From positions 400,133 through 464,132 of the forward strand of contig CAVONU010000003.1 of the NCBI GenBank assembly GCA_963697385.1: 64,000 nucleotides of DNA, in the 5' to 3' direction. A program made the translations under genes and the position numbers. This stretch comes from an uncultured Acidimicrobiales bacterium (GTDB taxonomy: Bacteria; Actinomycetota; Acidimicrobiia; Acidimicrobiales; CAWCAL01). Shown here piece after piece: positions 1 through 64,000 of the stretch (positions are counted from its first letter, which is position 1; every line of letters begins with the position of its first letter). The notes under the pieces are model-generated. The model had not been told where the DNA came from and did not search any database. It saw only the letters and a list, made by a program, of their open reading frames with translations.

Positions 1-11
1 ACGGTCTGGCG

Positions 12-572
12 GTGGGACCGGATCCGCCGCGACGAGTCACGGCCTACATCGAGATCACACCCTTCGACCTGGTCAAGTACGAGGTCGACAAGCAGACCGG
101 TTACCTGCACGTCGACCGGCCCCATCGCGGCGCAGCGACGCCGCCCAACCTGTACGGGCTCATCCCGCAGACCTATTGCGGCCCCCGGGTTGCGGCCCTG
201 AGCCCGGTGGTCGAGGTCGCCGATGGCGATCCGTTGGACATCTGTGTGGTCTCGGAGCGGCCCATCGACCGATCGGACATCACGTTGACCGCCCGCGTCG
301 TCGGCGGCCTGTGCATGCTCGACGGGGGCGAAGCCGACGACAAGATCATCGCCGTGCTGGAGGGGGACCCGATCTGGGGCGACGCCACCGACCTCGTTGA
401 TCTCCCCACCGCTGCCGTGGACCGCCTGGAGCACTACTTCGCCACGTACAAGGCGCTGCCCGGGCAGGACCACGACGTCGTGATCGATCACCGCTACGGC
501 AATGACCACGCCTTCGCCGTCGTCGAGGCGTCCATGGCCGACTACGACGACACCTTCCGCCCGACCGGCTGA
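12..572 (+). CDS. ppa: inorganic pyrophosphatase (family I)
   Basis: 186-aa ORF. 'VTAYIEITPFDLVKYEVDKQTGYLHVDRP' and 'DGDPLDICVV...EADDKIIAV' fit the soluble PPase pattern. The frame is open to the window edge, so the true start may lie upstream. Confidence 0.85.
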   Translation: MGPDPPRRVTAYIEITPFDLVKYEVDKQTGYLHVDRPHRGAATPPNLYGLIPQTYCGPRVAALSPVVEVADGDPLDICVVSERPIDRSDITLTARVVGGLCMLDGGEADDKIIAVLEGDPIWGDATDLVDLPTAAVDRLEHYFATYKALPGQDHDVVIDHRYGNDHAFAVVEASMADYDDTFRPTG

Positions 573-614
573 CGCTCTCATCACCGGCCCGGGTCATCTG
601 GCAGGATCGGACCC

Positions 615-1286
615 ATGTACGCCGTCGCCACCTTCCTGATCGTCGCCGTCATCTCCATGGTGTTCGGCCTCATGGCCACCGGGGCGCTGATCGCCACCGG
701 TGTGCCGCCCGAGATCGCCTCGTTCCAGGCCCGCTCCGCCTTCACCGGATCGGGGTTCACCACCACCGAGGCCGAGAACGTCGTCAACCACCCGGTGCGA
801 CGCCGGATCGTCTCGACCACCATGTTCGTGGGGAATCTGGGCACGCCAACCCTCGTGGTGAGCGTGCTGATCGGTCTGCTCGCTCCGGGGCCCGGGTCGA
901 CCACCGAGCGGTCGCTCGTGGCCATCTCGGGCGTCATGCTGATCGTCCTCCTGGTCGGCAATCGCCCGGCGAAGCGGGCGATGGTGCGGGTGGGTCAGCA
1001 CTACGCCCGACGCCGCCTCCTCCCCGCGCTGGACGTGGGGCCCGAGGAACTGCTCGCCCTGGGTCCGGAGTTCTCGGTCACAGCGGTGCGCGTGGCAGAG
1101 CGTCCCCAGGAGACCTACCGGAGCCTCAGAGAGCTTGAGGATGCCATCCCCGGAGCGAAAGTGCTGGGAGTACGTCGGGGCGCGCAGTACTTCGGCGAGC
1201 CGCCGGTGGACATCACGCTGCGGGAGGGAGACGAGTTGGTGGTCTACGGGCGAAACGATCGGGTCGCCGCCCTGGGGACCCCCTAG
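615..1286 (+). CDS. membrane protein with C-terminal TrkA-C/RCK_C-like domain
   Basis: Hydrophobic N-terminal half (several predicted TM helices). The C-terminus 'RSLRELEDAIPGAKVLGVRRGAQYFGEPPVDITLREGDELVVYG' resembles TrkA-C. Confidence 0.6.
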   Translation: MYAVATFLIVAVISMVFGLMATGALIATGVPPEIASFQARSAFTGSGFTTTEAENVVNHPVRRRIVSTTMFVGNLGTPTLVVSVLIGLLAPGPGSTTERSLVAISGVMLIVLLVGNRPAKRAMVRVGQHYARRRLLPALDVGPEELLALGPEFSVTAVRVAERPQETYRSLRELEDAIPGAKVLGVRRGAQYFGEPPVDITLREGDELVVYGRNDRVAALGTP

Positions 1287-1450
1287 TTGCGATTCATGGC
1301 CGTCATGGCCCCACCGACCAGCAGCGAGAGCACGATGCTGCCGATGATCGAGATGCGCATGGGCGACCCGATGACGGCGAGGACGACGTTGATGCCGACG
1401 AGCACGAGGACGAACACGGCGAACTGAGCGAGTGGACTGCGTCGATTCAC
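1283..1450 (-). CDS. small hydrophobic membrane protein (55 aa, hypothetical)
   Basis: Absent from the ORF track (<60 aa). GTG 1450..1448 to TAG 1285..1283 translates to 'VNRRSPLAQFAVFVLVLVGINVVLAVIGSPMRISIIGSIVLSLLVGGAMTAMNRN'. Two TM-like stretches and strong G/C third-position bias. Confidence 0.35.
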   Translation of the reverse strand: MNRRSPLAQFAVFVLVLVGINVVLAVIGSPMRISIIGSIVLSLLVGGAMTAMNRN

Positions 1451-1479
1451 GGCCGCACCCTACCGTCGGGCGGGACAGG

Positions 1480-1758
1480 ATGGCTGGGAGGACGCGGCAA
1501 GTCGACGCGAGTGTCGAGGATGACCGCGTGACCGTCGAGTTCGACGAGGAGTATCAGGCCGGCTCCAAGGTCACCGTGACCTCGCACTTCGTCCATGAGT
1601 TCGTCGCCGCCGACCGCGGGCTGACGCATCGGTTGGTCGTTCGTGACGTCGCGGCGCCGGGGTTCCTCGGGTTCTTCTACCGAAAGTTCGGGGGCTCCAA
1701 GATGGGGACGGCACTCCTGGCAGCCGAGAAGGCCTACTTCGAGACTTCGCCCAGCTGA
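1480..1758 (+). CDS. hypothetical protein
   Basis: ORF 1432..1758. ATG at 1480 (MAGRTRQV...) avoids overlap with the minus-strand small ORF. No recognisable motif. Confidence 0.4.
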   Translation: MAGRTRQVDASVEDDRVTVEFDEEYQAGSKVTVTSHFVHEFVAADRGLTHRLVVRDVAAPGFLGFFYRKFGGSKMGTALLAAEKAYFETSPS

Positions 1759-1922
1759 GATTCACTCCGCATCGGGAAGCTGTGGCGCTGGAGAGTCGGG
1801 CAACGTTGGTATCCGAACGGCTGAGCAGCCCAACTCGGAGTGGCCCTCGAACCCCCACCCGGCCTGAGCCCGCTCGGGCGTCCGGGTGGGAACCTCCGGC
1901 CCTGACCGATCAGACTGGGGCC

Positions 1923-3179
1923 ATGGGATGGGCCTACCTCGTCGTGTCGATCAATGGTGCTGCGTACACGCTCAACGTGTACCGCCCGGCCCGCAAGAGC
2001 CGCGTGCTCTACGGCTGGAGCTTCTTCGCCTCGTGGATCACCATCGAGATGGCGCCGTTCCACCTGCTGTGGCAGGTGGTGGCCACCGGCGTCTTCGCCT
2101 GGAAGGGTGCCCTCCGGACCAACCCGGGACGGCTGGGTCTGGCCATCACCCTGACCTCGTGGGTCGGTCTCGCTCTCTCGGTACGACGAAGCTTCGCTGC
2201 CCGTCACGAGATCCGCGACGCGCTCCGCGAGCTGCACCATGAGGCCCCGGAGGTCGAACCGCAGCCCGTGAAGGTCGAGCGCAATGTCACGTTCGCCCGA
2301 GCCGGCGGACGGAACCTCCACCTCGACGTCCACGCGCCCGCCACGGCCGCTGAGCCCGGCCGGCGACGCCCCGCCCTGGTCCAGATCCACGGCGGCGGTT
2401 GGGTCCTGGGCTTCAAGGACCGGCAGGGTCAGCTGTTGATGGACCACCTGGCGGCCCGGGGTTGGGTGTGCTTCAACGTCGACTACCGCCTCAGCCCCAT
2501 GGCGACGTTTCCCGACCACCTGGTCGACGTCAAGCGGGCCATCGCCTGGATCCGTGAGCACGCCGACGAGTACGACATCGACCCCGACTTCATCGCCGCA
2601 ACCGGCGGGTCGGCCGGTGGCCACCTCACCACCCTGGCCGCACTGACCAACGATCAGGATCGGTATCAGCCGGGCTTCGAGGACGCCGACACCTCCGTGC
2701 AGGCGGCGGTTCCGTTCTACGGCGTCTACGACTTCACGAACCGCAACGGCGCCTGGCCCGAGGAGACGATCCCCTGGTTCCTCGCCCCGCTCGTCATGAA
2801 GGTCGACCCCGACGAAGACCCCGAGGCCTGGGCCGCGGCCTCGCCGCTCGATCAGGTCAGGACCGAGGCTCCTCCGTTCCTCGTCGTCCACGGCGACATC
2901 GACGTCCTGGCCCCGGTCGAAGACGCCCGGGACTTCGTCGACCGCCTCCGAGCCGTCTCGGACGAGCCCGTCTACTACCTGGAGCTCAAGGGCGCGCAGC
3001 ACGCGTTCGAGACGTTCCCCTCCGTTCGGGCCAACGCCGTCGTCGAGGCGGCAGCACGCTTCCTCAACGCCGTGCACGATGCGCACCTGCGCCGCCGGGA
3101 CGGCGTGCCACTCTCGGAGGACGTCGAACAGGCGGTGGAGGACGAGCTCGGGTCGGAGATCACCCAGACGATCAGCTGA
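1923..3179 (+). CDS. membrane-anchored alpha/beta hydrolase (esterase/lipase family)
   Basis: 'VQIHGGGWVLG' (HGGG oxyanion-hole motif) and 'ATGGSAGGHL' (GxSxG nucleophile elbow). Hydrophobic N-terminus. Start set at ATG 1923 (MGWAYLV) because the upstream part of ORF 1782.. is low-complexity. Confidence 0.8.
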   Translation: MGWAYLVVSINGAAYTLNVYRPARKSRVLYGWSFFASWITIEMAPFHLLWQVVATGVFAWKGALRTNPGRLGLAITLTSWVGLALSVRRSFAARHEIRDALRELHHEAPEVEPQPVKVERNVTFARAGGRNLHLDVHAPATAAEPGRRRPALVQIHGGGWVLGFKDRQGQLLMDHLAARGWVCFNVDYRLSPMATFPDHLVDVKRAIAWIREHADEYDIDPDFIAATGGSAGGHLTTLAALTNDQDRYQPGFEDADTSVQAAVPFYGVYDFTNRNGAWPEETIPWFLAPLVMKVDPDEDPEAWAAASPLDQVRTEAPPFLVVHGDIDVLAPVEDARDFVDRLRAVSDEPVYYLELKGAQHAFETFPSVRANAVVEAAARFLNAVHDAHLRRRDGVPLSEDVEQAVEDELGSEITQTIS

Positions 3180-3515
3180 TCACCCCTTGGGCGGGAGCGC
3201 CGAGGCACATCTCGTTCCGCGGTCCACCCACGTCTTCAATTGCCGCTCCCTCCCGAGCTGCTCGCCGTCGATGCGGAGCCAACCCCGCATCTCGCGGCCC
3301 CGCATCTCGGCGTGCTCCGCTGGCGTCGTGTCGACCAGTCTGGGACCGTCTTCGGGATCGACCCGCACCATGAGTCCTCCCTGACCGCTCACGACCACGG
3401 CCATGTGGCCACCGATCAGGAACGCGAGTCCTCCGAACATCTTCCGTTCGGTGACCTCCGGCGTCTCCGCCATCAGCGCTCGAACCCGCTCGGCGAGGGG
3501 TTCGTCATACGCCAT
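3180..3515 (-). CDS. TfoX/Sxy N-terminal domain-containing protein
   Basis: 'MAYDEPLAERVRALM...ERKMFGGLAFLIGGHMAVVV' is the typical TfoX_N pattern. Abuts the convergent esterase stop with 0 nt between. Confidence 0.7.
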   Translation of the reverse strand: MAYDEPLAERVRALMAETPEVTERKMFGGLAFLIGGHMAVVVSGQGGLMVRVDPEDGPRLVDTTPAEHAEMRGREMRGWLRIDGEQLGRERQLKTWVDRGTRCASALPPKG

Positions 3516-3957
3516 GCCCGTCTCCTCGTGCCTCGATGTCGTCAACTCTCGGCATCGCGATGATGGCGAAGGTGCCGGCTGCGGTGGCGACCAGCCGGTC
3601 CCGGTCGTCGACGATGCGGGCCTCGAGGTGCACGACGCTGCGTCCCTTCTTCAGCACCGTCGCCTCGGCCTCGATCATCCCGGAGCTCACCGGCCGGATG
3701 AACCGCAGCTGGACGTCGACCGAGGCACAGAACCAGCCGTCGTCGAGCACGTCCATCGTCGCCTGGCCCATCGCGGTGTCGACCATGGCGAACAGCACGG
3801 CGCCGTGCGTGACACCGTTGGGGTTCTGATGCTGCTCGGCCAGCTGTACACGCGCCACTCCGATTCCCGGGCCGCCCTCGACCATCTCCATGCCCAGGTA
3901 CCGCCGTAGGGGGAAGTCCCCGTATGCCGCCGACTCCTCCGTCCCCGAGTCCGTCAC
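3505..3957 (-). CDS. PaaI-family hotdog-fold thioesterase
   Basis: 'NPNGVTHGAVLFAMVDTAMGQA...GRSVVHLEARIVDD...LVATAAGTFAI' fits PaaI/4HBT. GTG start at 3957 lies 11 nt downstream of the malQ stop. The upstream part of ORF ..4149 is Arg/Pro-rich and overlaps malQ. Confidence 0.8.
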   Translation of the reverse strand: MTDSGTEESAAYGDFPLRRYLGMEMVEGGPGIGVARVQLAEQHQNPNGVTHGAVLFAMVDTAMGQATMDVLDDGWFCASVDVQLRFIRPVSSGMIEAEATVLKKGRSVVHLEARIVDDRDRLVATAAGTFAIIAMPRVDDIEARGDGHGV

Positions 3958-3967
3958 CCGGCCCTCC

Positions 3968-5875
3968 TCATGTGGTCCGAACCGATCGAGCGGTCGACAG
4001 TCGCCGCAGCCGTCGGAGCACCTCGGGGTCGACGGCGATGTCGTCCAGGGTCGGCGACCACGGGCGTCGCCAGTTGGCCCGTTGGTCACTGGCCGTGCCG
4101 GGGATGTTGACCGGTCGCGACTCGAGCCAGAGATCCTCCATCGCCACACTCACCAGCGGGCTGTCCGATGCGCCGAGCCACTCGAGCACCGCCTCGAGGA
4201 ACGGACCCACCGGATCAGAAGGAACCCCGACGGCGCGTTCCAACCGGGTCACCGCTTCCTGCCGGTTCGTCCGCTCGATCGCCACGCTCGCAGCGTCGAG
4301 CAGCCCGACCAACAGACGCTCGTCGATGTCGACCTCGTCGATCCAGCCGGCCAGCGACGGGGTGTCGTGCGTATTGATCAGCGCCGCCTCGGTGGCGACC
4401 GGCCCGGAGGGCTTCGGCGTCTCCCCGGCCTCGAACTGGGCCAGGTACATGCCCAGGATCCCGTGGCGCGCCAGGCCGGTGCCGATCTCGGGTGGGACCG
4501 TCCCGAGGTTCTCGCCCACGACGGCGCAGCCATGACGGTGGGACTCGACACACACCACGGCGAAGAGCTCCTCCAGCGGGTACTGCACGTAGGTCCCGTC
4601 GGCCAGACCGGCACCCGACGGGATCCAGTACAGGCGGCGTAGCGCCATCACGTGGTCGATGCGCAGCACGCCGGCCAGACCGGCCTGGTGGGCGATGCTG
4701 TCCGCCACGTAGCGGTGGCCCTCGGATCGCGAGGCGCCGGGAAGGATCGGCGGAAAGCCCCAGTTCTGTCCACTGGGAAACCCCGCATCCGGCGGCGCGC
4801 CGACCGACATGCCGCCGGCGAAGAGATCCTGGCGTGACCACACGTCGTAGCCGTCCGGATGGACACCGACCGCCAGGTCGAGACCCAGGAGCGGTCCGCC
4901 GTCGAGGGACCTGGACAGCGACGCCAGCTGGGAGCGGATCTCCTGCTGGGCCACGAGGTGGAACCGCTCCTCGTCGGGATCCACGTGGGCCTCGCCCAGC
5001 CGGCCTCGTCGGGCTTCGTCGGGCCAGGTCATCCAGGCACGACCGAGACGGGCCTGGGCGCCACGAAACCGGGCGTAGCGCGCCAATTCGGGGTCGATCC
5101 GATCGGGGTCCGGCGGGCGGTGCGAGCCGAGGGCGCCCCGCACCTCACGATCGGCGGCGCCGAGGTCCAGGAGTCCCGTCAGCTCGACCGGACGGTGGGC
5201 GTCGCCGAGGTTCAGGTGGAGCTCGCTCCAGAACAGCCGACTCACCGGCGAATAGGGACTCGGCTCGGGCGGCGCATCGTTGAACGTCGGAAGGAGGGGC
5301 AGCAGGCTGACGGCCCCACTCCCCCGGTCGGCGGCCCACCGGGCCAGCGTCCCCAGATCCTCCAGGTCGGCGATCGACCGGCTCCGCCCGGTCCGCACGG
5401 CGGCGAGCTGGGCTCCCACCCCCCATCGCACACCCGGATCGAGGGGAAACGACCGGACCGGAGCCGAGATCACCGTGATCGTCGCCTCACGAGGTCGGTC
5501 GAGGACGAAGCAGTGGTAGCCGATCGGCAGCGCCGCCGAGGACCGGTCCACCCCACCGTCGATCACGCGATCATCGCCGGACTCGACACGGATCTCCCCC
5601 TGCGCCGACTGCAACACCGGGGGCAGCCTCAGGATCCCGTCCCACGCAACCAGCACCGGCGGAACCGCCCGGGCCTCCTCGGCCCCATGGTGTTCGAGTG
5701 CCGCAGCAGCATCCGCGGCCGAGGTCACCGGTGATCCGAGTGCCCGGCACACCGCGACCAGCGTCTCGTCGCCGGGGTGGACGGTACGACCCAGCCCGTC
5801 GACGAACTCGGTCGCCACCCCGAGGGTTTCCGCCAGACGACGGAGATCCCCCGCCGGATTCCGAGCCGTCGTCAC
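3968..5875 (-). CDS. malQ: 4-alpha-glucanotransferase (amylomaltase)
   Basis: 'YSPVSRLFWSELHLNL', 'LRIDHVMAL' and 'VVGENLGTVPPE' are GH77 hallmarks. GTG start at 5875 forms a GTGA overlap with the glgB stop (5872..5875). Confidence 0.85.
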   Translation of the reverse strand: MTTARNPAGDLRRLAETLGVATEFVDGLGRTVHPGDETLVAVCRALGSPVTSAADAAAALEHHGAEEARAVPPVLVAWDGILRLPPVLQSAQGEIRVESGDDRVIDGGVDRSSAALPIGYHCFVLDRPREATITVISAPVRSFPLDPGVRWGVGAQLAAVRTGRSRSIADLEDLGTLARWAADRGSGAVSLLPLLPTFNDAPPEPSPYSPVSRLFWSELHLNLGDAHRPVELTGLLDLGAADREVRGALGSHRPPDPDRIDPELARYARFRGAQARLGRAWMTWPDEARRGRLGEAHVDPDEERFHLVAQQEIRSQLASLSRSLDGGPLLGLDLAVGVHPDGYDVWSRQDLFAGGMSVGAPPDAGFPSGQNWGFPPILPGASRSEGHRYVADSIAHQAGLAGVLRIDHVMALRRLYWIPSGAGLADGTYVQYPLEELFAVVCVESHRHGCAVVGENLGTVPPEIGTGLARHGILGMYLAQFEAGETPKPSGPVATEAALINTHDTPSLAGWIDEVDIDERLLVGLLDAASVAIERTNRQEAVTRLERAVGVPSDPVGPFLEAVLEWLGASDSPLVSVAMEDLWLESRPVNIPGTASDQRANWRRPWSPTLDDIAVDPEVLRRLRRLSTARSVRTT

Positions 5876-7767
5876 GAGCGAACGGGGGTCAGGAAGACCG
5901 CTCCCAGCGGCGGAACGCTCACCTCCAACGAGACCTCGTACCCGTGCGCGGGTTCGTCGGTGGTCGTGAGTGTGCCGTTGCCCACGCCGCTGCCACCGAA
6001 CCGCTGATCGTCGCTGTTGAGCAGCTCGCCCCAGAAACCGGCGAGCGGGACCCCGACCCGGTAGCTCCAGCGCGGCACCGCCGTGAAGTTGCACAGCACG
6101 AGGACCGGCCGGGTGTCGGTATCAGCGGCATCGGTGCGCAGGAACGCCAGCACCGCGTTGCGATCGTCGTCGCCGACGACCCATGCGAACCCGGCCGGGT
6201 CGTGGTCGATGCGATGCAGGGCCGGCTCGGACCGATAGGTGCGGTTCAGTGCTGCGACCCACTCGAGCATCGCCCGGTGCTCCGGCTGCTGGAGCACGCC
6301 CCAGGGCAGCTCCTGCTCGTGCTGCCATTCCTCGTCCATCGCCAACTCCGAGCCCATGAACAGGAGCTTCTTGCCCGGACTCCCGTACTGGTAGCCGTAG
6401 AGCAGGCGCAGGCCGGCCAACTGCTGCCATCGGTCGCCGGGCTGGCGGGACACCAGGGATCCCTTGCCGTGCACGACCTCGTCGTGTGACAGCGGCAGGA
6501 CGAAGTTCTCGCTGAAGGCGTACACCATCCGGAACGTCAGCTCCCCGTGGTGCCAGTGTCGATGGATCGGATCGCGCTGGACGTATTCGAGGGTGTCGTT
6601 CATCCAGCCCATGTCCCACTTGAACCCGAAGCCCAGTCCCCCGTCGTCGGTGGGTCGGGTCACCCCGGGCCATGCCGTGGACTCCTCGGCGATCGTGATC
6701 GTGTCCGGATGATTGACATAGATCCGCCGGTTGAGCTCCTGGAGGAAGCTGACCGCGCCCAGATTCTCGTTCCCGCCGAACTCGTTGGGGATCCACTCCC
6801 CCTCGGCCCGCGAGTAGTCCCGGTAGAGCATCGAGGCCACGGCGTCGACCCGGATCCCGTCGGCGTGGTAGCGGGAGAGCCAGAACCGAGCGCTGCTCAG
6901 GAGGAAACTCCGGACCTCGTGGCGGTCGTAGTTGAAGATCGCACTCTTCCAGTCGGGGTGGAACCCGAGGCGCTCGTCGGCGTGCTCGTACAGGTGGGTG
7001 CCGTCGAACACCGCCAGCCCGTGCGCGTCCGTGGGGAAATGCGACGGCACCCAGTCCAGGAGGACGCCGTAGCCGCGTTGGTGCAGCAGGTCCACCAGGT
7101 ACATCAGGTCCTGGGGCGTGCCGTACCGAGCGGTCGGCGCGAAGTAGCCGGTCGTCTGGTAGCCCCAGGAGCCGTAGAACGGGTGCTCCATCACCGGGAG
7201 GAGCTCGACGTGGGTGAACCCGGTCTCGTCGAGGTGGTCGGCCAGCTGGTGGGCGAGCGCTCGATACCCACCCGGTTCGTAGCGCCAGGATCCGAGATGG
7301 ACCTCGTAGATCGAGATGGGTGCGTCGTGCCGATTCCGCGCGCCGCGGCCGGCCATCCAGTCGGCGTCGCCCCACTCGTACGACAGGTCGGCGATCACCG
7401 ACGCCGTCCGGGGCGGCTCCTCGGTGGCGAATCCCACCGGGTCCGCCTTGTCGAGCCGGGTGCCGTCGGGAGTCACGATCCGATACTTGTAGCGGTCGCC
7501 GACCTCAGCGCCGGCCACGCGAGCCGACCAGATGCCGGCCGACGAAGGGGTCAAGGGGGCGGCACCCTCGGTCCAGTCGTTGAAACTGCCGATCACCGAG
7601 ACGGTCGCGGCGCTGGGAGCCCACACCCGGAACACCGTGCCCCCACCGCCATCGACGTGGGCACCGAGCACCGCGGCGACGTCATCGTGGGTGCCCTCTC
7701 CGAATCGCCAGAGATCTGCGTCGGGGACGGGCGGGGTGGTGTGAGGGTCCGGGACTGGCATGGGCAC
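5872..7767 (-). CDS. glgB: 1,4-alpha-glucan branching enzyme
   Basis: GH13 motifs 'GVLLDWVPSHF', 'GIRVDAVASMLY', 'TIAEESTAWPG', 'LPLSHDEVVHGK'. 631 aa. Start is GTG 7767 or ATG 7761. Confidence 0.95.
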   Translation of the reverse strand: MPMPVPDPHTTPPVPDADLWRFGEGTHDDVAAVLGAHVDGGGGTVFRVWAPSAATVSVIGSFNDWTEGAAPLTPSSAGIWSARVAGAEVGDRYKYRIVTPDGTRLDKADPVGFATEEPPRTASVIADLSYEWGDADWMAGRGARNRHDAPISIYEVHLGSWRYEPGGYRALAHQLADHLDETGFTHVELLPVMEHPFYGSWGYQTTGYFAPTARYGTPQDLMYLVDLLHQRGYGVLLDWVPSHFPTDAHGLAVFDGTHLYEHADERLGFHPDWKSAIFNYDRHEVRSFLLSSARFWLSRYHADGIRVDAVASMLYRDYSRAEGEWIPNEFGGNENLGAVSFLQELNRRIYVNHPDTITIAEESTAWPGVTRPTDDGGLGFGFKWDMGWMNDTLEYVQRDPIHRHWHHGELTFRMVYAFSENFVLPLSHDEVVHGKGSLVSRQPGDRWQQLAGLRLLYGYQYGSPGKKLLFMGSELAMDEEWQHEQELPWGVLQQPEHRAMLEWVAALNRTYRSEPALHRIDHDPAGFAWVVGDDDRNAVLAFLRTDAADTDTRPVLVLCNFTAVPRWSYRVGVPLAGFWGELLNSDDQRFGGSGVGNGTLTTTDEPAHGYEVSLEVSVPPLGAVFLTPVRS

Positions 7768-7792
7768 CCCACGTTACGGGCATGCTGGGGGC

Positions 7793-9055
7793 ATGCCGGA
7801 ACTTGCGGATCGCCCCCGTGTCCTGTCGATCATTCTGGCCGGCGGTGAGGGAAAGCGCCTGCTCCCGCTGACCCTCGATCGGGCCAAGCCGGCCGTTCCC
7901 TTCGGGGGGCGTTACCGGCTCATCGACTTCCCGCTCTCCAACCTGGCCAACGGCGGGTACCGCAAGATCGTCGTTCTGACCCAGTACAAGAGCCACAGCC
8001 TCGACGTGCACATCTCGCGGACCTGGCGACTCAGCTCGTTCCTGGGCAACTACGTCACCTCGGCGCCGGCCCAGATGCGGCGGGGCCCGCGGTGGTTCCT
8101 GGGTTCGGCCGACGCGCTGTTCCAGAACCTCAACATCATCGACGACGAGGGCCCCGAGTACGTGTTCGTCTTCGGCGCCGACCACATCTACCGCATCGAC
8201 CCGCGCCAGATGCTCGACCAGCACATCGAGAGCGGCGCGAAGGTGACCGTCGCCGGCATTCGGTGCGCCAAGGAGGACTCCGAGCAGTTCGGCGTGATCT
8301 CCGTGGGTGAAGGCACCACGATCTCGGCGTTCAGCGAGAAGCCGCATCCCGAGAGCATCGACGGCCTCACCGACGCACCCGACCAGATCCTGGCCTCGAT
8401 GGGAAACTACGTGTTCAGTACCGACGCGTTGATCGAACTCCTGCACGACGATGCCGACGAAGCGTCGTCGCGCCACGACGTCGGCGGAGACCTGATCCCC
8501 GCGATGGTGGCAACCGGCGACGCCCACGTCTACGACTTCACCACCAACGTCATTCCGGGTCAGCGCGACGACTCGCACTACTGGCGCGACGTCGGGACCC
8601 TCGACAGCTACTACGACGCCCATATGGACCTGGTGGGCGACTTCCCGGCGTTCGACCTCTACAACGACCTGTGGTCCATCTACACGCTCGGGCGCAATCA
8701 TCCGCCGGCCAAGATCGTCAACGACGGGGATCACGGCGCATCGCGCGTCGAGCGCAGCCTGCTCAGCAACGGCGTGATCGTCGCCGGGGCACAGGTCACC
8801 GGATCGGTGCTCTCCCCCGGTGTCCGGGTCGAGGGCGGCGCGGTGGTCGAGGACTCGATCCTGCTCGACGACGTGGTGGTCGAGTCCGGCGCGGTGGTGC
8901 GTCGCTCCGTGCTGGACAAGAACGTGGTGGTCCCCGCAGGTGTCGCCATCGGGGAGGATCCGGTACGCGACGAGGCACACGGTCACCAGCTCTCCGACTG
9001 CGGGGTCGTCGTCGTGGCGAAGGGTGCGCCGATCGACCCGCCGGATCAGGAGTGA
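7793..9055 (+). CDS. glgC: glucose-1-phosphate adenylyltransferase
   Basis: 'VLSIILAGGEGKRLLPLTLDRAKPAVPFGGRYRLIDFPLSNLANGG' is the canonical GlgC N-terminus. ATG 7793 is preferred over ATG 7760, which would overlap the glgB start. Confidence 0.95.
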   Translation: MPELADRPRVLSIILAGGEGKRLLPLTLDRAKPAVPFGGRYRLIDFPLSNLANGGYRKIVVLTQYKSHSLDVHISRTWRLSSFLGNYVTSAPAQMRRGPRWFLGSADALFQNLNIIDDEGPEYVFVFGADHIYRIDPRQMLDQHIESGAKVTVAGIRCAKEDSEQFGVISVGEGTTISAFSEKPHPESIDGLTDAPDQILASMGNYVFSTDALIELLHDDADEASSRHDVGGDLIPAMVATGDAHVYDFTTNVIPGQRDDSHYWRDVGTLDSYYDAHMDLVGDFPAFDLYNDLWSIYTLGRNHPPAKIVNDGDHGASRVERSLLSNGVIVAGAQVTGSVLSPGVRVEGGAVVEDSILLDDVVVESGAVVRRSVLDKNVVVPAGVAIGEDPVRDEAHGHQLSDCGVVVVAKGAPIDPPDQE

Positions 9056-9073
9056 GTGGCCGGGCGTGACCGA

Positions 9074-10465
9074 TCAGCGGTCGGTCAGGTCCGCGTACAG
9101 GTCGAGGTGTCGAGCGGCAGGAGCGGTCCACGACCAGTCGTCGGTCATCCCCCGGCGGCGGATCGCGTCCCGCCGTCGTGCGTTCCGGGCCGCCCGCACG
9201 CCGCGATGGAGGGCGTCGACCACGCCGCCGTCGTCCACCGAGGTGCTGACGAACCCGCTGCCGGTCGACCGATCACGGTCGGCGTCGATCACCGTGTCGT
9301 GCAGGCCACCGACGTCGGTGACCACGGGGATCGATCCGTAGGCCATCGACTGCATCTGGGCCAGCCCGCAGGGCTCGAACCGACTGGGCATGAGGAACAG
9401 GTCGCTGCCGGCGAAGAGGCGGTGTGCCAGCGCCTCGTCGTACCCGTCGACGAAGTACACGTGCTCGGGGGCGCGATCGGCCCAGTAGGTCAGGCCGGCG
9501 GCAAGGTCCGCTGACCCCGAACCGAGCACCGCGAGACGAGCCGGCATCGTGTCGAGGAACCGGGCCGCGCTGAGCGCGAGATCGATACCCTTCTGGTCGA
9601 CCAGGCGCGTGACCATGGCGACGATGGGCGTGGTGTCGGTGGGCCAGCCCGCTTCGGCGACCAGCGAGGCCCGGCATTCGTTTCGGCCGGTCAGGTCGTC
9701 CGGCGCGTACCGTGCGGCGATCCGGTCGTCGGTGGCCGGATTCCAGATGTCGGTGTCGATGCCGTTTCTGATCCCGACCAGCCGATCGCCGAGCGCAGCC
9801 AGTCGTTCGTGCAGCCCCATGCCCTGCTCCTCGGTGAGGATCTCCCGCGCGTAGTTGGGGCTCACCGTGATGACCCGATCGACCAGCTGGATCGCCCCGG
9901 CCATCGGATTGGTCGCTCCCCACGAGGCGAACCGGAAGGCCTCGGGGCCCAGTCGCTCGAGCCAGTGCTCGGCGGTGATGCCTTGATGACCGAGGGTGTG
10001 GATGGTGAGCACCAGCGGTACCTGGCCCGAGAGGAAGGCGGCTGCCGCGGCGGTGTGCCAGTCGTTGAGATGGACGACGTCGGGAGGGTCCTCGACCGCC
10101 AGGGCGGCGATCGCCGCCGAGAACGAGAGGAAGCGCTGGTCGTTGTCGGGCCAGCCCTCTCCCTGCTCGTCGACGTAGGGGTGAGGACGGTCCATGCCGG
10201 GAACGTGGACCAGATCGACCGGACCGATCCGGGCGTGGTGGCCGCGACGGACTCGGGCCCGGCCGACCCAGTCGGGCACGGCCAGGTCGTGGACCGACTC
10301 GTCGTCCAGTGACACACCGCCGTAGTCGGGAAGGACGAGATGGACGTCGACACCGGCGGCCCGAAGGGCCCGGACGAGTCCGCCGGCCGCCTCGGCGAGT
10401 CCGCCGACCCGGGCGACCGGCGTCAGTTCGGCCGAAGCGAAGAGCAGGCGCAGGGGGGACGTCAT
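9074..10465 (-). CDS. glgA: glycogen synthase (GT5, ADP-glucose type)
   Basis: 'LRLLFASAELTPVARVGGLAEAAGGLVRALRAAGVDVHLVLPDYG' and the C-terminal 'FLMPSRFEPCGLAQMQSMAYGSIPVV'. ATG 10465 forms an ATGA overlap with the glgX stop. Confidence 0.9.
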   Translation of the reverse strand: MTSPLRLLFASAELTPVARVGGLAEAAGGLVRALRAAGVDVHLVLPDYGGVSLDDESVHDLAVPDWVGRARVRRGHHARIGPVDLVHVPGMDRPHPYVDEQGEGWPDNDQRFLSFSAAIAALAVEDPPDVVHLNDWHTAAAAAFLSGQVPLVLTIHTLGHQGITAEHWLERLGPEAFRFASWGATNPMAGAIQLVDRVITVSPNYAREILTEEQGMGLHERLAALGDRLVGIRNGIDTDIWNPATDDRIAARYAPDDLTGRNECRASLVAEAGWPTDTTPIVAMVTRLVDQKGIDLALSAARFLDTMPARLAVLGSGSADLAAGLTYWADRAPEHVYFVDGYDEALAHRLFAGSDLFLMPSRFEPCGLAQMQSMAYGSIPVVTDVGGLHDTVIDADRDRSTGSGFVSTSVDDGGVVDALHRGVRAARNARRRDAIRRRGMTDDWSWTAPAARHLDLYADLTDR

Positions 10466-12564
10466 CGCTGGGGTTCCATCTGGAGCAGCATCAGGGCCCA
10501 CCCATCGACCTCCCAGGTCTCGTTGGCGGCAACGATGGCATCGCGATCGTGGTCGGTGGCCGTGTCGAGGTGCACTCGCCACGTCCGGCCTCCGAGGCCG
10601 TCGGGGATCCGGAACGTGACCGGCTCGGGGTTGGCGTTCAGCAGCATCAGAAAGCTCGCGTCGACGATTCGCTCACCCTGCGGGCCCAACGCGGTGATGG
10701 CGTCGCCGTTCAGGAAGATGGCGAGCGAGCGAGCGTATCCCGTCGACCAGTCGTCATCGGTCATCTCGTCGCCGTCTGGGGTGAACCAGCCGATGTCCTG
10801 GATGCTGGTGCCCCGGAGCGGGCGCCCCTGGAACCAGCGCCGCCGGCGGAACGTCGGGTGATTCGACCGGATGCGGATCAGGCGCCGGACGTACTCGAGC
10901 AGCTTCTGGTCGAGGACGTCCCAGTCGTACCAGGAGACCTCGTTGTCCTGGGCGTACCCGTTGTTGTTGCCGCCTTGGGTGCGACCGATCTCGTCGCCTC
11001 CGGACAGCATGGGCACGCCCTGGGACAGGAACAGGGTGGCCAGGATCGACCGGCGGCGGACGTTGCGAGCATCGAGGACGCTGGGATCGTCGGTCGGGCC
11101 CTCGACGCCCGAGTTCCACGACCGGTTGTGGCTCTCCCCGTCCCGGTTCTCCTCACCGTTGGCCTCGTTGTGCTTGTGGTCGTAGGACACCAGGTCGGCC
11201 AGCGTGAATCCGTCGTGGGCGGTCACGAAGTTGATGCTGGCCGAGGGCCTCCGGCCCGACCACTCGTACAGGTCGGAGCTGCCGGTGAGCCGCGAGGCCA
11301 GATCTCCGAGCGTCTCCTGGGCCCCGCGCCAGTAGTCGCGCACGCCGTCTCGGTAGCGACCGTTCCATTCCGACCACAGCGGAGGGAAGTTCCCGACCTG
11401 GTAGCCACCCTCGCCGACGTCCCAGGGTTCCGCGATGAGCTTGACGCGGTTGACCACCGGATCCTGGTGGATGGTGTCGAAGAACGAGCTGAGCCGGTCG
11501 ACCTCGTGGAGTCCACGAGCCAACGTCGATGCGAGATCGAAACGGAAGCCGTCGACGTGCATCTCCTGGATCCAGTACCGGAGGCTGTCCATCATCAGCT
11601 GGAGCGACTGGGCGTGCCGCATGTTGAGGCTGTTGCCGGTCCCCGTGTAGTCGATGTAGTGCCGTCGATCGTTGGGATCCAGGCGGTAGTAGGCCGGATT
11701 GTCGAAGCCCTTCAAGGACAGGAGTGGGCCGAGCTGATTGCCCTCGGCCGTGTGGTTGTAGACCACGTCGAGGATCACCTCGATGCCGGCCTCGTGCAGA
11801 CGCTGGACCATGCGCTTGAACTCGACGACCTGTTGGCCGCCGTCCCCGCCGGCGGCATACGGACCGTGCGGAGCGAAGTAGCCGATCGAGTTGTAGCCCC
11901 AGTAGTTGCGCAACCCCCTCTTGGCCAGGGCGTGTTCGGACACCGACTGGTGGACCGGCAGGAGCTCGACCGCCGTGATCCCCAGCGAGACCAGATACTG
12001 GACGATCGGCTCGCTGGCCAGGCCCGCGTAGGTTCCCCGCAGCTCGGGCGCCACCTCGGGATGCCGGGCACTGATGCCCTTCACGTGGGTCTCGTAGATG
12101 ATCGTGTTGTGCAGCTCGGTGCGGGGCGGGGTGTCGTCCCCCCAGTCGAACGTTCCGTCCACGACGATCGATCGGGGGACGTGGGCGGCGCTGTCGCGCC
12201 GGTCGGGCTTCGCATGATTCGACCGGTGGTAGCCGAAGACCGACGGGTGCCAGTCCAGGTCACCCTCGATGGCCATGGCGTACGGGTCCAGGAGGAGCTT
12301 CGCCGCGTTGCAGACCGCCCCGTCGCGAGGTGCCCACGGGCCGTGGACCCGGAATCCGTACCGTTGGCCCGGGCGAAGATCGGGGAGGTAGCCGTTGTGG
12401 ACCGACGACGTGACCGACGGGAGCGCAACCCGCCGCTCGGTGCCCTCGTCGTCGAACAGACACAGTTCGATGCGCTCGGCCAGCTCGGAGTAGACCGCGA
12501 CGTTGACGCCCGAGCCGTCCCAGGTGGCGCCGAGGGGCGCGGATGAACCGGGCCAGATCCTCAC
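10462..12564 (-). CDS. glgX: glycogen debranching enzyme
   Basis: 'LGATWDGSGVNVAVYS', 'VDGFRFDLAS', 'KLIAEPWDVG', 'INFVTAHDGFTL'. GTG start at 12564 lies 7 nt after the glgP stop. The upstream part of ORF ..12789 overlaps glgP and is low-complexity. Confidence 0.95.
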   Translation of the reverse strand: MRIWPGSSAPLGATWDGSGVNVAVYSELAERIELCLFDDEGTERRVALPSVTSSVHNGYLPDLRPGQRYGFRVHGPWAPRDGAVCNAAKLLLDPYAMAIEGDLDWHPSVFGYHRSNHAKPDRRDSAAHVPRSIVVDGTFDWGDDTPPRTELHNTIIYETHVKGISARHPEVAPELRGTYAGLASEPIVQYLVSLGITAVELLPVHQSVSEHALAKRGLRNYWGYNSIGYFAPHGPYAAGGDGGQQVVEFKRMVQRLHEAGIEVILDVVYNHTAEGNQLGPLLSLKGFDNPAYYRLDPNDRRHYIDYTGTGNSLNMRHAQSLQLMMDSLRYWIQEMHVDGFRFDLASTLARGLHEVDRLSSFFDTIHQDPVVNRVKLIAEPWDVGEGGYQVGNFPPLWSEWNGRYRDGVRDYWRGAQETLGDLASRLTGSSDLYEWSGRRPSASINFVTAHDGFTLADLVSYDHKHNEANGEENRDGESHNRSWNSGVEGPTDDPSVLDARNVRRRSILATLFLSQGVPMLSGGDEIGRTQGGNNNGYAQDNEVSWYDWDVLDQKLLEYVRRLIRIRSNHPTFRRRRWFQGRPLRGTSIQDIGWFTPDGDEMTDDDWSTGYARSLAIFLNGDAITALGPQGERIVDASFLMLLNANPEPVTFRIPDGLGGRTWRVHLDTATDHDRDAIVAANETWEVDGWALMLLQMEPQR

Positions 12565-12571
12565 GCTCGGT

Positions 12572-14557
12572 TCACCGGCCGCCGGACAGCTCGTCGAGCG
12601 TGGGCTGGTACAGCTGGTCGCGGTAGTCCCGCACCATCCGAGCGGCGGTGACCTTCGGGCCCAGCGACTCCCAGCAGTGCCGGACCCGATCCAGCCATGC
12701 CCCGGATCGGGGAGCATCATCGGCGTAGTAGGTGGGCACGATCTGCGAGGAGATGATTTGGAGCGCAGCCTTCGACTCGGCGCGGTCACGCTCCTGCGGG
12801 CGACCGGCCGAGCTCTCGGGGATCGTCCAGCCGTTCTGGTCGTCGGCCATCTCGTCCCACCAGCCGTCGCTGATGGAGCAGTTGAGCCCTCCGTTGAGAG
12901 CGGCCTTCTCTCCGCTGGTCCCGCAGGCCTCGTGGGGACGGATCGGCGTGTTCAGCCAGACGTCGCAGCCGGCGTACATGGCGCGGGCCACGGCCATCTC
13001 GTAGTCGGGAACGAACACGAAGCGCCCGTTGGCCGCCCGGCTCTGGGCGAACGAAACGATCTCGCTGAGCAACGTCTTGCCGGGTTCGTCGGCCGGGTGG
13101 GCCTTGCCGGCGAAGACGAACTGGATCGGACGCTCGTCATCGGCCAGGAGGGCTTCCAGCCGGGCTCGATGGAGGAGGAGCAGGTTGGCCCGCTTGTAGG
13201 TGGCGAACCGCCGGGCGAACCCGATCGTCAGGGCGTCGGGATCGAGGTCGACCCCGATGCGATCGGCCAGGAACGCAGTGAGCACGGTCGAGCCCTCACG
13301 CCGGAGATCGGAGACGACCTCGTCGGACAGGGTGGCCACCTGCTCCCAGGCGTCGGAGTCCCCGTCGGCCCACGACGGACCCACGTGGTCGTCGAGCGCA
13401 TCCTGCAGGTGGCGGGCGGTCCAGGTGCGAGCATGCACCCCGTTGGTGATCGAGCCGATGGCAGCGCCGGACGGCACCTGAGAGAACAGCTTGCGGCCAA
13501 CCGTGCCGTGGAGCTTCGACACGCCGTTGGAGCGCGTCGCCGACTCGAGGCAGAAGATGGCCATGTTGAACGCCTCGTCGCTGGCGGCCGGGTCCGCTCC
13601 GAGGGCGGTGAGATCGGTCACCGGCACGTCCCAGGCGTCGGCCCACGGTTGGAGGTGCGCGGTGGCGAGGTCGTCCGAGAACCGGTCGATGCCCGCCGGG
13701 ACGGGCGTGTGGGTGGTGAAGACGACGTGCGGTCGAACCGCCGCCCGCGCTTCGACCAGCGAGGCGCCCCCGGCGATCTCACGGTCGAGCAGTTCCAGCA
13801 GCAGGAAGCCGGCGTGACCCTCATTGAGGTGATGGACACCCGGCTGCCAGCCCAGCGCAGCCAGCGCTCGTGCGCCACCCACGCCGAGCACCAGCTCCTG
13901 CTCGATCCGGTGCCGCCGGTCGCCCCCGTAGAGACGATCGGTGATGCCCCGATCGATCGGGGCGTTGGCGGCGAGATCGGTGTCGAGCAGGACGAGTGAC
14001 ACCCGCCCGACCGTCAGAACCCACGCCCGGGCCCGGACCTCCCGGGACGCGATCGGCACCGAGACGACGACCCCGCTGTCCACGGCGCCGAGCCCGACGG
14101 GATCGTGATCCTGATATCGCTCGGTCTGGGCCCCATCGGTGACGTCCTGGCGGAAGAAGCCCTGGCGGTAGAAGAGGCCAACGCCGCACAACGGCAGCGC
14201 CAGATCCGAGGCTGCCTTCACGTGGTCGCCGGCGAGAATTCCGAGCCCGCCGGAGTACTGCGGAACCAGCTCGGAGATCCCGAACTCGGGTGAGAAGTAG
14301 GCGATGTCGGGCGGGCCGGGTTCGGGGGTCATCAGCTGATCGAGGGCGTCGAGCTGGTCCCGGATCCGGGTGACCATCGCCGGGTCGGCTGCCACCGTGT
14401 CGAGCCGTTCGGCGGGGAAACCGGCGATCAGCGCCGCCGGGTGGATCGGGAGTCCTTCGCCCAGGTCCTCGAAGATCGTGCGGAGCTCCCAGGACCAGGT
14501 CCAGACGTGACTGCGGGCCAGCCGGCCGAGCGCGACATCGAGCGCGTGGGTGTCCAT
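12572..14557 (-). CDS. glgP: alpha-glucan family phosphorylase
   Basis: 'YSGGLGILAGDHVKAASDLALPLCGVGLFYRQGFFRQ' and 'FARRFATYKRANLLL' (PLP-lysine region) are typical of the bacterial alpha-glucan phosphorylase family. Confidence 0.9.
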   Translation of the reverse strand: MDTHALDVALGRLARSHVWTWSWELRTIFEDLGEGLPIHPAALIAGFPAERLDTVAADPAMVTRIRDQLDALDQLMTPEPGPPDIAYFSPEFGISELVPQYSGGLGILAGDHVKAASDLALPLCGVGLFYRQGFFRQDVTDGAQTERYQDHDPVGLGAVDSGVVVSVPIASREVRARAWVLTVGRVSLVLLDTDLAANAPIDRGITDRLYGGDRRHRIEQELVLGVGGARALAALGWQPGVHHLNEGHAGFLLLELLDREIAGGASLVEARAAVRPHVVFTTHTPVPAGIDRFSDDLATAHLQPWADAWDVPVTDLTALGADPAASDEAFNMAIFCLESATRSNGVSKLHGTVGRKLFSQVPSGAAIGSITNGVHARTWTARHLQDALDDHVGPSWADGDSDAWEQVATLSDEVVSDLRREGSTVLTAFLADRIGVDLDPDALTIGFARRFATYKRANLLLLHRARLEALLADDERPIQFVFAGKAHPADEPGKTLLSEIVSFAQSRAANGRFVFVPDYEMAVARAMYAGCDVWLNTPIRPHEACGTSGEKAALNGGLNCSISDGWWDEMADDQNGWTIPESSAGRPQERDRAESKAALQIISSQIVPTYYADDAPRSGAWLDRVRHCWESLGPKVTAARMVRDYRDQLYQPTLDELSGGR

Positions 14558-14669
14558 GTGGTTCGAGGGCTCCGATCGGAGACGGGGTGCACAACGCTAT
14601 CGGCGGCCGGGGTCCGGGCTGCAGCAATGTGCAGTAGAAACGGGGCATGCCCTCCCCCGTCAGCACCCC

Positions 14670-17390
14670 GTGAGTCCCGACCCCATCGATCCAGAGACCT
14701 GGGCCACCGACGTGGTGGTGGCCGACGGTGGCGTGGTCCGCCTCCGGCCGCTGCGACCCGACGACGGCCCCGGCCTCCTGGAGCTGGCCGGCCGCCTGTC
14801 CGACGAGACCGTCTACAACCGGTTCTTCACGCATCGGCGACCCGAGACCGACGAGGACGTCAAGCCCTACCTCGATCTCGACTACCGGGAACGATTCGCC
14901 CTGGTCGCCGAGCTCGATCAGTCGATCGTGGCCGTGGGGCGGTACATGTGGGATCCCGACCTGGGCAGTGCCGAGGTCGCCTTCGTCGTCGAGGACCGCC
15001 ACCAGCTCCGCGGGATCGGATCGATCCTGCTGGAGTTCCTGGCGGTCATCGCCCGGTCCAACGGGATCGACCGCTTTCATGCGACGACGCTTCCCGCCAA
15101 CGGGAAGATGCTCCGGGTCTTCAGCCGGGCGGGCTACCAGGTCCACCGGTCACTCGACCAGGGCGTCTGGGACATCGAATTCGGCCTGGACGACTCGTCG
15201 ATGGACGCCATCACCGCTCGGGAGCGCGTCGCCGAGGCCGCCTCGGTGGCCCGGGTCCTGGCCCCTCGATCGGTGGCCGTGGTCGGGGCCAGCAGGAATG
15301 CGGGATCGATCGGCAACATCCTGTTCCGGAACATCGTCAGCGGCGGGTTCAGCGGCGTCGTCTTCCCGGTGAACCCGGACGCCGACAGCGTGGCGGGCGT
15401 CAAGGCGTTTCCCTCCATCGCGGCGATCCCCGATCCGGTCGATCTGGCGGTCATCGTCGTCCCCGCGGCCGTCGTGCCCCAGGTGATCGAGGACGCCGGC
15501 GCAGCGGGTGTCGGCGCGGTCGTGGTCATCTCCGCCGGCTTCGCCGAGACCGGCGAGGATGGCGCCGACGCGCAGACGGCGCTGGTGCGCATCGCCCACC
15601 GCTACGGCATGCGCATGGTGGGCCCGAACTGCATCGGCGTGATCAACACCGCCGAAGGTGTTCGGCTCAACGCCACGTTCGCCCCCGACGAACCGACGCG
15701 AGGATCGATCGGCTTCGCCTCGCAGTCGGGCGCCCTGGGTCTCGCCATTCTCGACGTCGCCCGGGAGCTGGGACTGGGGCTGTCGTCGTTCGTCTCCGTC
15801 GGTAACAAGGCCGATGTGTCCGGCAACGATCTCCTGCAGTACTGGGAGGAGGACCCGGCCACCCAGGTGGCGCTGTTGTACCTGGAGTCCTTCGGCAACC
15901 CCCGCAAGTTCAGCCGGGTGGCGCGACGGTTCTCGCGGAGAAAGCCCCTGGTGGTGGTCAAGAGCGGTCGATCCGAGGCCGGTCGACGGGCCGCCTCGTC
16001 GCACACGGCGGCGCTGGCCAGCAGTGACCTCCTGGCCGACACCGTCTTCCGGCAGGCCGGCATCATCCGGGTGACCACGCTGGAGCAGCTCTTCGACGTG
16101 GCGCGGATGCTGGTCCACCAGCCTCTCCCGGCCGGCCGGCGCGTGGCGATCGTGGGGAACAGCGGCGGCCCCGGGATCCTGGCCGCCGACGCGTGCGCCG
16201 GGGCGGGTCTCGAGGTGCCCGAGCTGTCCCCTGCCACCCAGGAGGAGCTCAATCGACTGCTCCCGAGCGGAGCCGGGGTGTCGAACCCGGTCGACGTCAT
16301 CGCCAGCGGGTCCGCCGCCGACTACGAGGCCGCCCTGCGGCTGGTCATGGAGGACGACGGGATCGACGCCGTGCTCGTGATCTACACCGAGGTCATGGTC
16401 AGCGATCCCTTCGAGATCGCCGGCGCCGTGGCGCGCGTCATCGAGTCCGGCGCCACCAAGCCGATCGCGGCGTCGTTCCTCTCGGGCGAGGTCGGCCGTG
16501 AGATCGAGGCCGCGGCCCCCGACGGCACCTGCCGAAATGTGCCGGTCTTCCCCTTTCCCGAGGCACCGGCGATCGCCATCGGTCACATCGCTCGGCTCTC
16601 CGAGTGGCGGCAGCGCCCGGTGGGCACGGTCCCGACGCTGGACCGCGTCGACCTGGAACATGCCCGGTCGCTGGCGTCGCGGGCCGTTGCCCACGACCCT
16701 GACGGGCTCTGGATGCCGGCCGACGAGCTGGCCGGCCTGCTCCAGTCGGTGGGTATCCCGGTCGTCCGAACCCGAACCGCCCGCTCCCCCGAGGAGGCGG
16801 GCGCGATCGCCGCCGAATTCGGAGGACCGGTGGCGCTGAAGGTGGTGTCCGAGACGATCCAGCACAAGACCGACGTCGGTGGCGTGCGGCTCGACCTGGA
16901 TCCGTCCGAGGTCGAGATCGAATACCGCGACATGGCCTCCCGTCTCGGTCCCGACATGACCGGCGCGCTGATCCAGCCGATGATCCCGCCCGGCATCGAG
17001 GTGATCCTGGGTGCGATCAACGACCCCGCCTTCGGTCCTGTCGTCATGTTCGGTCTGGGCGGAACGGCGACCGAGCTGTTCGCCGATCGGGCGTTCACGA
17101 TCGTGCCGGTCACCGACCTGGATGCCGAGGCCCTGGTGCGCCAGCCGCGCAGCTCGGCGCTGCTCCTGGGCCATCGTGGCAGCGAAGCCGTGGACATCGC
17201 GGCGCTCGAGGATCTGGTCCTGCGCATCGGCCGGTTGGCCGACACCGTCCCGGAGCTCGCCGAGCTGGACCTCAACCCGGTGATCGCTCGACCCGACGGC
17301 GCCTACGTGGTTGACGCCCGAGCCCGGCTCGAGCCGACGGGAGTGCCGCTGGTCCAACCGATTCGGCGACTGGACCGGCCCGCCCGCTGA
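14670..17390 (+). CDS. Pat-type protein acetyltransferase: N-terminal GNAT fused to an ADP-forming acyl-CoA synthetase-like region (CoA-binding + ATP-grasp)
   Basis: GNAT block 'AEVAFVVEDRHQLRGIGSILLEF'. CoA-binding 'SVAVVGASRNAGSIGNILFRN'. Succinyl-CoA-ligase-like 'MVGPNCIGVIN...GFASQSGALG'. ATP-grasp 'GGPVALKVVSETIQHKTDVGGVRL'. Start set at in-frame GTG 14670 to avoid overlapping glgP. The exact start is uncertain. Confidence 0.85.
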   Translation: MSPDPIDPETWATDVVVADGGVVRLRPLRPDDGPGLLELAGRLSDETVYNRFFTHRRPETDEDVKPYLDLDYRERFALVAELDQSIVAVGRYMWDPDLGSAEVAFVVEDRHQLRGIGSILLEFLAVIARSNGIDRFHATTLPANGKMLRVFSRAGYQVHRSLDQGVWDIEFGLDDSSMDAITARERVAEAASVARVLAPRSVAVVGASRNAGSIGNILFRNIVSGGFSGVVFPVNPDADSVAGVKAFPSIAAIPDPVDLAVIVVPAAVVPQVIEDAGAAGVGAVVVISAGFAETGEDGADAQTALVRIAHRYGMRMVGPNCIGVINTAEGVRLNATFAPDEPTRGSIGFASQSGALGLAILDVARELGLGLSSFVSVGNKADVSGNDLLQYWEEDPATQVALLYLESFGNPRKFSRVARRFSRRKPLVVVKSGRSEAGRRAASSHTAALASSDLLADTVFRQAGIIRVTTLEQLFDVARMLVHQPLPAGRRVAIVGNSGGPGILAADACAGAGLEVPELSPATQEELNRLLPSGAGVSNPVDVIASGSAADYEAALRLVMEDDGIDAVLVIYTEVMVSDPFEIAGAVARVIESGATKPIAASFLSGEVGREIEAAAPDGTCRNVPVFPFPEAPAIAIGHIARLSEWRQRPVGTVPTLDRVDLEHARSLASRAVAHDPDGLWMPADELAGLLQSVGIPVVRTRTARSPEEAGAIAAEFGGPVALKVVSETIQHKTDVGGVRLDLDPSEVEIEYRDMASRLGPDMTGALIQPMIPPGIEVILGAINDPAFGPVVMFGLGGTATELFADRAFTIVPVTDLDAEALVRQPRSSALLLGHRGSEAVDIAALEDLVLRIGRLADTVPELAELDLNPVIARPDGAYVVDARARLEPTGVPLVQPIRRLDRPAR

Positions 17391-17436
17391 AAATCCGTCC
17401 ATGCGCGTCGGAAACCGACGCGCATGGACGGGATTT
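17391..17436. terminator. bidirectional intrinsic-terminator-like hairpin between convergent genes
   Basis: Directly after the TGA at 17388..17390: 'AAATCCGTCCATGCGCGTCGG-AAA-CCGACGCGCATGGACGGGATTT'. A 17-bp perfect GC-rich stem with a 3-nt loop, plus AAAT/ATTT extensions (one bulged G). The A-run on the left and T-run on the right allow use from either strand. Confidence 0.7.
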
Positions 17437-17453
17437 CGGCGGGGAGATCGCCG

Positions 17454-18344
17454 TCAGCGCAGCGAGATCAACAGCTCCCGAGTGGCAGCGAGCTCGTCGG
17501 GCGTCCCGAACTCGCTGGCAGCGAACGTGGTGGCACCGGCCGCATCGACCCCGGCCAGCCGCTCCCTGACCTCGCCGGCGGATCCGATGATGGCAACGTC
17601 CTCGGGACCCGCAACCCCCTCGCGATCCAACATGGCGCGGTACGACGGAAGGGTGCCGTACATGACGAACTCGGCGGCGGCGCGAGCCCGAGCGTCGTCG
17701 GGCTGTTCCGTCACGCACACCGGCAGCGAAACGGCGACCTGGGGTGGGGGTCGGTCGGCCGCCGACGCCGCGGCGCTGATCGTGGGGACGATGTGGTCGG
17801 CCAGGGTCTTCGGGCCGACCATCCAGGTCACGGTGCCGTCGGTGACCTGTCCGGCCAACTCGAGCATCTTGGGCCCGAGGGCAGCGACCAGGAGCTCGGG
17901 CGAAGGCGCCACCACGTCGACCGCACCAAGCGCCGTGACGACCTGGCCGGTGGCGGCGCTCTCCTCGCCCTCGAGCAGCGGCCCGAGCGCAGCCAGGTAC
18001 TCACGCATGTAGCGCAGCGGTCGCTCGTAGGAGAGGCCCCACAGCGACTCGACCACGATCTGGTGGGACAGACCGATCCCGAGCACCAGCCGACCGGGTC
18101 CGACCTGACTGACGGTGAGCGCCTGCTGCGCCAAGGCCATGGGGTGTTGCCGATAGACGGGAACGACGCCGGTGCCCAGGCGGATCTCCGGCACCTCCCG
18201 GGCGGCGATCGCCAGGGTGGTCAAGGCGTCGAGCCCGAAGATCTGTGGCATCCAGAACGAGGTGAAGCCCTGCGAGGACGCGGTGCGGATCTCGTCGACC
18301 ACCTTCTCGACGGTCGGTGCGTACCTGAAGATTCCGATGTCCAT
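17454..18344 (-). CDS. LLM-class (luciferase-like) F420-dependent oxidoreductase
   Basis: 'MDIGIFRYAPTVEKVVDEIRTASSQGFTSFWMPQIFGLDALTTLAIAAREVPEIRLGTGVVPVYRQHPMALAQQALT...GRLVLGIGLSH' is the characteristic LLM pattern. ATG at 18344. Confidence 0.85.
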   Translation of the reverse strand: MDIGIFRYAPTVEKVVDEIRTASSQGFTSFWMPQIFGLDALTTLAIAAREVPEIRLGTGVVPVYRQHPMALAQQALTVSQVGPGRLVLGIGLSHQIVVESLWGLSYERPLRYMREYLAALGPLLEGEESAATGQVVTALGAVDVVAPSPELLVAALGPKMLELAGQVTDGTVTWMVGPKTLADHIVPTISAAASAADRPPPQVAVSLPVCVTEQPDDARARAAAEFVMYGTLPSYRAMLDREGVAGPEDVAIIGSAGEVRERLAGVDAAGATTFAASEFGTPDELAATRELLISLR

Positions 18345-18428
18345 GGTGAGCTGCCTTCGTCGCCCGGCGCCGAGCGAGGATCGCACGTGCCGGTCGCCAG
18401 GCTAGGGGCCGGCGCCGAACGCATCACC

Positions 18429-19349
18429 ATGCCTTGGGCGGCCGGCGACATCGTCCACCATCATGCAGGGGTGACTCGGTCGGGGCAGCCCATCATGGCG
18501 CTCGTGCGCTGCGGCGGGAGCGTCCTGCGCGAGGCGGCTGGTGCCTTTCAGGAGGACCGCTGCCGTCGGCTCGGCGCCGGCCTCGCCTACTACGCACTCT
18601 TCGCGCTGGTTCCGACCTTGCTGCTGACGGCGATGATCGCCGCCACGCTGGTCGGCCGGGAAGCGGTCGAGGGCGAGTTGGCCGACCAGCTCGACGAGTT
18701 CGTCGGCCCCGAATCGGCGGCCGCCGTCCAGGACGCGATCGCCGGACTCTGGCAGAACACCGATACATCGAGTTTCGCCCTCGTCAGCATCCTGGTGGTG
18801 GTGTATTCATCGTCGATCCTGTTCGTGGCATGGAGAGACACCCTCGAGATCGTGTGGGACGTGCCGTACGAGGCCGATCTCTTCATCTCTCTGCGGTCCC
18901 GGGCGTTCGGTGCGCTCGTGCCGATCACCGCCGGCCTCCTCCTGGCCGCGGTCCTGATCCTCGAGGTCGTCGTCGGGTTCATCCAGGAGCTGGTCGATTC
19001 GGCACTGCTCGACACGACGCTCCAGGCGGCGGGGTCCCTGCTTCCCGGGGCGGCGGCGTTCCTGGCCCTCGGTCTCCTCTACCGCCACTCGGCACGCTCC
19101 CGCCGACCCGACTGGCGAGACGTGTGGCCCGCGACCGTCGTATCGACCCTTCTGCTCGCGATGGCCTCCTGGGGATTCGGGGTGTACCTGAACGTCGTGG
19201 GGAGCACCAGCGTCTCCGGTGCGGCCAGCAGTGTCGTCGTCGCCCTGGTGGTCGTCTACTACGGAGCGCAGATCGTCCTCTACGGAGCCGAGATCATCAA
19301 GATCCTGTCCGAGCGCCGCGATCCGGCGCAGGATGATCCGACTACCTGA
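18429..19349 (+). CDS. YihY/BrkB-family membrane protein
   Basis: 'FQEDRCRRLGAGLAYYALFALVPTLLL' and the C-terminal 'VVYYGAQIVLYGAEI' are family hallmarks. Only the last ~300 aa of the 641-aa ORF are credible. Start is ATG 18429 or 18495. Confidence 0.85.
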   Translation: MPWAAGDIVHHHAGVTRSGQPIMALVRCGGSVLREAAGAFQEDRCRRLGAGLAYYALFALVPTLLLTAMIAATLVGREAVEGELADQLDEFVGPESAAAVQDAIAGLWQNTDTSSFALVSILVVVYSSSILFVAWRDTLEIVWDVPYEADLFISLRSRAFGALVPITAGLLLAAVLILEVVVGFIQELVDSALLDTTLQAAGSLLPGAAAFLALGLLYRHSARSRRPDWRDVWPATVVSTLLLAMASWGFGVYLNVVGSTSVSGAASSVVVALVVVYYGAQIVLYGAEIIKILSERRDPAQDDPTT

Positions 19350-20352
19350 CACCGCCCGGCGTCGGATCCACTCCGGGCAGGCTGCCGATCTCGAGCCCGG
19401 CGAGGTTCGACGTGCCCTCGAAGAGCACCCGCCCGCGTTCGCGCACGGTGCAGTGGAGCCGGCCGGCGAGGTGCTCGAAGTCGGTGTCGACGTTGCGCCG
19501 CTCGGCTGGGAGGGGCACGGGAAGCACGTGGGGCTCGAGGCCGGCCCCGTCCCCCTCCAGATCGATCCGGTAGCGCAGGGAGCGTGCCTGCAGCGACCAT
19601 CGACCGGGCGAGACGTCGGATCGCACCGGCGTCGGCGGGGTGAGACGGATCACGCGGTCGTCGATGCGGACGACGATGCCGGACACCAGGCGGGCGATCG
19701 GCCCCAACGAGAGCAGCCCACCGGAGAAGGCCACCGACACGTCGGCGCCGTCGAAATCGTGCGCCTGACCCCACCACCATCGATCCGGGAAGCCCGCACC
19801 CCAGTTCCGTTCGCAGTAGAGCGTGGCGCGATCGAAGGACCATCGATCGGCTTCGTGCGTGACGGTTCCGCTCGCCGATCCACCCAAGCGGTACGGATGC
19901 CAGTACTGATTGAGGAACGGCACGGACGAGAACACGCCACCGCCACCCAGGGCCCGGGGCCAGCGATACGGATCGGCGAAGGACAGGTCGAGGTGCAGAT
20001 CGTCCAGGTCGACCCGGAGCCGCTCGGGCGTTGCCGCGAAGCGGGCGTCGTCGGTCGGTCCGGCCACGAGGTCGAACCGGGTCCGGTCGGCGTGCGCCGC
20101 GTCCAACGCGGCCGCTCGCACCACGCCGCCCGGGTGCAGCGCCACGGCGACCGTCGCCCAGTCCCCGGCCGGGTGCCGATTGACGCCGCACAGCGCGACC
20201 ATCACCCGGTCGTGCGCTGCGTCGGTCGCCCGCCAGAACCACCCCTCCATCTCGGTGCCGTGCGAGGGGACCGGATCACCGAACGGTACGTCGGCACCGG
20301 TCCGCCGAAAGGCGCGGAGTGCAGCGGCGGCGAGCCCTCCGGCGATCGTCAG
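19342..20352 (-). CDS. tocopherol-cyclase-like family protein
   Basis: 'SHGTEMEGWFWR' matches the (F/M)EGWYFR box and 'LYCERNWGAGFPDRWWWGQA' matches the EKNWGxxFPxxWxWxQ box of VTE1-type tocopherol cyclases. The start is uncertain: CTG 20352 (CTGA overlap with the upstream stop), ATG 20250, or GTG 20418. GTG 20418 would add an Arg-rich plus hydrophobic N-terminus. Confidence 0.7.
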   Translation of the reverse strand: MTIAGGLAAAALRAFRRTGADVPFGDPVPSHGTEMEGWFWRATDAAHDRVMVALCGVNRHPAGDWATVAVALHPGGVVRAAALDAAHADRTRFDLVAGPTDDARFAATPERLRVDLDDLHLDLSFADPYRWPRALGGGGVFSSVPFLNQYWHPYRLGGSASGTVTHEADRWSFDRATLYCERNWGAGFPDRWWWGQAHDFDGADVSVAFSGGLLSLGPIARLVSGIVVRIDDRVIRLTPPTPVRSDVSPGRWSLQARSLRYRIDLEGDGAGLEPHVLPVPLPAERRNVDTDFEHLAGRLHCTVRERGRVLFEGTSNLAGLEIGSLPGVDPTPGGVR

Positions 20353-22490
20353 CCCCCGAATCCATTGGGCGTGCCCTCGACGTTGGTGTCGGGAACGACG
20401 GCGACGCTCGAGAAGCACATCTCGTCGACGGTGCCCTCGTTCCAGGTGATGTACCGGGGCTCGGGCATGGTGAGGTTCGCCCGGTCCCAGGTGCACTCGA
20501 ATCGCAGCGTGTCGCCCGGTTCGATCCGAATCTTCTCGGTGGGCACGTAGTACAGCTGCCACTCGAAGCTCCACGACGGGATGTCCAGCAGAACGCGCTC
20601 GTCGGGAGTGTCCGGATTGAGCGTCATCCGGTACGCCGCACCGAACTCGTGCATGTGGCCCAGGACCGAATGCAGCGTGCCGAAGTCCGCCGCGGGGAGA
20701 TCGCAGGAGCTCGAGAACTGCGTCCCGTCGAGGTCGTCGTAGTCATCGACCCCGCCGCCACACCGACGAATGAGGGCGTCCGGGATGAACCGGGCGCTGC
20801 CGCCGTACTTCTCCGCGATGTCGTTGAGCACCGCGTCGCGGTCGCACAGCGGGCCGGACTCCTCGGGGGTGCAGGGGCCTTCGGCCGGAGTGAGGTAGCT
20901 GCGGCCACGGATGTGGGTCATGGGTTCGTCGCGGTCGGCCAGCTCACCACCGCTCAAGGTATCGAAGACCAGCACCGACTGATCCGGGGGCGTCTCCTCG
21001 TCGAAGTGGTAGTGGACCTGGTTGACGATGAAGTCGCCCGGCTCCAGGTACAGCCCTACCCCCTCGGGGTAGACCCGGGGCTGCTGGCCCGGTGCCCACC
21101 CACCGATCGAACGCACCCCGTCGGTCTCCAGATTGGAGAGGCCGAAGCAGGACCAGCCGGGGCGCCCGTCGGCGCCGTCGAGGCGGTCGGCCTCCTCGCG
21201 GCCTGCGGCCGGCACGCGGTAGATGATCGAGTGGTGCACCACCTCGTCCTGGTCCGGCTCGAACGCGATGCCGGTGACCCACTCGCCGTCGCCTTCAGGA
21301 TCGTCGATCTCGTGAACCAGGCATCGGTAGTCGTCCTGGACGGCCAGATCACCGACGTACACGCCACGGGCCGGAACGACCTGGTCGCGATCGATGTCGT
21401 CGAAGGGCGGATCGTCGGCAACCAGCTGCGTCGACGGCTCGACGTCGAGGCCTCCACCCCCGTCGGCCCAGGCGCCGATCGTTTCGATCTGGTCGTCGGT
21501 CAGTGAGAAGTCGTGCTCGAAGGCCGGGCTCAGGTCGGATGCTGGCCACGGCGGCATGTACCGGGCCGCGGTGACGAGGGCGATGTCCTCGGCGATCTCG
21601 GCCGCCTTCCCGGCCGTGTCGAGCTCGACGGTCGACCAGCCGGGTCCGCCCTCGGTGTGACAGGACACACAGCCGGACTCGAGGATGGGCTGGACCGATG
21701 CGGCGAATCGGCCTTCGCCCACCCCGGGGTCGGCGGCTGCGGTCCGCAGCACGTTCTCGTCGGGCGGGCTGATATCGCCGGCCGCTCGACCGGCCACGAG
21801 CGAGAGATCGAACCGAACCTCGTCGTCGGTATGGGCCAACCCGGCAACGTGGATGGGTCCGATGTCGTAGGTGGACATCAGGATCGTGCCGGTCATGTCG
21901 GCCCGCAACGTGTCGGCGTCGACCGACACCGGGCCGGTGAAGGTCACCGGTGCGGTGGTCTCCTTGATGGTGAGATCACCGTGGATGGTCAGTGCTCCAC
22001 TGGCCTCGGCACCGATCGCGGTGGGGATGCCGTCCACCTCGGTGGCCTCGAACGTGGCGAAGGGATGGTGCGTGGATTCGAGGAAGTCGTGGCGGATCCG
22101 CTTGTCGCGCAGGGCCGAGTCGGACTCGAACATCTCGACGTTGATGACGATGGTGCCGATCCGGCTCGCCTCGGGCTCGGCGAGACTCACGGCGATGTCC
22201 CCGGCCAGCACACTGCTGGTGCCGGTCGCGGTCCCCGTTCGACCGGCGAGAGACTCCTCGACGTGGTAGGTCAGCTCGGAGCCACCGCCAGGGGTGATCC
22301 GATAGAGGGCCTCGGTGGATGCGTCGAGATCCTCGATGGTGGGAGCGACGGCGCCGGTCGTGTGGGCGTGATCGTCCTCCAGGAGCCAGTGCCACTGTTC
22401 CTGGGTGGCCGCCGCCACGCCGACGACGCCGACGAGGAAGACGACAACGATCACCGCTCGGTGCTGGAACAGGCGCCGCAGGCGCGTCAT
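20349..22490 (-). CDS. exported tri-domain fusion: YceI-like lipid-binding domain + c-type cytochrome (CxxCH) + PHM/DBH-like type-II copper monooxygenase
   Basis: N-terminal anchor 'RAVIVVVFLVGVVGVAAA'. YceI block 'LYRITPGGGSELTYHVEE...SALRDKRIRHDFLESTHHPFATFEATEV...GDLTIKETTAPVTF'. Haem motif 'QPILESGCVSCHTEGG...ARYMPPWP'. Copper-ligand pattern 'VVHHSIIY', 'NQVHYHF', 'LGHMHEFG', 'VDEMCF'. Start is ATG 22490 (MTRLRRLF) or ATG 22544. Confidence 0.75.
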   Translation of the reverse strand: MTRLRRLFQHRAVIVVVFLVGVVGVAAATQEQWHWLLEDDHAHTTGAVAPTIEDLDASTEALYRITPGGGSELTYHVEESLAGRTGTATGTSSVLAGDIAVSLAEPEASRIGTIVINVEMFESDSALRDKRIRHDFLESTHHPFATFEATEVDGIPTAIGAEASGALTIHGDLTIKETTAPVTFTGPVSVDADTLRADMTGTILMSTYDIGPIHVAGLAHTDDEVRFDLSLVAGRAAGDISPPDENVLRTAAADPGVGEGRFAASVQPILESGCVSCHTEGGPGWSTVELDTAGKAAEIAEDIALVTAARYMPPWPASDLSPAFEHDFSLTDDQIETIGAWADGGGGLDVEPSTQLVADDPPFDDIDRDQVVPARGVYVGDLAVQDDYRCLVHEIDDPEGDGEWVTGIAFEPDQDEVVHHSIIYRVPAAGREEADRLDGADGRPGWSCFGLSNLETDGVRSIGGWAPGQQPRVYPEGVGLYLEPGDFIVNQVHYHFDEETPPDQSVLVFDTLSGGELADRDEPMTHIRGRSYLTPAEGPCTPEESGPLCDRDAVLNDIAEKYGGSARFIPDALIRRCGGGVDDYDDLDGTQFSSSCDLPAADFGTLHSVLGHMHEFGAAYRMTLNPDTPDERVLLDIPSWSFEWQLYYVPTEKIRIEPGDTLRFECTWDRANLTMPEPRYITWNEGTVDEMCFSSVAVVPDTNVEGTPNGFGG

Positions 22491-22553
22491 ACCGTCTCCC
22501 CTGGACGAGGCCGCCTGCCTGACGACTCCCCCATCTGGCGCCAATCGTACAGG

Positions 22554-23402
22554 TCAGCCCTTCACCGCACCGGTGGTCAGGCCGCGGATGATCTGTTTCT
22601 GGAACAGGATCAGCAGCAGGAGGATGGGCAGCGCGGCGATCAGCGCCGCCGCGACGCCGACATTGAACCGCTCCGGGTTCTGCACCGTGATGCTCCGCAG
22701 CGTCACCTGCACGGTCTCCCAACTCTCCCTGGTGGTGACCGCGCGGGGCCATAGGTACTGGTTCCATGCCGTCAACGCTGCGATCAGCGTGAACGATCCG
22801 ATGATGGCGCGGTTCATCGGGATGGCGATCCGCCAGAGGAATCCGGCGTGCCCGTAGCCGTCCAGTTTCGCCGCCTCGCGAAGGTCCGACGGCATGCCCA
22901 TGAACCCCTGCCGGATCAGGAAGATCCCGAACGCCGATGCGACGAACGGAGCGCTGAGGCCGGCGATCGAGTCGAGCCAGCTCAGCTCGCGGATCGTGCG
23001 GACGTTGGCGACGAGGGTCACCTCGATCGGGAGGAGCAACGATGCGATGACCACGACGAAGAGCACGTTCTTGAACGGGTAGCGGAGGAACGCGAACGAG
23101 TACGCGGCCAGCACCGAGGTGACGAGCTGGGCCACCGTGATCGCCACCGTCACCGCCAGGGTCAGCAGCATGGAGCGACCCAGATCACCGTCGCTCCAGG
23201 CGGTGCCGAAGACCTCCCGGTCGATCGCAACCGGGTACAGGGGTTGGCCCTCCTCGATGTAGAGGAACGGGTCCGAGATCGCCCGTACGATCGTCATCCA
23301 GATCGGGAAAAGCACGAGCAGCGACAGCGCCGAGAGGAAGACGTACCACCCGATCTGGGTGTGACTCGTGAATCGGCGGGATCCCTTGGCGTCAGTCGCC
23401 AT
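22554..23402 (-). CDS. carbohydrate-type ABC transporter permease (MalG/UgpE-like)
   Basis: Six TM segments. EAA loop 'LREAAKLDGYGHAGFLWRIAIP'. Overlaps the upstream permease by 11 nt. Confidence 0.9.
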   Translation of the reverse strand: MATDAKGSRRFTSHTQIGWYVFLSALSLLVLFPIWMTIVRAISDPFLYIEEGQPLYPVAIDREVFGTAWSDGDLGRSMLLTLAVTVAITVAQLVTSVLAAYSFAFLRYPFKNVLFVVVIASLLLPIEVTLVANVRTIRELSWLDSIAGLSAPFVASAFGIFLIRQGFMGMPSDLREAAKLDGYGHAGFLWRIAIPMNRAIIGSFTLIAALTAWNQYLWPRAVTTRESWETVQVTLRSITVQNPERFNVGVAAALIAALPILLLLILFQKQIIRGLTTGAVKG

Positions 23403-24255
23403 AGTGCACCTTGCGGTTCAGCAGCGTGAGCTGGATCATCGTCACGACGAACGTCAGAGCGAAGAGGCCGAGGGACATGGCGGCGCCGTCGCTGATCGAG
23501 CCCGGATCCTGGCGGTTGAAGATCTTGTACACGAGTGTCTCGGTGCTCTGGGCCGGACCACCCTGGGTGAGGATCTCCATCGGGGCGAACGCCTGGAAGC
23601 CCATGATGACCAGGACCACGGTCAGAAAGGCCAACGTGGGCGAGATGAGGGGGATCGTCACCCGCCACAGCCGCCGCACCGGTCCGAATCCGTCGAGCGT
23701 GGCCGCCTCGTTGAGTTCCTCGGGCACCGCCTGGAGCGCAGCCAGCACGAGGATGAACGACAGGCCGATGTTCTGCCAGATGGACGTGAGCGCGACGCCG
23801 CGGAGCGCACTCTCGGACCGCCCGAGGTCGATGAAGTCGACCTGGCCGAAGATCCCGATCTTCGGGTTGACCAGACCGAAGAACACGACCGACGCGACCG
23901 CCGTTGAGGTGGCCACCGTGGAGCTGAAGATCATCTGGAACGCCTTGATCCCACGCAGCCGGCGATGCGCCGCCACGGCCAGGAGCAGCCCGAGGAAGAG
24001 ACCGAGGGGAACGGTGTAGAGCAGGTACCGGACCGTGATCGACAGGCCCTCGCCGAACTCGTCCCCGGTCAGCACGTCGGTGATGTGGGACGGGCCCACG
24101 TACACCTCGCCCGTGCCGAAGCGGTTGGGTCGGTTCAGCGACAGATCGACCAGCCGGTACAACGGGTAGTACGCGAACGCCGCAAGCCCGGCGAGCGCCG
24201 GCAGGAGCAGCGCGTACCCGAGCGCCGCCTCGCGCCACGACCCGTGGTCGTCCAT
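23392..24255 (-). CDS. carbohydrate-type ABC transporter permease (MalF/UgpA-like)
   Basis: 'ALGYALLLPALAGLAAFAYYPL' N-terminus and EAA loop 'LNEAATLDGFGPVRRLWRVTIP'. ATG at 24255 (MDDHGSW). Confidence 0.9.
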   Translation of the reverse strand: MDDHGSWREAALGYALLLPALAGLAAFAYYPLYRLVDLSLNRPNRFGTGEVYVGPSHITDVLTGDEFGEGLSITVRYLLYTVPLGLFLGLLLAVAAHRRLRGIKAFQMIFSSTVATSTAVASVVFFGLVNPKIGIFGQVDFIDLGRSESALRGVALTSIWQNIGLSFILVLAALQAVPEELNEAATLDGFGPVRRLWRVTIPLISPTLAFLTVVLVIMGFQAFAPMEILTQGGPAQSTETLVYKIFNRQDPGSISDGAAMSLGLFALTFVVTMIQLTLLNRKVHYGD

Positions 24256-24406
24256 CCCGGCCGTTGCCCCATCGCTGCCGACGCGCCTCACACGCCGACC
24301 CTACCTCCCGGACCGCGAGCCGTATCGGTGTCGTCGCCGGCGTCGGTGGCTCCGAGCTCCCCGATCCATCTGCCCCGCCACGCCCGACGCCTGCCAGACT
24401 GCACCC

Positions 24407-25993
24407 ATGCAGGTCTTCGACGGTGTCCAGCAGCCCGGCCAGGTGTGGCACAACCTTCCCACTCCGGCGCTCTACGAACATGCGGTCCGCCGCCACGAGG
24501 CGATGATCTCCCACCTCGGCCCCATGGTGGTGCGCACCGGGCAGTACACGGGTCGCTCCCCCAACGACAAGTGGGTGGTCGAGGAACCGGGGAGCAGGGA
24601 CGAGGTCTGGTGGGGCGACGTCAACCAGGCGATGTCGGAGGAGACCTACGACCACCTCCGCGCCCGCCTGATGGCCTACCTCCAGCAGCGGGACCTCTAC
24701 GTCCAGGACTGCTACTCCGGAGCTGACGAGCGGCACCGGCTCAACGTCCGGATCGTGACCGAGCGGGCGTGGCACAGCCTGTTCATCCGCAACATGTTCA
24801 TCCAGGAGCTGGACCCCGAGAAGCTGGCCGCGTTCGAGCCCGACTTCACCGTGATCGACGCCCCGGGGTTCAACGCCGTCCCCGAGGTTGACGGCACGCG
24901 CAGCGAGGTCTTCGTCGCGCTCAACCTGGCCCGCAAGGAGGTGATCATCGGCGGCACCGAATACGCCGGCGAGATGAAGAAGTCGATGTTCACCGTGATG
25001 AACTACCTCCTGCCGAAGGAGGGCATCATGGCGATGCACTGCTCGGCCAACCACGCACCTGGCGATCCCGACGAGTGCGCCATCTTCTTCGGCCTGTCCG
25101 GAACCGGGAAGACCACCCTGTCGGCCGACCCCAAGCGCACGCTGATCGGCGACGACGAGCACGGGTGGGGCGACACGGGCGTCTTCAACTTCGAGGGCGG
25201 GTGCTACGCCAAGGTCATCAAGTTGAGCCCCACCGGCGAGCCCGAGATCCACGAGACCACGCGGCGGTTCGGCACCATCCTCGAGAACGTGGCGATCGAC
25301 CCGGCCACCCGTCACATCGATCTGAACAGCGACGAATACACCGAGAACACCCGGGCCAGCTACCCGCTCTCGCACATCCCCAACGCGTCGAAGACCCGCA
25401 TGGGCGGTCACGCCAAAGTCGTGATCATGCTCACCGCGGACGCGTTCGGCGTGCTCCCACCCATCGCTCGGCTCACGACCGAGCAGGCGATGTACCACTT
25501 CATCTCGGGGTACACGGCCAAGGTGGCCGGGACCGAACGGGGCATCACCGAACCGCAGGCGACGTTCAGCGCGTGCTTCGGAGCACCCTTCATGGTCCAC
25601 CCGCCCGGGGTCTACGCCGAGCTCCTGGCATCCAAGATCGAGGAGCACGACTCGAAGGTGTACCTCATCAACACCGGGTGGACCGGCGGTCCCCACGGTG
25701 TCGGCCAGCGCATCGATCTGGCCCACACCCGGTCCATGGTCGACGCCGCGCTCAACGACGACTTCGACGGCGTCGAGTTCCGGGCCGACCCCGTCTTCGG
25801 GCTGGCGGTGCCCACCAGCGTCGCCGGCGTTCCCGACGGCGTCCTCGACCCACGCTCCACCTGGCCCGACGGCGACGCCTACGATGCCCAGGCGTCCCAG
25901 CTGGCGAGCATGTTCGTGGCGAACTTCGAGAAGTTCGCCGACTCGGCCTCCTCCGAGGTCAAGGCGGCGGGTCCGAGACCGACCAGCGGCTGA
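24407..25993 (+). CDS. pckA: phosphoenolpyruvate carboxykinase (ATP)
   Basis: 'VRTGQYTGRSPNDKWVV', P-loop 'FFGLSGTGKTTLSADP', 'IGDDEHGW', 'YHFISGYTAKVAGTE'. 528 aa. Confidence 0.95.
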   Translation: MQVFDGVQQPGQVWHNLPTPALYEHAVRRHEAMISHLGPMVVRTGQYTGRSPNDKWVVEEPGSRDEVWWGDVNQAMSEETYDHLRARLMAYLQQRDLYVQDCYSGADERHRLNVRIVTERAWHSLFIRNMFIQELDPEKLAAFEPDFTVIDAPGFNAVPEVDGTRSEVFVALNLARKEVIIGGTEYAGEMKKSMFTVMNYLLPKEGIMAMHCSANHAPGDPDECAIFFGLSGTGKTTLSADPKRTLIGDDEHGWGDTGVFNFEGGCYAKVIKLSPTGEPEIHETTRRFGTILENVAIDPATRHIDLNSDEYTENTRASYPLSHIPNASKTRMGGHAKVVIMLTADAFGVLPPIARLTTEQAMYHFISGYTAKVAGTERGITEPQATFSACFGAPFMVHPPGVYAELLASKIEEHDSKVYLINTGWTGGPHGVGQRIDLAHTRSMVDAALNDDFDGVEFRADPVFGLAVPTSVAGVPDGVLDPRSTWPDGDAYDAQASQLASMFVANFEKFADSASSEVKAAGPRPTSG

Positions 25994-26148
25994 TGCGGTA
26001 TGCGATCAGCGTCCCGAACTTCGGGGAGTACGCCGATCCGAGGGTGACCGCCGACCTGGTTGCAGGTGGGGGCATGGACGCTGCCCGACCTGCGCGACCA
26101 GATCGAGGCCGGACCTCCGCACCGGTAGCGCACACGCCGCTAGCGTGA
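25993..26148 (+). pseudogene. possible remnant of an LLM-class F420-dependent oxidoreductase (N-terminal ~22 codons only)
   Basis: The ATG shares one base with the pckA stop (TGATG). 'MRYAISVPNFGEYADPRVTADL' looks like the stereotyped N-terminus of LLM-class oxidoreductases. The reading frame then degenerates and stops after 51 codons. Confidence 0.35.
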
Positions 26149-27032
26149 CCCTCGTGATCGACCGGGTCCCCTTCGGCTCCACCGGGCACCGCAGCAGTCG
26201 GGTGATCTTCGGCGCCGCGGCACTCAGCGCCATGAGCCAGGCTCGTTCCGACGAGACCCTGGCGGTCGCGCGGCGATTCGGCATCAACCACATCGACACC
26301 GCCGCCGACTACGGCGAGTCCGAGCTGCGCTTGGCTCCCTTCCTCGCCCAGCGTCGCAATGAGGTCTTCCTCGCCACCAAGACCGGTGAGCGCTCGGGCG
26401 ACCGGGCCCGCGCCCAGCTCGAGCGCAGCCTGGAGCGAATGGGTGTGGCCGACATCGATCTCATCCAGCTCCACAACCTGGTCGAAGAGGAGGACTGGCG
26501 CACTGCGTTCTCGCCGGGCGGTGCGGTCGAAGCGCTGTTCCAGGCGCGCACCGAGGGTCTGTGCCGGCATGTCGGCGTGACCGGTCATGGCCTGCGGATC
26601 GCCCGGATGCATCTGCGCAGCCTGGCCGAAGCCCCCTTCGCCTCGGTCCTGTTCCCCTGGAACCATGCGCTCGCTGCGGTCGGCGAGTACGCGGCCGACG
26701 TCGAGCGGTTGCGCGGCGTCTGCGTCGAGCGCGGCGTTGCCATGCAGACGATCAAGTCCGTGGCCCGGCGTCGATGGGACGACCCCGGCGCACGGCGGTT
26801 CTCGTGGTACGAGCCCATCCCCGAGGGCGAGGCCCTTGACCGCGCCGTGGCGTTCGTGCTGTCCCAGTCCGATCTGTTCCTCAACAGTTCCAGCGACGCT
26901 CGTCTGCTGCAGGCCACCTGCGAGGCGGCGTCCGGTCTCGCCACTATGCCGTCGCCCGAACAGCTCATCCGAGATCGAGAGGATCTCGGTATCACTCCAC
27001 TGTTCGACGGCGACCGCCTCGAGGTGATCTGA
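26145..27032 (+). CDS. aldo/keto reductase
   Basis: 'RVIFGAAALS...FGINHIDTAADYGESELRL...VFLATKTG...DLIQLHN' fits the AKR pattern. GTG start at 26145 or 26154. The upstream 150 aa of ORF 25698.. overlap pckA. Confidence 0.85.
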   Translation: MTLVIDRVPFGSTGHRSSRVIFGAAALSAMSQARSDETLAVARRFGINHIDTAADYGESELRLAPFLAQRRNEVFLATKTGERSGDRARAQLERSLERMGVADIDLIQLHNLVEEEDWRTAFSPGGAVEALFQARTEGLCRHVGVTGHGLRIARMHLRSLAEAPFASVLFPWNHALAAVGEYAADVERLRGVCVERGVAMQTIKSVARRRWDDPGARRFSWYEPIPEGEALDRAVAFVLSQSDLFLNSSSDARLLQATCEAASGLATMPSPEQLIRDREDLGITPLFDGDRLEVI

Positions 27033-27054
27033 CACGGGTCGGGTTGCCGACGGG

Positions 27055-28443
27055 TCAGGCCTCGGCGAGGGCGAGGAACTCCTTCTCGATGCCCTCGGCC
27101 ACGTCGTTCAGGTCGGGAATGACGTCGCGGTCCGACGTGATGCCGAAGAAGAGCTGGTCGTCGTAGGACACCACCGCAATGGTCAGTCCCTCGTTGTCGA
27201 TCACCTCGACGTAGGGATAGGTGCGGAGCAGCCGGCCTCCCTTCAGGTAGAGCGGCACGGGCGGTCCGGGGATGTTGGTGATCACCAGATTCATGGGGAT
27301 CCGCCGGCTGACCAAGCGGGTCAGCGGCGCGGCCAGCGGGGTGATCCCGTCGGCGATCCTGAGGATCATCTCGGCGCCGTCGACCAGGCCCGACCCCTTG
27401 AGCTCGCTGGTGCACTCGTGGATTCGCCGCAGCCGGGTCACGGGATCGGGTTCGTCGACCGGGAGATCGACGACGATCAGGGACACTCGATTGCCCAGGG
27501 TGTCCCCGTGTTCGGCCTCGCTCCGCAACGACACCGGCACCATCGCCTTCAGCACGCGGCCCTCGATCCCCGAACCGTGTTCGATCAGGAACTGCCGCAG
27601 CGCTCCGCTGCACGCCGCGAGCACCACGTCGTTGATACTCACCGAGTGCTCGGAGCGGACTCGCCGCACCGCATCGAAGGAGACGTCGGCGTGGACCCAG
27701 CGCCGGTGGGGTGTCACGGCCACGTTCCACGGCGCCGGCTCGGGCATGTCCATGAACGTGGTGAGGGTGCGAACGACGTTGAGGGTGGCATCGATCACGG
27801 GACGGGGATGGGTGACCATCTCGATCGAGGACCTCGCCAGCCGGGACGGGCGGAGCAGCTGTGCCCACACGGAGTCCGCCAGCAGGCGCTGCGGCGAGGG
27901 CGCCGGACGGGCTCGCCATGCGGCGGGCTCCTCGTCCTCCCGCGGGTCGGGCTCGAGGTCGACCAGCGCAAGGGCGAGGTCGACGTTGGCGATGCCGTCG
28001 CCCAGCGCGTGGTGGGTCTTGATGACCAGCCCGATCGCGTCGCCGGCGAGACCGTCGATGAACCACATCTCCCACAGGGGACGTCGGCGATCCAGGGCCA
28101 GCGACTGGATCCGCGCCATCAGGGTCGAGAGCTGGTCGTCGTCGCCGGGGCGCGGGAGCGCGGTGAGCCGAACGTGGTACTCGATGTCGAACCCGTCGTC
28201 ATCGACCCAGACGGGCCGGCCCTGGCCGAACGGCACTTCCATGATCCGTTGCCGCAACCGGGGCACGCGATGCAGCCGTCGGGCGACGTGGGCCCGGAGC
28301 TCCTCGAACCGGATGCGGCCCGACCCGTCGCGGAGCCGTCCGCCGTCGAAGACCGACAACGAACCGACGTGCTGCGGCTCGTGGGCCGTTTCGATACGGA
28401 GAAACACCGTGTCCGCCGCGGTCAGGCGCTCGTACGTGGTCAC
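27055..28443 (-). CDS. wax ester synthase/diacylglycerol acyltransferase (WS/DGAT)
   Basis: Catalytic 'HHALGDG' motif, 'LTAADTVFLRIETAHEPQHVGSL' N-terminus, 'NLVITNIPGPPVPLYLKG' C-terminal motif. GTG 28443 forms a GTGA overlap with the methyltransferase stop. Confidence 0.9.
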   Translation of the reverse strand: MTTYERLTAADTVFLRIETAHEPQHVGSLSVFDGGRLRDGSGRIRFEELRAHVARRLHRVPRLRQRIMEVPFGQGRPVWVDDDGFDIEYHVRLTALPRPGDDDQLSTLMARIQSLALDRRRPLWEMWFIDGLAGDAIGLVIKTHHALGDGIANVDLALALVDLEPDPREDEEPAAWRARPAPSPQRLLADSVWAQLLRPSRLARSSIEMVTHPRPVIDATLNVVRTLTTFMDMPEPAPWNVAVTPHRRWVHADVSFDAVRRVRSEHSVSINDVVLAACSGALRQFLIEHGSGIEGRVLKAMVPVSLRSEAEHGDTLGNRVSLIVVDLPVDEPDPVTRLRRIHECTSELKGSGLVDGAEMILRIADGITPLAAPLTRLVSRRIPMNLVITNIPGPPVPLYLKGGRLLRTYPYVEVIDNEGLTIAVVSYDDQLFFGITSDRDVIPDLNDVAEGIEKEFLALAEA

Positions 28444-29057
28444 GCCGGGTTGACCGCCGCTCCCTCGGTGAACCAGGCGTAGGGTTTGGGCCCGCGCCCG
28501 TAGCGGGTCTCGATCCGTACGATCTCGAAGCCGGCGGCCTCGACCAGTTCGGCCGGGTCCCTGGTGAGATGGCAGCCGTCGGCCACCACCTTCTGCATCG
28601 GCTCGAGGCGCCGCTGCCACCGGGCCACCGGCTCGTCGGGTGAGCGACCGTGCTCGAGGAAGTGGAACCGGCCCCCCGGCCGAAGGACCCGCCGGACCTC
28701 GGCCAGTGCCTGCTCGACCCCGGGTATCGTGCAGAGCGTGAACGTCGACAGGGCACCGTCGCACGAGTCGTCGTCGAGGGGGATCTCCTCACCTCGGAGG
28801 CCCACGTGGTGCACGATCACGTCGGAATCGGCGATCCGGCTCTCGGCCAGGCGCCGCGCGGTGTGGGCCGGCTCGACCGCGTAGACCTCCGTGACCTCAT
28901 CCGGGTAGACCGGCACGTTCAGGCCCGATCCGAATCCGATCTCGATCAAGGTGCCGCTCAGCCCCTCGGTCACGTTGGCCCTCCACCGCTGCAGCTCGGC
29001 ACCCCCACACGCGATGTCGACCACTCGGGGGAGGATGTGCTCCCGATAGAGACCCAT
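28440..29057 (-). CDS. class I SAM-dependent methyltransferase
   Basis: SAM motif I 'LIEIGFGSGLN' and post-I/II 'RVLRPGGRFHFLEH'. 205 aa from ATG 29057. The rest of the 684-aa ORF is antisense to the next gene. Confidence 0.85.
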   Translation of the reverse strand: MGLYREHILPRVVDIACGGAELQRWRANVTEGLSGTLIEIGFGSGLNVPVYPDEVTEVYAVEPAHTARRLAESRIADSDVIVHHVGLRGEEIPLDDDSCDGALSTFTLCTIPGVEQALAEVRRVLRPGGRFHFLEHGRSPDEPVARWQRRLEPMQKVVADGCHLTRDPAELVEAAGFEIVRIETRYGRGPKPYAWFTEGAAVNPA

Positions 29058-29156
29058 ACGGTCAGTCTCCCACTTCGACGACGTCGTGTGGCAACGGAGC
29101 CGACCACTATCGTCGAGGCTCGCAGGGGCGATCCGAGTCGCTGCAGGGAGCGTGTC

Positions 29157-30158
29157 GTGGGTACAGCATTGGTCACCGGTGGAGCCGGATTCCTGGGCAG
29201 TTCGGTCGTACGCGAACTGCTCGAGGCCGACCAGGGCGGCGTCCGGGTGCTGGCCCTCCCCGCCGAGCCGCTGGACAACCTCGAAGGACTCGACGTCGAG
29301 ATCGTGCACGGCGACGTGACCGATCCCGACGTTGCCCTGTCCGCCACGGACGGGATCGACACGCTCTACCACTGCGCCGCGGTCTACAAGGACTACATGC
29401 CCGACCCGTGGCCGATGTACACGGTCAATCTCCGGGGGACCTTCAACATGCTCGAGGCGGCGCGCCGCAACGAGGTCGGCACCACCGTCTACACCTCCTC
29501 GATCACCGCGCTCGGCCGCCCTGCTCGCGGCCGCCTCACCGACGAATCCGCCCGGTACGAGGCCTGGGAGGTCGACTTTCCCTACACCCGGACCAAGTAC
29601 CTCTCCCAGCAGCTGGCTGAGGACTTCGCGGCCTGGGGACTGGACGTCCGCATCGTGTGTCCCGGTGTGATCTTCGGCCCTCGGGACATCGGGCCGACGC
29701 CGTCGGGACGAATCATCATCAACGCCCTCTCCGACAAGGCCCCGCCGGTCACCACCGACGGAGGCAGCAGCTACGCCGATGTGCGCGACGTGGCGAAGGT
29801 TCACCTGCTCGCGGCCTCCAAGGGGCAGTCCGGGGCCGTCTACGCCGCCACGGCGCACAACCTCGACAACCGGGCCTTCCTCCGGGCGATCCTCGACGCC
29901 GCCGGACGCGATCCGGACAAGCGGCTGGTGAAGGTTCCCGGGCCCGTGATGTCCCGGCTGGCCCGTGCGGCAGAGGCGCTCGCGATCCGCAAGGGAGAGG
30001 AGCCCGACATGACCGCGGCCATGCTCGACTACTCCCGGGTGGCGCTGTTCGTGGACAACCGGCGATCGATCGACGAGCTGGGGGCCACCTACCGGCCGAT
30101 CGACGAGACGATTCGCGACGCGATCGCCGACTTTCGTGCTCGGGGACTCATCAGCTGA
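29157..30158 (+). CDS. NAD(P)-dependent epimerase/dehydratase-family reductase (extended SDR)
   Basis: 'ALVTGGAGFLGSSVV' Rossmann motif and 'YTRTK' (YxxxK). GTG start at 29157. Divergent from the methyltransferase/WS-DGAT pair. Confidence 0.85.
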   Translation: MGTALVTGGAGFLGSSVVRELLEADQGGVRVLALPAEPLDNLEGLDVEIVHGDVTDPDVALSATDGIDTLYHCAAVYKDYMPDPWPMYTVNLRGTFNMLEAARRNEVGTTVYTSSITALGRPARGRLTDESARYEAWEVDFPYTRTKYLSQQLAEDFAAWGLDVRIVCPGVIFGPRDIGPTPSGRIIINALSDKAPPVTTDGGSSYADVRDVAKVHLLAASKGQSGAVYAATAHNLDNRAFLRAILDAAGRDPDKRLVKVPGPVMSRLARAAEALAIRKGEEPDMTAAMLDYSRVALFVDNRRSIDELGATYRPIDETIRDAIADFRARGLIS

Positions 30159-30245
30159 ACGGCCGTCGCCGAGCACGAACCCGAGGTTGCCGTCGATTCG
30201 AACAACCGGGCAAACTTCCACTTCGGAAACCGAGAGGATGATCCC

Positions 30246-30497
30246 GTGATCGCAGTGGAATGGGGGACCGGACAGGTCATCGTCGGGTTGCTCGCCGCCG
30301 GCATCGTGGCGTTGTGGATCGTGATGGTCATCTACATCTTCGGCGACATCATCCGCAGCCACCACCTTTCGGGTGGGGCCAAGGCGCTCTGGGCGATCGC
30401 CATCATCGTGCTCCCCTTCCTCGGCGTCCTCCTCTATCTCGTGGTGCACGGCGACTCGATCGGGGCCCGCATGGTGTCCGACCGAGCGACTCACTGA
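30246..30497 (+). CDS. PLD-nuclease-N-terminal (PLDc_N) domain small membrane protein
   Basis: 83 aa, two TM helices, 'IFGDIIRSHHLSGGAKALWAIAIIVLPFLGVLLYLV' is the typical PLDc_N signature. Confidence 0.75.
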   Translation: MIAVEWGTGQVIVGLLAAGIVALWIVMVIYIFGDIIRSHHLSGGAKALWAIAIIVLPFLGVLLYLVVHGDSIGARMVSDRATH

Positions 30498-30511
30498 CCG
30501 AGGCTCGCGAG

Positions 30512-31330
30512 GTGCGACCTCGACCCCGGCCCGCTTCGACCGCCCGGTCCCTCACGTTCGCACTCGGTGCGCTGGCTGCGTACAGCGTCGCTCTGGACCG
30601 GGCCATTCCCCGTCGATGGCATCTCGCCTCGAACCTCGCAGCAGGCGGCGCGCTGCTGACCGTTGCCCGAGCCGGCGGCATGACAGCGCGTGAGCTCGGA
30701 ACGTCTCGGGCGGCTCTCTCCCCGGGGGCGCGCCAGGGGGTCGCCGTGTCCTCCCTCATCGCTGCCGCGGTCTCGATGGCGGCCATCCCGAGGCCCTTGC
30801 GCGGTTGGTTCGCCGATGACCGGGTGCGCGCCGAGTCGCGCCGCGAGGTCGCCTATGAGACGCTGGCGCGCATCCCGATCGGAACCGCCCTGTTCGAGGA
30901 GGTTGCGTTCCGCGGCGTGCTCACCGGCCTCCTCCTCCGAACGATGGCCTCCGGCCCGGCCTACGCCGTGTCGTCAGCGATGTTCGGGCTCTGGCATGTC
31001 CTCCCCACCTTGCGCGACCACGCGGGGAGTCCGACGAGCGGTCGCGTCTCCCCTCCCGCCGCGACGATCTCGGTGGTGGTCACCACGGCCGCGGGCGGCC
31101 TCGTGTTCGAGGGACTCCGCCGTCGCAGCGACAGTCTCCTGACCCCGGTGATGGCCCATGCCACGCTCAACGCAAGCGTCTATCTGGCCGCCCAGCTCGC
31201 GCACCGGCAGATCCGGCGGGAAGCAGGGATCCCACCCCTGGGATGTCCCGCTCCGCCCAGGATGGGCGACCGGCCCCGACCAGACAACCCGGCCGATCGA
31301 GACCATAGGATGCGGCCATGGACGTCCTGA
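30512..31330 (+). CDS. CPBP-family intramembrane glutamic endopeptidase (CAAX protease/Abi family)
   Basis: The three CPBP motifs: 'FEEVAFRG' (EExxxR), 'FGLWHV' (FxxxH), 'HATLNA' (HxxxN). GTG start at 30512 is tentative. Confidence 0.8.
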   Translation: MRPRPRPASTARSLTFALGALAAYSVALDRAIPRRWHLASNLAAGGALLTVARAGGMTARELGTSRAALSPGARQGVAVSSLIAAAVSMAAIPRPLRGWFADDRVRAESRREVAYETLARIPIGTALFEEVAFRGVLTGLLLRTMASGPAYAVSSAMFGLWHVLPTLRDHAGSPTSGRVSPPAATISVVVTTAAGGLVFEGLRRRSDSLLTPVMAHATLNASVYLAAQLAHRQIRREAGIPPLGCPAPPRMGDRPRPDNPADRDHRMRPWTS

Positions 31331-32457
31331 CCCACAAAGACCTCGAAGTCCTCATGGCCGAGCGCCCCGGACCCTGCGTCTCGGTCTATCTCCCCACCCA
31401 TCCGGTCGGCCGTGGTACCACGCCCGAGGACCCCGCCACGTTCAAGTCCGTCGTGACCGAGGCAGCCCGAGCGCTCGCCGACCGCGGCCTGCGCCGACCC
31501 GACATCGACGCCTTGCTCGCGCCGGTCCTCGCGCTCGACAACAACCACTTCTGGTCGCATCAAGACGCGGGTCTCGCCGTGTTCGCGGCCCCCGGCTTCA
31601 TGCGCGAGTACCGGTTGCCGGCGTCGTTCCCGACCGGCTCGCTCGTCGCCGACCGATTCCACCTCAAGCCGATGCTGCCCCTGGTCGCCGGTGAACGATG
31701 CCTGGTCCTGGCGTTGTCCCAGGGCGCCATCCGCCTGTTGGGCGCCGACCGCTTCGGGGTGCGACCGGTCAAGCTGCGCGCCGTTCCCACCAGCCTCGAG
31801 GAGGCCCTGCGGTTCGACGATCCCGAGAAGCAGCTCCAGAGCCGGCAGTCCGGTGTCGTCGGCGGCGGCCGCCAAGCAGCAAGTTTCCACGGCCACGGTG
31901 CCGGCCTGGACGAAAAGGACCGGATCACCCGCTATCTCCGCCAGGTCGATCAGGGCCTCCACGAGGTGCTCCGCCACGAGCGGTCCCCCATGGTGCTCGC
32001 CGGCGTGGACTACCTGCTCTCGATCTACCGCTCGGTCACGAGCTATCAGCCGCTGATGGAGGACGCCATCGAGGGCAATCCCGAGCAGATCAGCGATCGG
32101 GACCTGGCCGAGCGGGCCCGGACGGTCACCGACCCCTGGTTCGCCGCGCAGCGAGAGAAGGCGGCAGCGGAGTACGCCGAAGTTGCCGGAACCGACCGGG
32201 CCAGCGACCGGCTGGACGAGGTCGTCACCGCCTCGCTGACGGGCCGGGTGGCCACCCTGTTCGTCCCGATCGGGGTCAAACGTTGGGGCCGCGCGGTCGA
32301 CGGACAGGTCCTCGAGCACGACCAACCCGAGCCCGGTGACATCGATCTGCTCGACGAGGCCGCGCTGGCCACCTGGAAGACCGACGGCCGCGTCTACGCC
32401 GTACAGCCCGAGCACATGCCGGCGGCCACCGACGTGGCGGCGATCTTCCGCTTCTGA
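31318..32457 (+). CDS. bacterial archaeo-eukaryotic release-factor-like (baeRF, family-3-like) protein
   Basis: Clean 379-aa ORF. The N-terminal pattern 'LEVLMAERPGPCVSVYLPTHPVGRG...DPATFKSVVTEA...HFWSHQDAGLAVFAAPGF...ADRFHLKPMLPLV...LVLALSQGAIRLL' matches my recollection of baeRF3-type proteins. CDS existence is high confidence. Family assignment is moderate. Confidence 0.55.
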   Translation: MDVLTHKDLEVLMAERPGPCVSVYLPTHPVGRGTTPEDPATFKSVVTEAARALADRGLRRPDIDALLAPVLALDNNHFWSHQDAGLAVFAAPGFMREYRLPASFPTGSLVADRFHLKPMLPLVAGERCLVLALSQGAIRLLGADRFGVRPVKLRAVPTSLEEALRFDDPEKQLQSRQSGVVGGGRQAASFHGHGAGLDEKDRITRYLRQVDQGLHEVLRHERSPMVLAGVDYLLSIYRSVTSYQPLMEDAIEGNPEQISDRDLAERARTVTDPWFAAQREKAAAEYAEVAGTDRASDRLDEVVTASLTGRVATLFVPIGVKRWGRAVDGQVLEHDQPEPGDIDLLDEAALATWKTDGRVYAVQPEHMPAATDVAAIFRF

Positions 32458-32562
32458 CGGTGGCGCTCGCCAGCGTGGATTCCGATGCTCTCGGAGTCGA
32501 CCCGGCGCACGATTCTCCACCCGCCATCCCGCCGCCGGGGACACCCTCCCCGGTCGTCAGGA

Positions 32563-32578
32563 CCAGCCCGGACTGTTC
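32563..32578. repeat. left terminal inverted repeat of the IS remnant
   Basis: 'CCAGCCCGGACTGTTC'. The reverse complement of 33812..33827 is 'CTAGCCCGGACCGTTC' (14/16 identical). Confidence 0.55.
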
Positions 32579-32686
32579 GGTAAGCCCGGTGGTCGTGTAG
32601 GGGCTGATCCGCGAAGCGGCCCTTCTGGCAAGGGATTCTGTAGGTGACGAAGCCAACAGAACCCGAGACAGAAGGGCACTTCGAGA

Positions 32687-33662
32687 GTGAATCGCAGACG
32701 CGGTCGGAAACGGTTGATGGTGACCCGGGGCGGGCGAGGGCTCGTGAACCATGCCGGTGCTCGGTTGGTGTCGGACCTGGCCGACGACATCGGCCTGACG
32801 GTCGGGTTGTCGAATGCGCTCGCTTCGACCAAGCAGCGTCGTCGGGGTCACGACCGGGGTGAGGTGTTGCGGGATCTGGCGGTGATGATCGCTGATGGCG
32901 GCACCCGGACCTCGGATCTGGCGGTGCTGCGTAACCAGCCCCGCCTGTTCGAGGACGTGGCGTCGAACTCGACGGCGTGGCGAACCCTCGAGGCCATCGA
33001 TGACGCCGTGTTGGAGCAGGTCGCAGTAGCCCGCTCCCAGGCCCGTGAGCAGGCGTGGGCACGAGGGATGGATCCGGGGTTCTACGTGATCGACCTCGAC
33101 GCCACGCTGGTCGGCGCGCACTCCGAGAAAGAGGGAGCGGCACCGACCTACAAGCGCGGGTTCGGGTTCCACCCGTTGATGGCCTATCTCGACGCCACCG
33201 GCGAAGCACTGGCTGGCCGGTTGCGGCCGGGCAACGCCGGAACTCACCTTCACCGACCACGACGGCCACCGCTTCCAGGTCTGTATCACCGACCTCGCCG
33301 ACGACGACATCGCCTACCTCGAAGCCCTCTACCGGGGACGGGGACGGGTCGAACGGCGGATCGGTGACGCCAAAGACACCGGCCTCACCAACCTGCCGTC
33401 GGGACCGTTCGCCCTGAACCAGGCCTGGCTCACCACCGTGCTCATCGCCCAAGACCTCCTCGTCTGGACCCAGCACCTCTGCCTCGACGGCGACCTCGCC
33501 ACCGCCGAACCGAAACGGCTCCGCTACTGCCTGCTCCACACCGCCGCGACCATCGCCACCGGCGGCCGCAAGACCAAGCTACGCCTCGCCGGCGACTGGC
33601 CCTGGACCGACGCCCTCATCGCCGCGTTCGACCGACTCCACCACCGCCCAGCCCGCTGCTGA
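32687..33662 (+). pseudogene. IS1380-family transposase, internally deleted and frameshifted
   Basis: Frame 1 (32687..~33240): 'LVNHAGARLVSDLADDIGLT...RGHDRGEVLRDLAVMIADGG...FYVIDLDATLVGAHSEKEGAAPTYKRGFGFHPLMAYLDATGEALAGRLRPGNAG' is the IS1380 N-terminal region. Another frame (~33240..33662): 'FTDHDGHRFQVCITDLADDDIAYLEALYRGRGRVERRIGDAKDTGLTNLPSGPFALNQAWLTTVLIAQDLLVWTQ...' is the IS1380 C-terminal region. The central catalytic portion is missing. Confidence 0.8.
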
Positions 33663-33811
33663 CACCGCGCGCCGGCACCGTGGCAGCCGACCAGGACCCC
33701 GAGCCACAACAACCCCACCAACCACAACCCCTACCCCAACGCGTCCACACACCACCCACCAACCCCAGACGCCACCCACGACCCGAACCCGACCCGACTC
33801 GATCGACTACT

Positions 33812-33827
33812 GAACGGTCCGGGCTAG
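33812..33827. repeat. right terminal inverted repeat of the IS remnant
   Basis: 'GAACGGTCCGGGCTAG'. Pairs with 32563..32578. Overlaps the stop codon (33824..33826) of the adjacent glycosyltransferase gene. Confidence 0.55.
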
Positions 33828-35248
33828 CCGTCGCCGAGGACGGCCCGCATCACGCCCAGCCACTTGTCGAGGTGGGTGTCGCCCAGGTGAAGGTCGAGGG
33901 CCCGGTTCCGAGCGCCCTCGCCGAGCCGCTTGCGGAGCTCGTCATCGTCGAGGATCTCGCAGACGGCCGACCCGAACTCCTCGAGATCGGCGGGATCCCG
34001 GATCAGCCGTCCGGTCTCCCCGTCGATGACCTGGTCGACGATGCCACCCACCGCACTGGCCACCACCGGTGTGCCCTTGAGCATCGCCTCCGCCACCGTG
34101 AGGCCGAATCCTTCCGCCAGGCTCTTCTGGGCCACGATGCTGGCGTGGCGCTGGAGGGCGTTCACGATCGCCGCGTTCTCCTCCAGATCGTGCATCGGAA
34201 GGCAGACCAACTGGACCCGACTCCGGATGGCGTGCGGCAACTCTCGCCACTCGTTCCAGGCGTCCTGCAGCACCTGGCCCCCCTCGGGATCGTCGGCAAC
34301 CGCTGAGACCACGGGGCCGGCCAGGACGAGCTGCGCACTGCGCCCGGAGTCGATGTACTTCGCGAACGACTCCATGACCCCGGTCATGTCCTTCATCACG
34401 TCCCAACGAGACACCTGCACCAGCATCGGAACGTCGGGGGTCGGTGACGGCCCGGTTCGGAAGACGTCGCAGTAGCTCTCGACGCGACTGGGGGTTCCGT
34501 CGATCCGTTCGAAGGACGTGTCACCGCTCCTCCCCGCCAGGATGCCGACCTGGGTGAGGATCGCCTCGACCTTCTCGTCGGACATCGCCTGGTTCTTCGC
34601 CGAGAACGGATCGATCGATGGCCAGATGACCGAGCACTGATCGGCCGCGATCCACGGCGGAGGGAACCGGGCGTCGGTGAACACGTAGTGATCGACGAAG
34701 GGCTCCAGGTACGGGCGGAGGAAGTCCCACGCCTCGAGGCTGTTGGCGTTCTGTTCGTCGATGCCGACGTGGCAGCGCCAGACGACCTGACACCCCATCG
34801 CCTTCGCGTGCTCGGCCAGGCCCGCGGTCTGCGGATCGTGGAGCACGACGATGTCACCCGGCCGGGCGGACTCGGCCAGCCCGTTGGCGTTGGGCTCCAG
34901 CGCTTGGCGGTAGATGACGTGCTCCGCTTCGCCCAGCGGTCCGCCGTCGCCCACACCACCGTAGAGATGGTTGTGGATGCGCTTCGTCAGCGCGAAGAAC
35001 GGCGGATCACCCTCGATCACCATCCAGCGGGCGTCGACCCCGACCCCCCGCACGTACCCGAGCAGCACGTGCAGCATCTCGGCCACCCCGCCCCCGGCAG
35101 CGGTCGAGTTGACGTTGATGACACTGCGGCCGTCCAGCAGCGACGATGCCTCGGTGGCCGCCACCACCGCGAGGGCATCCGCCCGTTGCGGGCCGATGAT
35201 GTCAGCGAACTGGAGTGGGTCTCTGGATCGAATGGTCACCTTCTGCAT
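33824..35248 (-). CDS. GT4 glycosyltransferase, TreT-like (trehalose synthase-type)
   Basis: 'VINVNSTAAGGGVAEMLHVLLGYVRGVGVDARWMVIEGDPPFFALTKRIHNHLYG' resembles NDP-glucose-dependent trehalose synthase TreT. C-terminal GT-B motif 'SLAEGFGLTVAEAMLKGTPVVASAVGGI'. ATG at 35248. Confidence 0.75.
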   Translation of the reverse strand: MQKVTIRSRDPLQFADIIGPQRADALAVVAATEASSLLDGRSVINVNSTAAGGGVAEMLHVLLGYVRGVGVDARWMVIEGDPPFFALTKRIHNHLYGGVGDGGPLGEAEHVIYRQALEPNANGLAESARPGDIVVLHDPQTAGLAEHAKAMGCQVVWRCHVGIDEQNANSLEAWDFLRPYLEPFVDHYVFTDARFPPPWIAADQCSVIWPSIDPFSAKNQAMSDEKVEAILTQVGILAGRSGDTSFERIDGTPSRVESYCDVFRTGPSPTPDVPMLVQVSRWDVMKDMTGVMESFAKYIDSGRSAQLVLAGPVVSAVADDPEGGQVLQDAWNEWRELPHAIRSRVQLVCLPMHDLEENAAIVNALQRHASIVAQKSLAEGFGLTVAEAMLKGTPVVASAVGGIVDQVIDGETGRLIRDPADLEEFGSAVCEILDDDELRKRLGEGARNRALDLHLGDTHLDKWLGVMRAVLGDG

Positions 35249-35295
35249 GCACAGATCATGCCCGATGCAGACCGGATCCGCTCGGACCTGCAGGT

Positions 35296-38200
35296 TCAGC
35301 CGCGCGTGAGCTGGCCGAGCGACCGCACGGCCACCGAGACCCGGGCCAGGTCTTGCACGCCGGACGCCTTGATGTCGTCGAAGGTCTGGCGGCACCGACC
35401 GGCGGTCACTTCGTTGACGTGGAGCCAGTTCTCGACGGCCGCCTCGGCCGTCGGGAGCGCGCCGGCACCGGCGTGGTCGAGTACGACGGCGGTGAGCGCC
35501 GCATGCTCACGGAAGAATTCGTCGCGAAGCGCACCCCGGGCCATCGTCTCCCAATAGTCGGTCCGCGGCAGCTCGACCAGGAGCTGCCGGAGCCACGACA
35601 ACTCCAGTTGGTCGTCGAGGGCGCTGCTGATGGCCGCGACCAGACGCAGCTCGACCCCGGTCCTCGCCGCCACCTGGCTGAGCTCGAGGAACCCGAACGC
35701 CCGCCCGGATGCCTCGACCCGCCGCGCGAGCGCATCGGGGACGCCGGCGTCCGTCAGTGCCGCGACGTTCGCCTCGGACTCCGGCGCGGATGGATCATCG
35801 GCGCCGACGACGATGTCATGCAGCTCCCGGACCGGCGCCGAATAGGTGGCGACGACCGCCTCGATGTCGATGGGCTGGGGCTCGTTGCGCAGGAGCCACC
35901 GGGCGGCCCGTTCCCCCAGTCGTTTGACGTCGAGCTGGAGCTGGGTCCGCACGTCGGCCGGAATCTCGGGTCCGAGCTCGGCGATCGCATCCCAGAGGCT
36001 GTCCAGGTCGTAGATCCGGGACGCTGCCGTGTGGGCTCGGGCGATGTCGGCCACCGTCGCGGATGTCTCGCGCATGAGCCGGTGCACCATCGAGATGCCG
36101 CCTCGGTTGACCAGCTGGTTGGCCACGGCCGTGGCCACCAGCTCCGCTCGCAGCGGATGGGCGGAGACCAGGTCGGGATACCGCTCCTGGATCTGCCGGG
36201 GGAAGTACGAGAGCAGCGCCCCGTCATAGGTCGGGTCGGACGCCAGCGGAGATTCGACGAGGTCGTCGGCGAGGAGGTTCTTCGTGAAGGCGAGCAGGAC
36301 GGCGAGCTCGGGTCGCGTGAGCCCGCGGTCGCCGCTCTGCCTCGTCGCCAGGTCCTGGTCGGACGGGAGCGCCTCGAGCTCGCGATCCAGTCCCGCCCAT
36401 TCGGCAAGGACGGCCATCAGGCGCTGATGGGCCTCGACCATCCCGGGGGCCTGCGCGACCGCAGCGGTCAGTGTCTCGTTCTGTGCATCGTTGTTGGCCA
36501 GCACCTGCGCGCACACCTCGTCGGCCATCTCGTCGAGGAGTTGGTCGCGGTGTTTGCGCGTCAGGTCGCCGCTTCCGACCGCCCGGGAGAGCAGGATCTT
36601 GAGGTTGACCTCGCGGTCGGAACAGTCGACACCTCCGGAGTTGTCGATCGCATCGGTGTTGATCCGGCCCCCGGCCAGGGCGAACTCGATCCGTCCCCGT
36701 TGGGTGACCCCGAGGTTGCCCCCCTCGCCGATCACACGGCAGCGAAGCTGATCGGCGTCGATGCGGACGGTCTCGTTGCTCCGATCTCCCACCTCTGCGT
36801 GCGACTCTTCCGACGCCTTCACGTAGGTGCCGATCCCACCGTTCCACAGCAGATCGACCGGGGCGCGGAGCACCGCCCGGATCAGCTCGTTGGGTGGCAG
36901 CTCCTCCACCGCCGGGTCGAGCCCGAGGGCCTCGGAGATCTGCTCGCTGATGTCGATCGATTTCGCCGCACGGGAGAAGATGCCACCTCCCGGGGAGATG
37001 AGGGACCGGTCATAGTCGTCCCACGACGAGCGCGGCATCTCGAAGAGCCTCCGCCGTTCTTCGAACGTACGAGCCGGGTCGGGCGACGGGTCGATGAAGA
37101 TGTGGCGATGATCGAAGGCGGCGACCAGGCGGATCATCCGGCTGCGCTGCATCCCGTTTCCGAACACATCGCCGGACATGTCCCCGATCCCGGCCACGGT
37201 GAACTCGGTCCGATCGACGTCGAGCCCCATTCCGCTGAAATGGTGCCGGACCGAGACCCAGGCCCCGCGCGAGGTGATGGCGAGCGCCTTGTGGTCGTAT
37301 CCGCTCGATCCGCCCGAGGCGAAGGCGTCGCCGAGCCAGAACCTGCGTGCTTCGGCGATCTCGTTGGCGATGTCGGAGAACGATGCGGTGCCCTTGTCCG
37401 CCGCCACGACCAGGTAGGGGTCGTCCGCGTCCCGGCGGACGACGCGGTCCGGGCCGACGACCGCGCCGTCGACGCGATTGTCGGTCAGGTCGAGCAGGGC
37501 CCCGATGAAGGTCCGGTAGCAGTCGACGACTTCGAGGGCGGTCGCGTCGCGGTCGCCATCGTCCGGGAGCCGGCGGGCCACGAACCCACCCTTCGCTCCG
37601 GCGGGGACGATCACCGAGTTCTTGACCGACTGGGCCTTCATCAGGCCGAGGATCTCGGTGCGGTAGTCCTCCATCCGGTCGGACCAGCGCAGCCCGCCGC
37701 GCGCCACCCGCCCGGAGCGCAGATGCACCCCCTCGGTGCGAGGGGAATAGACGTAGATCTCCGCGGTCGGTATCGGCTTCGGGACATCCGGGACCTCGGA
37801 CAGATCGAGCTTGAAGGCAAGAGCGGGCCGCGGCTCGCCGTCGTCGGCTCGCTGCCAGTGGTTGGTCCGGGTCGTCGCCTCGACGAGGGCCAGGAAGGAT
37901 CGCAGGATCCGGTCGGCGTCCAGGCTGGGTACCTGATCGATCGCCTCGACGATCTCGCTCCGCTTGTCCGAGGCGGCGACGTCGTCGTGCAGGTCGGGGT
38001 GGAACCGGAACCGGAACAGCTCGACCAGCAGCGAAGCGACCCGAGGATTGCGGTTGACGGTCTCGCGGACGTAGGCCGGACTGAAGTGGGAACCGACCTG
38101 CACCAGATACCGCGCGTAGGCCCGGAGCACCGTGACGTCCTGCCAGGTGAGCCCGGCCACCGTGACCAGCCGTGCGAAGCTGTCGCTCTCGGCCCGATCC

Positions 38201-40140
38201 GACCACACGGCGAGAATGGCGTCACGGAACCGACCTCGCCCCTCGGAGTCGAGCTCGCGGTCCAAGCGGATCCCGATGTCGTAGACGAACCGCGGCCGTT
38301 CTCCCTCGACCCGCACCTCGTACGGGATCTCGTCGATCACGATGGCGCCGAGGTCGTGGAGCAGCGGTATGAACTGCGTCAGGGTGATCGGTCGACCCAG
38401 CCGGTAGAGCTTGCAGCGCAGCAGCGTCTCGTCGGCCTCGAGCGGGCGGTGCATCGAGACGTCGAGATCCTCCTCGGCGAGTCTCTCGAGATGCTCGATG
38501 TCGCTGACCGCGGCCTCGGCGAAGACGTTGGAGCGGTAGGCGGCGGAGAACGCCGACCCGTACCGGTCGAGAAGGGCGAGTCCATGGTGCTCGCCGTGCG
38601 CCGAGATGAGCGCCGCCCTCAGGTAGTCGTCCCAGGTCCGGATGGCCCGGCTCAGGCGATTCTGGACGGCGGTCAGATCGGGCAGTTCCTCCCACGTGTT
38701 CGGATCGGTGTAGATCACGAAGTGGATGCGGGCCAACGAGTCGTTCGAGATCTCGATGCTGAATCGCGACGAGCGGCCCTGATACGCGTCCATCAGGATG
38801 CGTTCGATCTCCAGCCTGACGTCGGTGCTGTGGCGGTCCCGGGGCACGAAGACGAGACAGGAGAGGAATCGGCCGAAATCGTCCCGGCGGATGAGCAGGC
38901 TGACCTGACGCCGGTCGCGCAGGTCGAGGATGTCCAGGGCCATCTCCTCCAGCCGGTCGACCCCGGTCTGGATCAGCTCGTCCCTGGGATGGAGTTGCAT
39001 GATGTTGAGCAGGCGACTCCGATCGTGGCTGCCGGGGGCGAAGTTCGAGCGGCGCACGACCTCGGTCACCTTGGCCCGCACCACGGGGATGTCCTCGATG
39101 CGGCCGCTGTACACCGCCGACGTGAAGAGACCCAGGAATCGACGCTCGCCGGTCACCCTGCCGTCGGGCCCGATCTCCTTGATCCCGATGTAGTCCAGCG
39201 GGACCGCCCGGTGCACGGTCGAGACGGTGTTGGCCTTCGTCAGGTTGAGGATGTTCGGCCGCCGGGCCCGCTCGGTGATCTCGGGCGGAAGCTGGTCGAG
39301 GCGCCGGGTCGTCGCCTCTCCCTGTCGCATCGTTCCGAGACCGGTCCCGGGACGGGAGACGATCAGGGGATGATCGGGATCGTCGCGGAAGTCGTACTCG
39401 CGGTACCCCACGAAGGTGAAGTGGCCTGCCTCCATCCAGCGCAACAGAGCAGCGACCTCGGCGGCATCGGTCCCGACCTGGGCCTGGTACCGAGGCGCCG
39501 GGTCGACGGCCCAGTCCTCGAGCTCGTACGCCAGGGCGAGCGCCTGCTCCCGCATCGGCATCCAGTCCGACACGGCCGCCCTGACATCGCCCATCACGTC
39601 GAGCGTGTCCTGCCGTAGCCGATCCACGTTGGCTCCACTGGCCACCCGATCGACCTCGAGGTGGAGGAAGGATTCGGCCACGGCGACCCCGCCGCCGCCG
39701 TCGTCGGATGGTTCGATCCCCATGACCCGTCCGTCCTCGTCGCGCTCGACCGCGGCGATCGGATGGACCAGCACGTGCACCTGGCGGCCTTGCACCTCCA
39801 GCAGCGCCAGGACCGAGTCGACGATGAAGGGCATGTCGTCGGACACGACGTCGATCACGGTGTGGCCACTCGACCATCCGTCCTCGTCGATGTCGGGGTT
39901 GTAGACCTGCACCAGGCTCTCGTCCGGTGCGCGCTGGCCGGCCAGCTGCAGGTGGCGCACCGCAGCGCCGTAGAGGTCGATCGGATCCTTGCCGGCCAGA
40001 TCCTGCGGGGCGACCCGCTCGTAGTAGAGCCGGATGAGACGTTCGGCGTCATCCGGTGGGATGCGCGTGTACCGCTGACGGGTGAGGGCGGCCACCGCGT
40101 CGAGGAGCGCGTCTTTCAGCTGTTCGGACGTATCGGTCAT
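35296..40140 (-). CDS. NAD-specific glutamate dehydrogenase, large (~180 kDa) class
   Basis: 1,614-aa ORF. The N-terminus 'RLIRLYYERVAPQDL' and the catalytic region 'VPAGAKGGFV...VVAADKGTASFSDIAN...GFDHKALAITSRGAW...GIGDMSGDVFGNGM' are typical of bacterial large NAD-GDH. Confidence 0.95.
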   Translation of the reverse strand: MTDTSEQLKDALLDAVAALTRQRYTRIPPDDAERLIRLYYERVAPQDLAGKDPIDLYGAAVRHLQLAGQRAPDESLVQVYNPDIDEDGWSSGHTVIDVVSDDMPFIVDSVLALLEVQGRQVHVLVHPIAAVERDEDGRVMGIEPSDDGGGGVAVAESFLHLEVDRVASGANVDRLRQDTLDVMGDVRAAVSDWMPMREQALALAYELEDWAVDPAPRYQAQVGTDAAEVAALLRWMEAGHFTFVGYREYDFRDDPDHPLIVSRPGTGLGTMRQGEATTRRLDQLPPEITERARRPNILNLTKANTVSTVHRAVPLDYIGIKEIGPDGRVTGERRFLGLFTSAVYSGRIEDIPVVRAKVTEVVRRSNFAPGSHDRSRLLNIMQLHPRDELIQTGVDRLEEMALDILDLRDRRQVSLLIRRDDFGRFLSCLVFVPRDRHSTDVRLEIERILMDAYQGRSSRFSIEISNDSLARIHFVIYTDPNTWEELPDLTAVQNRLSRAIRTWDDYLRAALISAHGEHHGLALLDRYGSAFSAAYRSNVFAEAAVSDIEHLERLAEEDLDVSMHRPLEADETLLRCKLYRLGRPITLTQFIPLLHDLGAIVIDEIPYEVRVEGERPRFVYDIGIRLDRELDSEGRGRFRDAILAVWSDRAESDSFARLVTVAGLTWQDVTVLRAYARYLVQVGSHFSPAYVRETVNRNPRVASLLVELFRFRFHPDLHDDVAASDKRSEIVEAIDQVPSLDADRILRSFLALVEATTRTNHWQRADDGEPRPALAFKLDLSEVPDVPKPIPTAEIYVYSPRTEGVHLRSGRVARGGLRWSDRMEDYRTEILGLMKAQSVKNSVIVPAGAKGGFVARRLPDDGDRDATALEVVDCYRTFIGALLDLTDNRVDGAVVGPDRVVRRDADDPYLVVAADKGTASFSDIANEIAEARRFWLGDAFASGGSSGYDHKALAITSRGAWVSVRHHFSGMGLDVDRTEFTVAGIGDMSGDVFGNGMQRSRMIRLVAAFDHRHIFIDPSPDPARTFEERRRLFEMPRSSWDDYDRSLISPGGGIFSRAAKSIDISEQISEALGLDPAVEELPPNELIRAVLRAPVDLLWNGGIGTYVKASEESHAEVGDRSNETVRIDADQLRCRVIGEGGNLGVTQRGRIEFALAGGRINTDAIDNSGGVDCSDREVNLKILLSRAVGSGDLTRKHRDQLLDEMADEVCAQVLANNDAQNETLTAAVAQAPGMVEAHQRLMAVLAEWAGLDRELEALPSDQDLATRQSGDRGLTRPELAVLLAFTKNLLADDLVESPLASDPTYDGALLSYFPRQIQERYPDLVSAHPLRAELVATAVANQLVNRGGISMVHRLMRETSATVADIARAHTAASRIYDLDSLWDAIAELGPEIPADVRTQLQLDVKRLGERAARWLLRNEPQPIDIEAVVATYSAPVRELHDIVVGADDPSAPESEANVAALTDAGVPDALARRVEASGRAFGFLELSQVAARTGVELRLVAAISSALDDQLELSWLRQLLVELPRTDYWETMARGALRDEFFREHAALTAVVLDHAGAGALPTAEAAVENWLHVNEVTAGRCRQTFDDIKASGVQDLARVSVAVRSLGQLTRG

Positions 40141-40206
40141 CGAAGCCCTTCCTCAAGGTACCCCGTCGACGGTTCGACCGGTGGTTCAAGCCCGGCCGGC
40201 CGCGGT

Positions 40207-40731
40207 TCAGTCCGTCTTCGGCTCGGGTCGCCAGAACGCGGCCAGCAGCACGACCGCCCCGGCCAGACCGAGGAGCGAGATCCAGAGGCCCGTGTTCGCC
40301 GGCGGGTCGAAGATGTCGAACGCGTGGTCGAGCGACCAGCCGCCGGCACCGAGCACGGCGATCGCGAAGCCGCAGGCGATGAGGGTCATGACGTACTCCC
40401 ATCCCTCGCCGGGCCGGAAGATGAAGAAGCCGTTGCCGCGGTGATTGGTGATGAGCGCCACCGTCATGGTGCCGATCACGGCGGCCCCGCCGAACGGGGT
40501 GAGCAGGCCGAGGACCAGCAGCGCACCGCCGACGACCTCGGTGACGCTGGCCATCCAGGCGTGCACGATGCCGGGCTTCATGCCGAGGCTGGCGAACCAT
40601 CCAGCCGTTCCCTCGATCTTTCCGCCACCGAAGATGTGGTTGATGCCGTGGGCGAGCATGACCGCGCCGACGGCGCAACGGAGAACGAGCAGGGCCAGGT
40701 CGATGGAAGATGCGTCCATGGGGGCAAGCAT
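40207..40731 (-). CDS. DoxX-family membrane protein
   Basis: 'DLALLVLRCAVGAVMLAHGINHIFGGG...GTAGWFASLGMKPG...EVVGGALLVLGLLTPFGGAAVIG' is the DoxX signature. Confidence 0.9.
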   Translation of the reverse strand: MLAPMDASSIDLALLVLRCAVGAVMLAHGINHIFGGGKIEGTAGWFASLGMKPGIVHAWMASVTEVVGGALLVLGLLTPFGGAAVIGTMTVALITNHRGNGFFIFRPGEGWEYVMTLIACGFAIAVLGAGGWSLDHAFDIFDPPANTGLWISLLGLAGAVVLLAAFWRPEPKTD

Positions 40732-40753
40732 CGCGCAGCGGCGAGCCGCGCTC

Positions 40754-41179
40754 TCAGTCCCGGTCGAGTCGGTAGCCCGCCAGAGCGCTCCGGGTGTCGG
40801 CGGGCATGCGGGCCGGGCGTCCGGTCTCCAACCGCACGAACAGGCCGCGTTGGGACGCCCGGGCGGCGACCTGCCGCTCGGCGCCGGCCCTGACGTCGAA
40901 TCTGATGGTGGCCGAGGCCGCCCGGAGCTCCGAGAGCCAGAGCTCGACCTGCACCGGCTCGCGCAGCCGGATCGGGCGGAGGTACGAGATCTCGGTTCCG
41001 GCGATGATGGGCGCGACTCCCGAAGCGACCAGGCTCTCGATGGGCAGGCCGACGGCGTCGAGGAAGCGGACGCGGGTCATCTCGAGCCAGCGGATGTAGG
41101 CGATGTTGGACACGTGGCCGGCGAAGTCGATGTCGAACGTGAAGACCTCGACGTCGGTTCGGAACACCGATGCGGTCAT
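40754..41179 (-). CDS. acyl-CoA thioesterase (YbgC/4HBT hotdog family)
   Basis: 'VEVFTFDIDFAGHVSNIAYIRWLEMTRVRFL' (D..GHV.N..Y motif). Confidence 0.85.
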   Translation of the reverse strand: MTASVFRTDVEVFTFDIDFAGHVSNIAYIRWLEMTRVRFLDAVGLPIESLVASGVAPIIAGTEISYLRPIRLREPVQVELWLSELRAASATIRFDVRAGAERQVAARASQRGLFVRLETGRPARMPADTRSALAGYRLDRD

Positions 41180-41188
41180 CGTGATCTC

Positions 41189-41659
41189 CTACCGCCCGAG
41201 CGCCGACTCGATCTCGGCCATGGCGGCGGCCTCCTTCTCGGAGACGAGCGGCCCCCCGAGCCCCAGGAACCAGCCTTCCCTGCTGGCTTCGGCCGTCGCC
41301 AGCGCCGCCTGGGCGATCCACTCCTTGTAGCCGGCCGCCTCGCCCGGGTCACACCTCGCGTCGACGACTCGCGTCGCCTCGCCGATCAGGCCCAGGAGTT
41401 GGTCCTTGTCGAGGTCCTCGTCGTGCCGTGGGCTGTCCTCGTCGTCCTCGCTGTCTCGCATGCCGTCGACGAGCGACGCCACCAGCTCCTCGGCTTCACC
41501 TGCGCCGACGGGCATCTTCAGGGAGTCCCAGAGCGCCCGGAACTCCGACACCATGCCGGTGATGTGCATGTCGGAGTAGACGACCAGGATCCCGGCGGCC
41601 CAGGGCGCGGCCCGCAGGATCTCCCACTCGTCCTCGGTGAAATCGGTGCTCGTGGTCAT
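41189..41659 (-). CDS. hypothetical acidic protein
   Basis: 156-aa ORF with coding-like third-position bias, 10 nt upstream of the thioesterase gene. No motif recognised. Confidence 0.6.
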   Translation of the reverse strand: MTTSTDFTEDEWEILRAAPWAAGILVVYSDMHITGMVSEFRALWDSLKMPVGAGEAEELVASLVDGMRDSEDDEDSPRHDEDLDKDQLLGLIGEATRVVDARCDPGEAAGYKEWIAQAALATAEASREGWFLGLGGPLVSEKEAAAMAEIESALGR

Positions 41660-41776
41660 CGGTTCTCCTCCCCCTCAGGCGAATCTGTGCAAGCGTGGGG
41701 CCGTGAGCCCGCCCAACCTTGCACAGATCCGGGCGCGGGACGTGGCCGGACCCGTCAGCAACGTGAACGGAACGAG

Positions 41777-42196
41777 ATGAACCACATCGTCGTCGGAGTC
41801 GACCCCTCCCCCACCGCCCGGCACGCAGCCGAGAGCGCAGCGGCGCTCGCTGCCGACCTCGACACCACTCTCCACCTCGTCACCTGTGTCGGGCGCGGAT
41901 CGAGCCGTGAGGTCCAGGTCGGCGGTGACCGCTTCTACCTCGACTCGACCTCGACCGCCGAGTCCTTCCTCGACGACCTCCGACGCTCCCTGCCTCACGA
42001 TCGCATCACCACAACGATCGGCGACGGCGACCCGGCACGGTCCATTTGCGACGAAGCGGCCCGCCTCGACGCCAGGATGATCGTGGTCGGCAATCGGCGG
42101 GTCCAGGGGATCAGCCGCGTCCTCGGTTCGGTGGCGGCGGATGTGGCGAAGCTGGCCCCCTGTGACGTGCTGATCGCCCGCACCAGCGGCGCCTGA
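41777..42196 (+). CDS. universal stress protein (single UspA domain)
   Basis: 'MNHIVVGVDPSPTARHAAESAA...ARMIVVGNRRVQGISRVLGSVAADVAKLAPCDVLIA'. Only the last 139 aa of the 583-aa ORF are credible. Confidence 0.9.
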   Translation: MNHIVVGVDPSPTARHAAESAAALAADLDTTLHLVTCVGRGSSREVQVGGDRFYLDSTSTAESFLDDLRRSLPHDRITTTIGDGDPARSICDEAARLDARMIVVGNRRVQGISRVLGSVAADVAKLAPCDVLIARTSGA

Positions 42197-42265
42197 GTCC
42201 CCGAACGCGCCTTCCGGGAGCACCGGCGCGCGCTCCACCGGAATCGCCCTCGATATCCTCCCCCC

Positions 42266-44527
42266 GTGCCATGGGAGACGATCCGACGAGAGGCGGCCCG
42301 GCTGGCCGCGCTCCTGGGAATCTGCGGATTCGCCGTCACTCAACCGGTGCTCAGCGTTTTCGGGGGTGCCCCGGAGCAGTTCGCCTTTCGCGGCGCGACC
42401 AGCGCCGACATCATTCTCTTCGCCGTTGCGGTCGCGGTCGTGCCCGCCCTGCTGTTGTGGCTCCCGGGAGTCCTTGCGGGGCTCCTCTCGGATCGCGCCG
42501 GGTCGGCGGTTCATCTGGCGACGGTCGCGCTGGGCCTCTTCATCGGCATGCTCCAGGTTGCGCACCACCTCTTCGGGCTGTCGGGACCGCCGAAGGCGAT
42601 CGTCGCGGCCGCGGGAACCACCGGCGCGACCTGGCTCTACCACCACGCCAAGGCGGCCCGCTCCTGGTCCCAGGTGATGGCGTTCTCGTCGGTGATCTTC
42701 GTCGGCTTGTTCCTGTTCTCCACCCCGGCCGGCGAGCTTGCGTTCTCGGAGCCGCCCGACGTGGTCGAGCTGGGGTCCGATCCGGCAGGCGACGGCGAAG
42801 AGTCGCTGCCGGACATCATCATGATCATGCTGGACGAGCTGCCGACCGCCCTGCTGCTGGATGAGGCGGGCGACATCGATCGCTCCCGCTACCCGTCGCT
42901 CGCCACCCTCGCCGACGACGCGACCTGGTACCGCTCGTACACGACCGTGTCGGCCGAGACGGTGCAGGCCGTGCCGTCGATCCTGACCGGTCAGCTCCCG
43001 AGCGAGTCCAGCGAGGCCGTGTGGACCCGCCGACCGGACAACCTGTTCCGGCTGCTCGGCGGCAGCTACCACATGACCGCATCGGAATCGCTCACCCGGC
43101 TCTGTCCGGCCGAGTGGTGTGGCACCGCCACCACACCACCACGCGACGGCCCTACGGCGACGGTGCCGAGCTCTGCACCGGCGCCGGTCGCCGACGAGCA
43201 GGCCGTCCCGCCGGGCCGGGGCGGCCTGACGGGGCTGGTCGGCGACGGGTTCGACGTGTGGAGTGCCCAGGTCGCCCTGGATCGGGACCTCCCGGTGCTG
43301 AGCGGCTTCGAGGAGACCGCGGTCGCCGTGCCCGCCACCACCGAGCCCACGGTGGCCAGTGGCAGCAGCCTCCCGTCGCTGCCGTCCGGTTCGGCTCGGC
43401 TCTTCGCGTTCCGCCCCGATGACCGCGCCACCGAGCTCCCGCGGATCGAGTGGTTCAAGGAGGCGATCTCCGCGCGCGAGGTGCCGTCGCTCTCGTATCT
43501 GCACCTCCTGCTCCCCCACTCCCCGTATGTCTTCACGGAGACCGGCGCCATCTACGACGGACCCGAGGTGGGAAAGGGCACGGCCGCCGAATGGGACGCC
43601 AAGCTGGTGGCCCAGCAGATGGCGATGCAGATGCAGTTCACCGACGGCCTCATCGGCGAGGTGCTCGACGATGCACGCGACGAAGGGGTCTACGACGATG
43701 CGATCATCGTCGTGCTGGCCGACCACGCGGCCGGCCTCGACTCGGAGAAGGCGTCCCGGTACTACGACGGCACCAATGCGTCGGAGCTGATGGTCACGCC
43801 ATTGTTCATCAAGGCGTCCGGGCAGACCGAGGGGGTGGTCAGTGATGCGCCCATCGAGGCGGTCGACGTGCTGCCGACGCTGGCCGACATGATGGGCGTC
43901 GAGGTGCCCTGGTCGATGGACGGCAGCTCGGCACTCGGACGATCGCCGGATTACGCCGACCCGGGGTGTGAGGACGTTCGACGCTTCATGCGTTTCGACA
44001 TCTTCCTGGTCGGCGGTTCGCCGGGTGATGCCGACCTGTTCGAGCTCTGCGCCGACCAGGTCGTCCCGCCGGGCCTCGAGCCGATCCTCGGCGAGCGGCG
44101 CGACGATGACGAGTGGGAGACCGCTCCCCTGGCTCGGCTGACGCCCTACGAGGACCTTCTGGGCCGACCATGGGGTGATCTCGACCTTCGGTCCGGCTCC
44201 GTGGGGGTGACGCTGGATCGGACGAAGCAGACCACCGAGGGAAGCTCACCGCCCCTCGGCGTCGTTCGTGGCACGGTCGATGCCCCGATCGACGACGAAT
44301 GGGTCGCGGTTGCGGTCGACGGTCGCATCGCCGGCGTCTCCCCGATCTACGACACCCGGTCGTTCCTGACCGATTCCACCTTGGCCTCCGAGCTCGATAC
44401 CGAGCGTCAGTTCACGGTCCTGGTGCCGACCGAGCTGCTCAGCGAGGAGGGGTACGACGTCCGGGTCGCCTCCCTGCGGATGGACGAGGGTCGCGTCCTC
44501 GCTTCGGAGCTCCCTGTCGATCTCTGA
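42266..44527 (+). CDS. sulfatase-like (alkaline-phosphatase superfamily) membrane hydrolase/transferase, LTA-synthase/phosphoglycerol-transferase-like
   Basis: About 5 N-terminal TM helices followed by 'PDIIMIMLDELP', 'YLHLLLPHSPYVF' and 'IIVVLADHA' metal/catalytic boxes. GTG start at 42266. Confidence 0.8.
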   Translation: MPWETIRREAARLAALLGICGFAVTQPVLSVFGGAPEQFAFRGATSADIILFAVAVAVVPALLLWLPGVLAGLLSDRAGSAVHLATVALGLFIGMLQVAHHLFGLSGPPKAIVAAAGTTGATWLYHHAKAARSWSQVMAFSSVIFVGLFLFSTPAGELAFSEPPDVVELGSDPAGDGEESLPDIIMIMLDELPTALLLDEAGDIDRSRYPSLATLADDATWYRSYTTVSAETVQAVPSILTGQLPSESSEAVWTRRPDNLFRLLGGSYHMTASESLTRLCPAEWCGTATTPPRDGPTATVPSSAPAPVADEQAVPPGRGGLTGLVGDGFDVWSAQVALDRDLPVLSGFEETAVAVPATTEPTVASGSSLPSLPSGSARLFAFRPDDRATELPRIEWFKEAISAREVPSLSYLHLLLPHSPYVFTETGAIYDGPEVGKGTAAEWDAKLVAQQMAMQMQFTDGLIGEVLDDARDEGVYDDAIIVVLADHAAGLDSEKASRYYDGTNASELMVTPLFIKASGQTEGVVSDAPIEAVDVLPTLADMMGVEVPWSMDGSSALGRSPDYADPGCEDVRRFMRFDIFLVGGSPGDADLFELCADQVVPPGLEPILGERRDDDEWETAPLARLTPYEDLLGRPWGDLDLRSGSVGVTLDRTKQTTEGSSPPLGVVRGTVDAPIDDEWVAVAVDGRIAGVSPIYDTRSFLTDSTLASELDTERQFTVLVPTELLSEEGYDVRVASLRMDEGRVLASELPVDL

Positions 44528-44529
44528 GC

Positions 44530-44949
44530 TCAGGAGGTGTGGGTGCCGACCTGGTGCAGCTCGATCAGGTTGCCCGACGGATCGGTGAGGAAGGTCTGCC
44601 GGTCCGGGCCCACGATGCTCCCGTCCACGATGTCGAGCCCCTTCGACCGCAGCTCATGCACGGTCGCGTCAAGGTCGTCCACCAGGACGGCGAAGTGCTG
44701 GCCCCGGTTGGGCGGGACATCGCTCTCGATCAGATGGACCTGGGTTGCTCCGAAGTCGATCCACGCACCACCGATTCCGAAGTCGGGCCGATCACCGCGG
44801 ACGGTGCCACCGAGGATCTCGGTGTAGAACCCGATCGACTCGGCGGCGTCCGCCACGTTGACCGAAACGTGATGCACTGCCAGCGGGTCCACGGTGCGAA
44901 GGCTACCGGCAACGACCAGCGCGTCCTGCGGGGAGCGCACCGAGATCAT
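44530..44949 (-). CDS. VOC/glyoxalase-family protein
   Basis: 'VHHVSVNVADAAESIGFYTEILGG...QVHLIE...GQHFAVLVDDLDATVHELRSKG...FLTDPSGNLIELHQ'. Confidence 0.85.
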   Translation of the reverse strand: MISVRSPQDALVVAGSLRTVDPLAVHHVSVNVADAAESIGFYTEILGGTVRGDRPDFGIGGAWIDFGATQVHLIESDVPPNRGQHFAVLVDDLDATVHELRSKGLDIVDGSIVGPDRQTFLTDPSGNLIELHQVGTHTS

Positions 44950-44971
44950 GAGCGCATGACGGGCAGGGAGA

Positions 44972-47521
44972 TCAGCGGAGATTGAGCGCATCCGCGTTGG
45001 CGTCCGACCGACCACGGGAGGAGTCGTCCGGGGCGACCGAGGCCGTGTGGGCCCGATCCAGCCAACGGGTCAGCCGGTCGAACGGGAGCGGTCGACAGAT
45101 GCCGAACCCCTGCGCCAGGTCACAACCCAGCGACTGGAGCCGGTGGGTCAGGTCGGCCGTCTCGACCCCTTCGGCGACGACCGTGAAGCCGAGGTTGTGG
45201 CCCAGATCGATCGTCGACCGCACGATCACCTCGTCGTTGTGTTCGACGAGCATCTCGGTCACGAAGCTTCGATCGACCTTCAGCTCGCTGATCGGGAGTC
45301 GCCGCAGATTCGTCAGCGAAGAGTGGCCGGTGCCGAAATCGTCGATCGAGATCCGGACACCGATCTCATCGAGCTGCTCCAGGATGCGCAGCGTGCGCGG
45401 GGTGTCACCGATGACGGACTGCTCGGTGATCTCCAGGATCAGGAGGTGAGCCTGGACCGACTCGATCTCGAGCGCCTTGGCGATCATCCCCGGCAGCGCT
45501 TCGTTCACCAGGCTGACCGGGCTCAGGTTCACCGACACGCTCAGCTCGATCCCCAGCTCCCGCCAACGGGCCACCGCATCGAGCGATCGGCCGACCATGT
45601 GTTCGGTCATCTCCTCGATCAACCCGGCCTGCTCGGCGAGCGGGACGAAGACGTCGGGACTGACCGCGCCGTGGACCGGATGGTCCCAACGGGCGAGTGC
45701 TTCGACGCCGACCACGACGCCGGAGCGCAGGTCGGTCTTGGGCTGGAACTCCACGTCGAGCCCGCCGTTGCGCAGCGCGTCCCGGAGGTCGCCCAGCATC
45801 GCGAGGCGCACAGAGTCGTTGCCGTCGAGACTGGGTCGGTACACCGACGAGCGGTTGTGGCGCCGTTTGGCATCGTACATCGCGAGGTCGGCCCGGCGCA
45901 GGAGTGAGGCCGAGTTGCGGCCGTGGTCGGGGGCGGAAGCGATCCCGATGCTGGCGGCGATGGCGACCGTGGAGCCGCCGAGCTCGAACGGACGCTCGAG
46001 CGCCTGGCTGATCGTCTCGGCGAGAAGCGAGCCCTCGTGTTCTCCGGCACCGGGGACCAGCACCGCGAACTCGTCGCCTCCGAAGCGGGCGGGGAAGTCG
46101 CCGTCGGCCAGGCAGTCCTGGAGGCGGGTGGCCACCTGGTGCAGGAGGTTGTCGCCGGCGTGGTGACCGAGGGTGTCGTTCACTTCCTTGAACCGGTCCA
46201 GGTCGATCATCAGGATCGACGCCACTTCGGAGCCGACGATCTGATCGCTCCACGCCTCGAAGTAGGGGCGGTTCGGGAGGCCGGTGAGCCGGTCGTGGGT
46301 GGCGTCGTGCTGGATCTGGACGTGCAGCTGGCCCTTTCGGACCGCCACCCCGAGCTGTTCGGTCATCTTGCGAAGTCGGGCGCCGTCGTCCGGGCTGAAC
46401 TCGGTGGTCGCCCCGTGCCGGTCGGCCACCACGATCAGGCCGAGGGGCTCGCCATCGCCGAAGAGGGTCGCCACCATCGCTTGGCTGACGTCCAGGGCCC
46501 GGAGCCGCCGAGACAGCGCGGTGTCACGCTCGCCGTCGAGCATCTGGACCTCGGAGCCTTCCAGCTCGCCCCAGACGGGCTCGCCCGAGCGACCCGGCAG
46601 ACCGTCGAGCAGGGCGCGGTCGCCGTGGACCGTGCGCACGGCGCCGGCGCCACGGTCCCAGACCACCAGCGCGACGGTACGGGCCCGGAGCTGCTCGGCG
46701 ATCTCGCCGACGGCGGTCTCGGCGATGTCGGCGAGCTGAGCTGATCGGCCGACCTGGCTACTGAAGTCGAAGACGTGGCTCAGGTCCGTGTAACGGTGCA
46801 TGAGTGAGGCGTGGGATCGCAGGACGAGCCACACGATCGGAGCAGGGAGCAGCACCACGACCAGGAGCCACGGCTCGACGAGCATCGGGATCGTCGCGGA
46901 TGCCCCCAGCACGGCGCCCGGGAGGTAGAAGAGGTAGGCGTACGAGAATTCCTTGCGGATTCGTTCGGCGAAGTCGCCTTCGAACGCGGCGATCGCCGTG
47001 GCGATGATCAGGCCCCCCGCCACGAGTCCGATCATCAGGGAGACGATGAGCCACGCCCACATCGCGAGCGATGCCGGGTCTCCGGGTGAGAACGCGATGC
47101 GGAACACGGCGATGGCCACCACTGTCTCGGTCATGAAGGCCGTGAGGTTCAGGGTGAACTTGAAGAGCGGCTGGCGACGCCAGCCGATCAGCAGGATCGC
47201 CGATCCGACGACCCGCGCCGCCACCAGGGCCAGCGGCGAGAGCATGAGGAGACCGATCGCAAGCGGGAGGTCGGTCGGCGAGAAGCTGACCGCCTCGTTT
47301 CTTGCCTCGATGTGGAACACGAGTGGTTCGCAGACGACGAAGCCGGCCGTGATCATGACGAAGACCCACGGACCCTTGTCACAGAACGGGATCGCTCCCT
47401 CGAAGAGGGGGGCGATCAGGAGCAGGAGAGGCACGAGGACGACGCCGGTCAGGAGATTGACCCGTTGGCGCGGCGTCGATGACCCGGCCCCCGGTCGCTC
47501 GTTCGTCGTCACGGCGGCCAT
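44972..47521 (-). CDS. membrane-bound GAF-GGDEF-EAL signalling protein (c-di-GMP turnover)
   Basis: N-terminal polytopic region, GAF-like block, intact 'RFGGDEFAVL' (GGDEF) and 'VGVEALARW' (EAL), plus 'DDFGTGHSSL'. ATG 47521 (MAAVTTNE) is chosen. The upstream (PGPVR)n extension is the shadow of the tandem repeat. Confidence 0.9.
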   Translation of the reverse strand: MAAVTTNERPGAGSSTPRQRVNLLTGVVLVPLLLLIAPLFEGAIPFCDKGPWVFVMITAGFVVCEPLVFHIEARNEAVSFSPTDLPLAIGLLMLSPLALVAARVVGSAILLIGWRRQPLFKFTLNLTAFMTETVVAIAVFRIAFSPGDPASLAMWAWLIVSLMIGLVAGGLIIATAIAAFEGDFAERIRKEFSYAYLFYLPGAVLGASATIPMLVEPWLLVVVLLPAPIVWLVLRSHASLMHRYTDLSHVFDFSSQVGRSAQLADIAETAVGEIAEQLRARTVALVVWDRGAGAVRTVHGDRALLDGLPGRSGEPVWGELEGSEVQMLDGERDTALSRRLRALDVSQAMVATLFGDGEPLGLIVVADRHGATTEFSPDDGARLRKMTEQLGVAVRKGQLHVQIQHDATHDRLTGLPNRPYFEAWSDQIVGSEVASILMIDLDRFKEVNDTLGHHAGDNLLHQVATRLQDCLADGDFPARFGGDEFAVLVPGAGEHEGSLLAETISQALERPFELGGSTVAIAASIGIASAPDHGRNSASLLRRADLAMYDAKRRHNRSSVYRPSLDGNDSVRLAMLGDLRDALRNGGLDVEFQPKTDLRSGVVVGVEALARWDHPVHGAVSPDVFVPLAEQAGLIEEMTEHMVGRSLDAVARWRELGIELSVSVNLSPVSLVNEALPGMIAKALEIESVQAHLLILEITEQSVIGDTPRTLRILEQLDEIGVRISIDDFGTGHSSLTNLRRLPISELKVDRSFVTEMLVEHNDEVIVRSTIDLGHNLGFTVVAEGVETADLTHRLQSLGCDLAQGFGICRPLPFDRLTRWLDRAHTASVAPDDSSRGRSDANADALNLR

Positions 47522-47585
47522 TACTTCCAGCCCGCGCCCGCCGAGGGGTGGCGGGGCCGTGCGGTCACACGTTCGGTGTGACAGG

Positions 47586-49175
47586 TCATCGCCAGCCCTC
47601 CCCGGTCCAGGTCGCGCCCGTCCAGGTCGCACCGGTCCAGGTCGCACCGGTCCAGGTCGCACCGGTCCAGGTCGCACCGGTCCAGGTCGCACCGGTCCAG
47701 GTCGCACCGGTCCAGGTCGCACCGGTCCAGGTCGCACCGGTCCAGGTCGCACCGGTCCAGGTCGCGCCGGTCCAGGTCGCACCCGTCCACGTCGCACCGG
47801 ACCATCCGCCGCCGGTCCAGGTGGCTCCGGACGGCAGGACGATGCCCGTGCCGGGTCCACCGGCGGCCGGGAACTTCTGCTCGGACCGCTTGATGTCCTT
47901 CCGGGAGCCGGCGGTGTTGCCTTGGAGGAGGCCGTTGCCGTCCCGCACCGCGGGCGTCCAGATGTCGGCGGCGGTCCGGGTCATCGCGGCTTTCAACTCG
48001 TCCGGCGTGAGCTTGGGGTACGCCTCCAGGATCAGCGCCGCCACACCTGACGTGACGGCCGCCGACTGGCTGGTGCCGGACCCGAGGAACAGATCGTCGC
48101 CGTAGCGCGCGTTGGGGGCCTCGACGTCGACCGTCGAACCGGGCACCCGGTACGAGGCGATCGACCGGCCGGAGGCGATCAGGTCCGGATTGCGACTGCC
48201 GTCACCCTGCGCCGACCAGGCGGGGACGCTTCCGAGGCCCGTACCGCTCACGACCGGTCGGAGGGTCGGCCGTTCGGTGGTGAGGAGGTCGGTGGAGTTG
48301 AGGTCGACGGTCTCCTCGGTCTTCGTCGGAGCCGCGACGTCATCGGCGGTGGTCATGAGATCGGTCGGCGCCGCGGTGAGCACCTCGGCGTAGCGATCGT
48401 GGGCGCCGACGGCCATCACATAGGGGTCGATCGCGGGTGAGTCCAGATACTTCTGGGTCTCCCCTCGGTTGCCGGCGGCGACGACGACGAAGATGCCGGC
48501 GTCCCAGGCCCGCTCGACGGCAGCCGAGAGATAGTCACCGACGTGGTTGCTCACGCCTTCCTGGCCCAACGAGAGGTTGAGCACCTTGATGTTGAGCCCG
48601 TCGCTGTTGCGGTGCTCGATCACCCAGTCGATCGCGGCGATCACCTGGGGAACGGTGGTGGCACCGTCGTGACCGGCGGTCTTCAGACTGACGACGCGAG
48701 CACCGGTGGCGATGCCCTCGTGACCCGCTCGCTCGCCGGCGATGATCCCGGCCATGTGCGTGCCGTGCCCGTAGGTGTCGAGGAAGGCCGCTTCGGGGAC
48801 CGAGGCCTCGAAGGAGAGGTCCGGACCGTGCAGCACCTTGTCCCGCCCGTCGAGACCGTCGACCGGCGCGACGCCGGTGTCGATGAGGGCGACGTCGACG
48901 CCGGAGCCGTCGACCTTCCCGTCGCCGTAGTAGCCCTCCACCACCTTGCGAACCTCCTCGAGGGTCATCGGCCGGCTCGTGCCCGCCGTGTCGAGCATCT
49001 CGACCATGGCCGTGCCGACCTCGCCGACGGGCGCGTCGGTGCCGGCGGCCCCTTGGGCGCCGCCCGTCGACGCCATCGAGGCGGCGAAGAGTCCGATCAT
49101 GCCGACCAGGAGAGCGATCGCTCTCAGGCGCCTGTCTCCGGTCGCTGCGGTGGTGGTGGGTTCGATGGGTCGCAT
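47586..49175 (-). CDS. secreted S8 (subtilisin-family) serine peptidase with C-terminal (GATWT)n pentapeptide tandem repeat
   Basis: Signal-like N-terminus 'RRLRAIALLVGMIGLFAASMAS'. Catalytic boxes 'VALIDTGV' (Asp), 'HGTHMAGIIAG' (His), 'GTSQSAAVTSGVAAL' (Ser). The last ~80 aa are 15 pentads of GATWT. Confidence 0.9.
   Translation of the reverse strand: MRPIEPTTTAATGDRRLRAIALLVGMIGLFAASMASTGGAQGAAGTDAPVGEVGTAMVEMLDTAGTSRPMTLEEVRKVVEGYYGDGKVDGSGVDVALIDTGVAPVDGLDGRDKVLHGPDLSFEASVPEAAFLDTYGHGTHMAGIIAGERAGHEGIATGARVVSLKTAGHDGATTVPQVIAAIDWVIEHRNSDGLNIKVLNLSLGQEGVSNHVGDYLSAAVERAWDAGIFVVVAAGNRGETQKYLDSPAIDPYVMAVGAHDRYAEVLTAAPTDLMTTADDVAAPTKTEETVDLNSTDLLTTERPTLRPVVSGTGLGSVPAWSAQGDGSRNPDLIASGRSIASYRVPGSTVDVEAPNARYGDDLFLGSGTSQSAAVTSGVAALILEAYPKLTPDELKAAMTRTAADIWTPAVRDGNGLLQGNTAGSRKDIKRSEQKFPAAGGPGTGIVLPSGATWTGGGWSGATWTGATWTGATWTGATWTGATWTGATWTGATWTGATWTGATWTGATWTGATWTGATWTGATWTGEGWR
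47604..47828. repeat. 15-bp tandem repeat, 15 units (GGTCCAGGTCGCACC on + strand)
   Basis: Units start at 47604 and recur every 15 bp. Eight consecutive units (47634..47753) are identical. The first 13 units differ at only 5 positions. Units 14-15 are degenerate. Confidence 0.95.
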
Positions 49176-49421
49176 CCGATGCCTTCCCTGCCGGAGGATC
49201 GACCGCGGGTCGGTCGCTCCGGAATCTGGGGGACGTCGGTTTCGCCACTGACTCTCCGGTCGGTCAGGCGACCACGTACAACCGACCGGATCTTCGTCTC
49301 GTCCACTTCTGGTGTTGGAGTCGACTACGGCGCGAATCGCGCCCGGATTGAGGCCCCCGGGAGCTTCCACCCATGAGGATGGTCCGGTTGCACCAGACCC
49401 GGATCGAGGCCGTGGCGCGAC

Positions 49422-50270
49422 CTAGGAAGGGGCGACCACGACCCGGTGCAGATCGTCCCCCAGCTCGATCGTGCCGGCGAACTGGGCGGCGGCCAGCGCC
49501 CGCCAGTCGTCGCCGCGCTCGCCGGCCGGGATGGGCGGCACGTAGTGGGTGAGCACCAGGGTGTCGACACCGGCACGCGCCGCGGTCTGGGCCGCTTCCT
49601 CGGGCGACGAGTGGTAGTCCAGGGTGTCCTGCATGCGCTGCACCGGCACCTGCTCGATGAGGTCCTTCCGGATGACGGTGTGGACCAGGGCGTCGGCTCC
49701 CGCACACAACTCGTCCAGACCGGCGCACGGCACCGTGTCCCCCGCGGTCACCGCCGAAGCGCGACGGTCGCGGTCGGTGAGGTCGAAGCGGTAGCCCACG
49801 CTGGGTTCCACCGGCTTGTGGTCGGTCGGCGCGCAACGGATCGCCACGGCGCCCGGAAGATCCACCGGGCCGTCGCTCACCTCCAGGACGTCGACCTGCG
49901 GAGGGCCCTCGAGATCGTCGTGGTGCGCGATGCGATAGGCCATGTCGGGCTCGAGCGAGGCCATGAGATGGTCGACGACCGTCCGGGTGCCGACCGGTCC
50001 CACGATGGTGAGTGGGGTGGGCACGAAGGTCATGATCCACCGGGTCGTGATCACGTCGTTGAGATCGGTGATGTGATCGCTGTGGAGGTGGGTGATCATC
50101 ACCGCGTCGAGATCTCCGGCGCCCAGTCCGGCGGCGGCGAGACGCATCAGCGCGCCCCGGCCGACGTCCACCAGATAGTGCTCCGCTCCGGCGGAGATCA
50201 ACGTGGCGGGCCCGGCCCGGTCCGGGCTGGGCATGGGGCTCCCGGTGCCCAGCAGGGTGATGGTGATCAT
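49422..50270 (-). CDS. MBL-fold metallo-hydrolase (RNase Z-like)
   Basis: '[22 protein letters not shown]' and '[11 protein letters not shown]' (HxHxDH). The ATG forms an ATGA overlap with the arylsulfatase stop (50267..50270). Confidence 0.85.
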
Positions 50271-52531
50271 TGGCGGTTCATCTCCGAGCTCGCCTCGGCC
50301 GCTTGCGCTGCCACGTCCTGACGGGACAGGAGCTGGATCACGACCTCGTGGAGGGACCCAGCGAAGGGGTAGGGCGCCTCGTACCGGTTGGACACCGCCG
50401 ACCCGTGGTCGTAGCCGACGCTGGGCCCGACCGACGACATCATCTGCATGTACAGCGGAAGTTCGGCCGATCCGGCCGGTTGGCCGTCGACGTCGAGCGC
50501 CATCGATCCGCCGCTCCCTTGACCCCGTCGGAGCCGGGCCACGAGCGTCGAGTCACCGGTCGGCACGGCCACGGACGACTCGAGGATGACGTGATCGTCG
50601 AAGGCGTTGTAGTCGACGACGAGCTTGTCGTCCTGCACGAAGATCGACAGACCCGAGTTCTCCGTGCCGGTGGCGTAGAGCACGCCGTCCTCGCCTGGGC
50701 CGCGGGTGATCCTGGCGGTCAGGTCGAAGGCCCGCCCGCCGATGGCGGCGGACGCCTGTCCGGGCATGGGGGACATCGGCGGCCGGTAGACGTACCGCCG
50801 ATCGGTGGGGTGCGGCGAGTTGGGCCGGAAGCGGGCTCCGAAGAGCTCGATGAGCCGATCATCGAGCGGGAGGACCCCGTGTCGGTGGGCCTCCTCCCAC
50901 CAGAGGGCGATCAGCTCGGTCAGCTTCTCGGGCTCCTGCTCGGCGAGGTCGTGACACTCCGACCAGTCGTCGGTGAGGTGGTAGAGCTCCCAGGGCTCGG
51001 TCTCGAAGTCGGCTCCTGGCGCGTGCTTGCAGACGGCCTTCCACTCGCCCGAGACCAGCGCCCGACTGCCGAGCATCTCGAAGTACTGGAGCGAGTTCGT
51101 CGCAGGGGCATCAGGGTCGTCGAAGACGCCGGCGAACGAGTGACCGGTCACCGGCAGCTGCTCGATGCCGCGGAAGACCTCGGGCGGTGTCACGCCCAGC
51201 AGGTCGTAGATGGTGGGAGCGACGTCGGCCACGTACGTGAACTGGTCGCGCCTCGTACCCGACTGGGCCGAATCGATCCGACCGGGCGCATGGACGATCA
51301 TCGGCACGTGCACGCCACCCTCGTGGGTGTTCTGCTTGTACCACTTGAACGGTGCGTTGCCGCACTGGGCCCAGCCCCAGGGGTAGTTGGTGTGGCTGTG
51401 GGGACCGCCGATGTCGTCGATCCGATCGATCGCCTCGTCGGGAGTCTCGAGGATGCCGTTGAAGAACTTCATCTCGTGCATGACGCCGAACGGGCCGCCC
51501 TCCTGGGAGGCGCCGTTGTCGGCGAGCACGACGAGGATCGTATTGTCGAGCTCACCCATCGAGCGCAGGCCCTCGACCAGCCGGCCGACCTGGTCATCGG
51601 TGTGGTCGAGAAACGCGGCGAAGGCCTCCTGGAGGCGGGAGGCCAGCTTCTGCTGACTTTCGGGAAGGTCGTCCCAGGCGTCGACCCCGGGGTTGCGGGG
51701 AGCCAATGGTGTCCCTTCCGGGATGAGGCCCAGATCGACCTGACGCCGGAACCAGCGTTCGCGCACGGCGTCCCACCCCTCGTCGTAACGCCCGCGGTAC
51801 TTCTCCAGGTAGGCCGCCGGTGCCTGATGGGGTGCGTGGGTCGCTCCGAACGGCACGTAGGCGAAGAACGGTCGATCGGGGCGTACGCCCTTGCTGTCGG
51901 ACAGCATCACGAGCAGCTGGTCGATCATGTCCTCCGACAGGTGGTAGCCGTCCTCGGGGGCCGCGGGCGGTTCGATCGGATGGTTGTCGGAGACGAGGTC
52001 GGGATGGAACTGGTCGGTCTCGCCTTCGAGGAATCCGTAGAAGCGATCGAACCCGCGGGCGAGCGGCCACTGGTCGAAGGGTCCGGCCGCCGAGCACTGC
52101 TCCATCGGAGCGAGATGCCACTTGCCCACGCAGAACGTTGCATACCCCTCGTCTCGCAGCACCTCGGCGATCGTCGCCGCATGGTTGCTGATGTGGCCCA
52201 GCTGGTGGGGAAACCCCGTGCGGAAGTTGGACACCGCCCGCATGCCGACGGCGTGCTGGGACCGTCCGGTCAACAGGGATGCCCGCGTCGGGGAGCACAA
52301 GGGCGTGACGTGGAAGTTGGTGAACTGGAGACCGTTCTCCGCCAGCGCGTCGATGTGCGGCGTGTCGATGTCCGATCCGTAGCAGCCGAACTGGGCGAAT
52401 CCGGTGTCGTCGAGCAGGACGACGACCACGTTGGGGGCACCGTCGCCCGGGTGGGGCGGCTCGTCGAACCAGGCTTCGGAGTCGACGACCGTGCGGCCGA
52501 TCGTTCCTTCGAACCGTGACGGACGGGTCAC
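50267..52531 (-). CDS. arylsulfatase (formylglycine-dependent type)
   Basis: '[18 protein letters not shown]' and '[15 protein letters not shown]' (CxPxR formylglycine motif). 754 aa. GTG start forms a GTGA overlap with the upstream small ORF. Confidence 0.9.
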
Positions 52532-52737
52532 GGCGTCGGCTCGCCGCCGGCCGCGCTGTGGCCCTCCGCTGCCCTCGTCGCCATGACCTCGACGCGGTAC
52601 TCGCAGTCGACGCAGTGCCGCATGGCCCGCTTCATCCTCTCGTTCTGCTGGCAGAGTCGATCGATCTCGGCTTGCAGCGCAGCCGCGTCGCCGGTCCCAC
52701 CCTGTCGCCCTCGGAGCCTCTCGACCAGGCTTCTCAT
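52528..52737 (-). CDS. small hypothetical protein (69 aa; coiled-coil-like plus CxxC)
   Basis: 'MRSLVERLRGRQGGTGDAAALQAEIDRLCQQNERMKRAMRHCVDCEYRVEVM...'. Bracketed by 4-nt overlaps on both sides: ATGA at 52734..52737 and GTGA at 52528..52531. Confidence 0.5.
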   Translation of the reverse strand: MRSLVERLRGRQGGTGDAAALQAEIDRLCQQNERMKRAMRHCVDCEYRVEVMATRAAEGHSAAGGEPTP

Positions 52738-53543
52738 GACGCCTGGGGCTTCCACCTCATCCGTGCGGTACAGGAGGTCTCGGGAAGGTCGGGCTCGAAC
52801 TGGATCGACAGCCCGCTGTCCTCGCCTCGGAAGAGCTCCTCGAAGGCACCCTTGCAGATGAGCATGCATCCCTCCTCGGGAAGTTTCTCCGGATTGGGCA
52901 GGCTCTCCTGCGCACCGCACACGTGCCACGCACAATCGGGGATGAACATCGTGACCTTGCCCCGGTCGGGGTCGTACTCGGTGATCTGGGCCGGTCCGGT
53001 CAGGAAGCCGGCCGGGTTGAACATCTCGAACATCAGCTTCTGTCGCCGACTCGGTTCGCCACCTCCGTCCGGACTCGGCGTGGCCGAAGCCGATTGTTCG
53101 GTCATCGAGTTCATCATGTCCAGGAAGTCGGTCGAGTTCTCCCGGGCCAGCGCCACGGACGTGCCGATCACGATGCTCTCGTACTGCTCCTGCGAGAAGT
53201 GCTTGCGCAGCTCGAGCAGCGCCCATTCGGCCTCGCGCACGAAGTTGCCGTACCGCTTGCGCCAGCGTTCGCGGGGAGAATCGGTGAGCCGGATCTTCTC
53301 CCGCCGACCCCGGATGTCCTCCCAGTCCCGGTCGATCTGCTCCGGGTCGCCGCTCAAGCGCAGGATCGGCAGGAAGGTGTACGGGACGAGTGGCCCGGCT
53401 CGATCGACCAGGATTCGCTTCGACATGACCATGTCGATCCAGGCCTGCGGTCCCCACTGGTAGAGCAGCCCGCCGCCGGCGCTGGGGGAGGCCGGGTCCA
53501 CCGCTGGTGGGCCCTGGGCCATCGGGACGGCATCGATGCTCAT
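52734..53543 (-). CDS. hypothetical Cys-rich protein (possibly ATC-hydrolase-like fold)
   Basis: 269-aa ORF. The C-terminal Cys pattern 'IPDCAWHVCG...EEGCMLICKGAFEE...ETSCTARM' is reminiscent of the L-2-amino-thiazoline-4-carboxylate hydrolase-like family. This assignment is weak. Confidence 0.6.
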   Translation of the reverse strand: MSIDAVPMAQGPPAVDPASPSAGGGLLYQWGPQAWIDMVMSKRILVDRAGPLVPYTFLPILRLSGDPEQIDRDWEDIRGRREKIRLTDSPRERWRKRYGNFVREAEWALLELRKHFSQEQYESIVIGTSVALARENSTDFLDMMNSMTEQSASATPSPDGGGEPSRRQKLMFEMFNPAGFLTGPAQITEYDPDRGKVTMFIPDCAWHVCGAQESLPNPEKLPEEGCMLICKGAFEELFRGEDSGLSIQFEPDLPETSCTARMRWKPQAS

Positions 53544-53717
53544 GGCTCACCTCTTGGGTCGCAACGGTCGGAGACGGCGTCCGAACCGGCTGCGTCCCCG
53601 TCGACAGCATGTCCGAGCCCGCTCGCGCTGACAAGGGACGTGATCGCGAGCCGTCCCACCGTTGACCGACAGAGATGAGTCCCGGCCCCCGTTCGGGGCC
53701 ACCGGTAGGCTCCGCGC

Positions 53718-54257
53718 ATGACCGACGAGGACGAACAGGGCCGGCCGGAACCGCCGCTCGCAGCGGACGAGGCGGCGACCGCCCTCGGCTTCCTGGACTA
53801 CCAGCGGGCGACGCTGGCCTGGAAATGCGCGAACCTCGGCCCGGCCGGCTTCCGGGCCAAGGTCGGCATCTCGGAGATGACGTTGGGCGGACTGCTGAAG
53901 CACATGGCGTACGTGGAGGACCACTGGTTCTCCCGGTCGCTGCACGGGAACCAGCCCGCGCCCCCGTGGGACACGGTGGACTGGGACGCGGACCGTGACT
54001 GGGAGTGGAACACCGCCGCCGACGACACGCCCGAACAGCTCTTGACCTTGTGGGAGGGCGCCGTGGCACGCTCCCGCAACCTCGCGACCCAGGCCATGGC
54101 CGAGGGTGGCCTGGACCGGTCGGCTGAGAAGGTCTGGCCCGACGGGCGGGCCCCGACCCTCCGTTGGATCGTGCTCCACATGATCGAGGAGTACGCCCGG
54201 CACAACGGTCACGCCGATCTCCTGCGGGAGTCGGTCGACGGCCAGACCGGCGAATGA
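53718..54257 (+). CDS. DinB-family (DUF664/mycothiol-transferase-like) protein
   Basis: 'FLDYQRATLAWKCANL...LLKHMAYVEDHWF...LRWIVLHMIEEYARHNGHADLLRESVDG' is the classical actinobacterial DinB/DUF664 pattern. Confidence 0.85.
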   Translation: MTDEDEQGRPEPPLAADEAATALGFLDYQRATLAWKCANLGPAGFRAKVGISEMTLGGLLKHMAYVEDHWFSRSLHGNQPAPPWDTVDWDADRDWEWNTAADDTPEQLLTLWEGAVARSRNLATQAMAEGGLDRSAEKVWPDGRAPTLRWIVLHMIEEYARHNGHADLLRESVDGQTGE

Positions 54258-54661
54258 GATCGAAGCCGGTCGTCGACGACCAACTGGGCCGGCTGGAACG
54301 ACGGCGACGATGGTGGCGAGGACGGATCACTCTCGGAGACCATTCCGAGGTGCCCCTGGCCGTGCCCGGCGGACGATCGGGACCGGATCCCGATGCGCTC
54401 ACGATGGCGCGGACGATCACCTCCTCCTACGCGGCCTGGCAGCCGGCGCTGGTCGAGATGTTGACCGAGCATCGACCGGAGGTCGGATCGGCCGAGCCCG
54501 TGGTGATTCCGCCGCCGGTCTACGCCGCCGTGATCACCCTCGACGGGGAGCTGGCGGTGGAGCTCGGCTACCGCGTGGAATGGGACGAGGAGCACACGCT
54601 GGGCGCACGTTTTCGCGGCGACGAGGCGGTCGAGCTGTGCGGGTCGGTGCTCGAACCTTGA
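54254..54661 (+). CDS. hypothetical protein
   Basis: The ATG forms an ATGA overlap with the DinB stop. 135 aa. 'LGYRVEWDEEHTLGARF' resembles the WD(E/P)EHGLG box of a DUF family often seen in immunity-type proteins. Low-confidence assignment. Confidence 0.55.
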   Translation: MRSKPVVDDQLGRLERRRRWWRGRITLGDHSEVPLAVPGGRSGPDPDALTMARTITSSYAAWQPALVEMLTEHRPEVGSAEPVVIPPPVYAAVITLDGELAVELGYRVEWDEEHTLGARFRGDEAVELCGSVLEP

Positions 54662-54821
54662 TGCCGCTCGGCACCGCACCGTCCTGAGGGGCCCGTCCCG
54701 AACGCCTCACCGGAAGAAATTCTCGTCGAGATCGGTCGAAATCCGCCCGACCGTTCGTGGTAGTGATGTCGGCAGGTAGTCGACACGTCTGGCGGCCGAG
54801 GGCCGCAGAAGGAGTCCCACG

Positions 54822-55127
54822 ATGAGCAAGGTTTCGATGATGGGCACGATCACGTGCCAGGAGGGCAAGGCCGACGAGATGGCGGCCGTGCTCGCTCAGA
54901 TGGTCGAAGCGGCCCGCGACGAGCCCGGGGTCGAGATCTACTCGTACCACCGTGGGGAGGGCAACCACTTCTCGTTCTTCGCCCTGATGACCGACGAGCA
55001 GGCGATGCAGAACCACGGCCAGAGCGAAGCCATGCAGGCGGCGATGCAGTCATTCGGTCCGTTGATGGCCGAGCCGCCGCAGATGTCGCCCGCCACGCCC
55101 ATCGCCGCCATCGGCTTCGACGTCTGA
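54822..55127 (+). CDS. antibiotic-biosynthesis-monooxygenase (ABM) domain protein / putative quinol monooxygenase
   Basis: 101 aa. 'MMGTITCQEGKADEMAAVLAQMVEAARDEPGVEIYSYHR...FFALMTDEQAMQNH' fits the ferredoxin-like ABM pattern. Confidence 0.85.
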   Translation: MSKVSMMGTITCQEGKADEMAAVLAQMVEAARDEPGVEIYSYHRGEGNHFSFFALMTDEQAMQNHGQSEAMQAAMQSFGPLMAEPPQMSPATPIAAIGFDV

Positions 55128-55483
55128 TGGCCCAGTACCTCCTGTCGGTCTTCCAGGAGGAGGGCGCCGAACCCCCCACGCCCGAGCACGCCCAGATGAT
55201 CATGGAACGCGTCGCCGCGCATCAGGAGGAGCTGAAAGCGGCGGGCGCGTGGCTGTTCTTCGGTGCCCTGACCGAGGCGTCCTCGGCGACCGTCGTGCGG
55301 GCGACCGGCGACGACGTGTCGATGACCGACGGCCCCTACGCCGAAGCCAAGGAACAGATCGGCGGCTTCACCGTGATCGAAGCCGCCGACCTGGACGAGG
55401 CGCTCGAGTGGGCCCGCAAGGGATCCGACGCCTGTATGTGGCCGGTCGAGGTCCGGCCGTTCCTCGGCCCACCGACTGCGTGA
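55127..55483 (+). CDS. YciI-family protein
   Basis: 'MAQYLLSVF...VSMTDGPYAEAKEQIGGFTVIEAADLDEALEWARK' is the YCII signature. The start shares one base with the ABM stop (TGATG). Confidence 0.9.
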   Translation: MAQYLLSVFQEEGAEPPTPEHAQMIMERVAAHQEELKAAGAWLFFGALTEASSATVVRATGDDVSMTDGPYAEAKEQIGGFTVIEAADLDEALEWARKGSDACMWPVEVRPFLGPPTA

Positions 55484-56715
55484 CGTTCGACCCCCACGAG
55501 TTCACGGCCATCTACCGCCGCGAGGTGGGGCGCAGTACGGCGACCCTCGTGCGGGTCCTGGGCGACATCGACCGAGCCGAGGACGCCGTCGCCGATGCGT
55601 TCGCCGTGGCCGCCGAGCGTTGGCCGACCACCGGCATACCGCCCAACCCGGGCGGATGGATCACGACGACGGCCCGGAACCGTGCCATCGATCGGCATCG
55701 ACGCGAATCGACGAGAGACACCAGGGAGCGGGAGGCGCTGATCATGCACGACCCCACGGCCGACACCGCGGCCGACCTCGGTCCGATCGATGCGGTGCCG
55801 GACGACCAGCTCCGACTGATCTTCCTGTGCTGTCACCCTGCGCTCGGTGCGGACGCCCAGGTCGCACTCACGCTGCGGCTCCTGGGTGGGCTGAGCACGT
55901 CCGAGATCGCGCGGGCGTTCCTGGTACCCGAGCCCACGATGGGTCAGCGCCTGAGCCGGGCCAAGCGGAAGATCCGTGACACCCGTCTGGCCTACCGGAT
56001 ACCGGCCCCCGACGAGCTTCCCGATCGGCTGGGACCGGTGCTTGCGACGATCTACCTCGTCTTCACCGAGGGCCACACCGCCACCGCAGGGGACGGTCTG
56101 TTGCGCCCGGCCCTCACCAGCGAGGCGATCCGTATCGGTCGTACGCTCGTCGGCCTGTTGCCCGGTGAGCCCGAGGCCGCAGGGTTGCTCGCCCTGATGT
56201 TGCTCACCGAGGCCCGCACGCCGGCTCGGGTGAGCGGTGACGGCGAGTTGGTGCGCTTGGCCGACCAGGACCGGACGCGGTGGGACCGGACCCTCATCGA
56301 CGAGGGGCACGAGCTCGTGAGATCCTGCCTGGCCCGGAACCGGCCCGGCCCGTACCAGCTCCAAGCGGCGATCGCAGCGGTCCATACCGACGCATCGACG
56401 GCACACGCCACCGACTGGGCCCAGATCGTCGCGCTCTACGACCACCTGCTGCAGCTCCGGCCGAACGACGTGGTGGCGCTCAACCGCGCCGTTGCCGTGA
56501 TGGAGCTGAGCGGCCCGCAGGCCGCTCTCGACGCGATCGACGGCATCGACCTGGCGACCTATCACCTGTACCACGCCACCCGCGGCGAGGCGCTCCGCCG
56601 TGCCGGCCGAACGGCAGAGGCGGCGGCTGCGCTGCAACGGGCCGCCTCGCTCACCACCAACGCGATCGAACGCCGCCACCTCGAGCACCAGCTCGCCGGT
56701 CTGCCGGACCGGTGA
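55480..56715 (+). CDS. ECF-type RNA polymerase sigma factor with long C-terminal extension (YciI-associated type)
   Basis: Region 2 'AEDAVADAFAVAAERWP...GWITTTARNRAIDRHRRE' and region 4 HTH 'LGGLSTSEIARAFLVPEPTMGQRLSRAKRKI', followed by a ~200-aa helical C-terminal domain. GTG forms a GTGA overlap with the YciI stop. Confidence 0.9.
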   Translation: MTFDPHEFTAIYRREVGRSTATLVRVLGDIDRAEDAVADAFAVAAERWPTTGIPPNPGGWITTTARNRAIDRHRRESTRDTREREALIMHDPTADTAADLGPIDAVPDDQLRLIFLCCHPALGADAQVALTLRLLGGLSTSEIARAFLVPEPTMGQRLSRAKRKIRDTRLAYRIPAPDELPDRLGPVLATIYLVFTEGHTATAGDGLLRPALTSEAIRIGRTLVGLLPGEPEAAGLLALMLLTEARTPARVSGDGELVRLADQDRTRWDRTLIDEGHELVRSCLARNRPGPYQLQAAIAAVHTDASTAHATDWAQIVALYDHLLQLRPNDVVALNRAVAVMELSGPQAALDAIDGIDLATYHLYHATRGEALRRAGRTAEAAAALQRAASLTTNAIERRHLEHQLAGLPDR

Positions 56716-57007
56716 GGCACGCCGACCGCCGACGACGACGCAGCAACCGCCAGGTGAGCTCGACGACCCCAGGGGTGCCGGCCGTGACCTCCCACTTCGT
56801 CGCTTCGGTGACCGGCGAGGCCTCGTCGAACTCGTCCTCCACGGCCCGGTAGGTGGCCAGCCACCGTTCCGGGGTCACGTCGCACGCGGTGGAGCCGCGC
56901 CGTGCGTCGAACCACCTGATCTGCGGGTTCGCGGTGAGCGCCGCCGACACCAGATTCTCGACGGCGGCCTGATCCTCGAAGAACGATGACGAGATGCTGG
57001 TCGCCAT
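56651..57007 (-). CDS. hypothetical protein (uncertain)
   Basis: From ATG 57007, 'MATSISSSFFEDQAAVENLVSAALTANPQIRWFDARRGSTACDVTPERWLATYRAVEDEFDE...' has coding-like codon bias. The Arg-rich tail overlaps the 3' end of the convergent sigma gene, so the true end is doubtful. Confidence 0.35.
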   Translation of the reverse strand: MATSISSSFFEDQAAVENLVSAALTANPQIRWFDARRGSTACDVTPERWLATYRAVEDEFDEASPVTEATKWEVTAGTPGVVELTWRLLRRRRRSACLTGPADRRAGARGGGVRSRWW

Positions 57008-57189
57008 GAACTCGGTCCCGACGATGGGCAGAGATTGGTCGAACGGGTCGAGCGCTCCATCGCCACACGTCCGGCCCGGATCCGCAGATACGGTGTCCGG
57101 GTGAAGCACCTCCCGTCAACGAGGGTCACCCACGATCCGACCGCCGGTCTCACCACCCTGAGGCGAGTCGACCGTGCGGCCACGGCCCC

Positions 57190-57620
57190 GTGATCTGCAC
57201 CGAGACCCGTTCCGGTGCCACCGCTGCGACGGTCCACGAGTTGCTGGTGGACGTCGATGCCTGGAGCGTCTGGTCCCCGCACGTCGTGTCGGTCGAGGCC
57301 TCGCAGCGTCGGATCACCCCCGGTTGGACCGGCGCCACGCGCGCCTTTTCGCTCCGCGTGCGACGCCGATGACCGTCGACGAGGTCCGTCCCGAGGGCGG
57401 ATACGGATGGCACGCACAGGTGGGCCCCTGGCGCCTCGACTACGACAATCGAGTCGAGGCCGCCCCGATCGGTAGCCGTCTGCGCTTCACCGCTCGACTG
57501 AGCGGTCCCGGCAGCGGGCTGATCGAGCGCGTCGTCGGTCCGCTCTCGGCGTACGGTCAACGTCGCCGGATGGACCGGCTGGCCCAACTCGCCGAACTCC
57601 TGGAGCGAACCGCGCCATGA
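57190..57620 (+). pseudogene. SRPBCC (START/polyketide-cyclase-like) protein, apparently frameshifted
   Basis: The N-terminal half is in frame of 57190 ('ATVHELLVDVDAWSVWSPHVVSVEASQRRITPGWTG...', stop at 57372). The C-terminal half is in frame of 57174 ('FAPRATPMTVDEVRPEGGYGWHAQVGPWRLDYDNRVE...RMDRLAQLAELLE', stop at 57620). The switch lies around 57335-57365. Confidence 0.5.
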
Positions 57621-58582
57621 TCCTCGTGACCGGCGCTACCGGCTTCATCGGACTCGAGGTCGTCCGACAGCTCGCGGCGTCCGGTCACCGCCCTCGCGTC
57701 ATGGTGCGACGGATCACCCGGGCCCCGCTCCTCTCGAGCCTCGACGTCGAGGCGGTTCACGGCGACCTCCTGTCGGCGCCATCGCTGGAGCGCGTCGTCG
57801 ACGGCGTCGACGCCGTCATCCACCTCGCTGGACGCGCCACCTTCGAGCCCTACCAGCGGCTTCAACCCACCATGGTCGACGGTACGACCCGACTGGCCCG
57901 AGCCGCCGCCGATGCCGGGGTCGACCACATCGTGTTCGGGTCCAGCATGTTCGTCCACGACGGCAAGATCCCGGTCGATGACACCACACCGGCGAACCCG
58001 GTACTCGACTACGGCCGGACCAAGCTGGCGGCGGAATCGGCGCTGGACCGGATCATGGCCGCCGGAGGGCCGACGGTCGCCGCCGTCCGGCTCCCCCATG
58101 TCTACGGGCCCCAGAGTGTCCTGTTCGGCCTGGCCCGGCGCCGGTTCGTCGTCTTTCCCGGGCGGGGAGACAACCTTTTCGCCCAGCTCCACGTCGAGGA
58201 CGCCGCACGCGTCCTGATCGCCGCCGCTCAGCAACGATGGGTCGGTACCGCACCGATCGCCGACCATCAGGCGGTGACGTGGAACGAGTTCTTCGACGTG
58301 CTCGCCTCCTATGCGCCCCGCATCCGGGTCCAGCGGGTCCCCGCCTCGCTCGCGGCGGGCGCCGCATTGGTCGCCGGTCCCCTGCTCGGCCGACTCGGTC
58401 CCACGCTGGTCAGTCCCGACACCGTGCGCGGCTGGAACCTCTCGTTGCCCGTCCGCACGAAGAAGCTCTGGAACGAGCTCGCTCTCGAGCCGCGGTATCC
58501 GAGTGTCCTGACCGGCATCCCGGCCACGCTCGACGGCGCGGTGGCGTTCCAGTGGCGCCACCCGATATTCGACTGGACGTGA
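57617..58582 (+). CDS. NAD-dependent epimerase/dehydratase-family protein (extended SDR)
   Basis: 'MILVTGATGFIGLEVV' and 'YGRTK' (YxxxK). The ATG forms an ATGA overlap with the preceding stop. Confidence 0.85.
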   Translation: MILVTGATGFIGLEVVRQLAASGHRPRVMVRRITRAPLLSSLDVEAVHGDLLSAPSLERVVDGVDAVIHLAGRATFEPYQRLQPTMVDGTTRLARAAADAGVDHIVFGSSMFVHDGKIPVDDTTPANPVLDYGRTKLAAESALDRIMAAGGPTVAAVRLPHVYGPQSVLFGLARRRFVVFPGRGDNLFAQLHVEDAARVLIAAAQQRWVGTAPIADHQAVTWNEFFDVLASYAPRIRVQRVPASLAAGAALVAGPLLGRLGPTLVSPDTVRGWNLSLPVRTKKLWNELALEPRYPSVLTGIPATLDGAVAFQWRHPIFDWT

Positions 58583-58628
58583 CCATGCACGACTTCCGGA
58601 CGCCCGCCGGGCACGAGACCGCCCGCCG

Positions 58629-59855
58629 GTGAGCGACCTTCGGCTCCCCGAGCCGGGACGGAGCAGCGCCGAAGCCTTCGTGCGGAATCATCTCGGCCAC
58701 CTCGTCAGCGACGACGTCGCTGGCTCGAACCGCATCCGCGGAGGTCAGATCGCAGCGGACACCGCGCTGGCGGCGTTCCCGGTGGCCGGCTACGCCCGCC
58801 GCCGCAACGAGGTCCACCCGGTGTCGCGTCGAGGCGCGTCGCGACTGTCGCCCTACATCCGCCACGGGCTCCTCCAGCTTCCCGACGTCTGGCGAGCCGT
58901 GGCCGCAGGACCGAGTCGGGACGTGGCCAAGTTCCGGGACGAGCTGCTGTGGCAGGAGTACGCCCGCCATTGGTACGCGCGGCTCGGACGTCGGACCGGC
59001 CAGGGGGTCCGTCGGGAGCTCATGGCACCGACCGGATCGGTCGGCGGCTGGGATCGCACGCTTGCGTGCCTCGACCTGGCACTCGGCGAGCTCGAGGCCG
59101 ACGGCTGGATGGTCAATCAGACCCGCATGTGGCTCGCCAGCCATTGGGCCGTTCGGGATGGCCTCCGCTGGCAGGACGGCGAGGACGCCTTCTTTCGCCA
59201 CCTGCTCGACGGCTCCCGGGCCGCCAATCGGCTGGGTTGGCAGTGGACCACCGGGGTCGGTTCGTCCACGAGCTACGGATTCAGCCGTCGGCAGGTCGAG
59301 AAGCGTGCGCCGGGCGTGTGCGACACCTGTGAGCTGAAGGACGGCTGCCCGATCGAGGAGTGGCCGGTCGACCCGGTCTTCGTCGCACGCGAGCGCCCGT
59401 CCGACGGGCGTGGCGATCACGAGTCCGTTCCGAGGGCGGGACCGGGTGCCGTGGTGCGGCGGGGCGACCCCGACGCCGTCTGGCTCACGGCAGAGTCACT
59501 CGGCGATGCCGACCCTGCGCTCGCCTCGCACCCCGACCTTCCGGCGGTCTTCGTCTTCGACGAGCCTCTGCTGCGGGGGCTCCGCCTTTCGTCGAAACGA
59601 CTTGTGTTCCTGACCGAGACGCTGGCCGAGTTGGGCTCCCACCGTCCGGTGGAGCTCCTCCTGGGGGACCCCGTCCGCCTGCTCGCTGAGCGCTCGCTGG
59701 CGGTCACCCACGCACCGGTACCGGGATTCGAGCGTCGAGCCGACGTACTGGGCCCGGTCGAGATCCACCCGTGGCCATGGTTGGCCGAACCCGGCCATGG
59801 ATCCGTGGCGTCGTTCAGCGCGTGGCGCCGCTCGGCGAAGCGCACCGTGGGGTGA
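58629..59855 (+). CDS. cryptochrome/photolyase-family protein with FAD-binding domain first and alpha/beta (photolyase N-terminal-like) domain last
   Basis: N-terminal two-thirds: 'RGGQIAADTALAAF...YARRRNE...ASRLSPYIRHG...ELLWQEYARHWY...MVNQTRMWLASHW...FFRHLLDGSRAANRLGWQWTTG' (FAD_binding_7-like). C-terminal third: 'AVWLTAESLGDADPALASHPDLPAVFVFDEPLL...SKRLVFLTETLAELG...ELLLGDP' (like the photolyase alpha/beta domain). Confidence 0.7.
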   Translation: MSDLRLPEPGRSSAEAFVRNHLGHLVSDDVAGSNRIRGGQIAADTALAAFPVAGYARRRNEVHPVSRRGASRLSPYIRHGLLQLPDVWRAVAAGPSRDVAKFRDELLWQEYARHWYARLGRRTGQGVRRELMAPTGSVGGWDRTLACLDLALGELEADGWMVNQTRMWLASHWAVRDGLRWQDGEDAFFRHLLDGSRAANRLGWQWTTGVGSSTSYGFSRRQVEKRAPGVCDTCELKDGCPIEEWPVDPVFVARERPSDGRGDHESVPRAGPGAVVRRGDPDAVWLTAESLGDADPALASHPDLPAVFVFDEPLLRGLRLSSKRLVFLTETLAELGSHRPVELLLGDPVRLLAERSLAVTHAPVPGFERRADVLGPVEIHPWPWLAEPGHGSVASFSAWRRSAKRTVG

Positions 59856-59967
59856 AGGACCGGCCGGTCGCGACGGCAGCACACCATGGCAGCCGCTCCA
59901 CGCCGACCCGATCGACGTGATTCGGGTCAAAGGTTAGGGTGCTGCCGGTCCGACAGGGAGATGACCG

Positions 59968-61128
59968 ATGACGGCAGGTCGTGCGGCGGGAGTGTTCGGG
60001 AAGCTGGCGTGGGCCTCGGTGCCACTCGCCCTCGCCCTGGTGATCGCGGCATGTACGCCCCCACCCCCCTCCGACGGCACGCCGGTGATCAACGCGTTCT
60101 CGGCCAATCTCACATCAGGACCGGCACCGCTCACGACGGCGTTCACCTGGAACATCGCTGATTCCGACTCGCCCACGCTCACCTGCGGCCTCGACCTGGA
60201 CGACGACGGCGTCTATGAGATCACGATCACCGCGTGCACCAGCTCGTCGGTCCGGTCCGCCACGTTCGACACACCCGGAACCCACCCGGTCCGACTGCAG
60301 GTCTCCGACGGCACCACGACGGTGACCAGCGCTCCCGTCACGCTGACCGCGGGTGCCGCCTCGGCCGACACGTACGCCATCACCGTTCGGTTCAACGGGA
60401 CCCTCACGACCACCCAGCAGGCGGCGTTCACCGCCGCAGCAGAACGGTGGTCAGAGGTCGTCCGCACCGGGCTGACGGACATCCCCATCAACGTGCCCGC
60501 CAACTTCTGCGGCACCGGCGCTCCGGCGTTCGCGGGAACCGTCGACGATCTGCTGATCGAAGCCAACATCGAGCCCATTGACGGCTCGGGCGGCATCCTG
60601 GCGAGTGCAGGACCGTGCCTGACGCGTCTCGCGGGCGGCCTTCCCGTGTACGGGGCCATGCGGTTCGACTCGGCCGACGTGGCCGACCTCGAGGCGGATG
60701 GCCAGCTCGAGACGGTGATCCTGCACGAGATGGGCCACGTCCTCGGGATCGGCACGGTCTGGGGGCTGCGGGTGAACGGTCGCGGCACCTCCAACCCGGT
60801 CTTCACCGGCCTCACCGCCCGTGGCGCATGGGATGCGGTGGTCGGCGGCAGCGGAGAATCCGTCCCGGTCGCCAACACCGGCGGCCCGGGCACCGCCGAC
60901 GCCCACTGGCGCGAATCGGTCTTCGGGAACGAGCTGATGACCGGATACCTCGACAGCGGTAGCAACCCCCTGAGCGCAATCACCGTCGGATCGCTGAGCG
61001 ACATCGGCTACGGCGTCGAGCTCGGCGCCTCCGATCCCTTCGGCACCCCGGCGGTCAGGACCCGATCGAGCCAAGGTATCCAGCTCGAGACCGACTTCAT
61101 CTACCCCCTCGGCGAGGTGGCCGGCTAG
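59968..61128 (+). CDS. secreted lipoprotein zinc metalloprotease (PKD-like domain + leishmanolysin/M8-like HExxH domain)
   Basis: GGGAG RBS 7 nt upstream. Lipobox 'LALVIAAC'. PKD-like 'GPAPLTTAFTW...DDDGVYE...GTHPVRLQVSDG'. Catalytic 'ILHEMGHVLGIG' with a downstream 'ADAHWRE'. Confidence 0.8.
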   Translation: MTAGRAAGVFGKLAWASVPLALALVIAACTPPPPSDGTPVINAFSANLTSGPAPLTTAFTWNIADSDSPTLTCGLDLDDDGVYEITITACTSSSVRSATFDTPGTHPVRLQVSDGTTTVTSAPVTLTAGAASADTYAITVRFNGTLTTTQQAAFTAAAERWSEVVRTGLTDIPINVPANFCGTGAPAFAGTVDDLLIEANIEPIDGSGGILASAGPCLTRLAGGLPVYGAMRFDSADVADLEADGQLETVILHEMGHVLGIGTVWGLRVNGRGTSNPVFTGLTARGAWDAVVGGSGESVPVANTGGPGTADAHWRESVFGNELMTGYLDSGSNPLSAITVGSLSDIGYGVELGASDPFGTPAVRTRSSQGIQLETDFIYPLGEVAG

Positions 61129-61156
61129 CCGCTCACGAGATCGACCCCGGCCGGAG

Positions 61157-61519
61157 CTACGCCACGAGGTGCTCGGGACGGTCAGCTGGATCCTTGTCGA
61201 TCGGCATCGTCCACTGCTCACCTGGCAGGTTCGTGGCCAACACGATCCGCACCGGTGGCCCCGCCAGATTGCGGTGCAGCCAGCCGGCAGGCGCCTGGAG
61301 TCGGCATCCAGGCTGGATCTCGGTGACGTTGCCGTTCTCATCGCTGAAGGAACCGGTCCCCGAGATCACCCACGACACCGCCTCGAACTCGTGCCAGTGC
61401 AGCGGCTCGTCCTCCTCGACGGTGAGGTCGAACGCAAGGCAGTGGAGACCCAACTCGGCCCCCTGAGCGAGGGCGTCCTCCTCGCTGAGCGGCTCATCCT
61501 GACGGAACTCGTACTCCAT
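61157..61519 (-). CDS. cupin-domain protein
   Basis: 120 aa. 'LHWHEFEAVSWVISGTGSF...GCRLQAPAGWLHRN' fits the two cupin motifs. Confidence 0.8.
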   Translation of the reverse strand: MEYEFRQDEPLSEEDALAQGAELGLHCLAFDLTVEEDEPLHWHEFEAVSWVISGTGSFSDENGNVTEIQPGCRLQAPAGWLHRNLAGPPVRIVLATNLPGEQWTMPIDKDPADRPEHLVA

Positions 61520-61668
61520 GACCTGCGCTCCCCTCGGACGGTCCCGACCGGAGCGCCCTCGGCGCCAACCCTATCCGTCGGAGGTGGCCCCCGACCGCGC
61601 CATCAGGCCGGCTTCACGGGACCGACAGACAGGTAGGAAAAAGCCCATTGCAAGATAGGCTTTCGGCC

Positions 61669-62499
61669 ATGTCCTTCGAGAACCTGTTCGACTACACCGC
61701 CACCCAGTACGAGATCGTCCTCAGCGTCTTCACCCTGACTGCGGCCGTGTTCGCCGCTGTGCTGGTGTACTCCCTGGCCACGGCGAAGTCGATCTCGCCG
61801 CGCTACCGCATCACGTCCTACCTCACCGGCGTCGTCATGGTGAGCGCCGTGCTCGAGCTCGGCCTGCTTGCGCTCCGGTGGTCCGGAGCGTTCTCGTGGT
61901 CGGGCAGCAGCTACACGCTCACCGGGAGTCTGTTCTCCAACGGGTTCCGGTACATGAACTGGAGCATCGACGTTCCGGTGCTCCTCACTCAGCTGCTGGT
62001 CGTGGCAGGGATCACCGGAGGCATCTTCTTTCGCCGGTGGGCGTCCTTCGTGGTCGCCGGCCTGGCGATGATCTGGACGGGCTATGTCGGCCAATTCGAC
62101 GAGGTCGATGGTGGGGCGCAGTTCTGGATCTGGGGCGCCATCAGCACCGTGTTCTACCTATGGCTGCTGTTCGTCGCTTGGCAGACCATCCAGGACGCCC
62201 GCCAGCGGTCATCGGCCTCGGTGAGCCGGCTGTTCTCGGCTGTGTGGATCCTGTTCCTGGTGTCCTGGACGATCTACCCCCTCGCCTACCTGATGCCCCA
62301 GATCTGGGACACGGCCGACGGCGTCGTCCTCCGGAACCTGATCTACAGCTTCGCCGACATCAGCTCCAAGGCCGTCTACGGCATCCTGCTGGCCGTCATC
62401 GCCCAGAAGGTGAGCGCCGAGGAGGGCTATGAGCCGGCCATCGACGCCGACTTCTGGTCGGACCGGACGCCCGACCGCGAGCCGGAGAGCGTCTCGTGA
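61669..62499 (+). CDS. microbial (type-1) rhodopsin with NDQ motif, KR2-like putative light-driven Na+ pump
   Basis: Seven TM segments. Helix C 'NGFRYMNWSIDVPVLLTQLLVV' versus KR2 'NGYRYLNWLIDVPMLLFQILFV' (N, D, Q at the BR D85/T89/D96 positions). Helix G 'SFADISSKAVYGILL' versus KR2 'TIADVSSKVIYGVLL' (Schiff-base Lys). Also 'WTGYVGQFDEV', 'WGAISTVFY', 'VWILFLVSWTIYPLAYLMP'. ATG 61669 (MSFENLF) is preferred over TTG 61648. Confidence 0.9.
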   Translation: MSFENLFDYTATQYEIVLSVFTLTAAVFAAVLVYSLATAKSISPRYRITSYLTGVVMVSAVLELGLLALRWSGAFSWSGSSYTLTGSLFSNGFRYMNWSIDVPVLLTQLLVVAGITGGIFFRRWASFVVAGLAMIWTGYVGQFDEVDGGAQFWIWGAISTVFYLWLLFVAWQTIQDARQRSSASVSRLFSAVWILFLVSWTIYPLAYLMPQIWDTADGVVLRNLIYSFADISSKAVYGILLAVIAQKVSAEEGYEPAIDADFWSDRTPDREPESVS

Positions 62500-62969
62500 C
62501 GGTACCGCCCAGCTCACCACTCGAGCGGCCCTACCCGGAGTTCGACGAGAAGCCGTTCTTCGCCGAGACGATCCAGCTCCTGCGATCGGTTCGGGACCAC
62601 GACTTCGACACCCTGGCCGAGCTGTGCGACGACGACTTCGGCATCGTCGACATCGCCCCCGACGGCACCAACGTGGCGATCCGGAGCCGATCGGAGTGGG
62701 AGGCGTGGTTCCACGGTCTGTTCACCCAGCTGGACACCATGCACGCATCCACCGACAGCGCGGTGATCGCCTACGACGCCATCAAGACCGACGAGATGGG
62801 CTTCTCCGTCCTGGAGTTCCGCCAGAGCCTGGTCGTCGGCGACCTGACCGCTCGATTCGACTGCATGACGACCATCGTGTGGAAACGGGTCGACGGGGCA
62901 TGGCGCGAGGCCCGGTGGCACGGCTCGGTGCTGTCCAGCAGCGTGCCCGAGGAACTGCTCCACGCGTAG
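62496..62969 (+). CDS. NTF2-like (SnoaL/DUF4440-type) protein
   Basis: 157 aa. 'LRSVRDHDFDTLAELCDDDFGIVD...SRSEWEAWFHGLF...FDCMTTIVWKRVDGAWREARWH' fits the NTF2-like cone fold pattern. GTG forms a GTGA overlap with the rhodopsin stop (62496..62499). Confidence 0.7.
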   Translation: MTVPPSSPLERPYPEFDEKPFFAETIQLLRSVRDHDFDTLAELCDDDFGIVDIAPDGTNVAIRSRSEWEAWFHGLFTQLDTMHASTDSAVIAYDAIKTDEMGFSVLEFRQSLVVGDLTARFDCMTTIVWKRVDGAWREARWHGSVLSSSVPEELLHA

Positions 62970-63081
62970 CGCCGACGTCGCGCAGCCACGAACGCGATCC
63001 AACCCCACCGGGTAGCCTCGGCACACGCCAATTCGGCCCGAGGGTCGCTGTGAGACGACCATCACCTGACGGGACTCAATC

Positions 63082-64000
63082 GTGCAGAGATTCAAGAACA
63101 TCCTCTTCACCGCCTTGACCGAGGAGGGCATCGAGCCGGCGCTGCAGCGGACCCACGAGCTGGCCGCCCGGAACGATGCGTCCCTCACCGTGTTCGGGAC
63201 CGTCCCGGAACCGTCCCGCCTGGCACGGGTCCTGCAACGAAACGCGGGCCCCTTCCCCGAGACGCTGGCCGATCAGCTGCGACTGGCGCTCGCCGAGCAG
63301 GTGGCGAAGGTCGACGGCCCCTCGACGGCTCGGGTCGAGGTGGCGGTCGGCGTGCCGTTCATCTCGATCATCGAGCGGGTGCTCGGCGAAGAGCACGACC
63401 TGGTGATCATCACCGACGACGGCCCCGACAGCCCGGTGGCCAGCACGACCAAGCACCTGCTCCGAAAGTGCCCCTGCCCGGTGTGGGTCATGCGACCGAA
63501 GGGGGCACCGGGACATCGCGTGCTGGCCGCCATCGACCCCGAGCCCGACGACCCCGAGGAGATGAACCGACTCATCCTCGACCTGGCCAGCTCGCACGCC
63601 CGGTTGACCGACGCAGAGTTCCACGTGGCCCACGCCTGGAGCGTCTACGGGGAGCCGGCGCTGCGGACCAGCCCCTTCCTCAGGTCCCCCGGGGGAGAGC
63701 TGGACGACCTGCGGCAGGAAACCCGGGACGGGCACCTCAGCCGCCTCGAAGACTCCGTCACCCGCCATGGGGTCGGCGGTCTGGAACACAAGGTCCACCT
63801 CGTCGAGGGCGAACCCGGCGATGTGATCCCCCATCTGGCCGAAGCGCACGACATCACGCTGCTCGTCATGGGCACCGTCGGCCGGACCGGGGTGCCGGGC
63901 CTGATCATGGGGAGCAACGCCGAGCGCATCCTCGACCAGGTGCGCTGTTCGGTCATCGCGGTGAAGCCCGAGGGCTTCGTCTCGCCCGTCGCCGGCGGGA
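63082..64000 (+). CDS. tandem universal stress protein (two UspA domains), 3' end beyond the window
   Basis: Absent from the ORF track because no stop is reached. My translation from GTG 63082: 'VQRFKNILFTALTEEG...HDLVIITDDGP...KHLLRKCPCPVWVMRP...HRVLAAIDPEPDD...HDITLLVMGTVGRTGVPGLIMGSNAERILDQVRCSVIAVKPEGF...'. In-frame TGA at 63067 upstream. Confidence 0.85.
   Translation, partial: MQRFKNILFTALTEEGIEPALQRTHELAARNDASLTVFGTVPEPSRLARVLQRNAGPFPETLADQLRLALAEQVAKVDGPSTARVEVAVGVPFISIIERVLGEEHDLVIITDDGPDSPVASTTKHLLRKCPCPVWVMRPKGAPGHRVLAAIDPEPDDPEEMNRLILDLASSHARLTDAEFHVAHAWSVYGEPALRTSPFLRSPGGELDDLRQETRDGHLSRLEDSVTRHGVGGLEHKVHLVEGEPGDVIPHLAEAHDITLLVMGTVGRTGVPGLIMGSNAERILDQVRCSVIAVKPEGFVSPVAGG

Follow-up and report, generated by a model that had tools for sequence, protein, structure and literature searches.

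A widely conserved membrane protein of the Acidimicrobiia with YceI, cytochrome c and copper monooxygenase domains and probably its own electron supply

The fusion gene and its domains

In the window, that is, the whole 64,000-nucleotide stretch of DNA that was analysed, one open reading frame on the minus strand (maximal extent 20349..22544) encodes, in this order along 713 amino acids, a signal-anchor helix, a YceI barrel, a haem c domain with a CxxCH motif, and a two-domain copper monooxygenase of the PHM/DBH type. The ATG at 22490 is taken as the true start, because a GGGGAGA sequence lies in front of it and because the N-termini of the orthologues coincide with it, and the coordinates proposed in the initial annotation (20349..22490) are thus correct. 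GC3 is 0.87 in the frame of the gene. The gene upstream encodes an ABC permease and has its stop at 22554, so that a gap of 63 bp lies between the two. The features are as follows:

20349..22490, minus strand: YceI-cytochrome c-copper monooxygenase fusion gene, 713 codons plus the TGA stop (20349..20351)
22495..22501, minus strand: Shine-Dalgarno-like GGGGAGA, read directly from the sequence, 4 nt (22491..22494) before the ATG
22407..22460, minus strand: N-terminal signal-anchor or transmembrane helix, aa 11-28, hydrophobic stretch RAVIVVVFLVGVVGVAAA, predicted to be helical
21786..22316, minus strand: YceI-like eight-stranded lipid-binding barrel, aa 59-235 (Pfam PF04264, Foldseek)
21720..21785, minus strand: flexible stretch that joins the YceI barrel to the haem domain, aa 236-257 (pLDDT about 50)
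21456..21719, minus strand: mono-haem c-type cytochrome domain, aa 258-345 (invariant motifs, sub-threshold HMM match, ccm linkage)
21657..21671, minus strand: haem attachment motif CVSCH, aa 274-278 (C274, C277, H278), invariant
21546..21557, minus strand: MPPW with M312, invariant, presumed distal axial ligand
20955..21398, minus strand: CuH (electron-accepting) jelly-roll domain, aa 365-512 (Pfam, Foldseek, profile alignment)
21231..21236, minus strand: CuH ligands H419/H420, aligned to VHHM of PHM
21006..21020, minus strand: CuH ligand H493 in QVHYH, aligned to QVHY of PHM
20721..20954, minus strand: family-specific insert, about 78 aa long (aa 513-590), which separates the copper domains and which PHM lacks
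20391..20720, minus strand: CuM (O2-activating, catalytic) jelly-roll domain, aa 591-700 (Pfam, Foldseek, profile alignment)
20649..20657, minus strand: CuM ligands H612/H614, H612-M-H614 aligned to H-T-H (H242, H244) of PHM
20415..20426, minus strand: CuM ligand M691 in DEMC, aligned to DEM314C of PHM

Behind the anchor helix lies a conserved Q-W-x-W motif, of which the tryptophan W33 is invariant. An extracytoplasmic, membrane-anchored location of the protein is supported by the signal anchor and by the haem c. The YceI domain had, like the anchor, been recognised rightly in the initial annotation: PF04264 matches residues 71-233 with E=5.5e-19 (69.5 bits versus a cut-off of 23.7), it is matched in 27 of 27 orthologues, and the canonical motif SxLRDKRxRxDFL is present in the barrel. 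Foldseek matched the barrel to E. coli YceI (1y0g), T. thermophilus TT1927b (1wub), P. aeruginosa PA0423 (7bwl), B. cenocepacia BcnA (5ixh) and H. pylori HP1286 (3hpe) at E 1e-9 to 3e-8, and the target-normalised TM scores for six YceI-family structures were 0.65-0.80. These stand-alone proteins share the barrel fold, the RD-x-(H/R)-x-x-x-DF motif and the periplasmic or extracytoplasmic location, but each of them consists of a single domain of about 170-190 aa, whereas here the barrel makes up only part of a redox enzyme of 713 aa.

The AlphaFold model of the whole protein (pLDDT 86.7) resembles DBH/PHM and YceI structures. The linkers on both sides of YceI have a pLDDT of about 50, and the first of them, between anchor and barrel, is a low-confidence stretch comprising residues 31-58. 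YceI is an accessory module, placed after the membrane anchor and before the cytochrome and tethered flexibly to both.

The copper core and the haem c domain

The fold of the catalytic core is that of PHM/DBH, and its set of copper ligands is complete (H419, H420 and H493 at CuH; H612, H614 and M691 at CuM). A comparison of the family profile with the PDB yielded PHM with E=2e-12 and DBH with 4e-11, and Foldseek matched the AlphaFold model to DBH (4zel) at 6e-14 and to PHM at about 1e-12, with more than 25 PHM entries between 1e-12 and 1e-9 and target-normalised TM scores of 0.5-0.64 for DBH/PHM. The Pfam scores of the protein itself are below the gathering scores, with 22.8 versus 30 bits for the N-terminal half and 18.9 versus 23 bits for the C-terminal half. 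Homologues with 33-40% identity clear the Pfam thresholds, with 39.2 bits for Cu2_monooxygen and 38-48 bits (maximum 47.9) for Cu2_monoox_C, and the gathering score is a threshold of the model and not a property of the family. The copper monooxygenase had been called correctly from the sequence.

PHM, DBH and tyramine beta-monooxygenase (PF01082 + PF03712) share with the fusion protein the two jelly-rolls, the CuH and CuM sites, the aligned ligands and the extracytoplasmic or luminal location. In the profile-PDB alignment the six copper ligands map residue for residue onto PHM, in which CuH is bound by H107, H108 and H172 (a His-His pair and a third His about 65-75 residues further on); the aligned motif pairs, given as family/PHM, are vHHvil/VHHMLLF, QvHYn/QVHYG, gHmHelG/VHTHHLG and sDEMC/SDEMC. 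The motifs listed in the initial annotation (HH 419-420, QVHYH 491-495, HMH 612-614, DEMC 689-692) are all present, and the residues that it had put forward as ligands are those that align with the CuH and CuM residues of PHM, in a model that matches the DBH/PHM folds. All six ligands are invariant in 119 orthologues; in 61 diverse relatives the CuH ligands are invariant and the CuM ligands invariant or nearly so. Shared with PHM are also Q491, the equivalent of Q170, which adjoins the third CuH ligand, and two disulfides, C390-C448 and C666-C692, which are equivalent to C81-C126 and C293-C315 and of which both cysteines are invariant in each case. The aromatic residues W640, F642 and W683 of CuM are conserved alongside both copper sites across thousands of relatives.

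The fusion protein differs from PHM and DBH in being bacterial, in the sub-gathering Pfam scores, and in an identity of 12-16% (Foldseek). The insertion between the copper domains contains two helices and three invariant cysteines (540, 549 and 577), and C596 lies just past its end. The other three disulfides of PHM are not evident in the alignment, and four extra family-specific cysteines are present. The substrate residues R240, N316 and Y318 of PHM are replaced by L610, F693 and S695, and the family consensus is hydrophobic as well (Leu/Leu-type). An assignment as PHM orthologue with peptidylglycine specificity was rejected because of these replacements.

The haem c motif had likewise been noticed before, and both CVSCH and M312 (in YMPPW) are invariant across 119 orthologues; the expectation for a CxxCH motif by chance in this protein is 0.004. 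The Cytochrome_CBB3 HMM reaches 21.4 bits versus a gathering score of 27, with a similar sub-threshold match in 26 of 27 orthologues, and the family profile matched cytochrome c chains in the PDB weakly (E 2e-3 to 6e-3). Modelled in isolation, the haem domain was poor (pLDDT 59.7) and gave no significant fold match. In the AlphaFold model of the whole protein, the pLDDT is 70-92 across the junction of the cytochrome and the CuH domain, which are joined without a flexible linker. The 'Planctomycete-cytochrome-like' context that had been suggested finds no support, as no PSCyt model matched the protein at E<=1 or any of 27 orthologues at E<=0.01.

Conservation and gene context

At least 151 species-level genomes, virtually all from Acidimicrobiia, have a full-length orthologue. 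The concern that the reading frame might be two genes joined by an assembly frameshift was checked against these 151 genome loci, and more than 100 uninterrupted full-length orthologues with 52-95% identity are among the matches listed, which confirms a single real gene and not a frameshift artefact. The public annotation of the orthologues is only 'YceI family protein', which names a quarter of the protein. A characterised example of the YceI-cytochrome c-copper architecture was found neither in the literature searched nor in NCBIfam or the PDB, in agreement with what the initial annotation had stated.

The architecture of the superfamily was counted in 111 close cluster representatives. YceI and cytochrome c are present in 20 of them, one cytochrome c in 67, two CxxCH motifs in 1, and neither module in 23, which consist of the copper domains only. 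A CxxCH motif upstream of the catalytic region is thus found in 88 of the 111, and its distance is 55-72 residues in 86 of these 88, most often 66 (43 cases). The pair of cytochrome c and copper core is what is conserved across a large bacterial superfamily, itself uncharacterised. The signature residues of the catalytic domains are unchanged in the YceI-less paralogues, the hydrophobic replacements included, and therefore the choice of substrate has no obvious dependence on YceI.

In about 30 of 73 orthologue loci, a ccm operon (ccmC, ccmE, ccmF, ccmG/TlpA-like, ccmH) and a TPR (CcmI-like) gene are located directly upstream on the same strand; the locus in the 64-kb window itself does not have this arrangement. 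The ccm linkage fits a built-in electron donor and a haem c that is really made. The earlier proposal that the fused cytochrome c is such a donor is well supported by the pairing with the core throughout the superfamily, the near-fixed spacing, the linker-free junction and the ccm linkage. In another clade, the gene is linked to a gene for a membrane-bound molybdopterin oxidoreductase. A tocopherol-cyclase-family gene abuts the fusion gene here and in one near-identical genome only; it is missing from 79 of 80 related loci and is not a conserved neighbour. The recurrent neighbours of the 80 loci include no CAZyme or LPMO gene, the conserved neighbours include no lipid-metabolism, precursor-peptide, PAL-like lyase or amine-pathway gene, and the gene context gives no pointer to the substrate.

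Electron supply, substrate and biological meaning

The eukaryotic enzymes of this type take their electrons from soluble ascorbate, which is recharged via cytochrome b561 in secretory vesicles, whereas a haem c is fused to the core here. We consider it fairly probable that the protein is membrane-anchored and belongs to the non-coupled binuclear copper monooxygenases of the PHM/DBH class, with a built-in chain for electron delivery that replaces ascorbate. Held by its N-terminal anchor, it would be located on the outer face of the cytoplasmic membrane, and YceI would take up a prenylquinol from the membrane, in these actinobacteria menaquinol, and would thereby be the point of electron entry. 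The electrons would pass from haem c to CuH and on to CuM, where O2 would be activated and a C-H bond of a substrate other than peptidylglycine would then be hydroxylated. The order of the domains in the polypeptide parallels this proposed path.

For YceI itself, entry of electrons from menaquinol, with a chain from quinol via haem c and CuH to CuM, is the role that we prefer tentatively and rate somewhat short of an even chance. A precedent is Cbp2D of Cellvibrio japonicus, in which a ubiquinone-8-binding YceI-like X158 domain and c-type cytochrome domains are proposed to feed LPMOs (PMC8981238); the X183 domain of Cbp2D reduces copper LPMOs, while the role of X158 itself is unproven (PMC12542752). 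Proteins of the Cbp2D/Cbp2E type, which combine X158 with the c-type cytochrome domains X183/X132, are proposed LPMO donors (PMC8981238; PMC12542752). On the basis of this precedent, a role of YceI in quinol binding or electron entry is favoured no less than one in presenting the substrate. In addition, the N-terminal part varies within the superfamily, and wherever it holds a module at all, this is a redox module, which also counts in favour of electron input via YceI. The partner of yceI in E. coli is yceJ, a cytochrome b561 gene. To our knowledge, mycobacteria and corynebacteria do not have a soluble cytochrome c, and a direct link to quinol would therefore be useful. Against quinol entry, the solved YceI relatives bind polyisoprenoids, fatty amides or antibiotics, we know of no YceI protein shown to be redox-active, and the YceI-less paralogues in the same bacterial class evidently get their electrons another way.

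The fusion protein shares with Cbp2D/Cbp2E and the related Saccharophagus/Teredinibacter proteins the combination, in one extracytoplasmic polypeptide, of a YceI-like barrel of the polyisoprenoid/ubiquinone-binding type and mono-haem cytochrome c, with a functional tie to a copper monooxygenase. However, the monooxygenase of the Cbp2D system is separate and has an unrelated fold (AA10 LPMO with a mononuclear histidine-brace copper), in contrast to the binuclear PHM/DBH-type enzyme that is fused in cis here. Cbp2D-type proteins also carry CBM2 and FN3 domains, while no CBM or FN3 was matched in the fusion protein in a Pfam search, and X158 (2x32, Foldseek 1.5e-6) is no closer to its YceI barrel than other YceI proteins are. 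Membership in the Cbp2D group was rejected, as the two may work alike but a CBM is missing and the recurrent neighbours of the 80 loci include no CAZyme or LPMO gene. Another analogy is three-domain NirK, a copper nitrite reductase with a fused C-terminal cytochrome c domain, which is also a periplasmic copper enzyme with a captured donor domain; its cupredoxin fold is unrelated, it reduces nitrite, and it has no lipid-binding module.

Alternatively, in line with the lipid-presenting role proposed in the initial annotation, YceI could capture a membrane isoprenoid lipid (polyprenol, quinone, carotenoid, hopanoid-like) or another hydrophobe (xenobiotic, antibiotic) and present it to CuM, with the haem c receiving its electrons from outside, for instance from another cytochrome c or the bc complex. 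The domain is firmly identified, polyisoprenoids, ubiquinone-8 or hydrophobic antibiotics are the ligands of its solved relatives, and its position beside the membrane anchor on flexible tethers would allow it to shuttle. Replacement of the carboxylate-binding R240 and N316 of PHM by Leu and Phe makes the site more hydrophobic, the tocopherol-cyclase-family gene in this genome and its closest relative would act on prenylquinols, and in DBH, too, the same core is preceded by an N-terminal domain, the beta-rich, ligand-binding DOMON, at the place of YceI. However, the YceI-less paralogues (67 with cytochrome c and copper and 23 copper-only, of 111) keep the catalytic residues, and their retention of the hydrophobic replacements indicates that the active site has no special adaptation to a ligand delivered by YceI. 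As the tocopherol-cyclase adjacency is also absent in 79 of the 80 loci and lipid-metabolism genes are not among the conserved neighbours, we regard lipid presentation as unlikely.

A copper/haem redox protein that is not a hydroxylase seems improbable. It might be a cytochrome-c-dependent reductase of O2, superoxide or peroxide (an electron sink) or might handle copper in connection with cytochrome biogenesis, and this would agree with the facts that the sole conserved linkages are those with the ccm genes and, in a different clade, with the molybdopterin oxidoreductase, that genes of a substrate pathway are not linked, and that O2 can be reduced at PHM-type sites without coupling to a substrate. 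But the ccm linkage is expected of any haem c protein, and the complete conservation of both copper sites, Q491, the disulfides, W640, F642 and W683 across thousands of relatives points to a substrate pocket and catalysis. A PHM-like enzyme (C-terminal glycine alpha-hydroxylation) or a DBH/TBM-like enzyme (amine beta-hydroxylation) that acts on an extracellular peptide or amine, with YceI as a mere membrane or lipid tether, is highly improbable. The nearest solved structures and sequences are PHM and DBH, and the extracytoplasmic location parallels their secretory compartments, but the identity is low, the R240/N316/Y318 triad is replaced both in the protein and in the family consensus, and genes for a precursor peptide, a PAL-like lyase or an amine pathway are absent from the conserved neighbours.

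The fusion protein is a widely conserved, never-studied membrane protein of the Acidimicrobiia that probably has its own electron supply instead of vitamin C, and its copper enzyme is of the type that animals use for noradrenaline and amidated hormones. Taken to its full extent, the preferred reading describes a self-sufficient extracytoplasmic copper monooxygenase, in which the tethered YceI would extract menaquinol and the electrons would flow via the fused haem c into CuH and CuM, and which would be the first member of the PHM/DBH class coupled to the respiratory chain; as a whole, this is possible but doubtful. If it is true, quinol docking and electron entry would be the first defined biochemical job for a YceI domain, and the 'animal' neuro-endocrine copper monooxygenases would have a large bacterial branch that is driven by cytochrome c and not by ascorbate.

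Gene integrity and domain organization

The target gene is a single ORF with 713 codons and a terminal TGA (window 20349..22490, minus strand). Its longest form begins at a TTG at position 22544; the ATG at position 22490 is preceded by GGGGAGA, and its position matches the N-termini of the orthologues. The reading frame has a GC3 value of 0.87 in a genome with 69% G+C. A protein search retrieved 518 homologues, the best 120 of which are mostly full-length (about 700 aa), have identities of 52-95%, and are annotated at most as "YceI family protein". When one genome from each GTDB species was scanned, 151 loci that encode an orthologue were found, and the best 80 of these (L001-L080) stem without exception from Acidimicrobiia-type MAGs. 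Because full-length homologues abound and so many loci encode the gene, neither a frameshift in the assembly nor an artefact of two genes can account for the fusion, and the claim of the initial annotation that all domains reside on one polypeptide holds. Long antisense ORFs recur over the gene (window 20319..21506, plus strand; L015:6271-6729 and equivalents in 58 loci, "cluster 1"). They do not represent genes but shadow ORFs of a coding region with high GC.

Domains of the encoded protein
aa 11-28 (RAVIVVVFLVGVVGVAAA): signal anchor after a basic N-terminus, a helix in the model
aa ~59-235: YceI domain, Pfam score 69.5 bits versus a cut-off of 23.7
aa ~258-345: haem-c domain with CVSCH (274-278) and YMPPW (M312)
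aa ~365-700: copper core of the peptidylglycine alpha-hydroxylating monooxygenase (PHM)/dopamine beta-hydroxylase (DBH) type, assigned by Foldseek, a family profile, and the Pfam scores of relatives

The signal anchor is followed by an invariant Trp (W33). The YceI domain, which had been proposed from the sequence, is bona fide: Pfam detected it in 27 of 27 orthologues, and Foldseek matched it to TT1927b, PA0423, E. coli YceI, BcnA, HP1286, and the X158 (YceI-like) domain of Saccharophagus. In the AlphaFold model of the target (mean pLDDT 86.7, pTM 0.75) the YceI barrel lies between two low-confidence linkers, residues 31-40 and 241-260, where pLDDT is about 50.

CVSCH and the YMPPW motif with M312 are invariant in 119 orthologues, and the chance expectation for a CxxCH motif in the protein is 0.004. 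The cytochrome c HMM yielded 21.4 bits, below the threshold of 27, and sub-threshold matches were also obtained for 26 of 27 orthologues. The domain had been described as Planctomycete-cytochrome-like, a label that could not be upheld because none of the PSCyt models matched the target or the 27 orthologues in HMM searches. Modelled alone, the haem domain reached a pLDDT of 59.7, and a fold search with this low-confidence model gave no significant match. Across the junction between the cytochrome and the CuH domain, which carries the electron-accepting copper site, pLDDT values are 70-92, and in the predicted structure the haem-c module is firmly attached to CuH, with no flexible linker in between.

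The copper core and its relation to PHM and DBH

A Foldseek search with the target model retrieved human DBH (E 6e-14) and about 25 PHM entries (E ~1e-12 to 1e-9), and a profile built from 61 diverse relatives found PHM at E 2e-12 and DBH at 4e-11. The Pfam models of the two copper halves gave a divided result: the target itself remains under both gathering scores (22.8 versus 30 and 18.9 versus 23), whereas relatives at 33-40% identity exceed the cut-offs (Cu2_monooxygen 39.2 bits, Cu2_monoox_C 38-48 bits).

Target residues and their PHM counterparts in the profile-to-PHM alignment
H419/H420: PHM H107/H108 (VHHM)
Q491, H493: PHM Q170, H172 (QVHY)
H612/H614: PHM H242/H244 (HTH..G)
M691: PHM M314 (DEMC)
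C390/C448: PHM C81/C126
C666/C692: PHM C293/C315

All of these ligand, glutamine, and cysteine residues are invariant or nearly so, in the orthologues as well as in the wider family. The six copper ligands thus all align with those of PHM, as the initial annotation had anticipated from their spacing. The target shares ligands, fold, and disulfides with the PHM/DBH copper monooxygenase superfamily, to which it belongs as a member of a deeply divergent bacterial branch. H495, the second histidine of the previously highlighted HYH motif, is not conserved beyond the orthologues and is replaced by Asn in the wider consensus, which points to H493, and not H495, as the predicted CuH ligand.

In contrast to PHM, the target lacks the substrate triad: the peptidylglycine-binding residues R240, N316, and Y318 are replaced by L610, F693, and S695. 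PHM-like peptide specificity was therefore rejected, and the target is predicted not to be a PHM orthologue in specificity. The site of CuM, the O2-activating copper, is more hydrophobic than that of PHM. A further difference is an insertion between the two copper domains:

aa 513-590, window 20721..20954, minus strand: family-specific insertion of ~78 residues forming two helices

The invariant C540, C549, and C577 are part of it, and the invariant C596 is located shortly beyond its end. Throughout the bacterial superfamily the insertion is retained, whereas PHM has none; it may form a lid over the inter-domain cleft or a docking surface for the haem domain.

Distribution and genomic context of the family

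An exhaustive search in which the catalytic half served as the query retrieved 3,904 cluster representatives (50% identity) at E<=1e-3, of which 1,630 remained at E<=1e-10. Architectures were counted for the best 111 representatives that cover the whole catalytic region.

Architectures among the 111 representatives
67: one CxxCH domain and copper core
20: long YceI-type N-terminus, CxxCH, and copper core
1: two CxxCH and copper core
23: no upstream CxxCH

Of the 88 haem-bearing representatives, 86 have the CxxCH motif at a distance of 55-72 residues ahead of the catalytic region, and in 43 this distance is exactly 66 residues. This spacing, together with the architecture counts, argues that cytochrome c and copper core form the evolutionary unit, to which YceI was added in one branch. 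The N-termini of the short forms, which lack YceI, consist of signal or lipoprotein sequences together with linkers of low complexity. Where these forms have a named source, it belongs to Acidimicrobiales or Actinomycetota, and "hypothetical protein" is their usual annotation. Two YceI-less paralogues (P0339 and P0297) stand alone, and their surroundings are unrelated and uninformative. There are thousands of copper-only forms, with "monooxygenase" as the best label. The source names of distant members carried no information on taxonomy. The catalytic half is not covered by any NCBIfam model, Foldseek and profile searches of the PDB found no bacterial family member, and literature searches yielded no paper on the target architecture or on any bacterial PHM/DBH family member and brought up only the Cbp2D analogy described below, so that the earlier statement that no characterised example is known still stands. 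The architecture is already present in public databases, masked as "YceI family protein", and no member appears to have been studied.

Features in the window
14550..17390, plus strand: 946-aa GNAT acetyltransferase-ADP-forming acyl-CoA synthetase fusion (CoA_binding, Succ_CoA_lig, ATP-grasp_5), the architecture of the protein lysine acetyltransferase Pat
19342..20574, minus strand: tocopherol cyclase family ORF (PF14249, 82.9 bits, E 3e-23)
22554..24291, minus strand: two ABC-transporter permease genes (BPD_transp_1), ending 63 bp upstream of the target
24407..25993, plus strand: pckA, divergent neighbour of the permease pair
49225..49310, minus strand: cyclic-di-GMP-II riboswitch (Rfam RF01786, 56.9 bits, E 5.9e-10), upstream of ORF 47586..49370 (minus strand) and unrelated to the target

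Promoter and terminator scans revealed no terminator or sigma-70 consensus between the target and its neighbours; no RNA elements were found near the gene, and the window contains no ccm genes or CxxCH-bearing genes besides the target. The permease genes, which have no solute-binding or ATPase gene adjacent to them, may be co-transcribed with the target. The tocopherol cyclase family ORF directly adjoins the 3' end of the target or overlaps it. The start of this ORF may lie within the target, because no canonical start codon is present between the target stop codon and the conserved PSHG...EGWFWR motif of the ORF. A bacterial tocopherol-cyclase-like gene beside a YceI protein is suggestive and seemed to favour a prenyl-lipid theme. 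A tblastn search of the 80 orthologue loci with 10-kb flanks found this ORF only in L001, an 89%-identical relative, and it was rejected as a conserved functional partner. The ABC permeases, pckA, an LLM oxidoreductase, YihY, and the Pat-like gene were rejected likewise, being shared only with L001. As all neighbours in the window were found by tblastn in L001 alone, the gene arrangement of the window is a genus-level feature rather than a partnership conserved among the orthologues.

Grouping the 1,965 flanking ORFs into clusters, with Pfam analysis of the recurrent ones, revealed ccm, TPR, membrane-bound Mo-oxidoreductase, and RCC1-repeat genes as recurrent neighbours, and no conserved substrate-pathway neighbour.

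Orthologue loci with recurrent contexts
ccm-linked: L015, L018, L020-L027, L030, L032, L034-L036, L038, L040, L041, L046, L049, L051, L055, L056, L059, L062, L064, L069, L073-L075
Mo-oxidoreductase-linked: L043, L048, L053, L054, L058, L060, L061, L063, L065-L067, L070, L072, L076-L080

In about 30 of 73 loci ccmC, ccmE, ccmF, a TlpA/CcmG-like thioredoxin gene, ccmH, and a TPR (CcmI-like) gene are followed by the orthologue on the same strand. The operon lies upstream of position ~10000, the orthologue is the last same-strand gene, and the TPR gene directly precedes it in 18 of these loci. A System I cytochrome c maturation operon in Acidimicrobiia is notable, because System II prevails among Actinobacteria. 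Of all the associations of the orthologues, only the ccm linkage is functionally meaningful, and it supports the assignment of CxxCH as a probable genuine haem-attachment site. In 18 other loci, most of them labelled Aldehydirespirator or Aldehydirespiratoraceae, the orthologue is surrounded by a membrane-bound molybdopterin oxidoreductase and by one to several RCC1-repeat lipoproteins of ~600 aa. The protein encoded ahead of the orthologue there has a membrane domain of several helices at its N-terminus, fused to a molybdopterin domain of the sulfite oxidase type, a fusion that is perhaps MsrQ/MsrP-like, and several acyl-CoA dehydrogenase genes are nearby. The remaining loci, including the clade of the window, have idiosyncratic contexts. 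Among the flanking clusters as a whole, acyl-CoA dehydrogenase, ROK, DUF3179, Crp, and histidine kinase genes were uninformative.

Probable electron supply and proposed role of the YceI domain

The analysis shows the target to be a predicted extracytoplasmic, membrane-anchored protein with a complete pair of PHM/DBH-type copper sites. The haem would replace ascorbate as the one-electron donor to CuH, and the electrons would pass on to CuM, where O2 would be activated and a C-H bond hydroxylated as in PHM/DBH. That the fused cytochrome c would be a built-in donor, as initially proposed, is well supported by the near-fixed CxxCH spacing, the confidently modelled junction, and the ccm linkage. 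In the reading favoured here, YceI would be the site of electron entry and would bind a membrane prenylquinol.

The initial annotation had instead proposed that YceI hands a lipid to CuM. YceI relatives bind polyisoprenoids and hydrophobic antibiotics, and the hydrophobic CuM site would suit such a substrate; this reading is viable, and we regard it as rather improbable. Electron entry via YceI is favoured over substrate presentation for three reasons. First, the superfamily varies at its N-terminus, where any modules present are redox modules and some forms have none, while the catalytic signature (W640, F642, Q645, D669, W683, and the hydrophobic replacements of PHM residues) is common to forms with and without YceI. 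Second, the domain order anchor-YceI-haem-CuH-CuM mirrors the electron path. Third, Cbp2D of Cellvibrio japonicus provides a published precedent: this protein joins c-type cytochrome domains to a ubiquinone-8-binding, YceI-like X158 domain, and its X183 domain reduces copper LPMOs (PMC8981238), although the physiological role of Cbp2D is still unsettled (PMC12542752). The target has the logic of YceI plus cytochrome c in common with Cbp2D-type proteins, but it shows neither their CBM nor their association with LPMOs.

PHM and DBH are textbook enzymes that have been studied almost entirely in animals, and the electron route to CuH and over ~11 Å on to CuM is a long-standing mechanistic question. 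A recent survey reported that the PHM family is widespread in eukaryotes (PMC8812541). The results described here add a large uncharacterised bacterial branch, in most close members of which haem-c is hard-wired to the CuH domain. Haem-fused members would be independent of ascorbate, and electron input could be triggered and followed spectroscopically via the haem; therefore, they are attractive model systems.

The physiological role of the YceI family has been vague for twenty years. The fusion found in the target provides a concrete, testable hypothesis for this role, and it independently echoes the pairing of YceI and cytochrome c that has been proposed to feed LPMOs. Acidimicrobiia are abundant in oceans, soils, and wastewater, and throughout this class the label "YceI family protein" hides a probable oxygenase. 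The target is a solid, experimentally tractable lead, both for a bacterial branch of copper monooxygenases with a hard-wired electron donor and for the function of YceI domains.

Follow-up and report, generated by a model that had tools for sequence, protein, structure and literature searches.

The closest assayed relatives of the rhodopsin reported here are two NDQ-motif proteins whose measured behaviors are at odds, ErNaR being a strict Na+ pump and MspDR mostly an H+ pump. ErNaR has A and S at the positions of KR2 N61 and G263 and was measured as a highly Na+-selective pump whose H+ current stayed negligible between pH 5 and 9, and competitive H+ uptake is also possible in both KR2 and ErNaR (PMC11006869). 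A Glu at the position of KR2 L74 defines NDQ Subgroup 2, in which the ErNaR residue, E64, is conserved throughout as an extra Schiff-base counterion, and the same subgroup is said to be characterized by a lost or substituted KR2 D102, a residue of the interprotomer Na+ site (Podoliak 2024, PMC11006869). Actinobacterial taxon names are absent from the text and supplements of that study (219-sequence set). MspDR, an NDQ rhodopsin from Modestobacter (Geodermatophilaceae), pumped H+ in Escherichia coli at pH 5 to 6 in NaCl and KCl alike, with weak Na+ efflux (with CCCP, pH 6 to 7), and the H180 position was singled out as suspect (bioRxiv 10.1101/2024.05.16.594530). Here, we report a rhodopsin of an uncultured Acidimicrobiales bacterium that, judged by its sequence, is of the Subgroup 2 (ErNaR-like) type, a described kind in a new lineage, and a small soluble protein encoded directly behind it.

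Methods

The window, a 64,000-nucleotide stretch of a 566-kb contig, was analyzed with Pfam scans of all candidate open reading frames (ORFs), tblastn, and AlphaFold models. Residues were mapped by MAFFT alignment with a KR2 reference checked to be 100% identical to PDB 7q36 and with verified ErNaR, ClR, and GR sequences; KR2 numbers are used for reference positions. The tree was built by neighbor joining, a distance method, on a limited reference set (300 bootstraps, support given as bipartition counts). Comparison loci are denoted by L and a number.

Results

The listed rhodopsin ORF runs from 61648 to 62499 on the forward strand, counted from a TTG; since the homologues all open with MSFEN, MTFEN, or MNFEN, the true start is the ATG at 61669 (Table 1). 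The initial annotation had called a seven-helix protein of 276 amino acids (aa), and so it is: Pfam PF01036 (Bac_rhodopsin) matched with an E value of 4.5e-34 (118 bits; cutoff, 24.6), the AlphaFold model has seven long helices (mean pLDDT, 87.6), and K234 aligns with the Schiff-base lysine of KR2, all as in a type-1 rhodopsin. The sequence of helix C is GFRYMNWSIDVPVLLTQ, and that of helix G is SFADISSKAVYG. Across 30 sequences with identity down to 54%, 80 columns are invariant, a strong purifying conservation that argues for a functional protein. True homologue lengths are 270 to 286 aa; apparent C-terminal extensions or fusions in L026 (487 aa) and L037 (490 aa) were artifacts of tblastn alignments that read past the stop.

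Table 1. Positions in the window of the genes and rhodopsin residues discussed in the text
Feature	Position	Strand	Remark
Mycothiol S-transferase gene	53718..54257		Agrees with an actinobacterial host
NAD-dependent epimerase/dehydratase-family SDR, 321 aa	57617..58582	+	Pfam
Photolyase/cryptochrome-related protein, 408 aa	58629..59855	+	Pfam; FAD-binding helical domain only (residues ~36-216)
Cupin gene	61157..61519	-	Divergent neighbor of rhodopsin
Intergenic region, 149 bp, divergent	61520..61668	.	Presumed promoter, between cupin gene and rhodopsin
Rhodopsin of NDQ Subgroup 2 (ErNaR-like) type, 276 aa	61669..62499	+	ORF, Pfam, alignment, AlphaFold
S19	61723-61725	+	KR2 H30
S50	61816-61818	+	KR2 N61
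E63	61855-61857	+	KR2 L74, ErNaR E64
R94	61948-61950	+	KR2 R109
N97	61957-61959	+	KR2 N112
D101	61969-61971	+	KR2 D116
Q108	61990-61992	+	KR2 Q123
D230	62356-62358	+	KR2 D251
K234, Schiff base	62368-62370	+	KR2 K255
A242	62392-62394	+	KR2 G263
NTF2-fold (SnoaL_3/DUF4440-like) soluble protein, 157 aa	62496..62969	+	Pfam SnoaL_3, 6.7e-8

The motif and counterion residues assigned earlier by eye against KR2 (N97/D101/Q108, D230, and K234) were confirmed in the MAFFT alignment, as were the two substitutions S50 and A242. That comparison had overlooked E63 at KR2 L74, and the nearest solved relative is ErNaR rather than KR2. ErNaR is the top match both in sequence (8qle; E value, 1.7e-70; 241 bits) and in predicted fold (9tbd/9tbf/8qle; TM, 0.88 to 0.90; root mean square deviation, 1.8 to 1.9 Å); KR2 scores an E value of 5.7e-51 (177 bits), so that the similarity to either is well past chance. 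In pairwise and MAFFT alignments alike, E63 (within VMVSAVLELG) pairs with ErNaR E64 (within VMVSAALELG), and Glu occupies this column in 48/48 Acidimicrobiia and 14/14 other actinomycetotal sequences. The NDQ motif is invariant in all 48 Acidimicrobiia clade members, as are D230, R94, and the release-cavity residues E4/E145/R222 (KR2 E11/E160/R243). The full set of Na+-pumping residues (KR2 E11, S70, R109, N112, W113, D116, Q123, E160, R243, D251, S254, and K255, plus E at L74) is kept in this protein and in all 48 sequences. DTE proton pumps, the class of actinorhodopsin, xanthorhodopsin, and acidirhodopsin, differ, with D/T/E plus His at L74 (GR, Kin4B8, and actinobacterial L082, L083, and L085) versus N/D/Q plus E here, and so does the NTQ chloride pump NM-R3, which has T in place of D101.

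All NDQ proteins formed one clade (88% bootstrap), which together with the motif bears out the proposed membership of the NaR lineage, and NDQ plus ClR proteins were separated from the DTE outgroup (GR and Kin4B8) with 100% support, the opposite of the placement in an H+-pump clade that the initial annotation had named as its refutation. About 50 Acidimicrobiia sequences, including this one, grouped at 100%, with NDQ plus E throughout. This clade was sister to ErNaR in only 45% of bootstraps and joined the other Actinomycetota instead in 38%; all proteins with E74 formed a single clade in only 6% of replicates, so Subgroup 2 monophyly was not recovered.

The genome is of the high-GC actinobacterial type described earlier (GC, 0.66 to 0.71 across the window), its closest genomes are Acidimicrobiales/Acidimicrobiia metagenome-assembled genomes, and locus L001 is syntenic with the window. 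An unusual host had been claimed for an NDQ rhodopsin, which is overstated, since actinomycete examples (Geodermatophilaceae) are already in print; the Acidimicrobiia clade itself numbers >100 clusters in databases. Third-position GC of the rhodopsin gene (0.92) matches that of host genes, and it therefore bears no sign of recent transfer.

We read the product as a pump of the Subgroup 2 type that binds retinal and uses light to move cations outward, with Na+ most likely as the main substrate and H+ possible at low Na+ or acidic pH (probability, about 0.6). Na+ is favored because the protein is ErNaR-like at three positions that set ErNaR apart from the Modestobacter protein, a weak Na+ pump: KR2 H180 is W (also W in ErNaR), T216 is T, and V246 is I, versus V or F, M, and T, respectively, in Geodermatophilaceae and Micromonospora. 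Several observations may count against a Na+ pump, among them the low support for the grouping with ErNaR and the lack of blh and crt genes described below. Changes specific to the Acidimicrobiia clade affect KR2 H30 (to S, G, or A), S64 (to T), and Y108 (to F); ErNaR R19 is Leu here (by eye, pairwise alignment); the surroundings contain neither a Na+-coupled transporter nor any other gene of a Na+ cycle; and the nearest assayed relative by identity, the Modestobacter type, acted mainly as an H+ pump. In favor of the Na+-pump reading, the residue at H30 is small (Ser), Y154 is retained, and the KR2 H30A variant is still pentameric (PMC6457933). The KR2 D102 column, where the alignment is least certain because it lies in the variable B-C loop, has Ser here and Asp in 24/48 clade members.

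The alternative that survives best, which we consider rather unlikely, is a mainly pH-dependent outward H+ pump resembling MspDR, with Na+ transport slight or seen only where salt and pH are very high, the NDQ motif plus E74 serving proton-motive force or pH homeostasis in Actinomycetota. MspDR likewise has E at L74 along with S61 and A263, and the present protein is closer to the Modestobacter group (53 to 54% identity) than to ErNaR (46%); the 38% of bootstraps that unite the Acidimicrobiia clade with other Actinomycetota and the competitive H+ uptake of KR2 and ErNaR point the same way. Against this, the protein sides with ErNaR at H180, T216, and V246, and ErNaR combines the same Glu/small/small pattern with negligible H+ current. 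Moreover, Q at the bacteriorhodopsin D96 position means that there is no cytoplasmic proton donor, and a rhodopsin of this kind is generally a slow H+ pump. The MspDR evidence consists of one whole-cell assay, done in E. coli at 100 mM salt. The suggestion that S and A at positions 61 and 263 might alter selectivity fails in its reasoning, as this pair is usual among NDQ proteins with E74; the suspicion itself is still legitimate because MspDR, with E74, S61, and A263, mainly pumped H+ in E. coli.

No retinal biosynthesis genes had been noted in the window, and both Pfam scans and tblastn agree. Phytoene synthase, phytoene desaturase, lycopene cyclase, polyprenyl synthase, and BCD/Blh were not detected by Pfam in any candidate window ORF; three Blh proteins of related loci, used as tblastn queries, gave no match in the window or 8 kb past its end; overall, blh/crt genes are lacking from 62 kb upstream to 10 kb downstream of the rhodopsin. 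Since only ~13% of the contig was covered, blh may sit elsewhere. No heliorhodopsin or CarH/LitR regulator was found in the window; the close relatives L002 to L004 and L006 have CarH/LitR, and L001 has a heliorhodopsin.

The absence of blh/crt from 72 kb and of CarH/LitR and a heliorhodopsin from the window, set beside the BCD/Blh genes that adjoin the NDQ gene in Geodermatophilaceae, Micromonospora, and some planctomycete loci, could mean that an intact gene is physiologically silent for want of endogenous retinal, as a recent transfer or the remnant of a decaying light island. We regard this as improbable, given that 0/49 Acidimicrobiia NDQ loci have an adjacent blh, yet purifying selection is strong across the clade, that base composition matches the host, and that exogenous retinal use is documented in other actinobacteria (PMC9728251).

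The NTF2-like gene opens with a GTG and overlaps the end of the rhodopsin gene (stop, TGA) by 4 nucleotides (GTGA), so the two genes are probably cotranscribed and translationally coupled. The AF2 model of the product (pLDDT, 88.1) has helices at residues 22 to 33, 37 to 43, and 65 to 81 followed by four long strands, that is, three N-terminal helices on a curved antiparallel sheet, the alpha+beta cone of the NTF2 fold. Foldseek matched it to the CaMKII hub, scytalone dehydratase, and bile-acid 7-alpha-dehydratase (probability, 1.0; TM, ~0.65). The family has 61 invariant columns and the motifs VRDHDF, CDDDFGIVD, TDS, FRQ, FDC, and RWH.

The gene directly adjoins the rhodopsin in 13/49 Acidimicrobiia loci, and when loci were picked by the NTF2-like gene alone, 48/80 contained a rhodopsin of the NDQ or DTE type. 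A restriction to NDQ pumps was rejected, as most partners in this NTF2-seeded set are DTE, and identity among the NTF2-like proteins does not follow the type of the neighboring rhodopsin. L085, from the cultivable Pengzhenrongella phosphoraccumulans, has the order CarH, DTE rhodopsin, acetyltransferase/AAA, and NTF2. Substitution for a missing Blh was likewise rejected as a simple rule because two loci have both, L153 (lycopene cyclase, BCD, an unannotated gene, rhodopsin, and NTF2, in that order) and L116 (BCD, photolyase-like, CarH, rhodopsin, and NTF2). This partner beside rhodopsins of different types across Actinomycetota is the most unusual feature of the locus, and we found no earlier description of a small soluble protein that tracks two rhodopsin classes. 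It might be a dedicated accessory factor of actinobacterial rhodopsins, part of a light-regulated module (CarH/LitR, rhodopsin, and NTF2) that serves either DTE (H+-type) or NDQ pumps, of which the window would hold a minimal two-gene version on the Acidimicrobiia NDQ branch; we give this slightly less than even odds. Its role could perhaps lie with the chromophore (binding or delivering retinal or carotenoids, or repairing isomers, inside the hydrophobic cone) or with regulating or assembling the pump.

Like Anabaena sensory rhodopsin (ASR) and its transducer (ASRT), the locus has a rhodopsin gene followed by a small soluble-protein gene in one operon; ASRT has a beta-sandwich rather than an NTF2 fold, ASR lacks the pump residues, and the partner here goes with pump-type rhodopsins of two classes. 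That the pair is a light sensor and transducer, with pumping secondary, is very improbable: the 4-nucleotide overlap, the adjacent rhodopsins in 48/80 independently seeded loci, the invariant charged surface-type residues in which the NTF2-like protein is rich, and an oligomerization hub among its nearest structural relatives would suit such a role, whereas the counterions, R94, release-cavity E/E/R, and Q108 are all invariant in the clade, the NTF2 family is also paired with ordinary DTE rhodopsins just ~30% identical to this one, and the NDQ rhodopsin works without an adjacent NTF2 copy, because a partner lies within 10 kb in just 13/49 loci.

Scans around the operon found no sigma-70 promoter or intrinsic terminator, an uninformative result for a high-GC actinobacterium, and the intergenic region upstream of the rhodopsin has no obvious Shine-Dalgarno sequence. 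Farther upstream, the photolyase-like gene is loosely linked context; its family recurs near rhodopsin genes in L001, L011, L018, L085, and L116. By eye, its C terminus had looked like the N-terminal alpha/beta domain of photolyases, which suggested a circular permutation, but this was unsupported (sole alignment, residues 297 to 354 versus photolyase 23 to 85, nonsignificant; E value, 3.7e3), and its last 149 aa had no Pfam domain even at an E value of 10. In some loci (L025, L034, and L078; NTF2-seeded cluster 3), homologues of the SDR lie no more than ~2.3 kb from a rhodopsin/NTF2 pair, a weak link.

Discussion

By homology to ErNaR and KR2, the Na+-pump reading would work as follows. All-trans retinal on K234 would be isomerized by light and the Schiff-base proton passed to D101, which would be preorganized by a short hydrogen bond from the extra counterion E63. 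Na+ would enter from the cytoplasm via S50/A242 and Q108, pass the deprotonated Schiff base, be held transiently near N97/D230, and leave through the E4/E145/R222 cavity. E63 should let the pump operate across a wide pH range, as in ErNaR. The pump would be coexpressed with the conserved, presumably cytoplasmic NTF2-fold protein, and retinal would have to be supplied either by genes in another part of the genome or by the environment. Family, motif, clade, and fold are established here; ion, direction, and each of these steps are drawn from related proteins.

The NDQ subgroup with E74 now reaches a large and coherent clade, apparently unstudied, in Acidimicrobiia, a class known from soil, sediment, and saline or soda water. 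The proteins of this clade have an actinobacterial background, ErNaR-like residues at H180, T216, and V246, the positions in dispute, and natural H30S/G and S64T changes, and they could reveal the residues that set Na+/H+ preference in Subgroup 2, which is relevant to pH-insensitive optogenetic silencers. Should the NTF2-fold protein turn out to handle retinal or to modulate pumping, an extra component would be added to what is commonly regarded as a one-protein, one-cofactor system.

Relation to known systems

GR is only 26% identical to this rhodopsin. The NTQ chloride pump NM-R3/ClR (Nonlabens marinus) belongs to the same "omega rhodopsin" lineage and is 39% identical (200 bits, more than KR2; TM, 0.91); unlike the present protein, it is an anion pump with T for D101 and I for E63, and it falls outside the NDQ clade. 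KR2 (Dokdonia eikasta/Krokinobacter eikastus; Subgroup 1) shares NDQ, R109, D251, K255, S70, S254, E11/E160/R243, W113/W215/Y218, and a seven-helix fold with an N-terminal helix (TM, 0.85 to 0.88); at 39% identity, it differs by L74 to E, N61 to S, G263 to A, Q78 to L, H30 to S, H180 to W, and D102 to Ser. Its own Na+ transport is pH dependent, and it pumps H+ without Na+.

The Geodermatophilaceae group that includes MspDR (Tarlachkov et al. 2020; 2024 preprint), taken together with Micromonospora and Pseudokineococcus proteins, is the assayed type with the highest identity to this rhodopsin (52 to 58%). It shares Actinomycetota hosts, NDQ plus E74, S at 61, and A or G at 263. The group has V or F at H180, M or L at T216, T at V246, and a retained H30, in contrast to W, T, I, and S here; its loci have an adjoining BCD/Blh gene and an NTF2 neighbor in 0/14 cases, whereas the Acidimicrobiia loci show the reverse. 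ErNaR (Erythrobacter sp. HL-111) differs in its alphaproteobacterial host (monoderm Acidimicrobiia here), in a helix D-E loop that is ~8 residues longer (pairwise alignment gaps), and in H20, R19, S54, and Y97, which are Ser, Leu, Thr, and Phe here. It is the described protein that shares NDQ plus Glu at L74 with small residues at 61 and 263, has Q78 and H180 replaced by L and W in the same way, and has an identical R/D/D/K core and E/E/R release cavity.

Rhodopsin sequence and fold

The window encodes a rhodopsin of the known NDQ Subgroup 2 that is new at the level of the lineage. Since all homologues begin MSFEN, MTFEN, or MNFEN, translation starts at the ATG at 61669, giving a protein of 276 amino acids. 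It matched Pfam Bac_rhodopsin (E = 4.5e-34), and its AlphaFold model (mean pLDDT, 87.6) comprised seven long helices and, at the N terminus, a short one, in keeping with the seven-helix rhodopsin of the initial annotation. Reference sequences of KR2 (the Krokinobacter eikastus Na+-pump rhodopsin), Gloeobacter rhodopsin (GR), and the Nonlabens NTQ chloride pump (ClR) were checked (100% identical to PDB chains 7q36, 6nwd, and 5fjg), that of the NDQ rhodopsin ErNaR was taken from the database-search alignment, and all were aligned with the window protein using MAFFT. N97/D101/Q108 aligned with KR2 N112/D116/Q123, R94 with R109, D230 and K234 with D251 and K255, S233 with S254, E4/E145/R222 with E11/E160/R243, and S50 and A242 with N61 and G263. 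The NDQ motif, the helix-G aspartate and Schiff-base lysine, and the Ser/Ala replacements previously read by eye were thereby confirmed; all factual statements of that reading hold, and its interpretation is supported in part.

Its comparison with KR2 had missed E63, at the KR2 L74 position, and a nearer solved relative. The top solved match was 8qle/9tbd/9tbf (241 bits; E = 1.7e-70), followed by an NTQ chloride pump (200 bits), with KR2 at 177 bits. Structure 8qle is that of the Erythrobacter sp. HL-111 protein ErNaR, type member of Subgroup 2. What defines this subgroup is a glutamate at L74 (ErNaR E64); this residue serves as an extra counterion of the Schiff base, is joined by a very short hydrogen bond to the NDQ aspartate, and renders the spectrum and Na+ pumping nearly pH-independent (PMC11006869). 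E63 (VMVSAVLELG) pairs with ErNaR E64 (VMVSAALELG), and ErNaR was also the best match to the predicted fold (TM, 0.88-0.90; rmsd, 1.8-1.9 Å; 46% identity).

Host and phylogeny

G+C content was 66-71% throughout the window, and a mycothiol S-transferase gene fits an actinobacterial host; an ordinary NAD-specific glutamate dehydrogenase is a useful phylogenetic marker. A 100% identical rhodopsin lies on ENA metagenome contig ERZ25039514 contig_43789 (566 kb). Out of more than 110 protein clusters at least 66% identical, the named ones were Acidimicrobiia, Acidimicrobiales, or Actinomycetota MAGs. Among homologous loci from GTDB contigs (one genome per species; numbered from L001), the best 49 were Acidimicrobiales, Ilumatobacteraceae, Acidimicrobiaceae, or unclassified Actinomycetota MAGs, headed by L001 (rhodopsin 91% identical, synteny kept); then came Modestobacter, Blastococcus, Micromonospora, and Pseudokineococcus (52-58%), cyanobacteria and Gemmatimonadales (45-51%), and Phycisphaerales and Planctomycetaceae (39-44%). 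NDQ, E74 (Glu at KR2 L74), and all other pump residues were kept in 48/48 Acidimicrobiia sequences.

In a neighbor-joining tree (300 bootstraps), the Acidimicrobiia clade had 100% support, all NDQ proteins grouped at 88%, and NDQ proteins plus ClR split from the DTE outgroup at 100%, clearly arguing against placement among DTE pumps, which would have refuted the initial reading. The Acidimicrobiia clade was sister to ErNaR in 45% of bootstraps and joined the other Actinomycetota in 38%; a single clade of all E74 proteins appeared in 6%.

The host is less unusual than first proposed, since MspDR, an NDQ rhodopsin from Modestobacter, was characterized in a 2024 preprint (10.1101/2024.05.16.594530). 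Our literature search found no paper mentioning NDQ or Na+-pump rhodopsins in Acidimicrobiia; the rhodopsins described for Acidimicrobiales were DTE-type "acidirhodopsins," and the ErNaR paper, text and supplements, names no actinobacterial taxa (PMC11006869). The Acidimicrobiia clade looks undescribed as such; what is new is the lineage, not the kind of protein.

Gene neighborhood

The NTF2-like gene, whose GTG start overlaps the rhodopsin TGA by 4 nt (GTGA), is a side finding more novel than the rhodopsin itself; our literature search found no paper tying such an NTF2-fold protein to rhodopsins. The protein had a weak Pfam SnoaL_3 match and a confident NTF2-cone model (pLDDT, 88.1) with generic structural matches (CaMKII hub, scytalone dehydratase, and bile-acid 7-alpha-dehydratase; TM, ~0.65). 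An HMM placed the gene in 13 of the 49 Acidimicrobiia NDQ loci, each time directly beside the rhodopsin (gap, ≤172 nt) and nowhere else within ±10 kb; it was overlapping and downstream, convergent and downstream (L006, L010), or upstream on the same strand (L030, L031, L033, L034, L036). The family is highly conserved: fourteen sequences (56-78% identity) shared 61 invariant columns, with the charged motifs VRDHDF, CDDDFGIVD, TDS, FRQ, FDC, and RWH. It comprised 468 proteins (E ≤ 1e-5), most of them from Actinomycetota, and three of five distant members on long contigs sat 0.1-1.6 kb downstream of DTE, GR-like proton-pump-type rhodopsins (~30% identical to the window protein). A metagenome contig scan seeded on the NTF2-like alignment alone yielded 80 loci (L087-L166), 48 of them with a rhodopsin (gap of 54-222 nt in 43/48), or 19/30 where at least 1.2 kb was available on each side. 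Partners were of DTE or NDQ type, and NTF2-like identity was not sorted by partner type. The linkage of rhodopsins with this family (155-175 aa, beside NDQ and DTE rhodopsins, across Actinomycetota) is solid as a genomic observation; a role in retinal or carotenoid handling, or in pump regulation, is speculation. A simple substitution for Blh is rejected because BCD/Blh and NTF2 genes occur together in L116 and L153.

A divergent HTH_17 plus B12-binding regulator (CarH/LitR type; tblastn hits) accompanied the rhodopsin-NTF2 pair in 23 of the 80 seeded loci and in L002-L004 and L006, which are close NDQ relatives. The position of this light-sensing regulator upstream of many pairs implies that light induces the operon in a B12-dependent manner. 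In the window no such regulator was found, and its place is taken by a cupin gene.

Because several other loci have homologues of the photolyase-related and SDR genes close to a rhodopsin gene, 57.6-63.0 kb looks like a reduced "light island." A leishmanolysin-like protease and the cupin have come to lie within it, and it lacks the heliorhodopsin, regulator, and Blh of other loci. No heliorhodopsin was found in the window; elsewhere such genes lie within a few kilobases of NDQ or DTE rhodopsins (in L001, directly after the photolyase-like gene). Circular permutation of the photolyase-like protein was tested and not supported. Micromonospora loci carry, beside the NDQ gene, a divergently transcribed second type-1 rhodopsin (231 aa; helix C, RYADWVVTTPLLLVAL) with D/T/A at BR 85/89/96; its lack of a carboxylate proton donor suggests a role that is sensory-like or unusual in some other way.

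As initially reported, the window had no carotenoid/retinal biosynthesis genes (Pfam on all plausible open reading frames; tblastn with Blh proteins of related loci), nor did the next 8 kb of the source contig. BCD/Blh-type beta-carotene dioxygenase genes adjoin NDQ rhodopsins in Geodermatophilaceae, Micromonospora, and one planctomycete, and in 0/49 Acidimicrobiia loci; Modestobacter L048 has two rhodopsin-blh pairs (one DTE, one NDQ) 3.5 kb apart.

An isoprenoid-related pair lies 40 kb from the rhodopsin; its tocopherol-cyclase-like frame adjoins and, by crude calls with uncertain boundaries, overlaps the YceI-like gene. The baeRF gene adjoins a truncated transposase, and a local GC3 dip suggests a small mobile or degraded insertion.

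Features of the window and of homologous loci
Feature	Locus	Coordinates	Strand	Remarks
NDQ rhodopsin	Window	61648-62499	+	Open reading frame from TTG; gene start, ATG at 61669
NTF2-like	Window	62496-62969	+	157 aa
NTF2-like adjoining rhodopsin	L002-L004, L006, L010, L026, L030-L036, L041, L044, L082, L083, L085, 48 of L087-L166
SDR	Window	57617-58582
Photolyase-related	Window	58629-59855	+	408 aa; FAD-binding helical domain alone (N-terminal half); C-terminal ~150 aa unassigned
Photolyase-like near rhodopsin	L001, L011, L018
Photolyase-like near rhodopsin	L085	8139-8522		Cut
Photolyase-like near rhodopsin	L116	1116-2348	-
CarH/LitR-like regulator	L083	2251-3024	-	MerR-type HTH_17
CarH/LitR-like regulator	L085	564-1442	-
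CarH/LitR-like regulator	L116	3167-3949	-
CarH/LitR-like regulator	L102	3210-4001	-
Heliorhodopsin	L001	4580-5413	+
Heliorhodopsin	L011	8865-9686	-
Heliorhodopsin	L058	10833-11609	+
Heliorhodopsin	L123	5122-5880	-	PF18761, 3.9e-92
Heliorhodopsin	L048, L050, L051, L056, L089, L101, L106, L124			tblastn
Second Micromonospora rhodopsin	L053	9099-9797	-
Second Micromonospora rhodopsin	L056	9129-9824	-
Second Micromonospora rhodopsin	L058	9123-9818	-
Second Micromonospora rhodopsin	L060	9128-9823	-
BCD/Blh	L048	10800-11837; 7439-8434	+
BCD/Blh	L077	1515-2666	+
BCD/Blh	L049, L051, L054; L052, L053, L056, L060
Glycogen/alpha-glucan cluster	Window	3968-14596		4-alpha-glucanotransferase, GlgB-like branching enzyme, glucose-1-phosphate nucleotidyltransferase, second CBM48 alpha-amylase-family enzyme, DUF3417 glucan phosphorylase
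Tocopherol-cyclase-like	Window	19342-20742	-	PF14249, 4.3e-23
YceI-like polyisoprenoid-binding domain	Window	20349-22544	-	731 aa
baeRF family 3/7 (archaeo-eukaryotic release-factor-like)	Window	31318-32457	+
DDE transposase fragment	Window	32687-33367	+	PF13701, first 194 of 435 profile positions
Trehalose-synthase-like GT	Window	33824-35506
NAD-specific glutamate dehydrogenase	Window	35296-40140	-	1,614 aa; full ACT1-3/HM1-3 architecture

Ion selectivity

As a natural case in which to examine selectivity for Na+ over H+, the window protein is of moderate interest. We consider it probably a Na+ (or Na+/H+) pump (probability, about 0.6), given its ErNaR-like interior positions and a tolerated-type change at KR2 H30, weighed against MspDR; each mechanistic step of pumping is inferred from homology. 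A possible shift in selectivity had initially been raised from S50/A242. Ser occurred at KR2 61 in 47/48 Acidimicrobiia, 14/14 other Actinomycetota, and 8/8 cyanobacterial/Gemmatimonadales sequences, with A, G, or S at 263, and the pair is the rule among E74-bearing NDQ proteins; ErNaR, with A and S at these positions, surpasses KR2 in Na+ selectivity and shows negligible H+ current between pH 5 and 9 (PMC11006869). For both reasons, the pair alone does not predict altered selectivity.

MspDR, with E/S/A at KR2 74/61/263, pumped H+ in Escherichia coli in NaCl and KCl (pH 5-6), with only weak Na+ efflux (with CCCP, pH 6-7), and its authors implicate L74, N61, G263, and Val for H180 (10.1101/2024.05.16.594530). 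Sharing E/S/A or its like, the window protein could be predominantly a H+ pump, a less likely reading given three further positions (extended census) at which it is not Geodermatophilaceae-like. At H180 it has Trp, as do all Acidimicrobiia and ErNaR (W177), against V/F/L/I in Geodermatophilaceae and Micromonospora; at T216, Thr (ErNaR, Ser) against M/L; and at V246, Ile, as in ErNaR, against Thr. Where interior positions part ErNaR from MspDR, the window protein sides with ErNaR. Minor alternatives share the remaining probability.

The Na+-pump reading also has to accommodate differences from known pumps. ErNaR R19 is without counterpart (Leu in the window protein, by-eye reading of the pairwise alignment), and relative to KR2 the Acidimicrobiia clade has S64 replaced by Thr, Y108 by Phe, and H30 by Ser, Gly, or Ala. 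KR2 H30 bonds Y154 of the neighboring protomer and stabilizes the pentamer on which Na+ pumping depends; pumping is impaired in H30K, H30L, and Y154F, and H30A is still pentameric (PMC6457933). With Y154 kept as Y139 and a small Ser in place of H30, the window protein resembles the tolerated KR2 H30A case.

Follow-up and report, generated by a model that had tools for sequence, protein, structure and literature searches.

A candidate rhodopsin accessory: an NTF2-fold protein gene adjacent to rhodopsin genes in four bacterial phyla

Results

A small protein gene overlapping a rhodopsin gene

The window, i.e. the whole stretch of 64,000 nucleotides analysed here, belongs to the genome of an uncultured Acidimicrobiales bacterium (hereafter G000). 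The features of interest lie near its end:

61157..61519, minus strand: cupin gene (120 aa, open reading frame and Cupin_2 profile), divergent from the rhodopsin gene
61669..62499, plus strand: NDQ-motif rhodopsin gene (276 aa, ATG at 61669, TGA at 62497-62499; PF01036, E 4.5e-34)
62484..62489, plus strand: GGAGAG, a putative Shine-Dalgarno-like sequence within the 3' end of the rhodopsin gene
62496..62499, plus strand: GTGA, a 4-nt stop/start overlap, read from the sequence, of the NTF2 GTG with the rhodopsin TGA
62496..62969, plus strand: gene for a soluble NTF2-fold protein (SnoaL_3 / CaMKII-hub-like; 157 aa, GTG to TAG; PF13474)
63082..64000, plus strand: gene for a tandem universal stress protein (USP) of UspE-like architecture, starting with GTG at 63082 and running past the window end

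The GTGA overlap had been pointed out in the first-pass annotation, together with a divergent cupin gene upstream of the rhodopsin and a two-domain USP downstream, and all three are indeed present. The cupin gene is separated from the rhodopsin start by 149 nt, and the USP, with its two Usp stretches, starts 112 nt after the NTF2 stop codon on the same strand. The distance from GGAGAG to the NTF2 GTG is 8 nt. This GTG is the sole start codon preceding Ser7, the first family-invariant residue, so that the overlap is forced and does not result from an artefact of ORF calling. Overlaps of -4 or -14 nt were also found in the nearest NDQ loci of other genera (L008, L009, L035, L036, L040 and L041), as well as in L018, and the overlapping junction is thus kept across the clade of the window rhodopsin. 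This conservation fits with co-transcription and translational coupling of the two genes, as the first reading of the locus had supposed. No RNA run was listed among the datasets containing the stretch, which were all soil and sediment DNA metagenomes. Neither sigma-70 promoters nor intrinsic terminators were detected in 61100-64000, a scan that is uninformative for a high-GC actinobacterium.

Helix C of the rhodopsin reads RYMNWSIDVPVLLTQ, which places N, D and Q (N97, D101 and Q108) at the bacteriorhodopsin positions 85, 89 and 96. The retinal lysine, Lys234, stands in a D-x-x-x-K context in helix G, and Gly156 occupies the position of bacteriorhodopsin W138. The nearest solved structure is 8qle (E 1.7e-70), that of ErNaR, an NDQ sodium pump of subgroup 2 whose E64 in helix B is a hallmark of this subgroup, according to the ErNaR paper (PMC11006869). 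In the alignment, Glu63 in helix B of the window rhodopsin corresponds to the Glu within 'aalelg' of 8qle. The two proteins have in common the NDQ motif, this additional glutamate of helix B and the region of the C-terminal helix, and the window rhodopsin is therefore predicted to be a light-driven Na+ pump of the ErNaR type (subgroup-2 NDQ). The hosts differ: that of the window rhodopsin is an uncultured member of the Acidimicrobiales living in soil or sediment, with high-GC DNA. The words 'operon' and 'carotenoid' do not occur in the text of the ErNaR paper (PMC11006869).

Family and fold of the protein

The 157-aa protein matches PF13474 (SnoaL_3) over residues 28-146, with 33.3 bits for a cut-off of 22; at E<=0.01, the only Pfam families retrieved were SnoaL_3, SnoaL_2 and DUF4440. 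We collected 468 homologues at E<=1e-3, and an alignment of 40 sequences contained 47 invariant columns, showing that the ORF is a real gene. The family is compact: out of 1.84 billion proteins, it accounts for just 143 representative clusters. No informative domain fusion was found, the longest relatives merely adding N-terminal extensions devoid of Pfam matches.

AlphaFold2 modelled the protein as an alpha+beta cone (pLDDT 89.9), with helices at residues 22-33, 37-43 and 65-81 followed by four long strands, and Foldseek gave a probability of 1.0 to NTF2-like folds. The best 50 structural matches were CaMKII hub domains, scytalone dehydratase, bile-acid 7-alpha dehydratase, one designed cortisol-binding protein and 3gwr, a bacterial putative CaMKII-association-domain protein. 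The CaMKII hub and bacterial SnoaL_3/DUF4440 relatives such as 3gwr are the nearest known proteins by profile (E 0.001 between the family profile and the CaMKII beta hub) and by fold (TM ~0.64). The landmarks C-D...G...P and W...W...H-x-S are common to the hub and to the family. Unlike in CaMKII, no kinase is attached. PF08332, the CaMKII hub family, did not match the window protein, and two relatives (P0124 and P0136) were barely above its curated cut-off.

W68, W71, F72, F76, F108, F121 and W141 are invariant and W129 nearly so; if mapped onto the hub, the cavity arginines of CaMKII would correspond to small residues, A119 and G/A/C143. Many charged positions are invariant as well (D45-47, D52, R63, R65, D87, K130, E138, R140 and H142). 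By the same mapping, several of them would lie on the outer face of the sheet, a location that points to contacts with another protein rather than to a pocket for lipids.

The gene is linked to rhodopsin genes across phyla

We then surveyed 83 species-representative loci encoding the NTF2 family, in 82 genomes. A rhodopsin gene was directly adjacent in 59 of the 83 loci, 57 times on the same strand: it lay upstream in 49 cases and downstream in 8, and was convergent in the last 2. These adjacent pairs span Actinomycetota, Bacteroidota, Rhodothermota and Chloroflexota, and adjacency holds in both gene orders, even the convergent one, where no other neighbour is common. The gene was unlinked in 21 genomes, of which 18 had a rhodopsin elsewhere. 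Altogether, rhodopsins were present in 79 of the 82 family-bearing genomes, versus a background of 51/401 (13%) in Acidimicrobiia genomes. A distant family member, P0137, is likewise encoded behind a rhodopsin, and the gene pair exists in cultured bacteria (Pengzhenrongella phosphoraccumulans M0-14, Thermoflexibacter ruber DSM 9560, Fibrisoma montanum HYT19 and Nocardioides sp. Soil774). The pairing noticed in the window is thus conserved in related and unrelated genomes, and is no local chance. Full-text literature searches retrieved no description of a rhodopsin/NTF2 operon, and the first-pass annotation knew of none either. A family almost confined to rhodopsin-bearing bacteria, and usually adjacent to the rhodopsin gene, is likely to help retinal-based light harvesting. 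From this gene context we propose, with high confidence, that the NTF2-fold protein is a functional accessory of rhodopsins.

One family for two kinds of pumps

Partner rhodopsins were of several types. Leaving aside that of the window (n=58), we counted 28 DTE rhodopsins with Gly at the position of bacteriorhodopsin W138, 16 NDQ rhodopsins and 11 DTE rhodopsins with Phe at that position. The Na+ (NDQ) and H+ (DTE) pumps are ~30% identical to each other. Median identity was 56% among NTF2 proteins versus 32% among their partner rhodopsins, and NTF2 identity was still 54% where the partners were less than 35% identical. NDQ and DTE partners are mixed within the well-supported NTF2 clade to which the window protein belongs. 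Moreover, 12 genomes had a single NTF2 copy and an NDQ pump elsewhere, and in 9 of these 12 the copy sat beside a DTE pump. The family is thus independent of pump type. As the same family accompanies Na+ and H+ pumps, with one copy serving for both, the protein seems to be an accessory of retinal pumps in general.

The gene is dispensable, and its other neighbours vary

In the sister species G002, the cupin, rhodopsin and USP genes are kept and exactly the NTF2 ORF is absent. The family was also missing from 22 of 47 related NDQ-bearing genomes, from 27 of 28 more distant ones, and from 48 of the 50 rhodopsin-bearing Acidimicrobiia sampled. The gene is therefore dispensable.

The cupin (Cupin_2, E 4e-6, 26.9 bits, slightly below the cut-off of 27.2) has a copy at the same place in G002 (L004, 82.5% identical), and no match in the 16 NTF2 loci searched out of 83 (L007-L022). 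The USP has two PF00582 stretches in one chain (E 1.2e-31); with 118.5 bits to UspE (PRK11175), under the cut-off of 227, this is no equivalog-level match. It is 83% identical in G002, directly after the rhodopsin, and a 77%-identical DNA match exists in G001, a further genome compared, in which we found no rhodopsin. Since conservation of the USP and cupin genes does not extend beyond the genus, we rejected them as members of the conserved module.

In 25 loci, among them those of the nearest NDQ relatives, a gene for a LitR/CarH-type (HTH-B12) regulator stands upstream in divergent orientation. No such gene was found on the contig of the window, and the four B12-binding matches of G000 are on contigs C1 and C6. 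Loci of the DTE-Phe type are accompanied by genes for PAS-SpoIIE proteins and sigma factors. A downstream WhiB gene, apparent in 31 loci, was mostly an artefact, in which alternative-frame shadow ORFs of the NTF2 gene clustered together; members of this WhiB-like cluster start at or after the NTF2 end in ~10 loci, with a Pfam check on L080 only.

Presence of the gene does not follow the pigment pathway

The rhodopsin accessory genes known so far (crt genes, blh) serve pigment synthesis, Blh being a membrane di-iron dioxygenase (PF15461). Profile searches in G000, which is 96% complete, detected no PF00494 (phytoene synthase), no PF18916 and no Blh; they retrieved a weak partial PF05834 match only, and several CCD oxygenases. 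Blh had no match in G001 or G002 either, in a search validated by matches in G008 and G058. We then compared the 47 related NDQ-bearing Acidimicrobiia genomes, of which 25 have the NTF2 gene and 22 do not. With and without the gene respectively, Blh was found in 1/25 and 4/22 genomes, CCD in 18/25 and 11/22, and PF00494 in 3/25 and 7/22. The combination of PF00494 and Blh was missing from 42 of the 47. NTF2 presence does not follow Blh, CCD or CrtB.

On the larger scale, Blh was absent from 64 of 79 NTF2-bearing genomes, and it was present in only 6 of 48 rhodopsin-bearing Acidimicrobiia lacking the NTF2 gene. Eight genomes had a classic Blh together with an unlinked NTF2 gene, while a clade of five genomes with NTF2 upstream of NDQ had neither Blh nor CCD. 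The NTF2 gene as a replacement of Blh was rejected at the genome level, Blh being about equally rare with and without it, and CCD and phytoene synthase gave the same picture.

Discussion

What might the protein do for such different pumps? One better-conserved protein for both types implies a target common to all of them, and the retinal chromophore is the most likely candidate. Our best guess, to which we give a probability of about 0.4, is a cytoplasmic factor that binds retinal, or a retinoid, or hands it over. In G000, the NTF2 protein and the NDQ pump would be made from one message, the start-on-stop overlap behind a Shine-Dalgarno-like sequence probably ensuring that they are produced together. 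The hydrophobic cone may hold free retinal or a retinoid precursor, and the protein would pass retinal to the newly made opsin, or buffer it. Since G000 has no detectable carotenoid or retinal synthesis, its pigment must be scavenged. The confident AlphaFold2 model and the invariant aromatic residues, which would line the cavity according to the hub mapping, argue for a ligand cone. The LitR/CarH-type regulator gene of 25 loci, a sign of possible control by light, also counts in favour of the proposal. Against retinal handling are the dispensability of the gene, its indifference to the pigment pathway, the many charged invariant residues, and the presence of enzymes among the top fold matches. 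One parallel is with rhodopsin-blh and crtEIBY-blh clusters, in which many lineages likewise keep a small accessory gene beside that of the pump, often within one transcription unit; like blh beside proteorhodopsin or xanthorhodopsin genes, the NTF2 gene plausibly concerns the chromophore. However, Blh is a membrane dioxygenase whereas the window protein is a soluble NTF2 fold, and at the genome level the gene neither replaces nor excludes Blh.

The earlier annotation had drawn an analogy with the C-terminal domain of the orange carotenoid protein (OCP-CTD) and its CTDH homologues, and a carotenoid carrier for a xanthorhodopsin-type antenna would account for the NTF2-like cone of the AlphaFold2 model and the light-related context. 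A Gly at the position of bacteriorhodopsin W138 opens the antenna window and is required by carotenoid-antenna rhodopsins; it is found in 46 of 58 partners and in the rhodopsin of the window. The 12 others have Phe (11) or Ala (1), however, and thus lack the antenna window. In addition, the matches of the protein are to SnoaL-type profiles and not to PF02136, the Pfam NTF2 family of OCP-CTD and CTDH; no OCP or CTDH appeared among the best 50 structural matches, and the hosts are not cyanobacteria. Phytoene synthase is missing from G000 and from most related NDQ genomes, with or without the family. We consider such a carrier very unlikely; the ligand is more likely to be retinal than a carotenoid of an antenna. 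The proposal of a chromophore or carotenoid chaperone is thus retained for its chromophore-handling part, with retinal as best guess, while its OCP/CTDH-type carotenoid part is not specifically supported. A cofactor-free enzyme of the NTF2 superfamily, standing in for Blh and producing or altering the chromophore (by forming, isomerising or otherwise modifying retinal), is also rather improbable. Scytalone dehydratase and bile-acid 7-alpha dehydratase are among the top fold matches, Asp, His, Tyr, Cys and Lys residues are invariant, and the frequent absence of Blh from NTF2-bearing genomes, as well as the five-genome clade devoid of both Blh and CCD, would fit. But Blh is as rare where the gene is missing, eight genomes keep an unlinked copy of the gene although they have a classic Blh, and most of these genomes, G000 included, lack phytoene synthase and so would have no substrate for cleavage. 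To our knowledge, there is also no precedent for a metal-free NTF2 fold cleaving carotene oxidatively.

A soluble partner docking on the pump via a conserved polar surface, as an ASRT-like transducer or regulator or an assembly/stability factor, would agree with the operon position and the coupled start. As far as we know, ASR-ASRT is the one well-known case of a rhodopsin sharing an operon with a small soluble partner: Anabaena sensory rhodopsin (ASR) is a sensor, and ASRT, a beta-sandwich tetramer, is likewise encoded directly downstream in the same operon. Here, in contrast, two kinds of ion pumps are involved and their partner has the fold of an alpha+beta cone; the Pfam scan of the window protein gave SnoaL-type families only, with no match to the ASRT family. 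The invariant W136/E138/R140/H142 and D122/K130 alternate on strands 5-6 and would point outward according to the CaMKII hub alignment, and an E-E/D-G-Y-like stretch follows helix G in most actinobacterial and Chloroflexota partners. This tail motif is absent from Bacteroidota partners, though, and present in G002, which lacks the NTF2 gene; no docking motif common to the C-terminal tails of all partners was found. Complex prediction with rhodopsin and NTF2 protein brought neither support nor counter-evidence. Moreover, conservation is far higher among the NTF2 proteins than among the pumps, sister proteins have NDQ and DTE pumps as partners, a single copy occurs in genomes holding both, and the gene is unlinked in 21 genomes. 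That conserved NTF2 proteins pair with Na+ and H+ pumps only ~30% identical disfavours a specific regulatory contact, and with it the regulatory partner that had been envisaged at first; docking in general we regard as unlikely. Finally, the protein may be a light- or stress-regulated member of the rhodopsin regulon acting elsewhere, by co-regulation or hitch-hiking. The LitR/CarH-type regulator of 25 loci, the PAS-SpoIIE and sigma-factor genes of the DTE-Phe type, the 21 genomes with unlinked copies, the easy loss in G002, and the USP and photolyase-like neighbours in the window all go in this direction. It is nonetheless an improbable explanation, given the rhodopsins found in 79 of 82 genomes against a 13% background, and an adjacency kept in four phyla, in either gene order and in convergent pairs too, with no other common neighbour.

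Returning to retinal handling, the further idea that the family forms a class, so far undescribed, of retinal chaperones in the cytoplasm or of factors assembling holo-rhodopsin is more doubtful, and we put it forward tentatively. If true, soil and sediment bacteria without a carotenoid pathway would use scavenged retinoids to charge their Na+ and H+ pumps, and the protein would be the first soluble one dedicated to delivering the chromophore to microbial rhodopsins, which are thought to need opsin and retinal only. A compact soluble family tied to rhodopsins in four phyla, for Na+ and H+ pumps alike, would be a missing component of retinal phototrophy. Should it handle retinal, it would help explain the pigmentation of the many rhodopsin bacteria that make neither carotenoids nor retinal, and could improve heterologous expression of pumps for optogenetics.

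Overlap of the rhodopsin and NTF2 genes in the window

Genes of the window were called from a six-frame ORF list and by direct reading of the sequence, and domains were assigned with Pfam.

Features around the window rhodopsin
58629-59855, + strand: photolyase/cryptochrome-related gene, two genes 5' of rhodopsin (FAD_binding_7, E 6.9e-11)
59968-61128, + strand: secreted metalloprotease, leishmanolysin-like (Peptidase_M8); weak PKD match and probable N-terminus of lipoprotein type
61157-61519, - strand: cupin, 120 aa (Cupin_2, slightly below its cut-off)
61669 (ATG) to 62497-62499 (TGA), + strand: rhodopsin, 276 aa (Bac_rhodopsin, E 4.5e-34)
62496 (GTG) to 62969 (TAG), + strand: NTF2 ORF, 157 aa (SnoaL_3, 33.3 bits for a cut-off of 22)
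63082 (GTG) onward, past the window end, + strand: tandem universal stress protein (USP), two Pfam Usp stretches

The overlap between the rhodopsin stop and the NTF2 start, proposed in the first-pass annotation, was read directly in the sequence as the 4 nt GTGA at 62496-62499, with GGAGAG 8 nt 5' of the GTG. It is real, because this GTG is the sole start codon ahead of Ser7, the first invariant residue of the family alignment. The same annotation was right in placing a two-domain USP 112 nt after the NTF2 stop, and a cupin divergently upstream of rhodopsin. USP and cupin are neighbours at the genus level only, not beyond. A FAD_binding_7 gene is also found near the Pengzhenrongella rhodopsin-NTF2 pair (locus L031, 9139-10284), and such genes may constitute a light-related neighbourhood. 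DNA homologous to the Peptidase_M8 gene is located elsewhere in G001, a sister species of the same genus.

Helix C of the window rhodopsin is RYMNWSIDVPVLLTQ, which gives the N-D-Q motif, and the retinal lysine is kept. The bacteriorhodopsin W138 position is occupied by Gly156 (codon 62134-62136, context FWIWGAIST); in pumps of the xanthorhodopsin type, a glycine at this place creates the opening for the carotenoid antenna. The closest solved structure is 8qle (E 1.7e-70). This is ErNaR, founding member of subgroup 2 of the NDQ sodium pumps, whose hallmark is an additional helix-B glutamate, E64 in ErNaR (PMC11006869). Since its counterpart in the window rhodopsin is also a glutamate, at position 63, the latter is predicted to be a subgroup-2 Na+ pump.

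Presence of the NTF2 gene within the genus

Across the order, the window's genome was the only one in which the NTF2 protein was found. In G002, the other sister species, the rhodopsin is 92% identical to that of the window and the same cupin and USP are present, while the NTF2 gene is absent. DNA alignment with the window revealed a clean, gene-sized difference: the NTF2 ORF of approximately 500 bp is alone missing, and both the TCGTGA stop and the spacer preceding USP are retained. The G002 state is most simply a deletion, since the closest NDQ loci of other genera have the same overlapping junction (overlap of 4 or 14 nt, common to L008, L009, L035, L036, L040 and L041). In G001, the USP region matches at the DNA level (77% identical; L198, G001:C3:733658-737578), and neither rhodopsin, NTF2 gene nor any DNA match to the cupin-to-NTF2 stretch was found. 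This block thus varies within the genus.

Linkage of rhodopsin and NTF2 genes across genomes

One genome per species was searched with the NTF2 protein, then with a 40-sequence alignment, yielding 83 loci in which rhodopsins were detected by a jackhmmer rhodopsin profile over ORFs. The first-pass annotation had called for a survey of conserved pairing in other genomes, and such pairing was indeed found: a rhodopsin was adjacent in 59 of the 83 loci, upstream on the same strand in 49, downstream on the same strand in 8 and convergent in 2. It lay within 4 kb without being adjacent in 2 more, and the remaining 22 flanks had none, the NTF2 gene being at a contig edge in 4 of them. These 22 flanks belong to 21 genomes, 18 of which encode a rhodopsin elsewhere (including L187 and L149). 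Overall, rhodopsin was present in 79/82 family-bearing genomes; the background was 51/401 for high-quality Acidimicrobiia genomes and 0/14 for control genomes. Hosts belong to Actinomycetota, Bacteroidota, Rhodothermota and Chloroflexota, and a more distant family member (P0137, E 1e-33) also stands directly behind a rhodopsin. In most loci with DTE-type rhodopsins (the H+ pump motif), the two genes are separated by a spacer of about 70-100 nt. Taken together, the data show that rhodopsin and a soluble NTF2-fold protein form a genuine two-gene module.

The family is compact (143 representative clusters at E 1e-3 and 24 at E 1e-30, among 1.84 billion proteins), and no informative domain fusion was found in its clusters. 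No described link between rhodopsin and an NTF2/SnoaL-type protein was found by full-text literature searches, in line with the first-pass annotation, which knew of no described operon of this kind; in the text of the ErNaR paper (PMC11006869), neither "operon" nor "carotenoid" occurs.

The closest relative of the NTF2 protein (80% identity; L007, 6001-6450) is followed by a 42%-identical tandem paralogue (6536-6973) and has no adjacent rhodopsin, the NDQ rhodopsin of that genome being on another contig (L187). Probable frameshifts split the NTF2 gene into two frames in L021 (6001-6415) and in G548, the genome of L190 (C8:26106-26568), as well as the Blh gene of G091 (C27:165532-166315). These could reflect decay or assembly error.

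Pump types associated with the NTF2 protein

In the loci retrieved, and not counting the NDQ-Gly pump of the window itself, 58 partner rhodopsins were classified by motif and by residue at the antenna position: 28 were DTE with Gly, 16 NDQ with Gly (two subtypes), 11 DTE with Phe, and 3 others (a DTE pump with Ala and two atypical rhodopsins with Gly). Over locus pairs, median identity was 56% for NTF2 proteins and 32% for rhodopsins; where rhodopsins were less than 35% identical, NTF2 proteins were still 54% identical. The NTF2 tree tracks taxonomy, and pump type changes inside clades: of the 11 members of the well-supported clade of the window, 5 are paired with NDQ pumps, 4 with DTE-Phe pumps, and 2 are unlinked.

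In a reverse survey starting from rhodopsin, 47 genomes with Acidimicrobiia-type NDQ pumps (≥63% identity) had the NTF2 gene beside the NDQ gene in 13 cases, elsewhere in 12 and not at all in 22. Among these 12, the single NTF2 copy adjoins a DTE pump in 9 and has a rhodopsin-free flank in 3. For the 28 genomes whose NDQ pump is more distant (Micromonospora, Modestobacter, cyanobacteria, Planctomycetota and others), the respective counts were 0, 1 (a frameshifted copy) and 27. Many NDQ genomes also have a DTE rhodopsin on a different contig and one NTF2 gene (for instance locus pairs L119/L080, L128/L059, L136/L077, L140/L039, L144/L038 and L187/L007). Mixed pump types, the identity contrast and the reverse survey point to the NTF2 protein as a generic rhodopsin servant, present in one copy per genome and non-obligatory.

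An HTH-B12 (LitR/CarH-type) regulator is divergently upstream of rhodopsin in 25 loci, the nearest NDQ relatives among them; none was found near the window. PAS-SpoIIE (PP2C-type) phosphatase and sigma-70-family genes accompany DTE-Phe rhodopsin-NTF2 pairs, downstream of NTF2 in L047, L066, L077 and L085 and upstream in L011 and L037-L039, which may point to a regulatory unit of the partner-switching type in this clade.

Fold and conserved residues of the NTF2 protein

The AlphaFold2 model (pLDDT 89.9) is an NTF2-like cone, whose top PDB fold matches (TM ~0.64) are CaMKII hub domains, scytalone dehydratase and bile-acid 7-alpha dehydratase. By profile, CaMKII hubs were the sole solved relatives (E 0.001). 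The family alignment has 47 invariant columns. Strands 5-6 were aligned with the hub through anchors W129, D133-G134, W136, H142 and S144. According to this weak alignment, the hub cavity arginine positions correspond to A119, variable residue 131 and G/A/C143, so that two of them have Ala and Gly/Ala/Cys where the CaMKII hub has Arg, and the opposite, outer face carries invariant W136/E138/R140/H142 and D122/K130. The cavity would be roomy and aromatic (W68, W71, F72, F76, F108, F121, W129, W141), and the conserved polar outer patch might serve for oligomerisation or docking.

Role of the NTF2 protein and pigment supply

Whatever the NTF2 protein does depends neither on which ion is pumped nor on the poorly conserved surfaces of the pumps. 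The element common to all partner rhodopsins is retinal, so the most economical mechanism is that the NTF2 protein would bind retinal or a retinoid, then hand it over or buffer it, a tentative reading to which we give a probability of about 0.4. Of the chromophore or carotenoid chaperone suggested by the first-pass annotation, this retinal-handling part is favoured. Its antenna-carotenoid part is weakened, even though the window pump has the glycine: the Gly window is missing in 12 partners, Pfam and fold results do not lead to OCP or CTDH, neither of which was among the 50 best PDB matches, and phytoene synthase was not found in the window's genome.

Besides this antenna-carotenoid carrier, possible rivals, each less probable than retinal handling, are a factor docking on the pump, for which the outer patch would be a candidate surface, a chromophore enzyme, and a protein of the light or stress response that is co-regulated with rhodopsin but unrelated to its function. 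We also considered the NTF2 protein as a substitute for Blh (PF15461), and rejected it at the genome level. Blh was found in 15/79 NTF2-bearing genomes and in 6/48 rhodopsin-bearing Acidimicrobiia without the NTF2 gene, the search being validated by matches in genomes G008 and G058. In the matched set of 47 NDQ genomes (25 with and 22 without NTF2), Blh was present in 1/25 versus 4/22, RPE65-family (CCD) oxygenases in 18/25 versus 11/22 and phytoene synthase (PF00494) in 3/25 versus 7/22, with no significant pattern for any of the three.

Profile searches of the whole genome of the window (completeness 96%) detected no PF00494, heterodimeric lycopene cyclase (PF18916) or Blh, but only a weak, partial, N-terminal PF05834 match and at least three full-length CCD oxygenases. 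Strong PF00494 and Blh matches occurred together in 5 of the 47 NDQ genomes (L115-L159, L185, L187; counts as found in the MAGs, whatever their completeness). In soil and sediment, the majority of Acidimicrobiia that have a Na+-pump rhodopsin seem to have no de novo route to retinal, and the bacterium of the window probably relies on external carotenoids or retinal, and looks like a scavenger.
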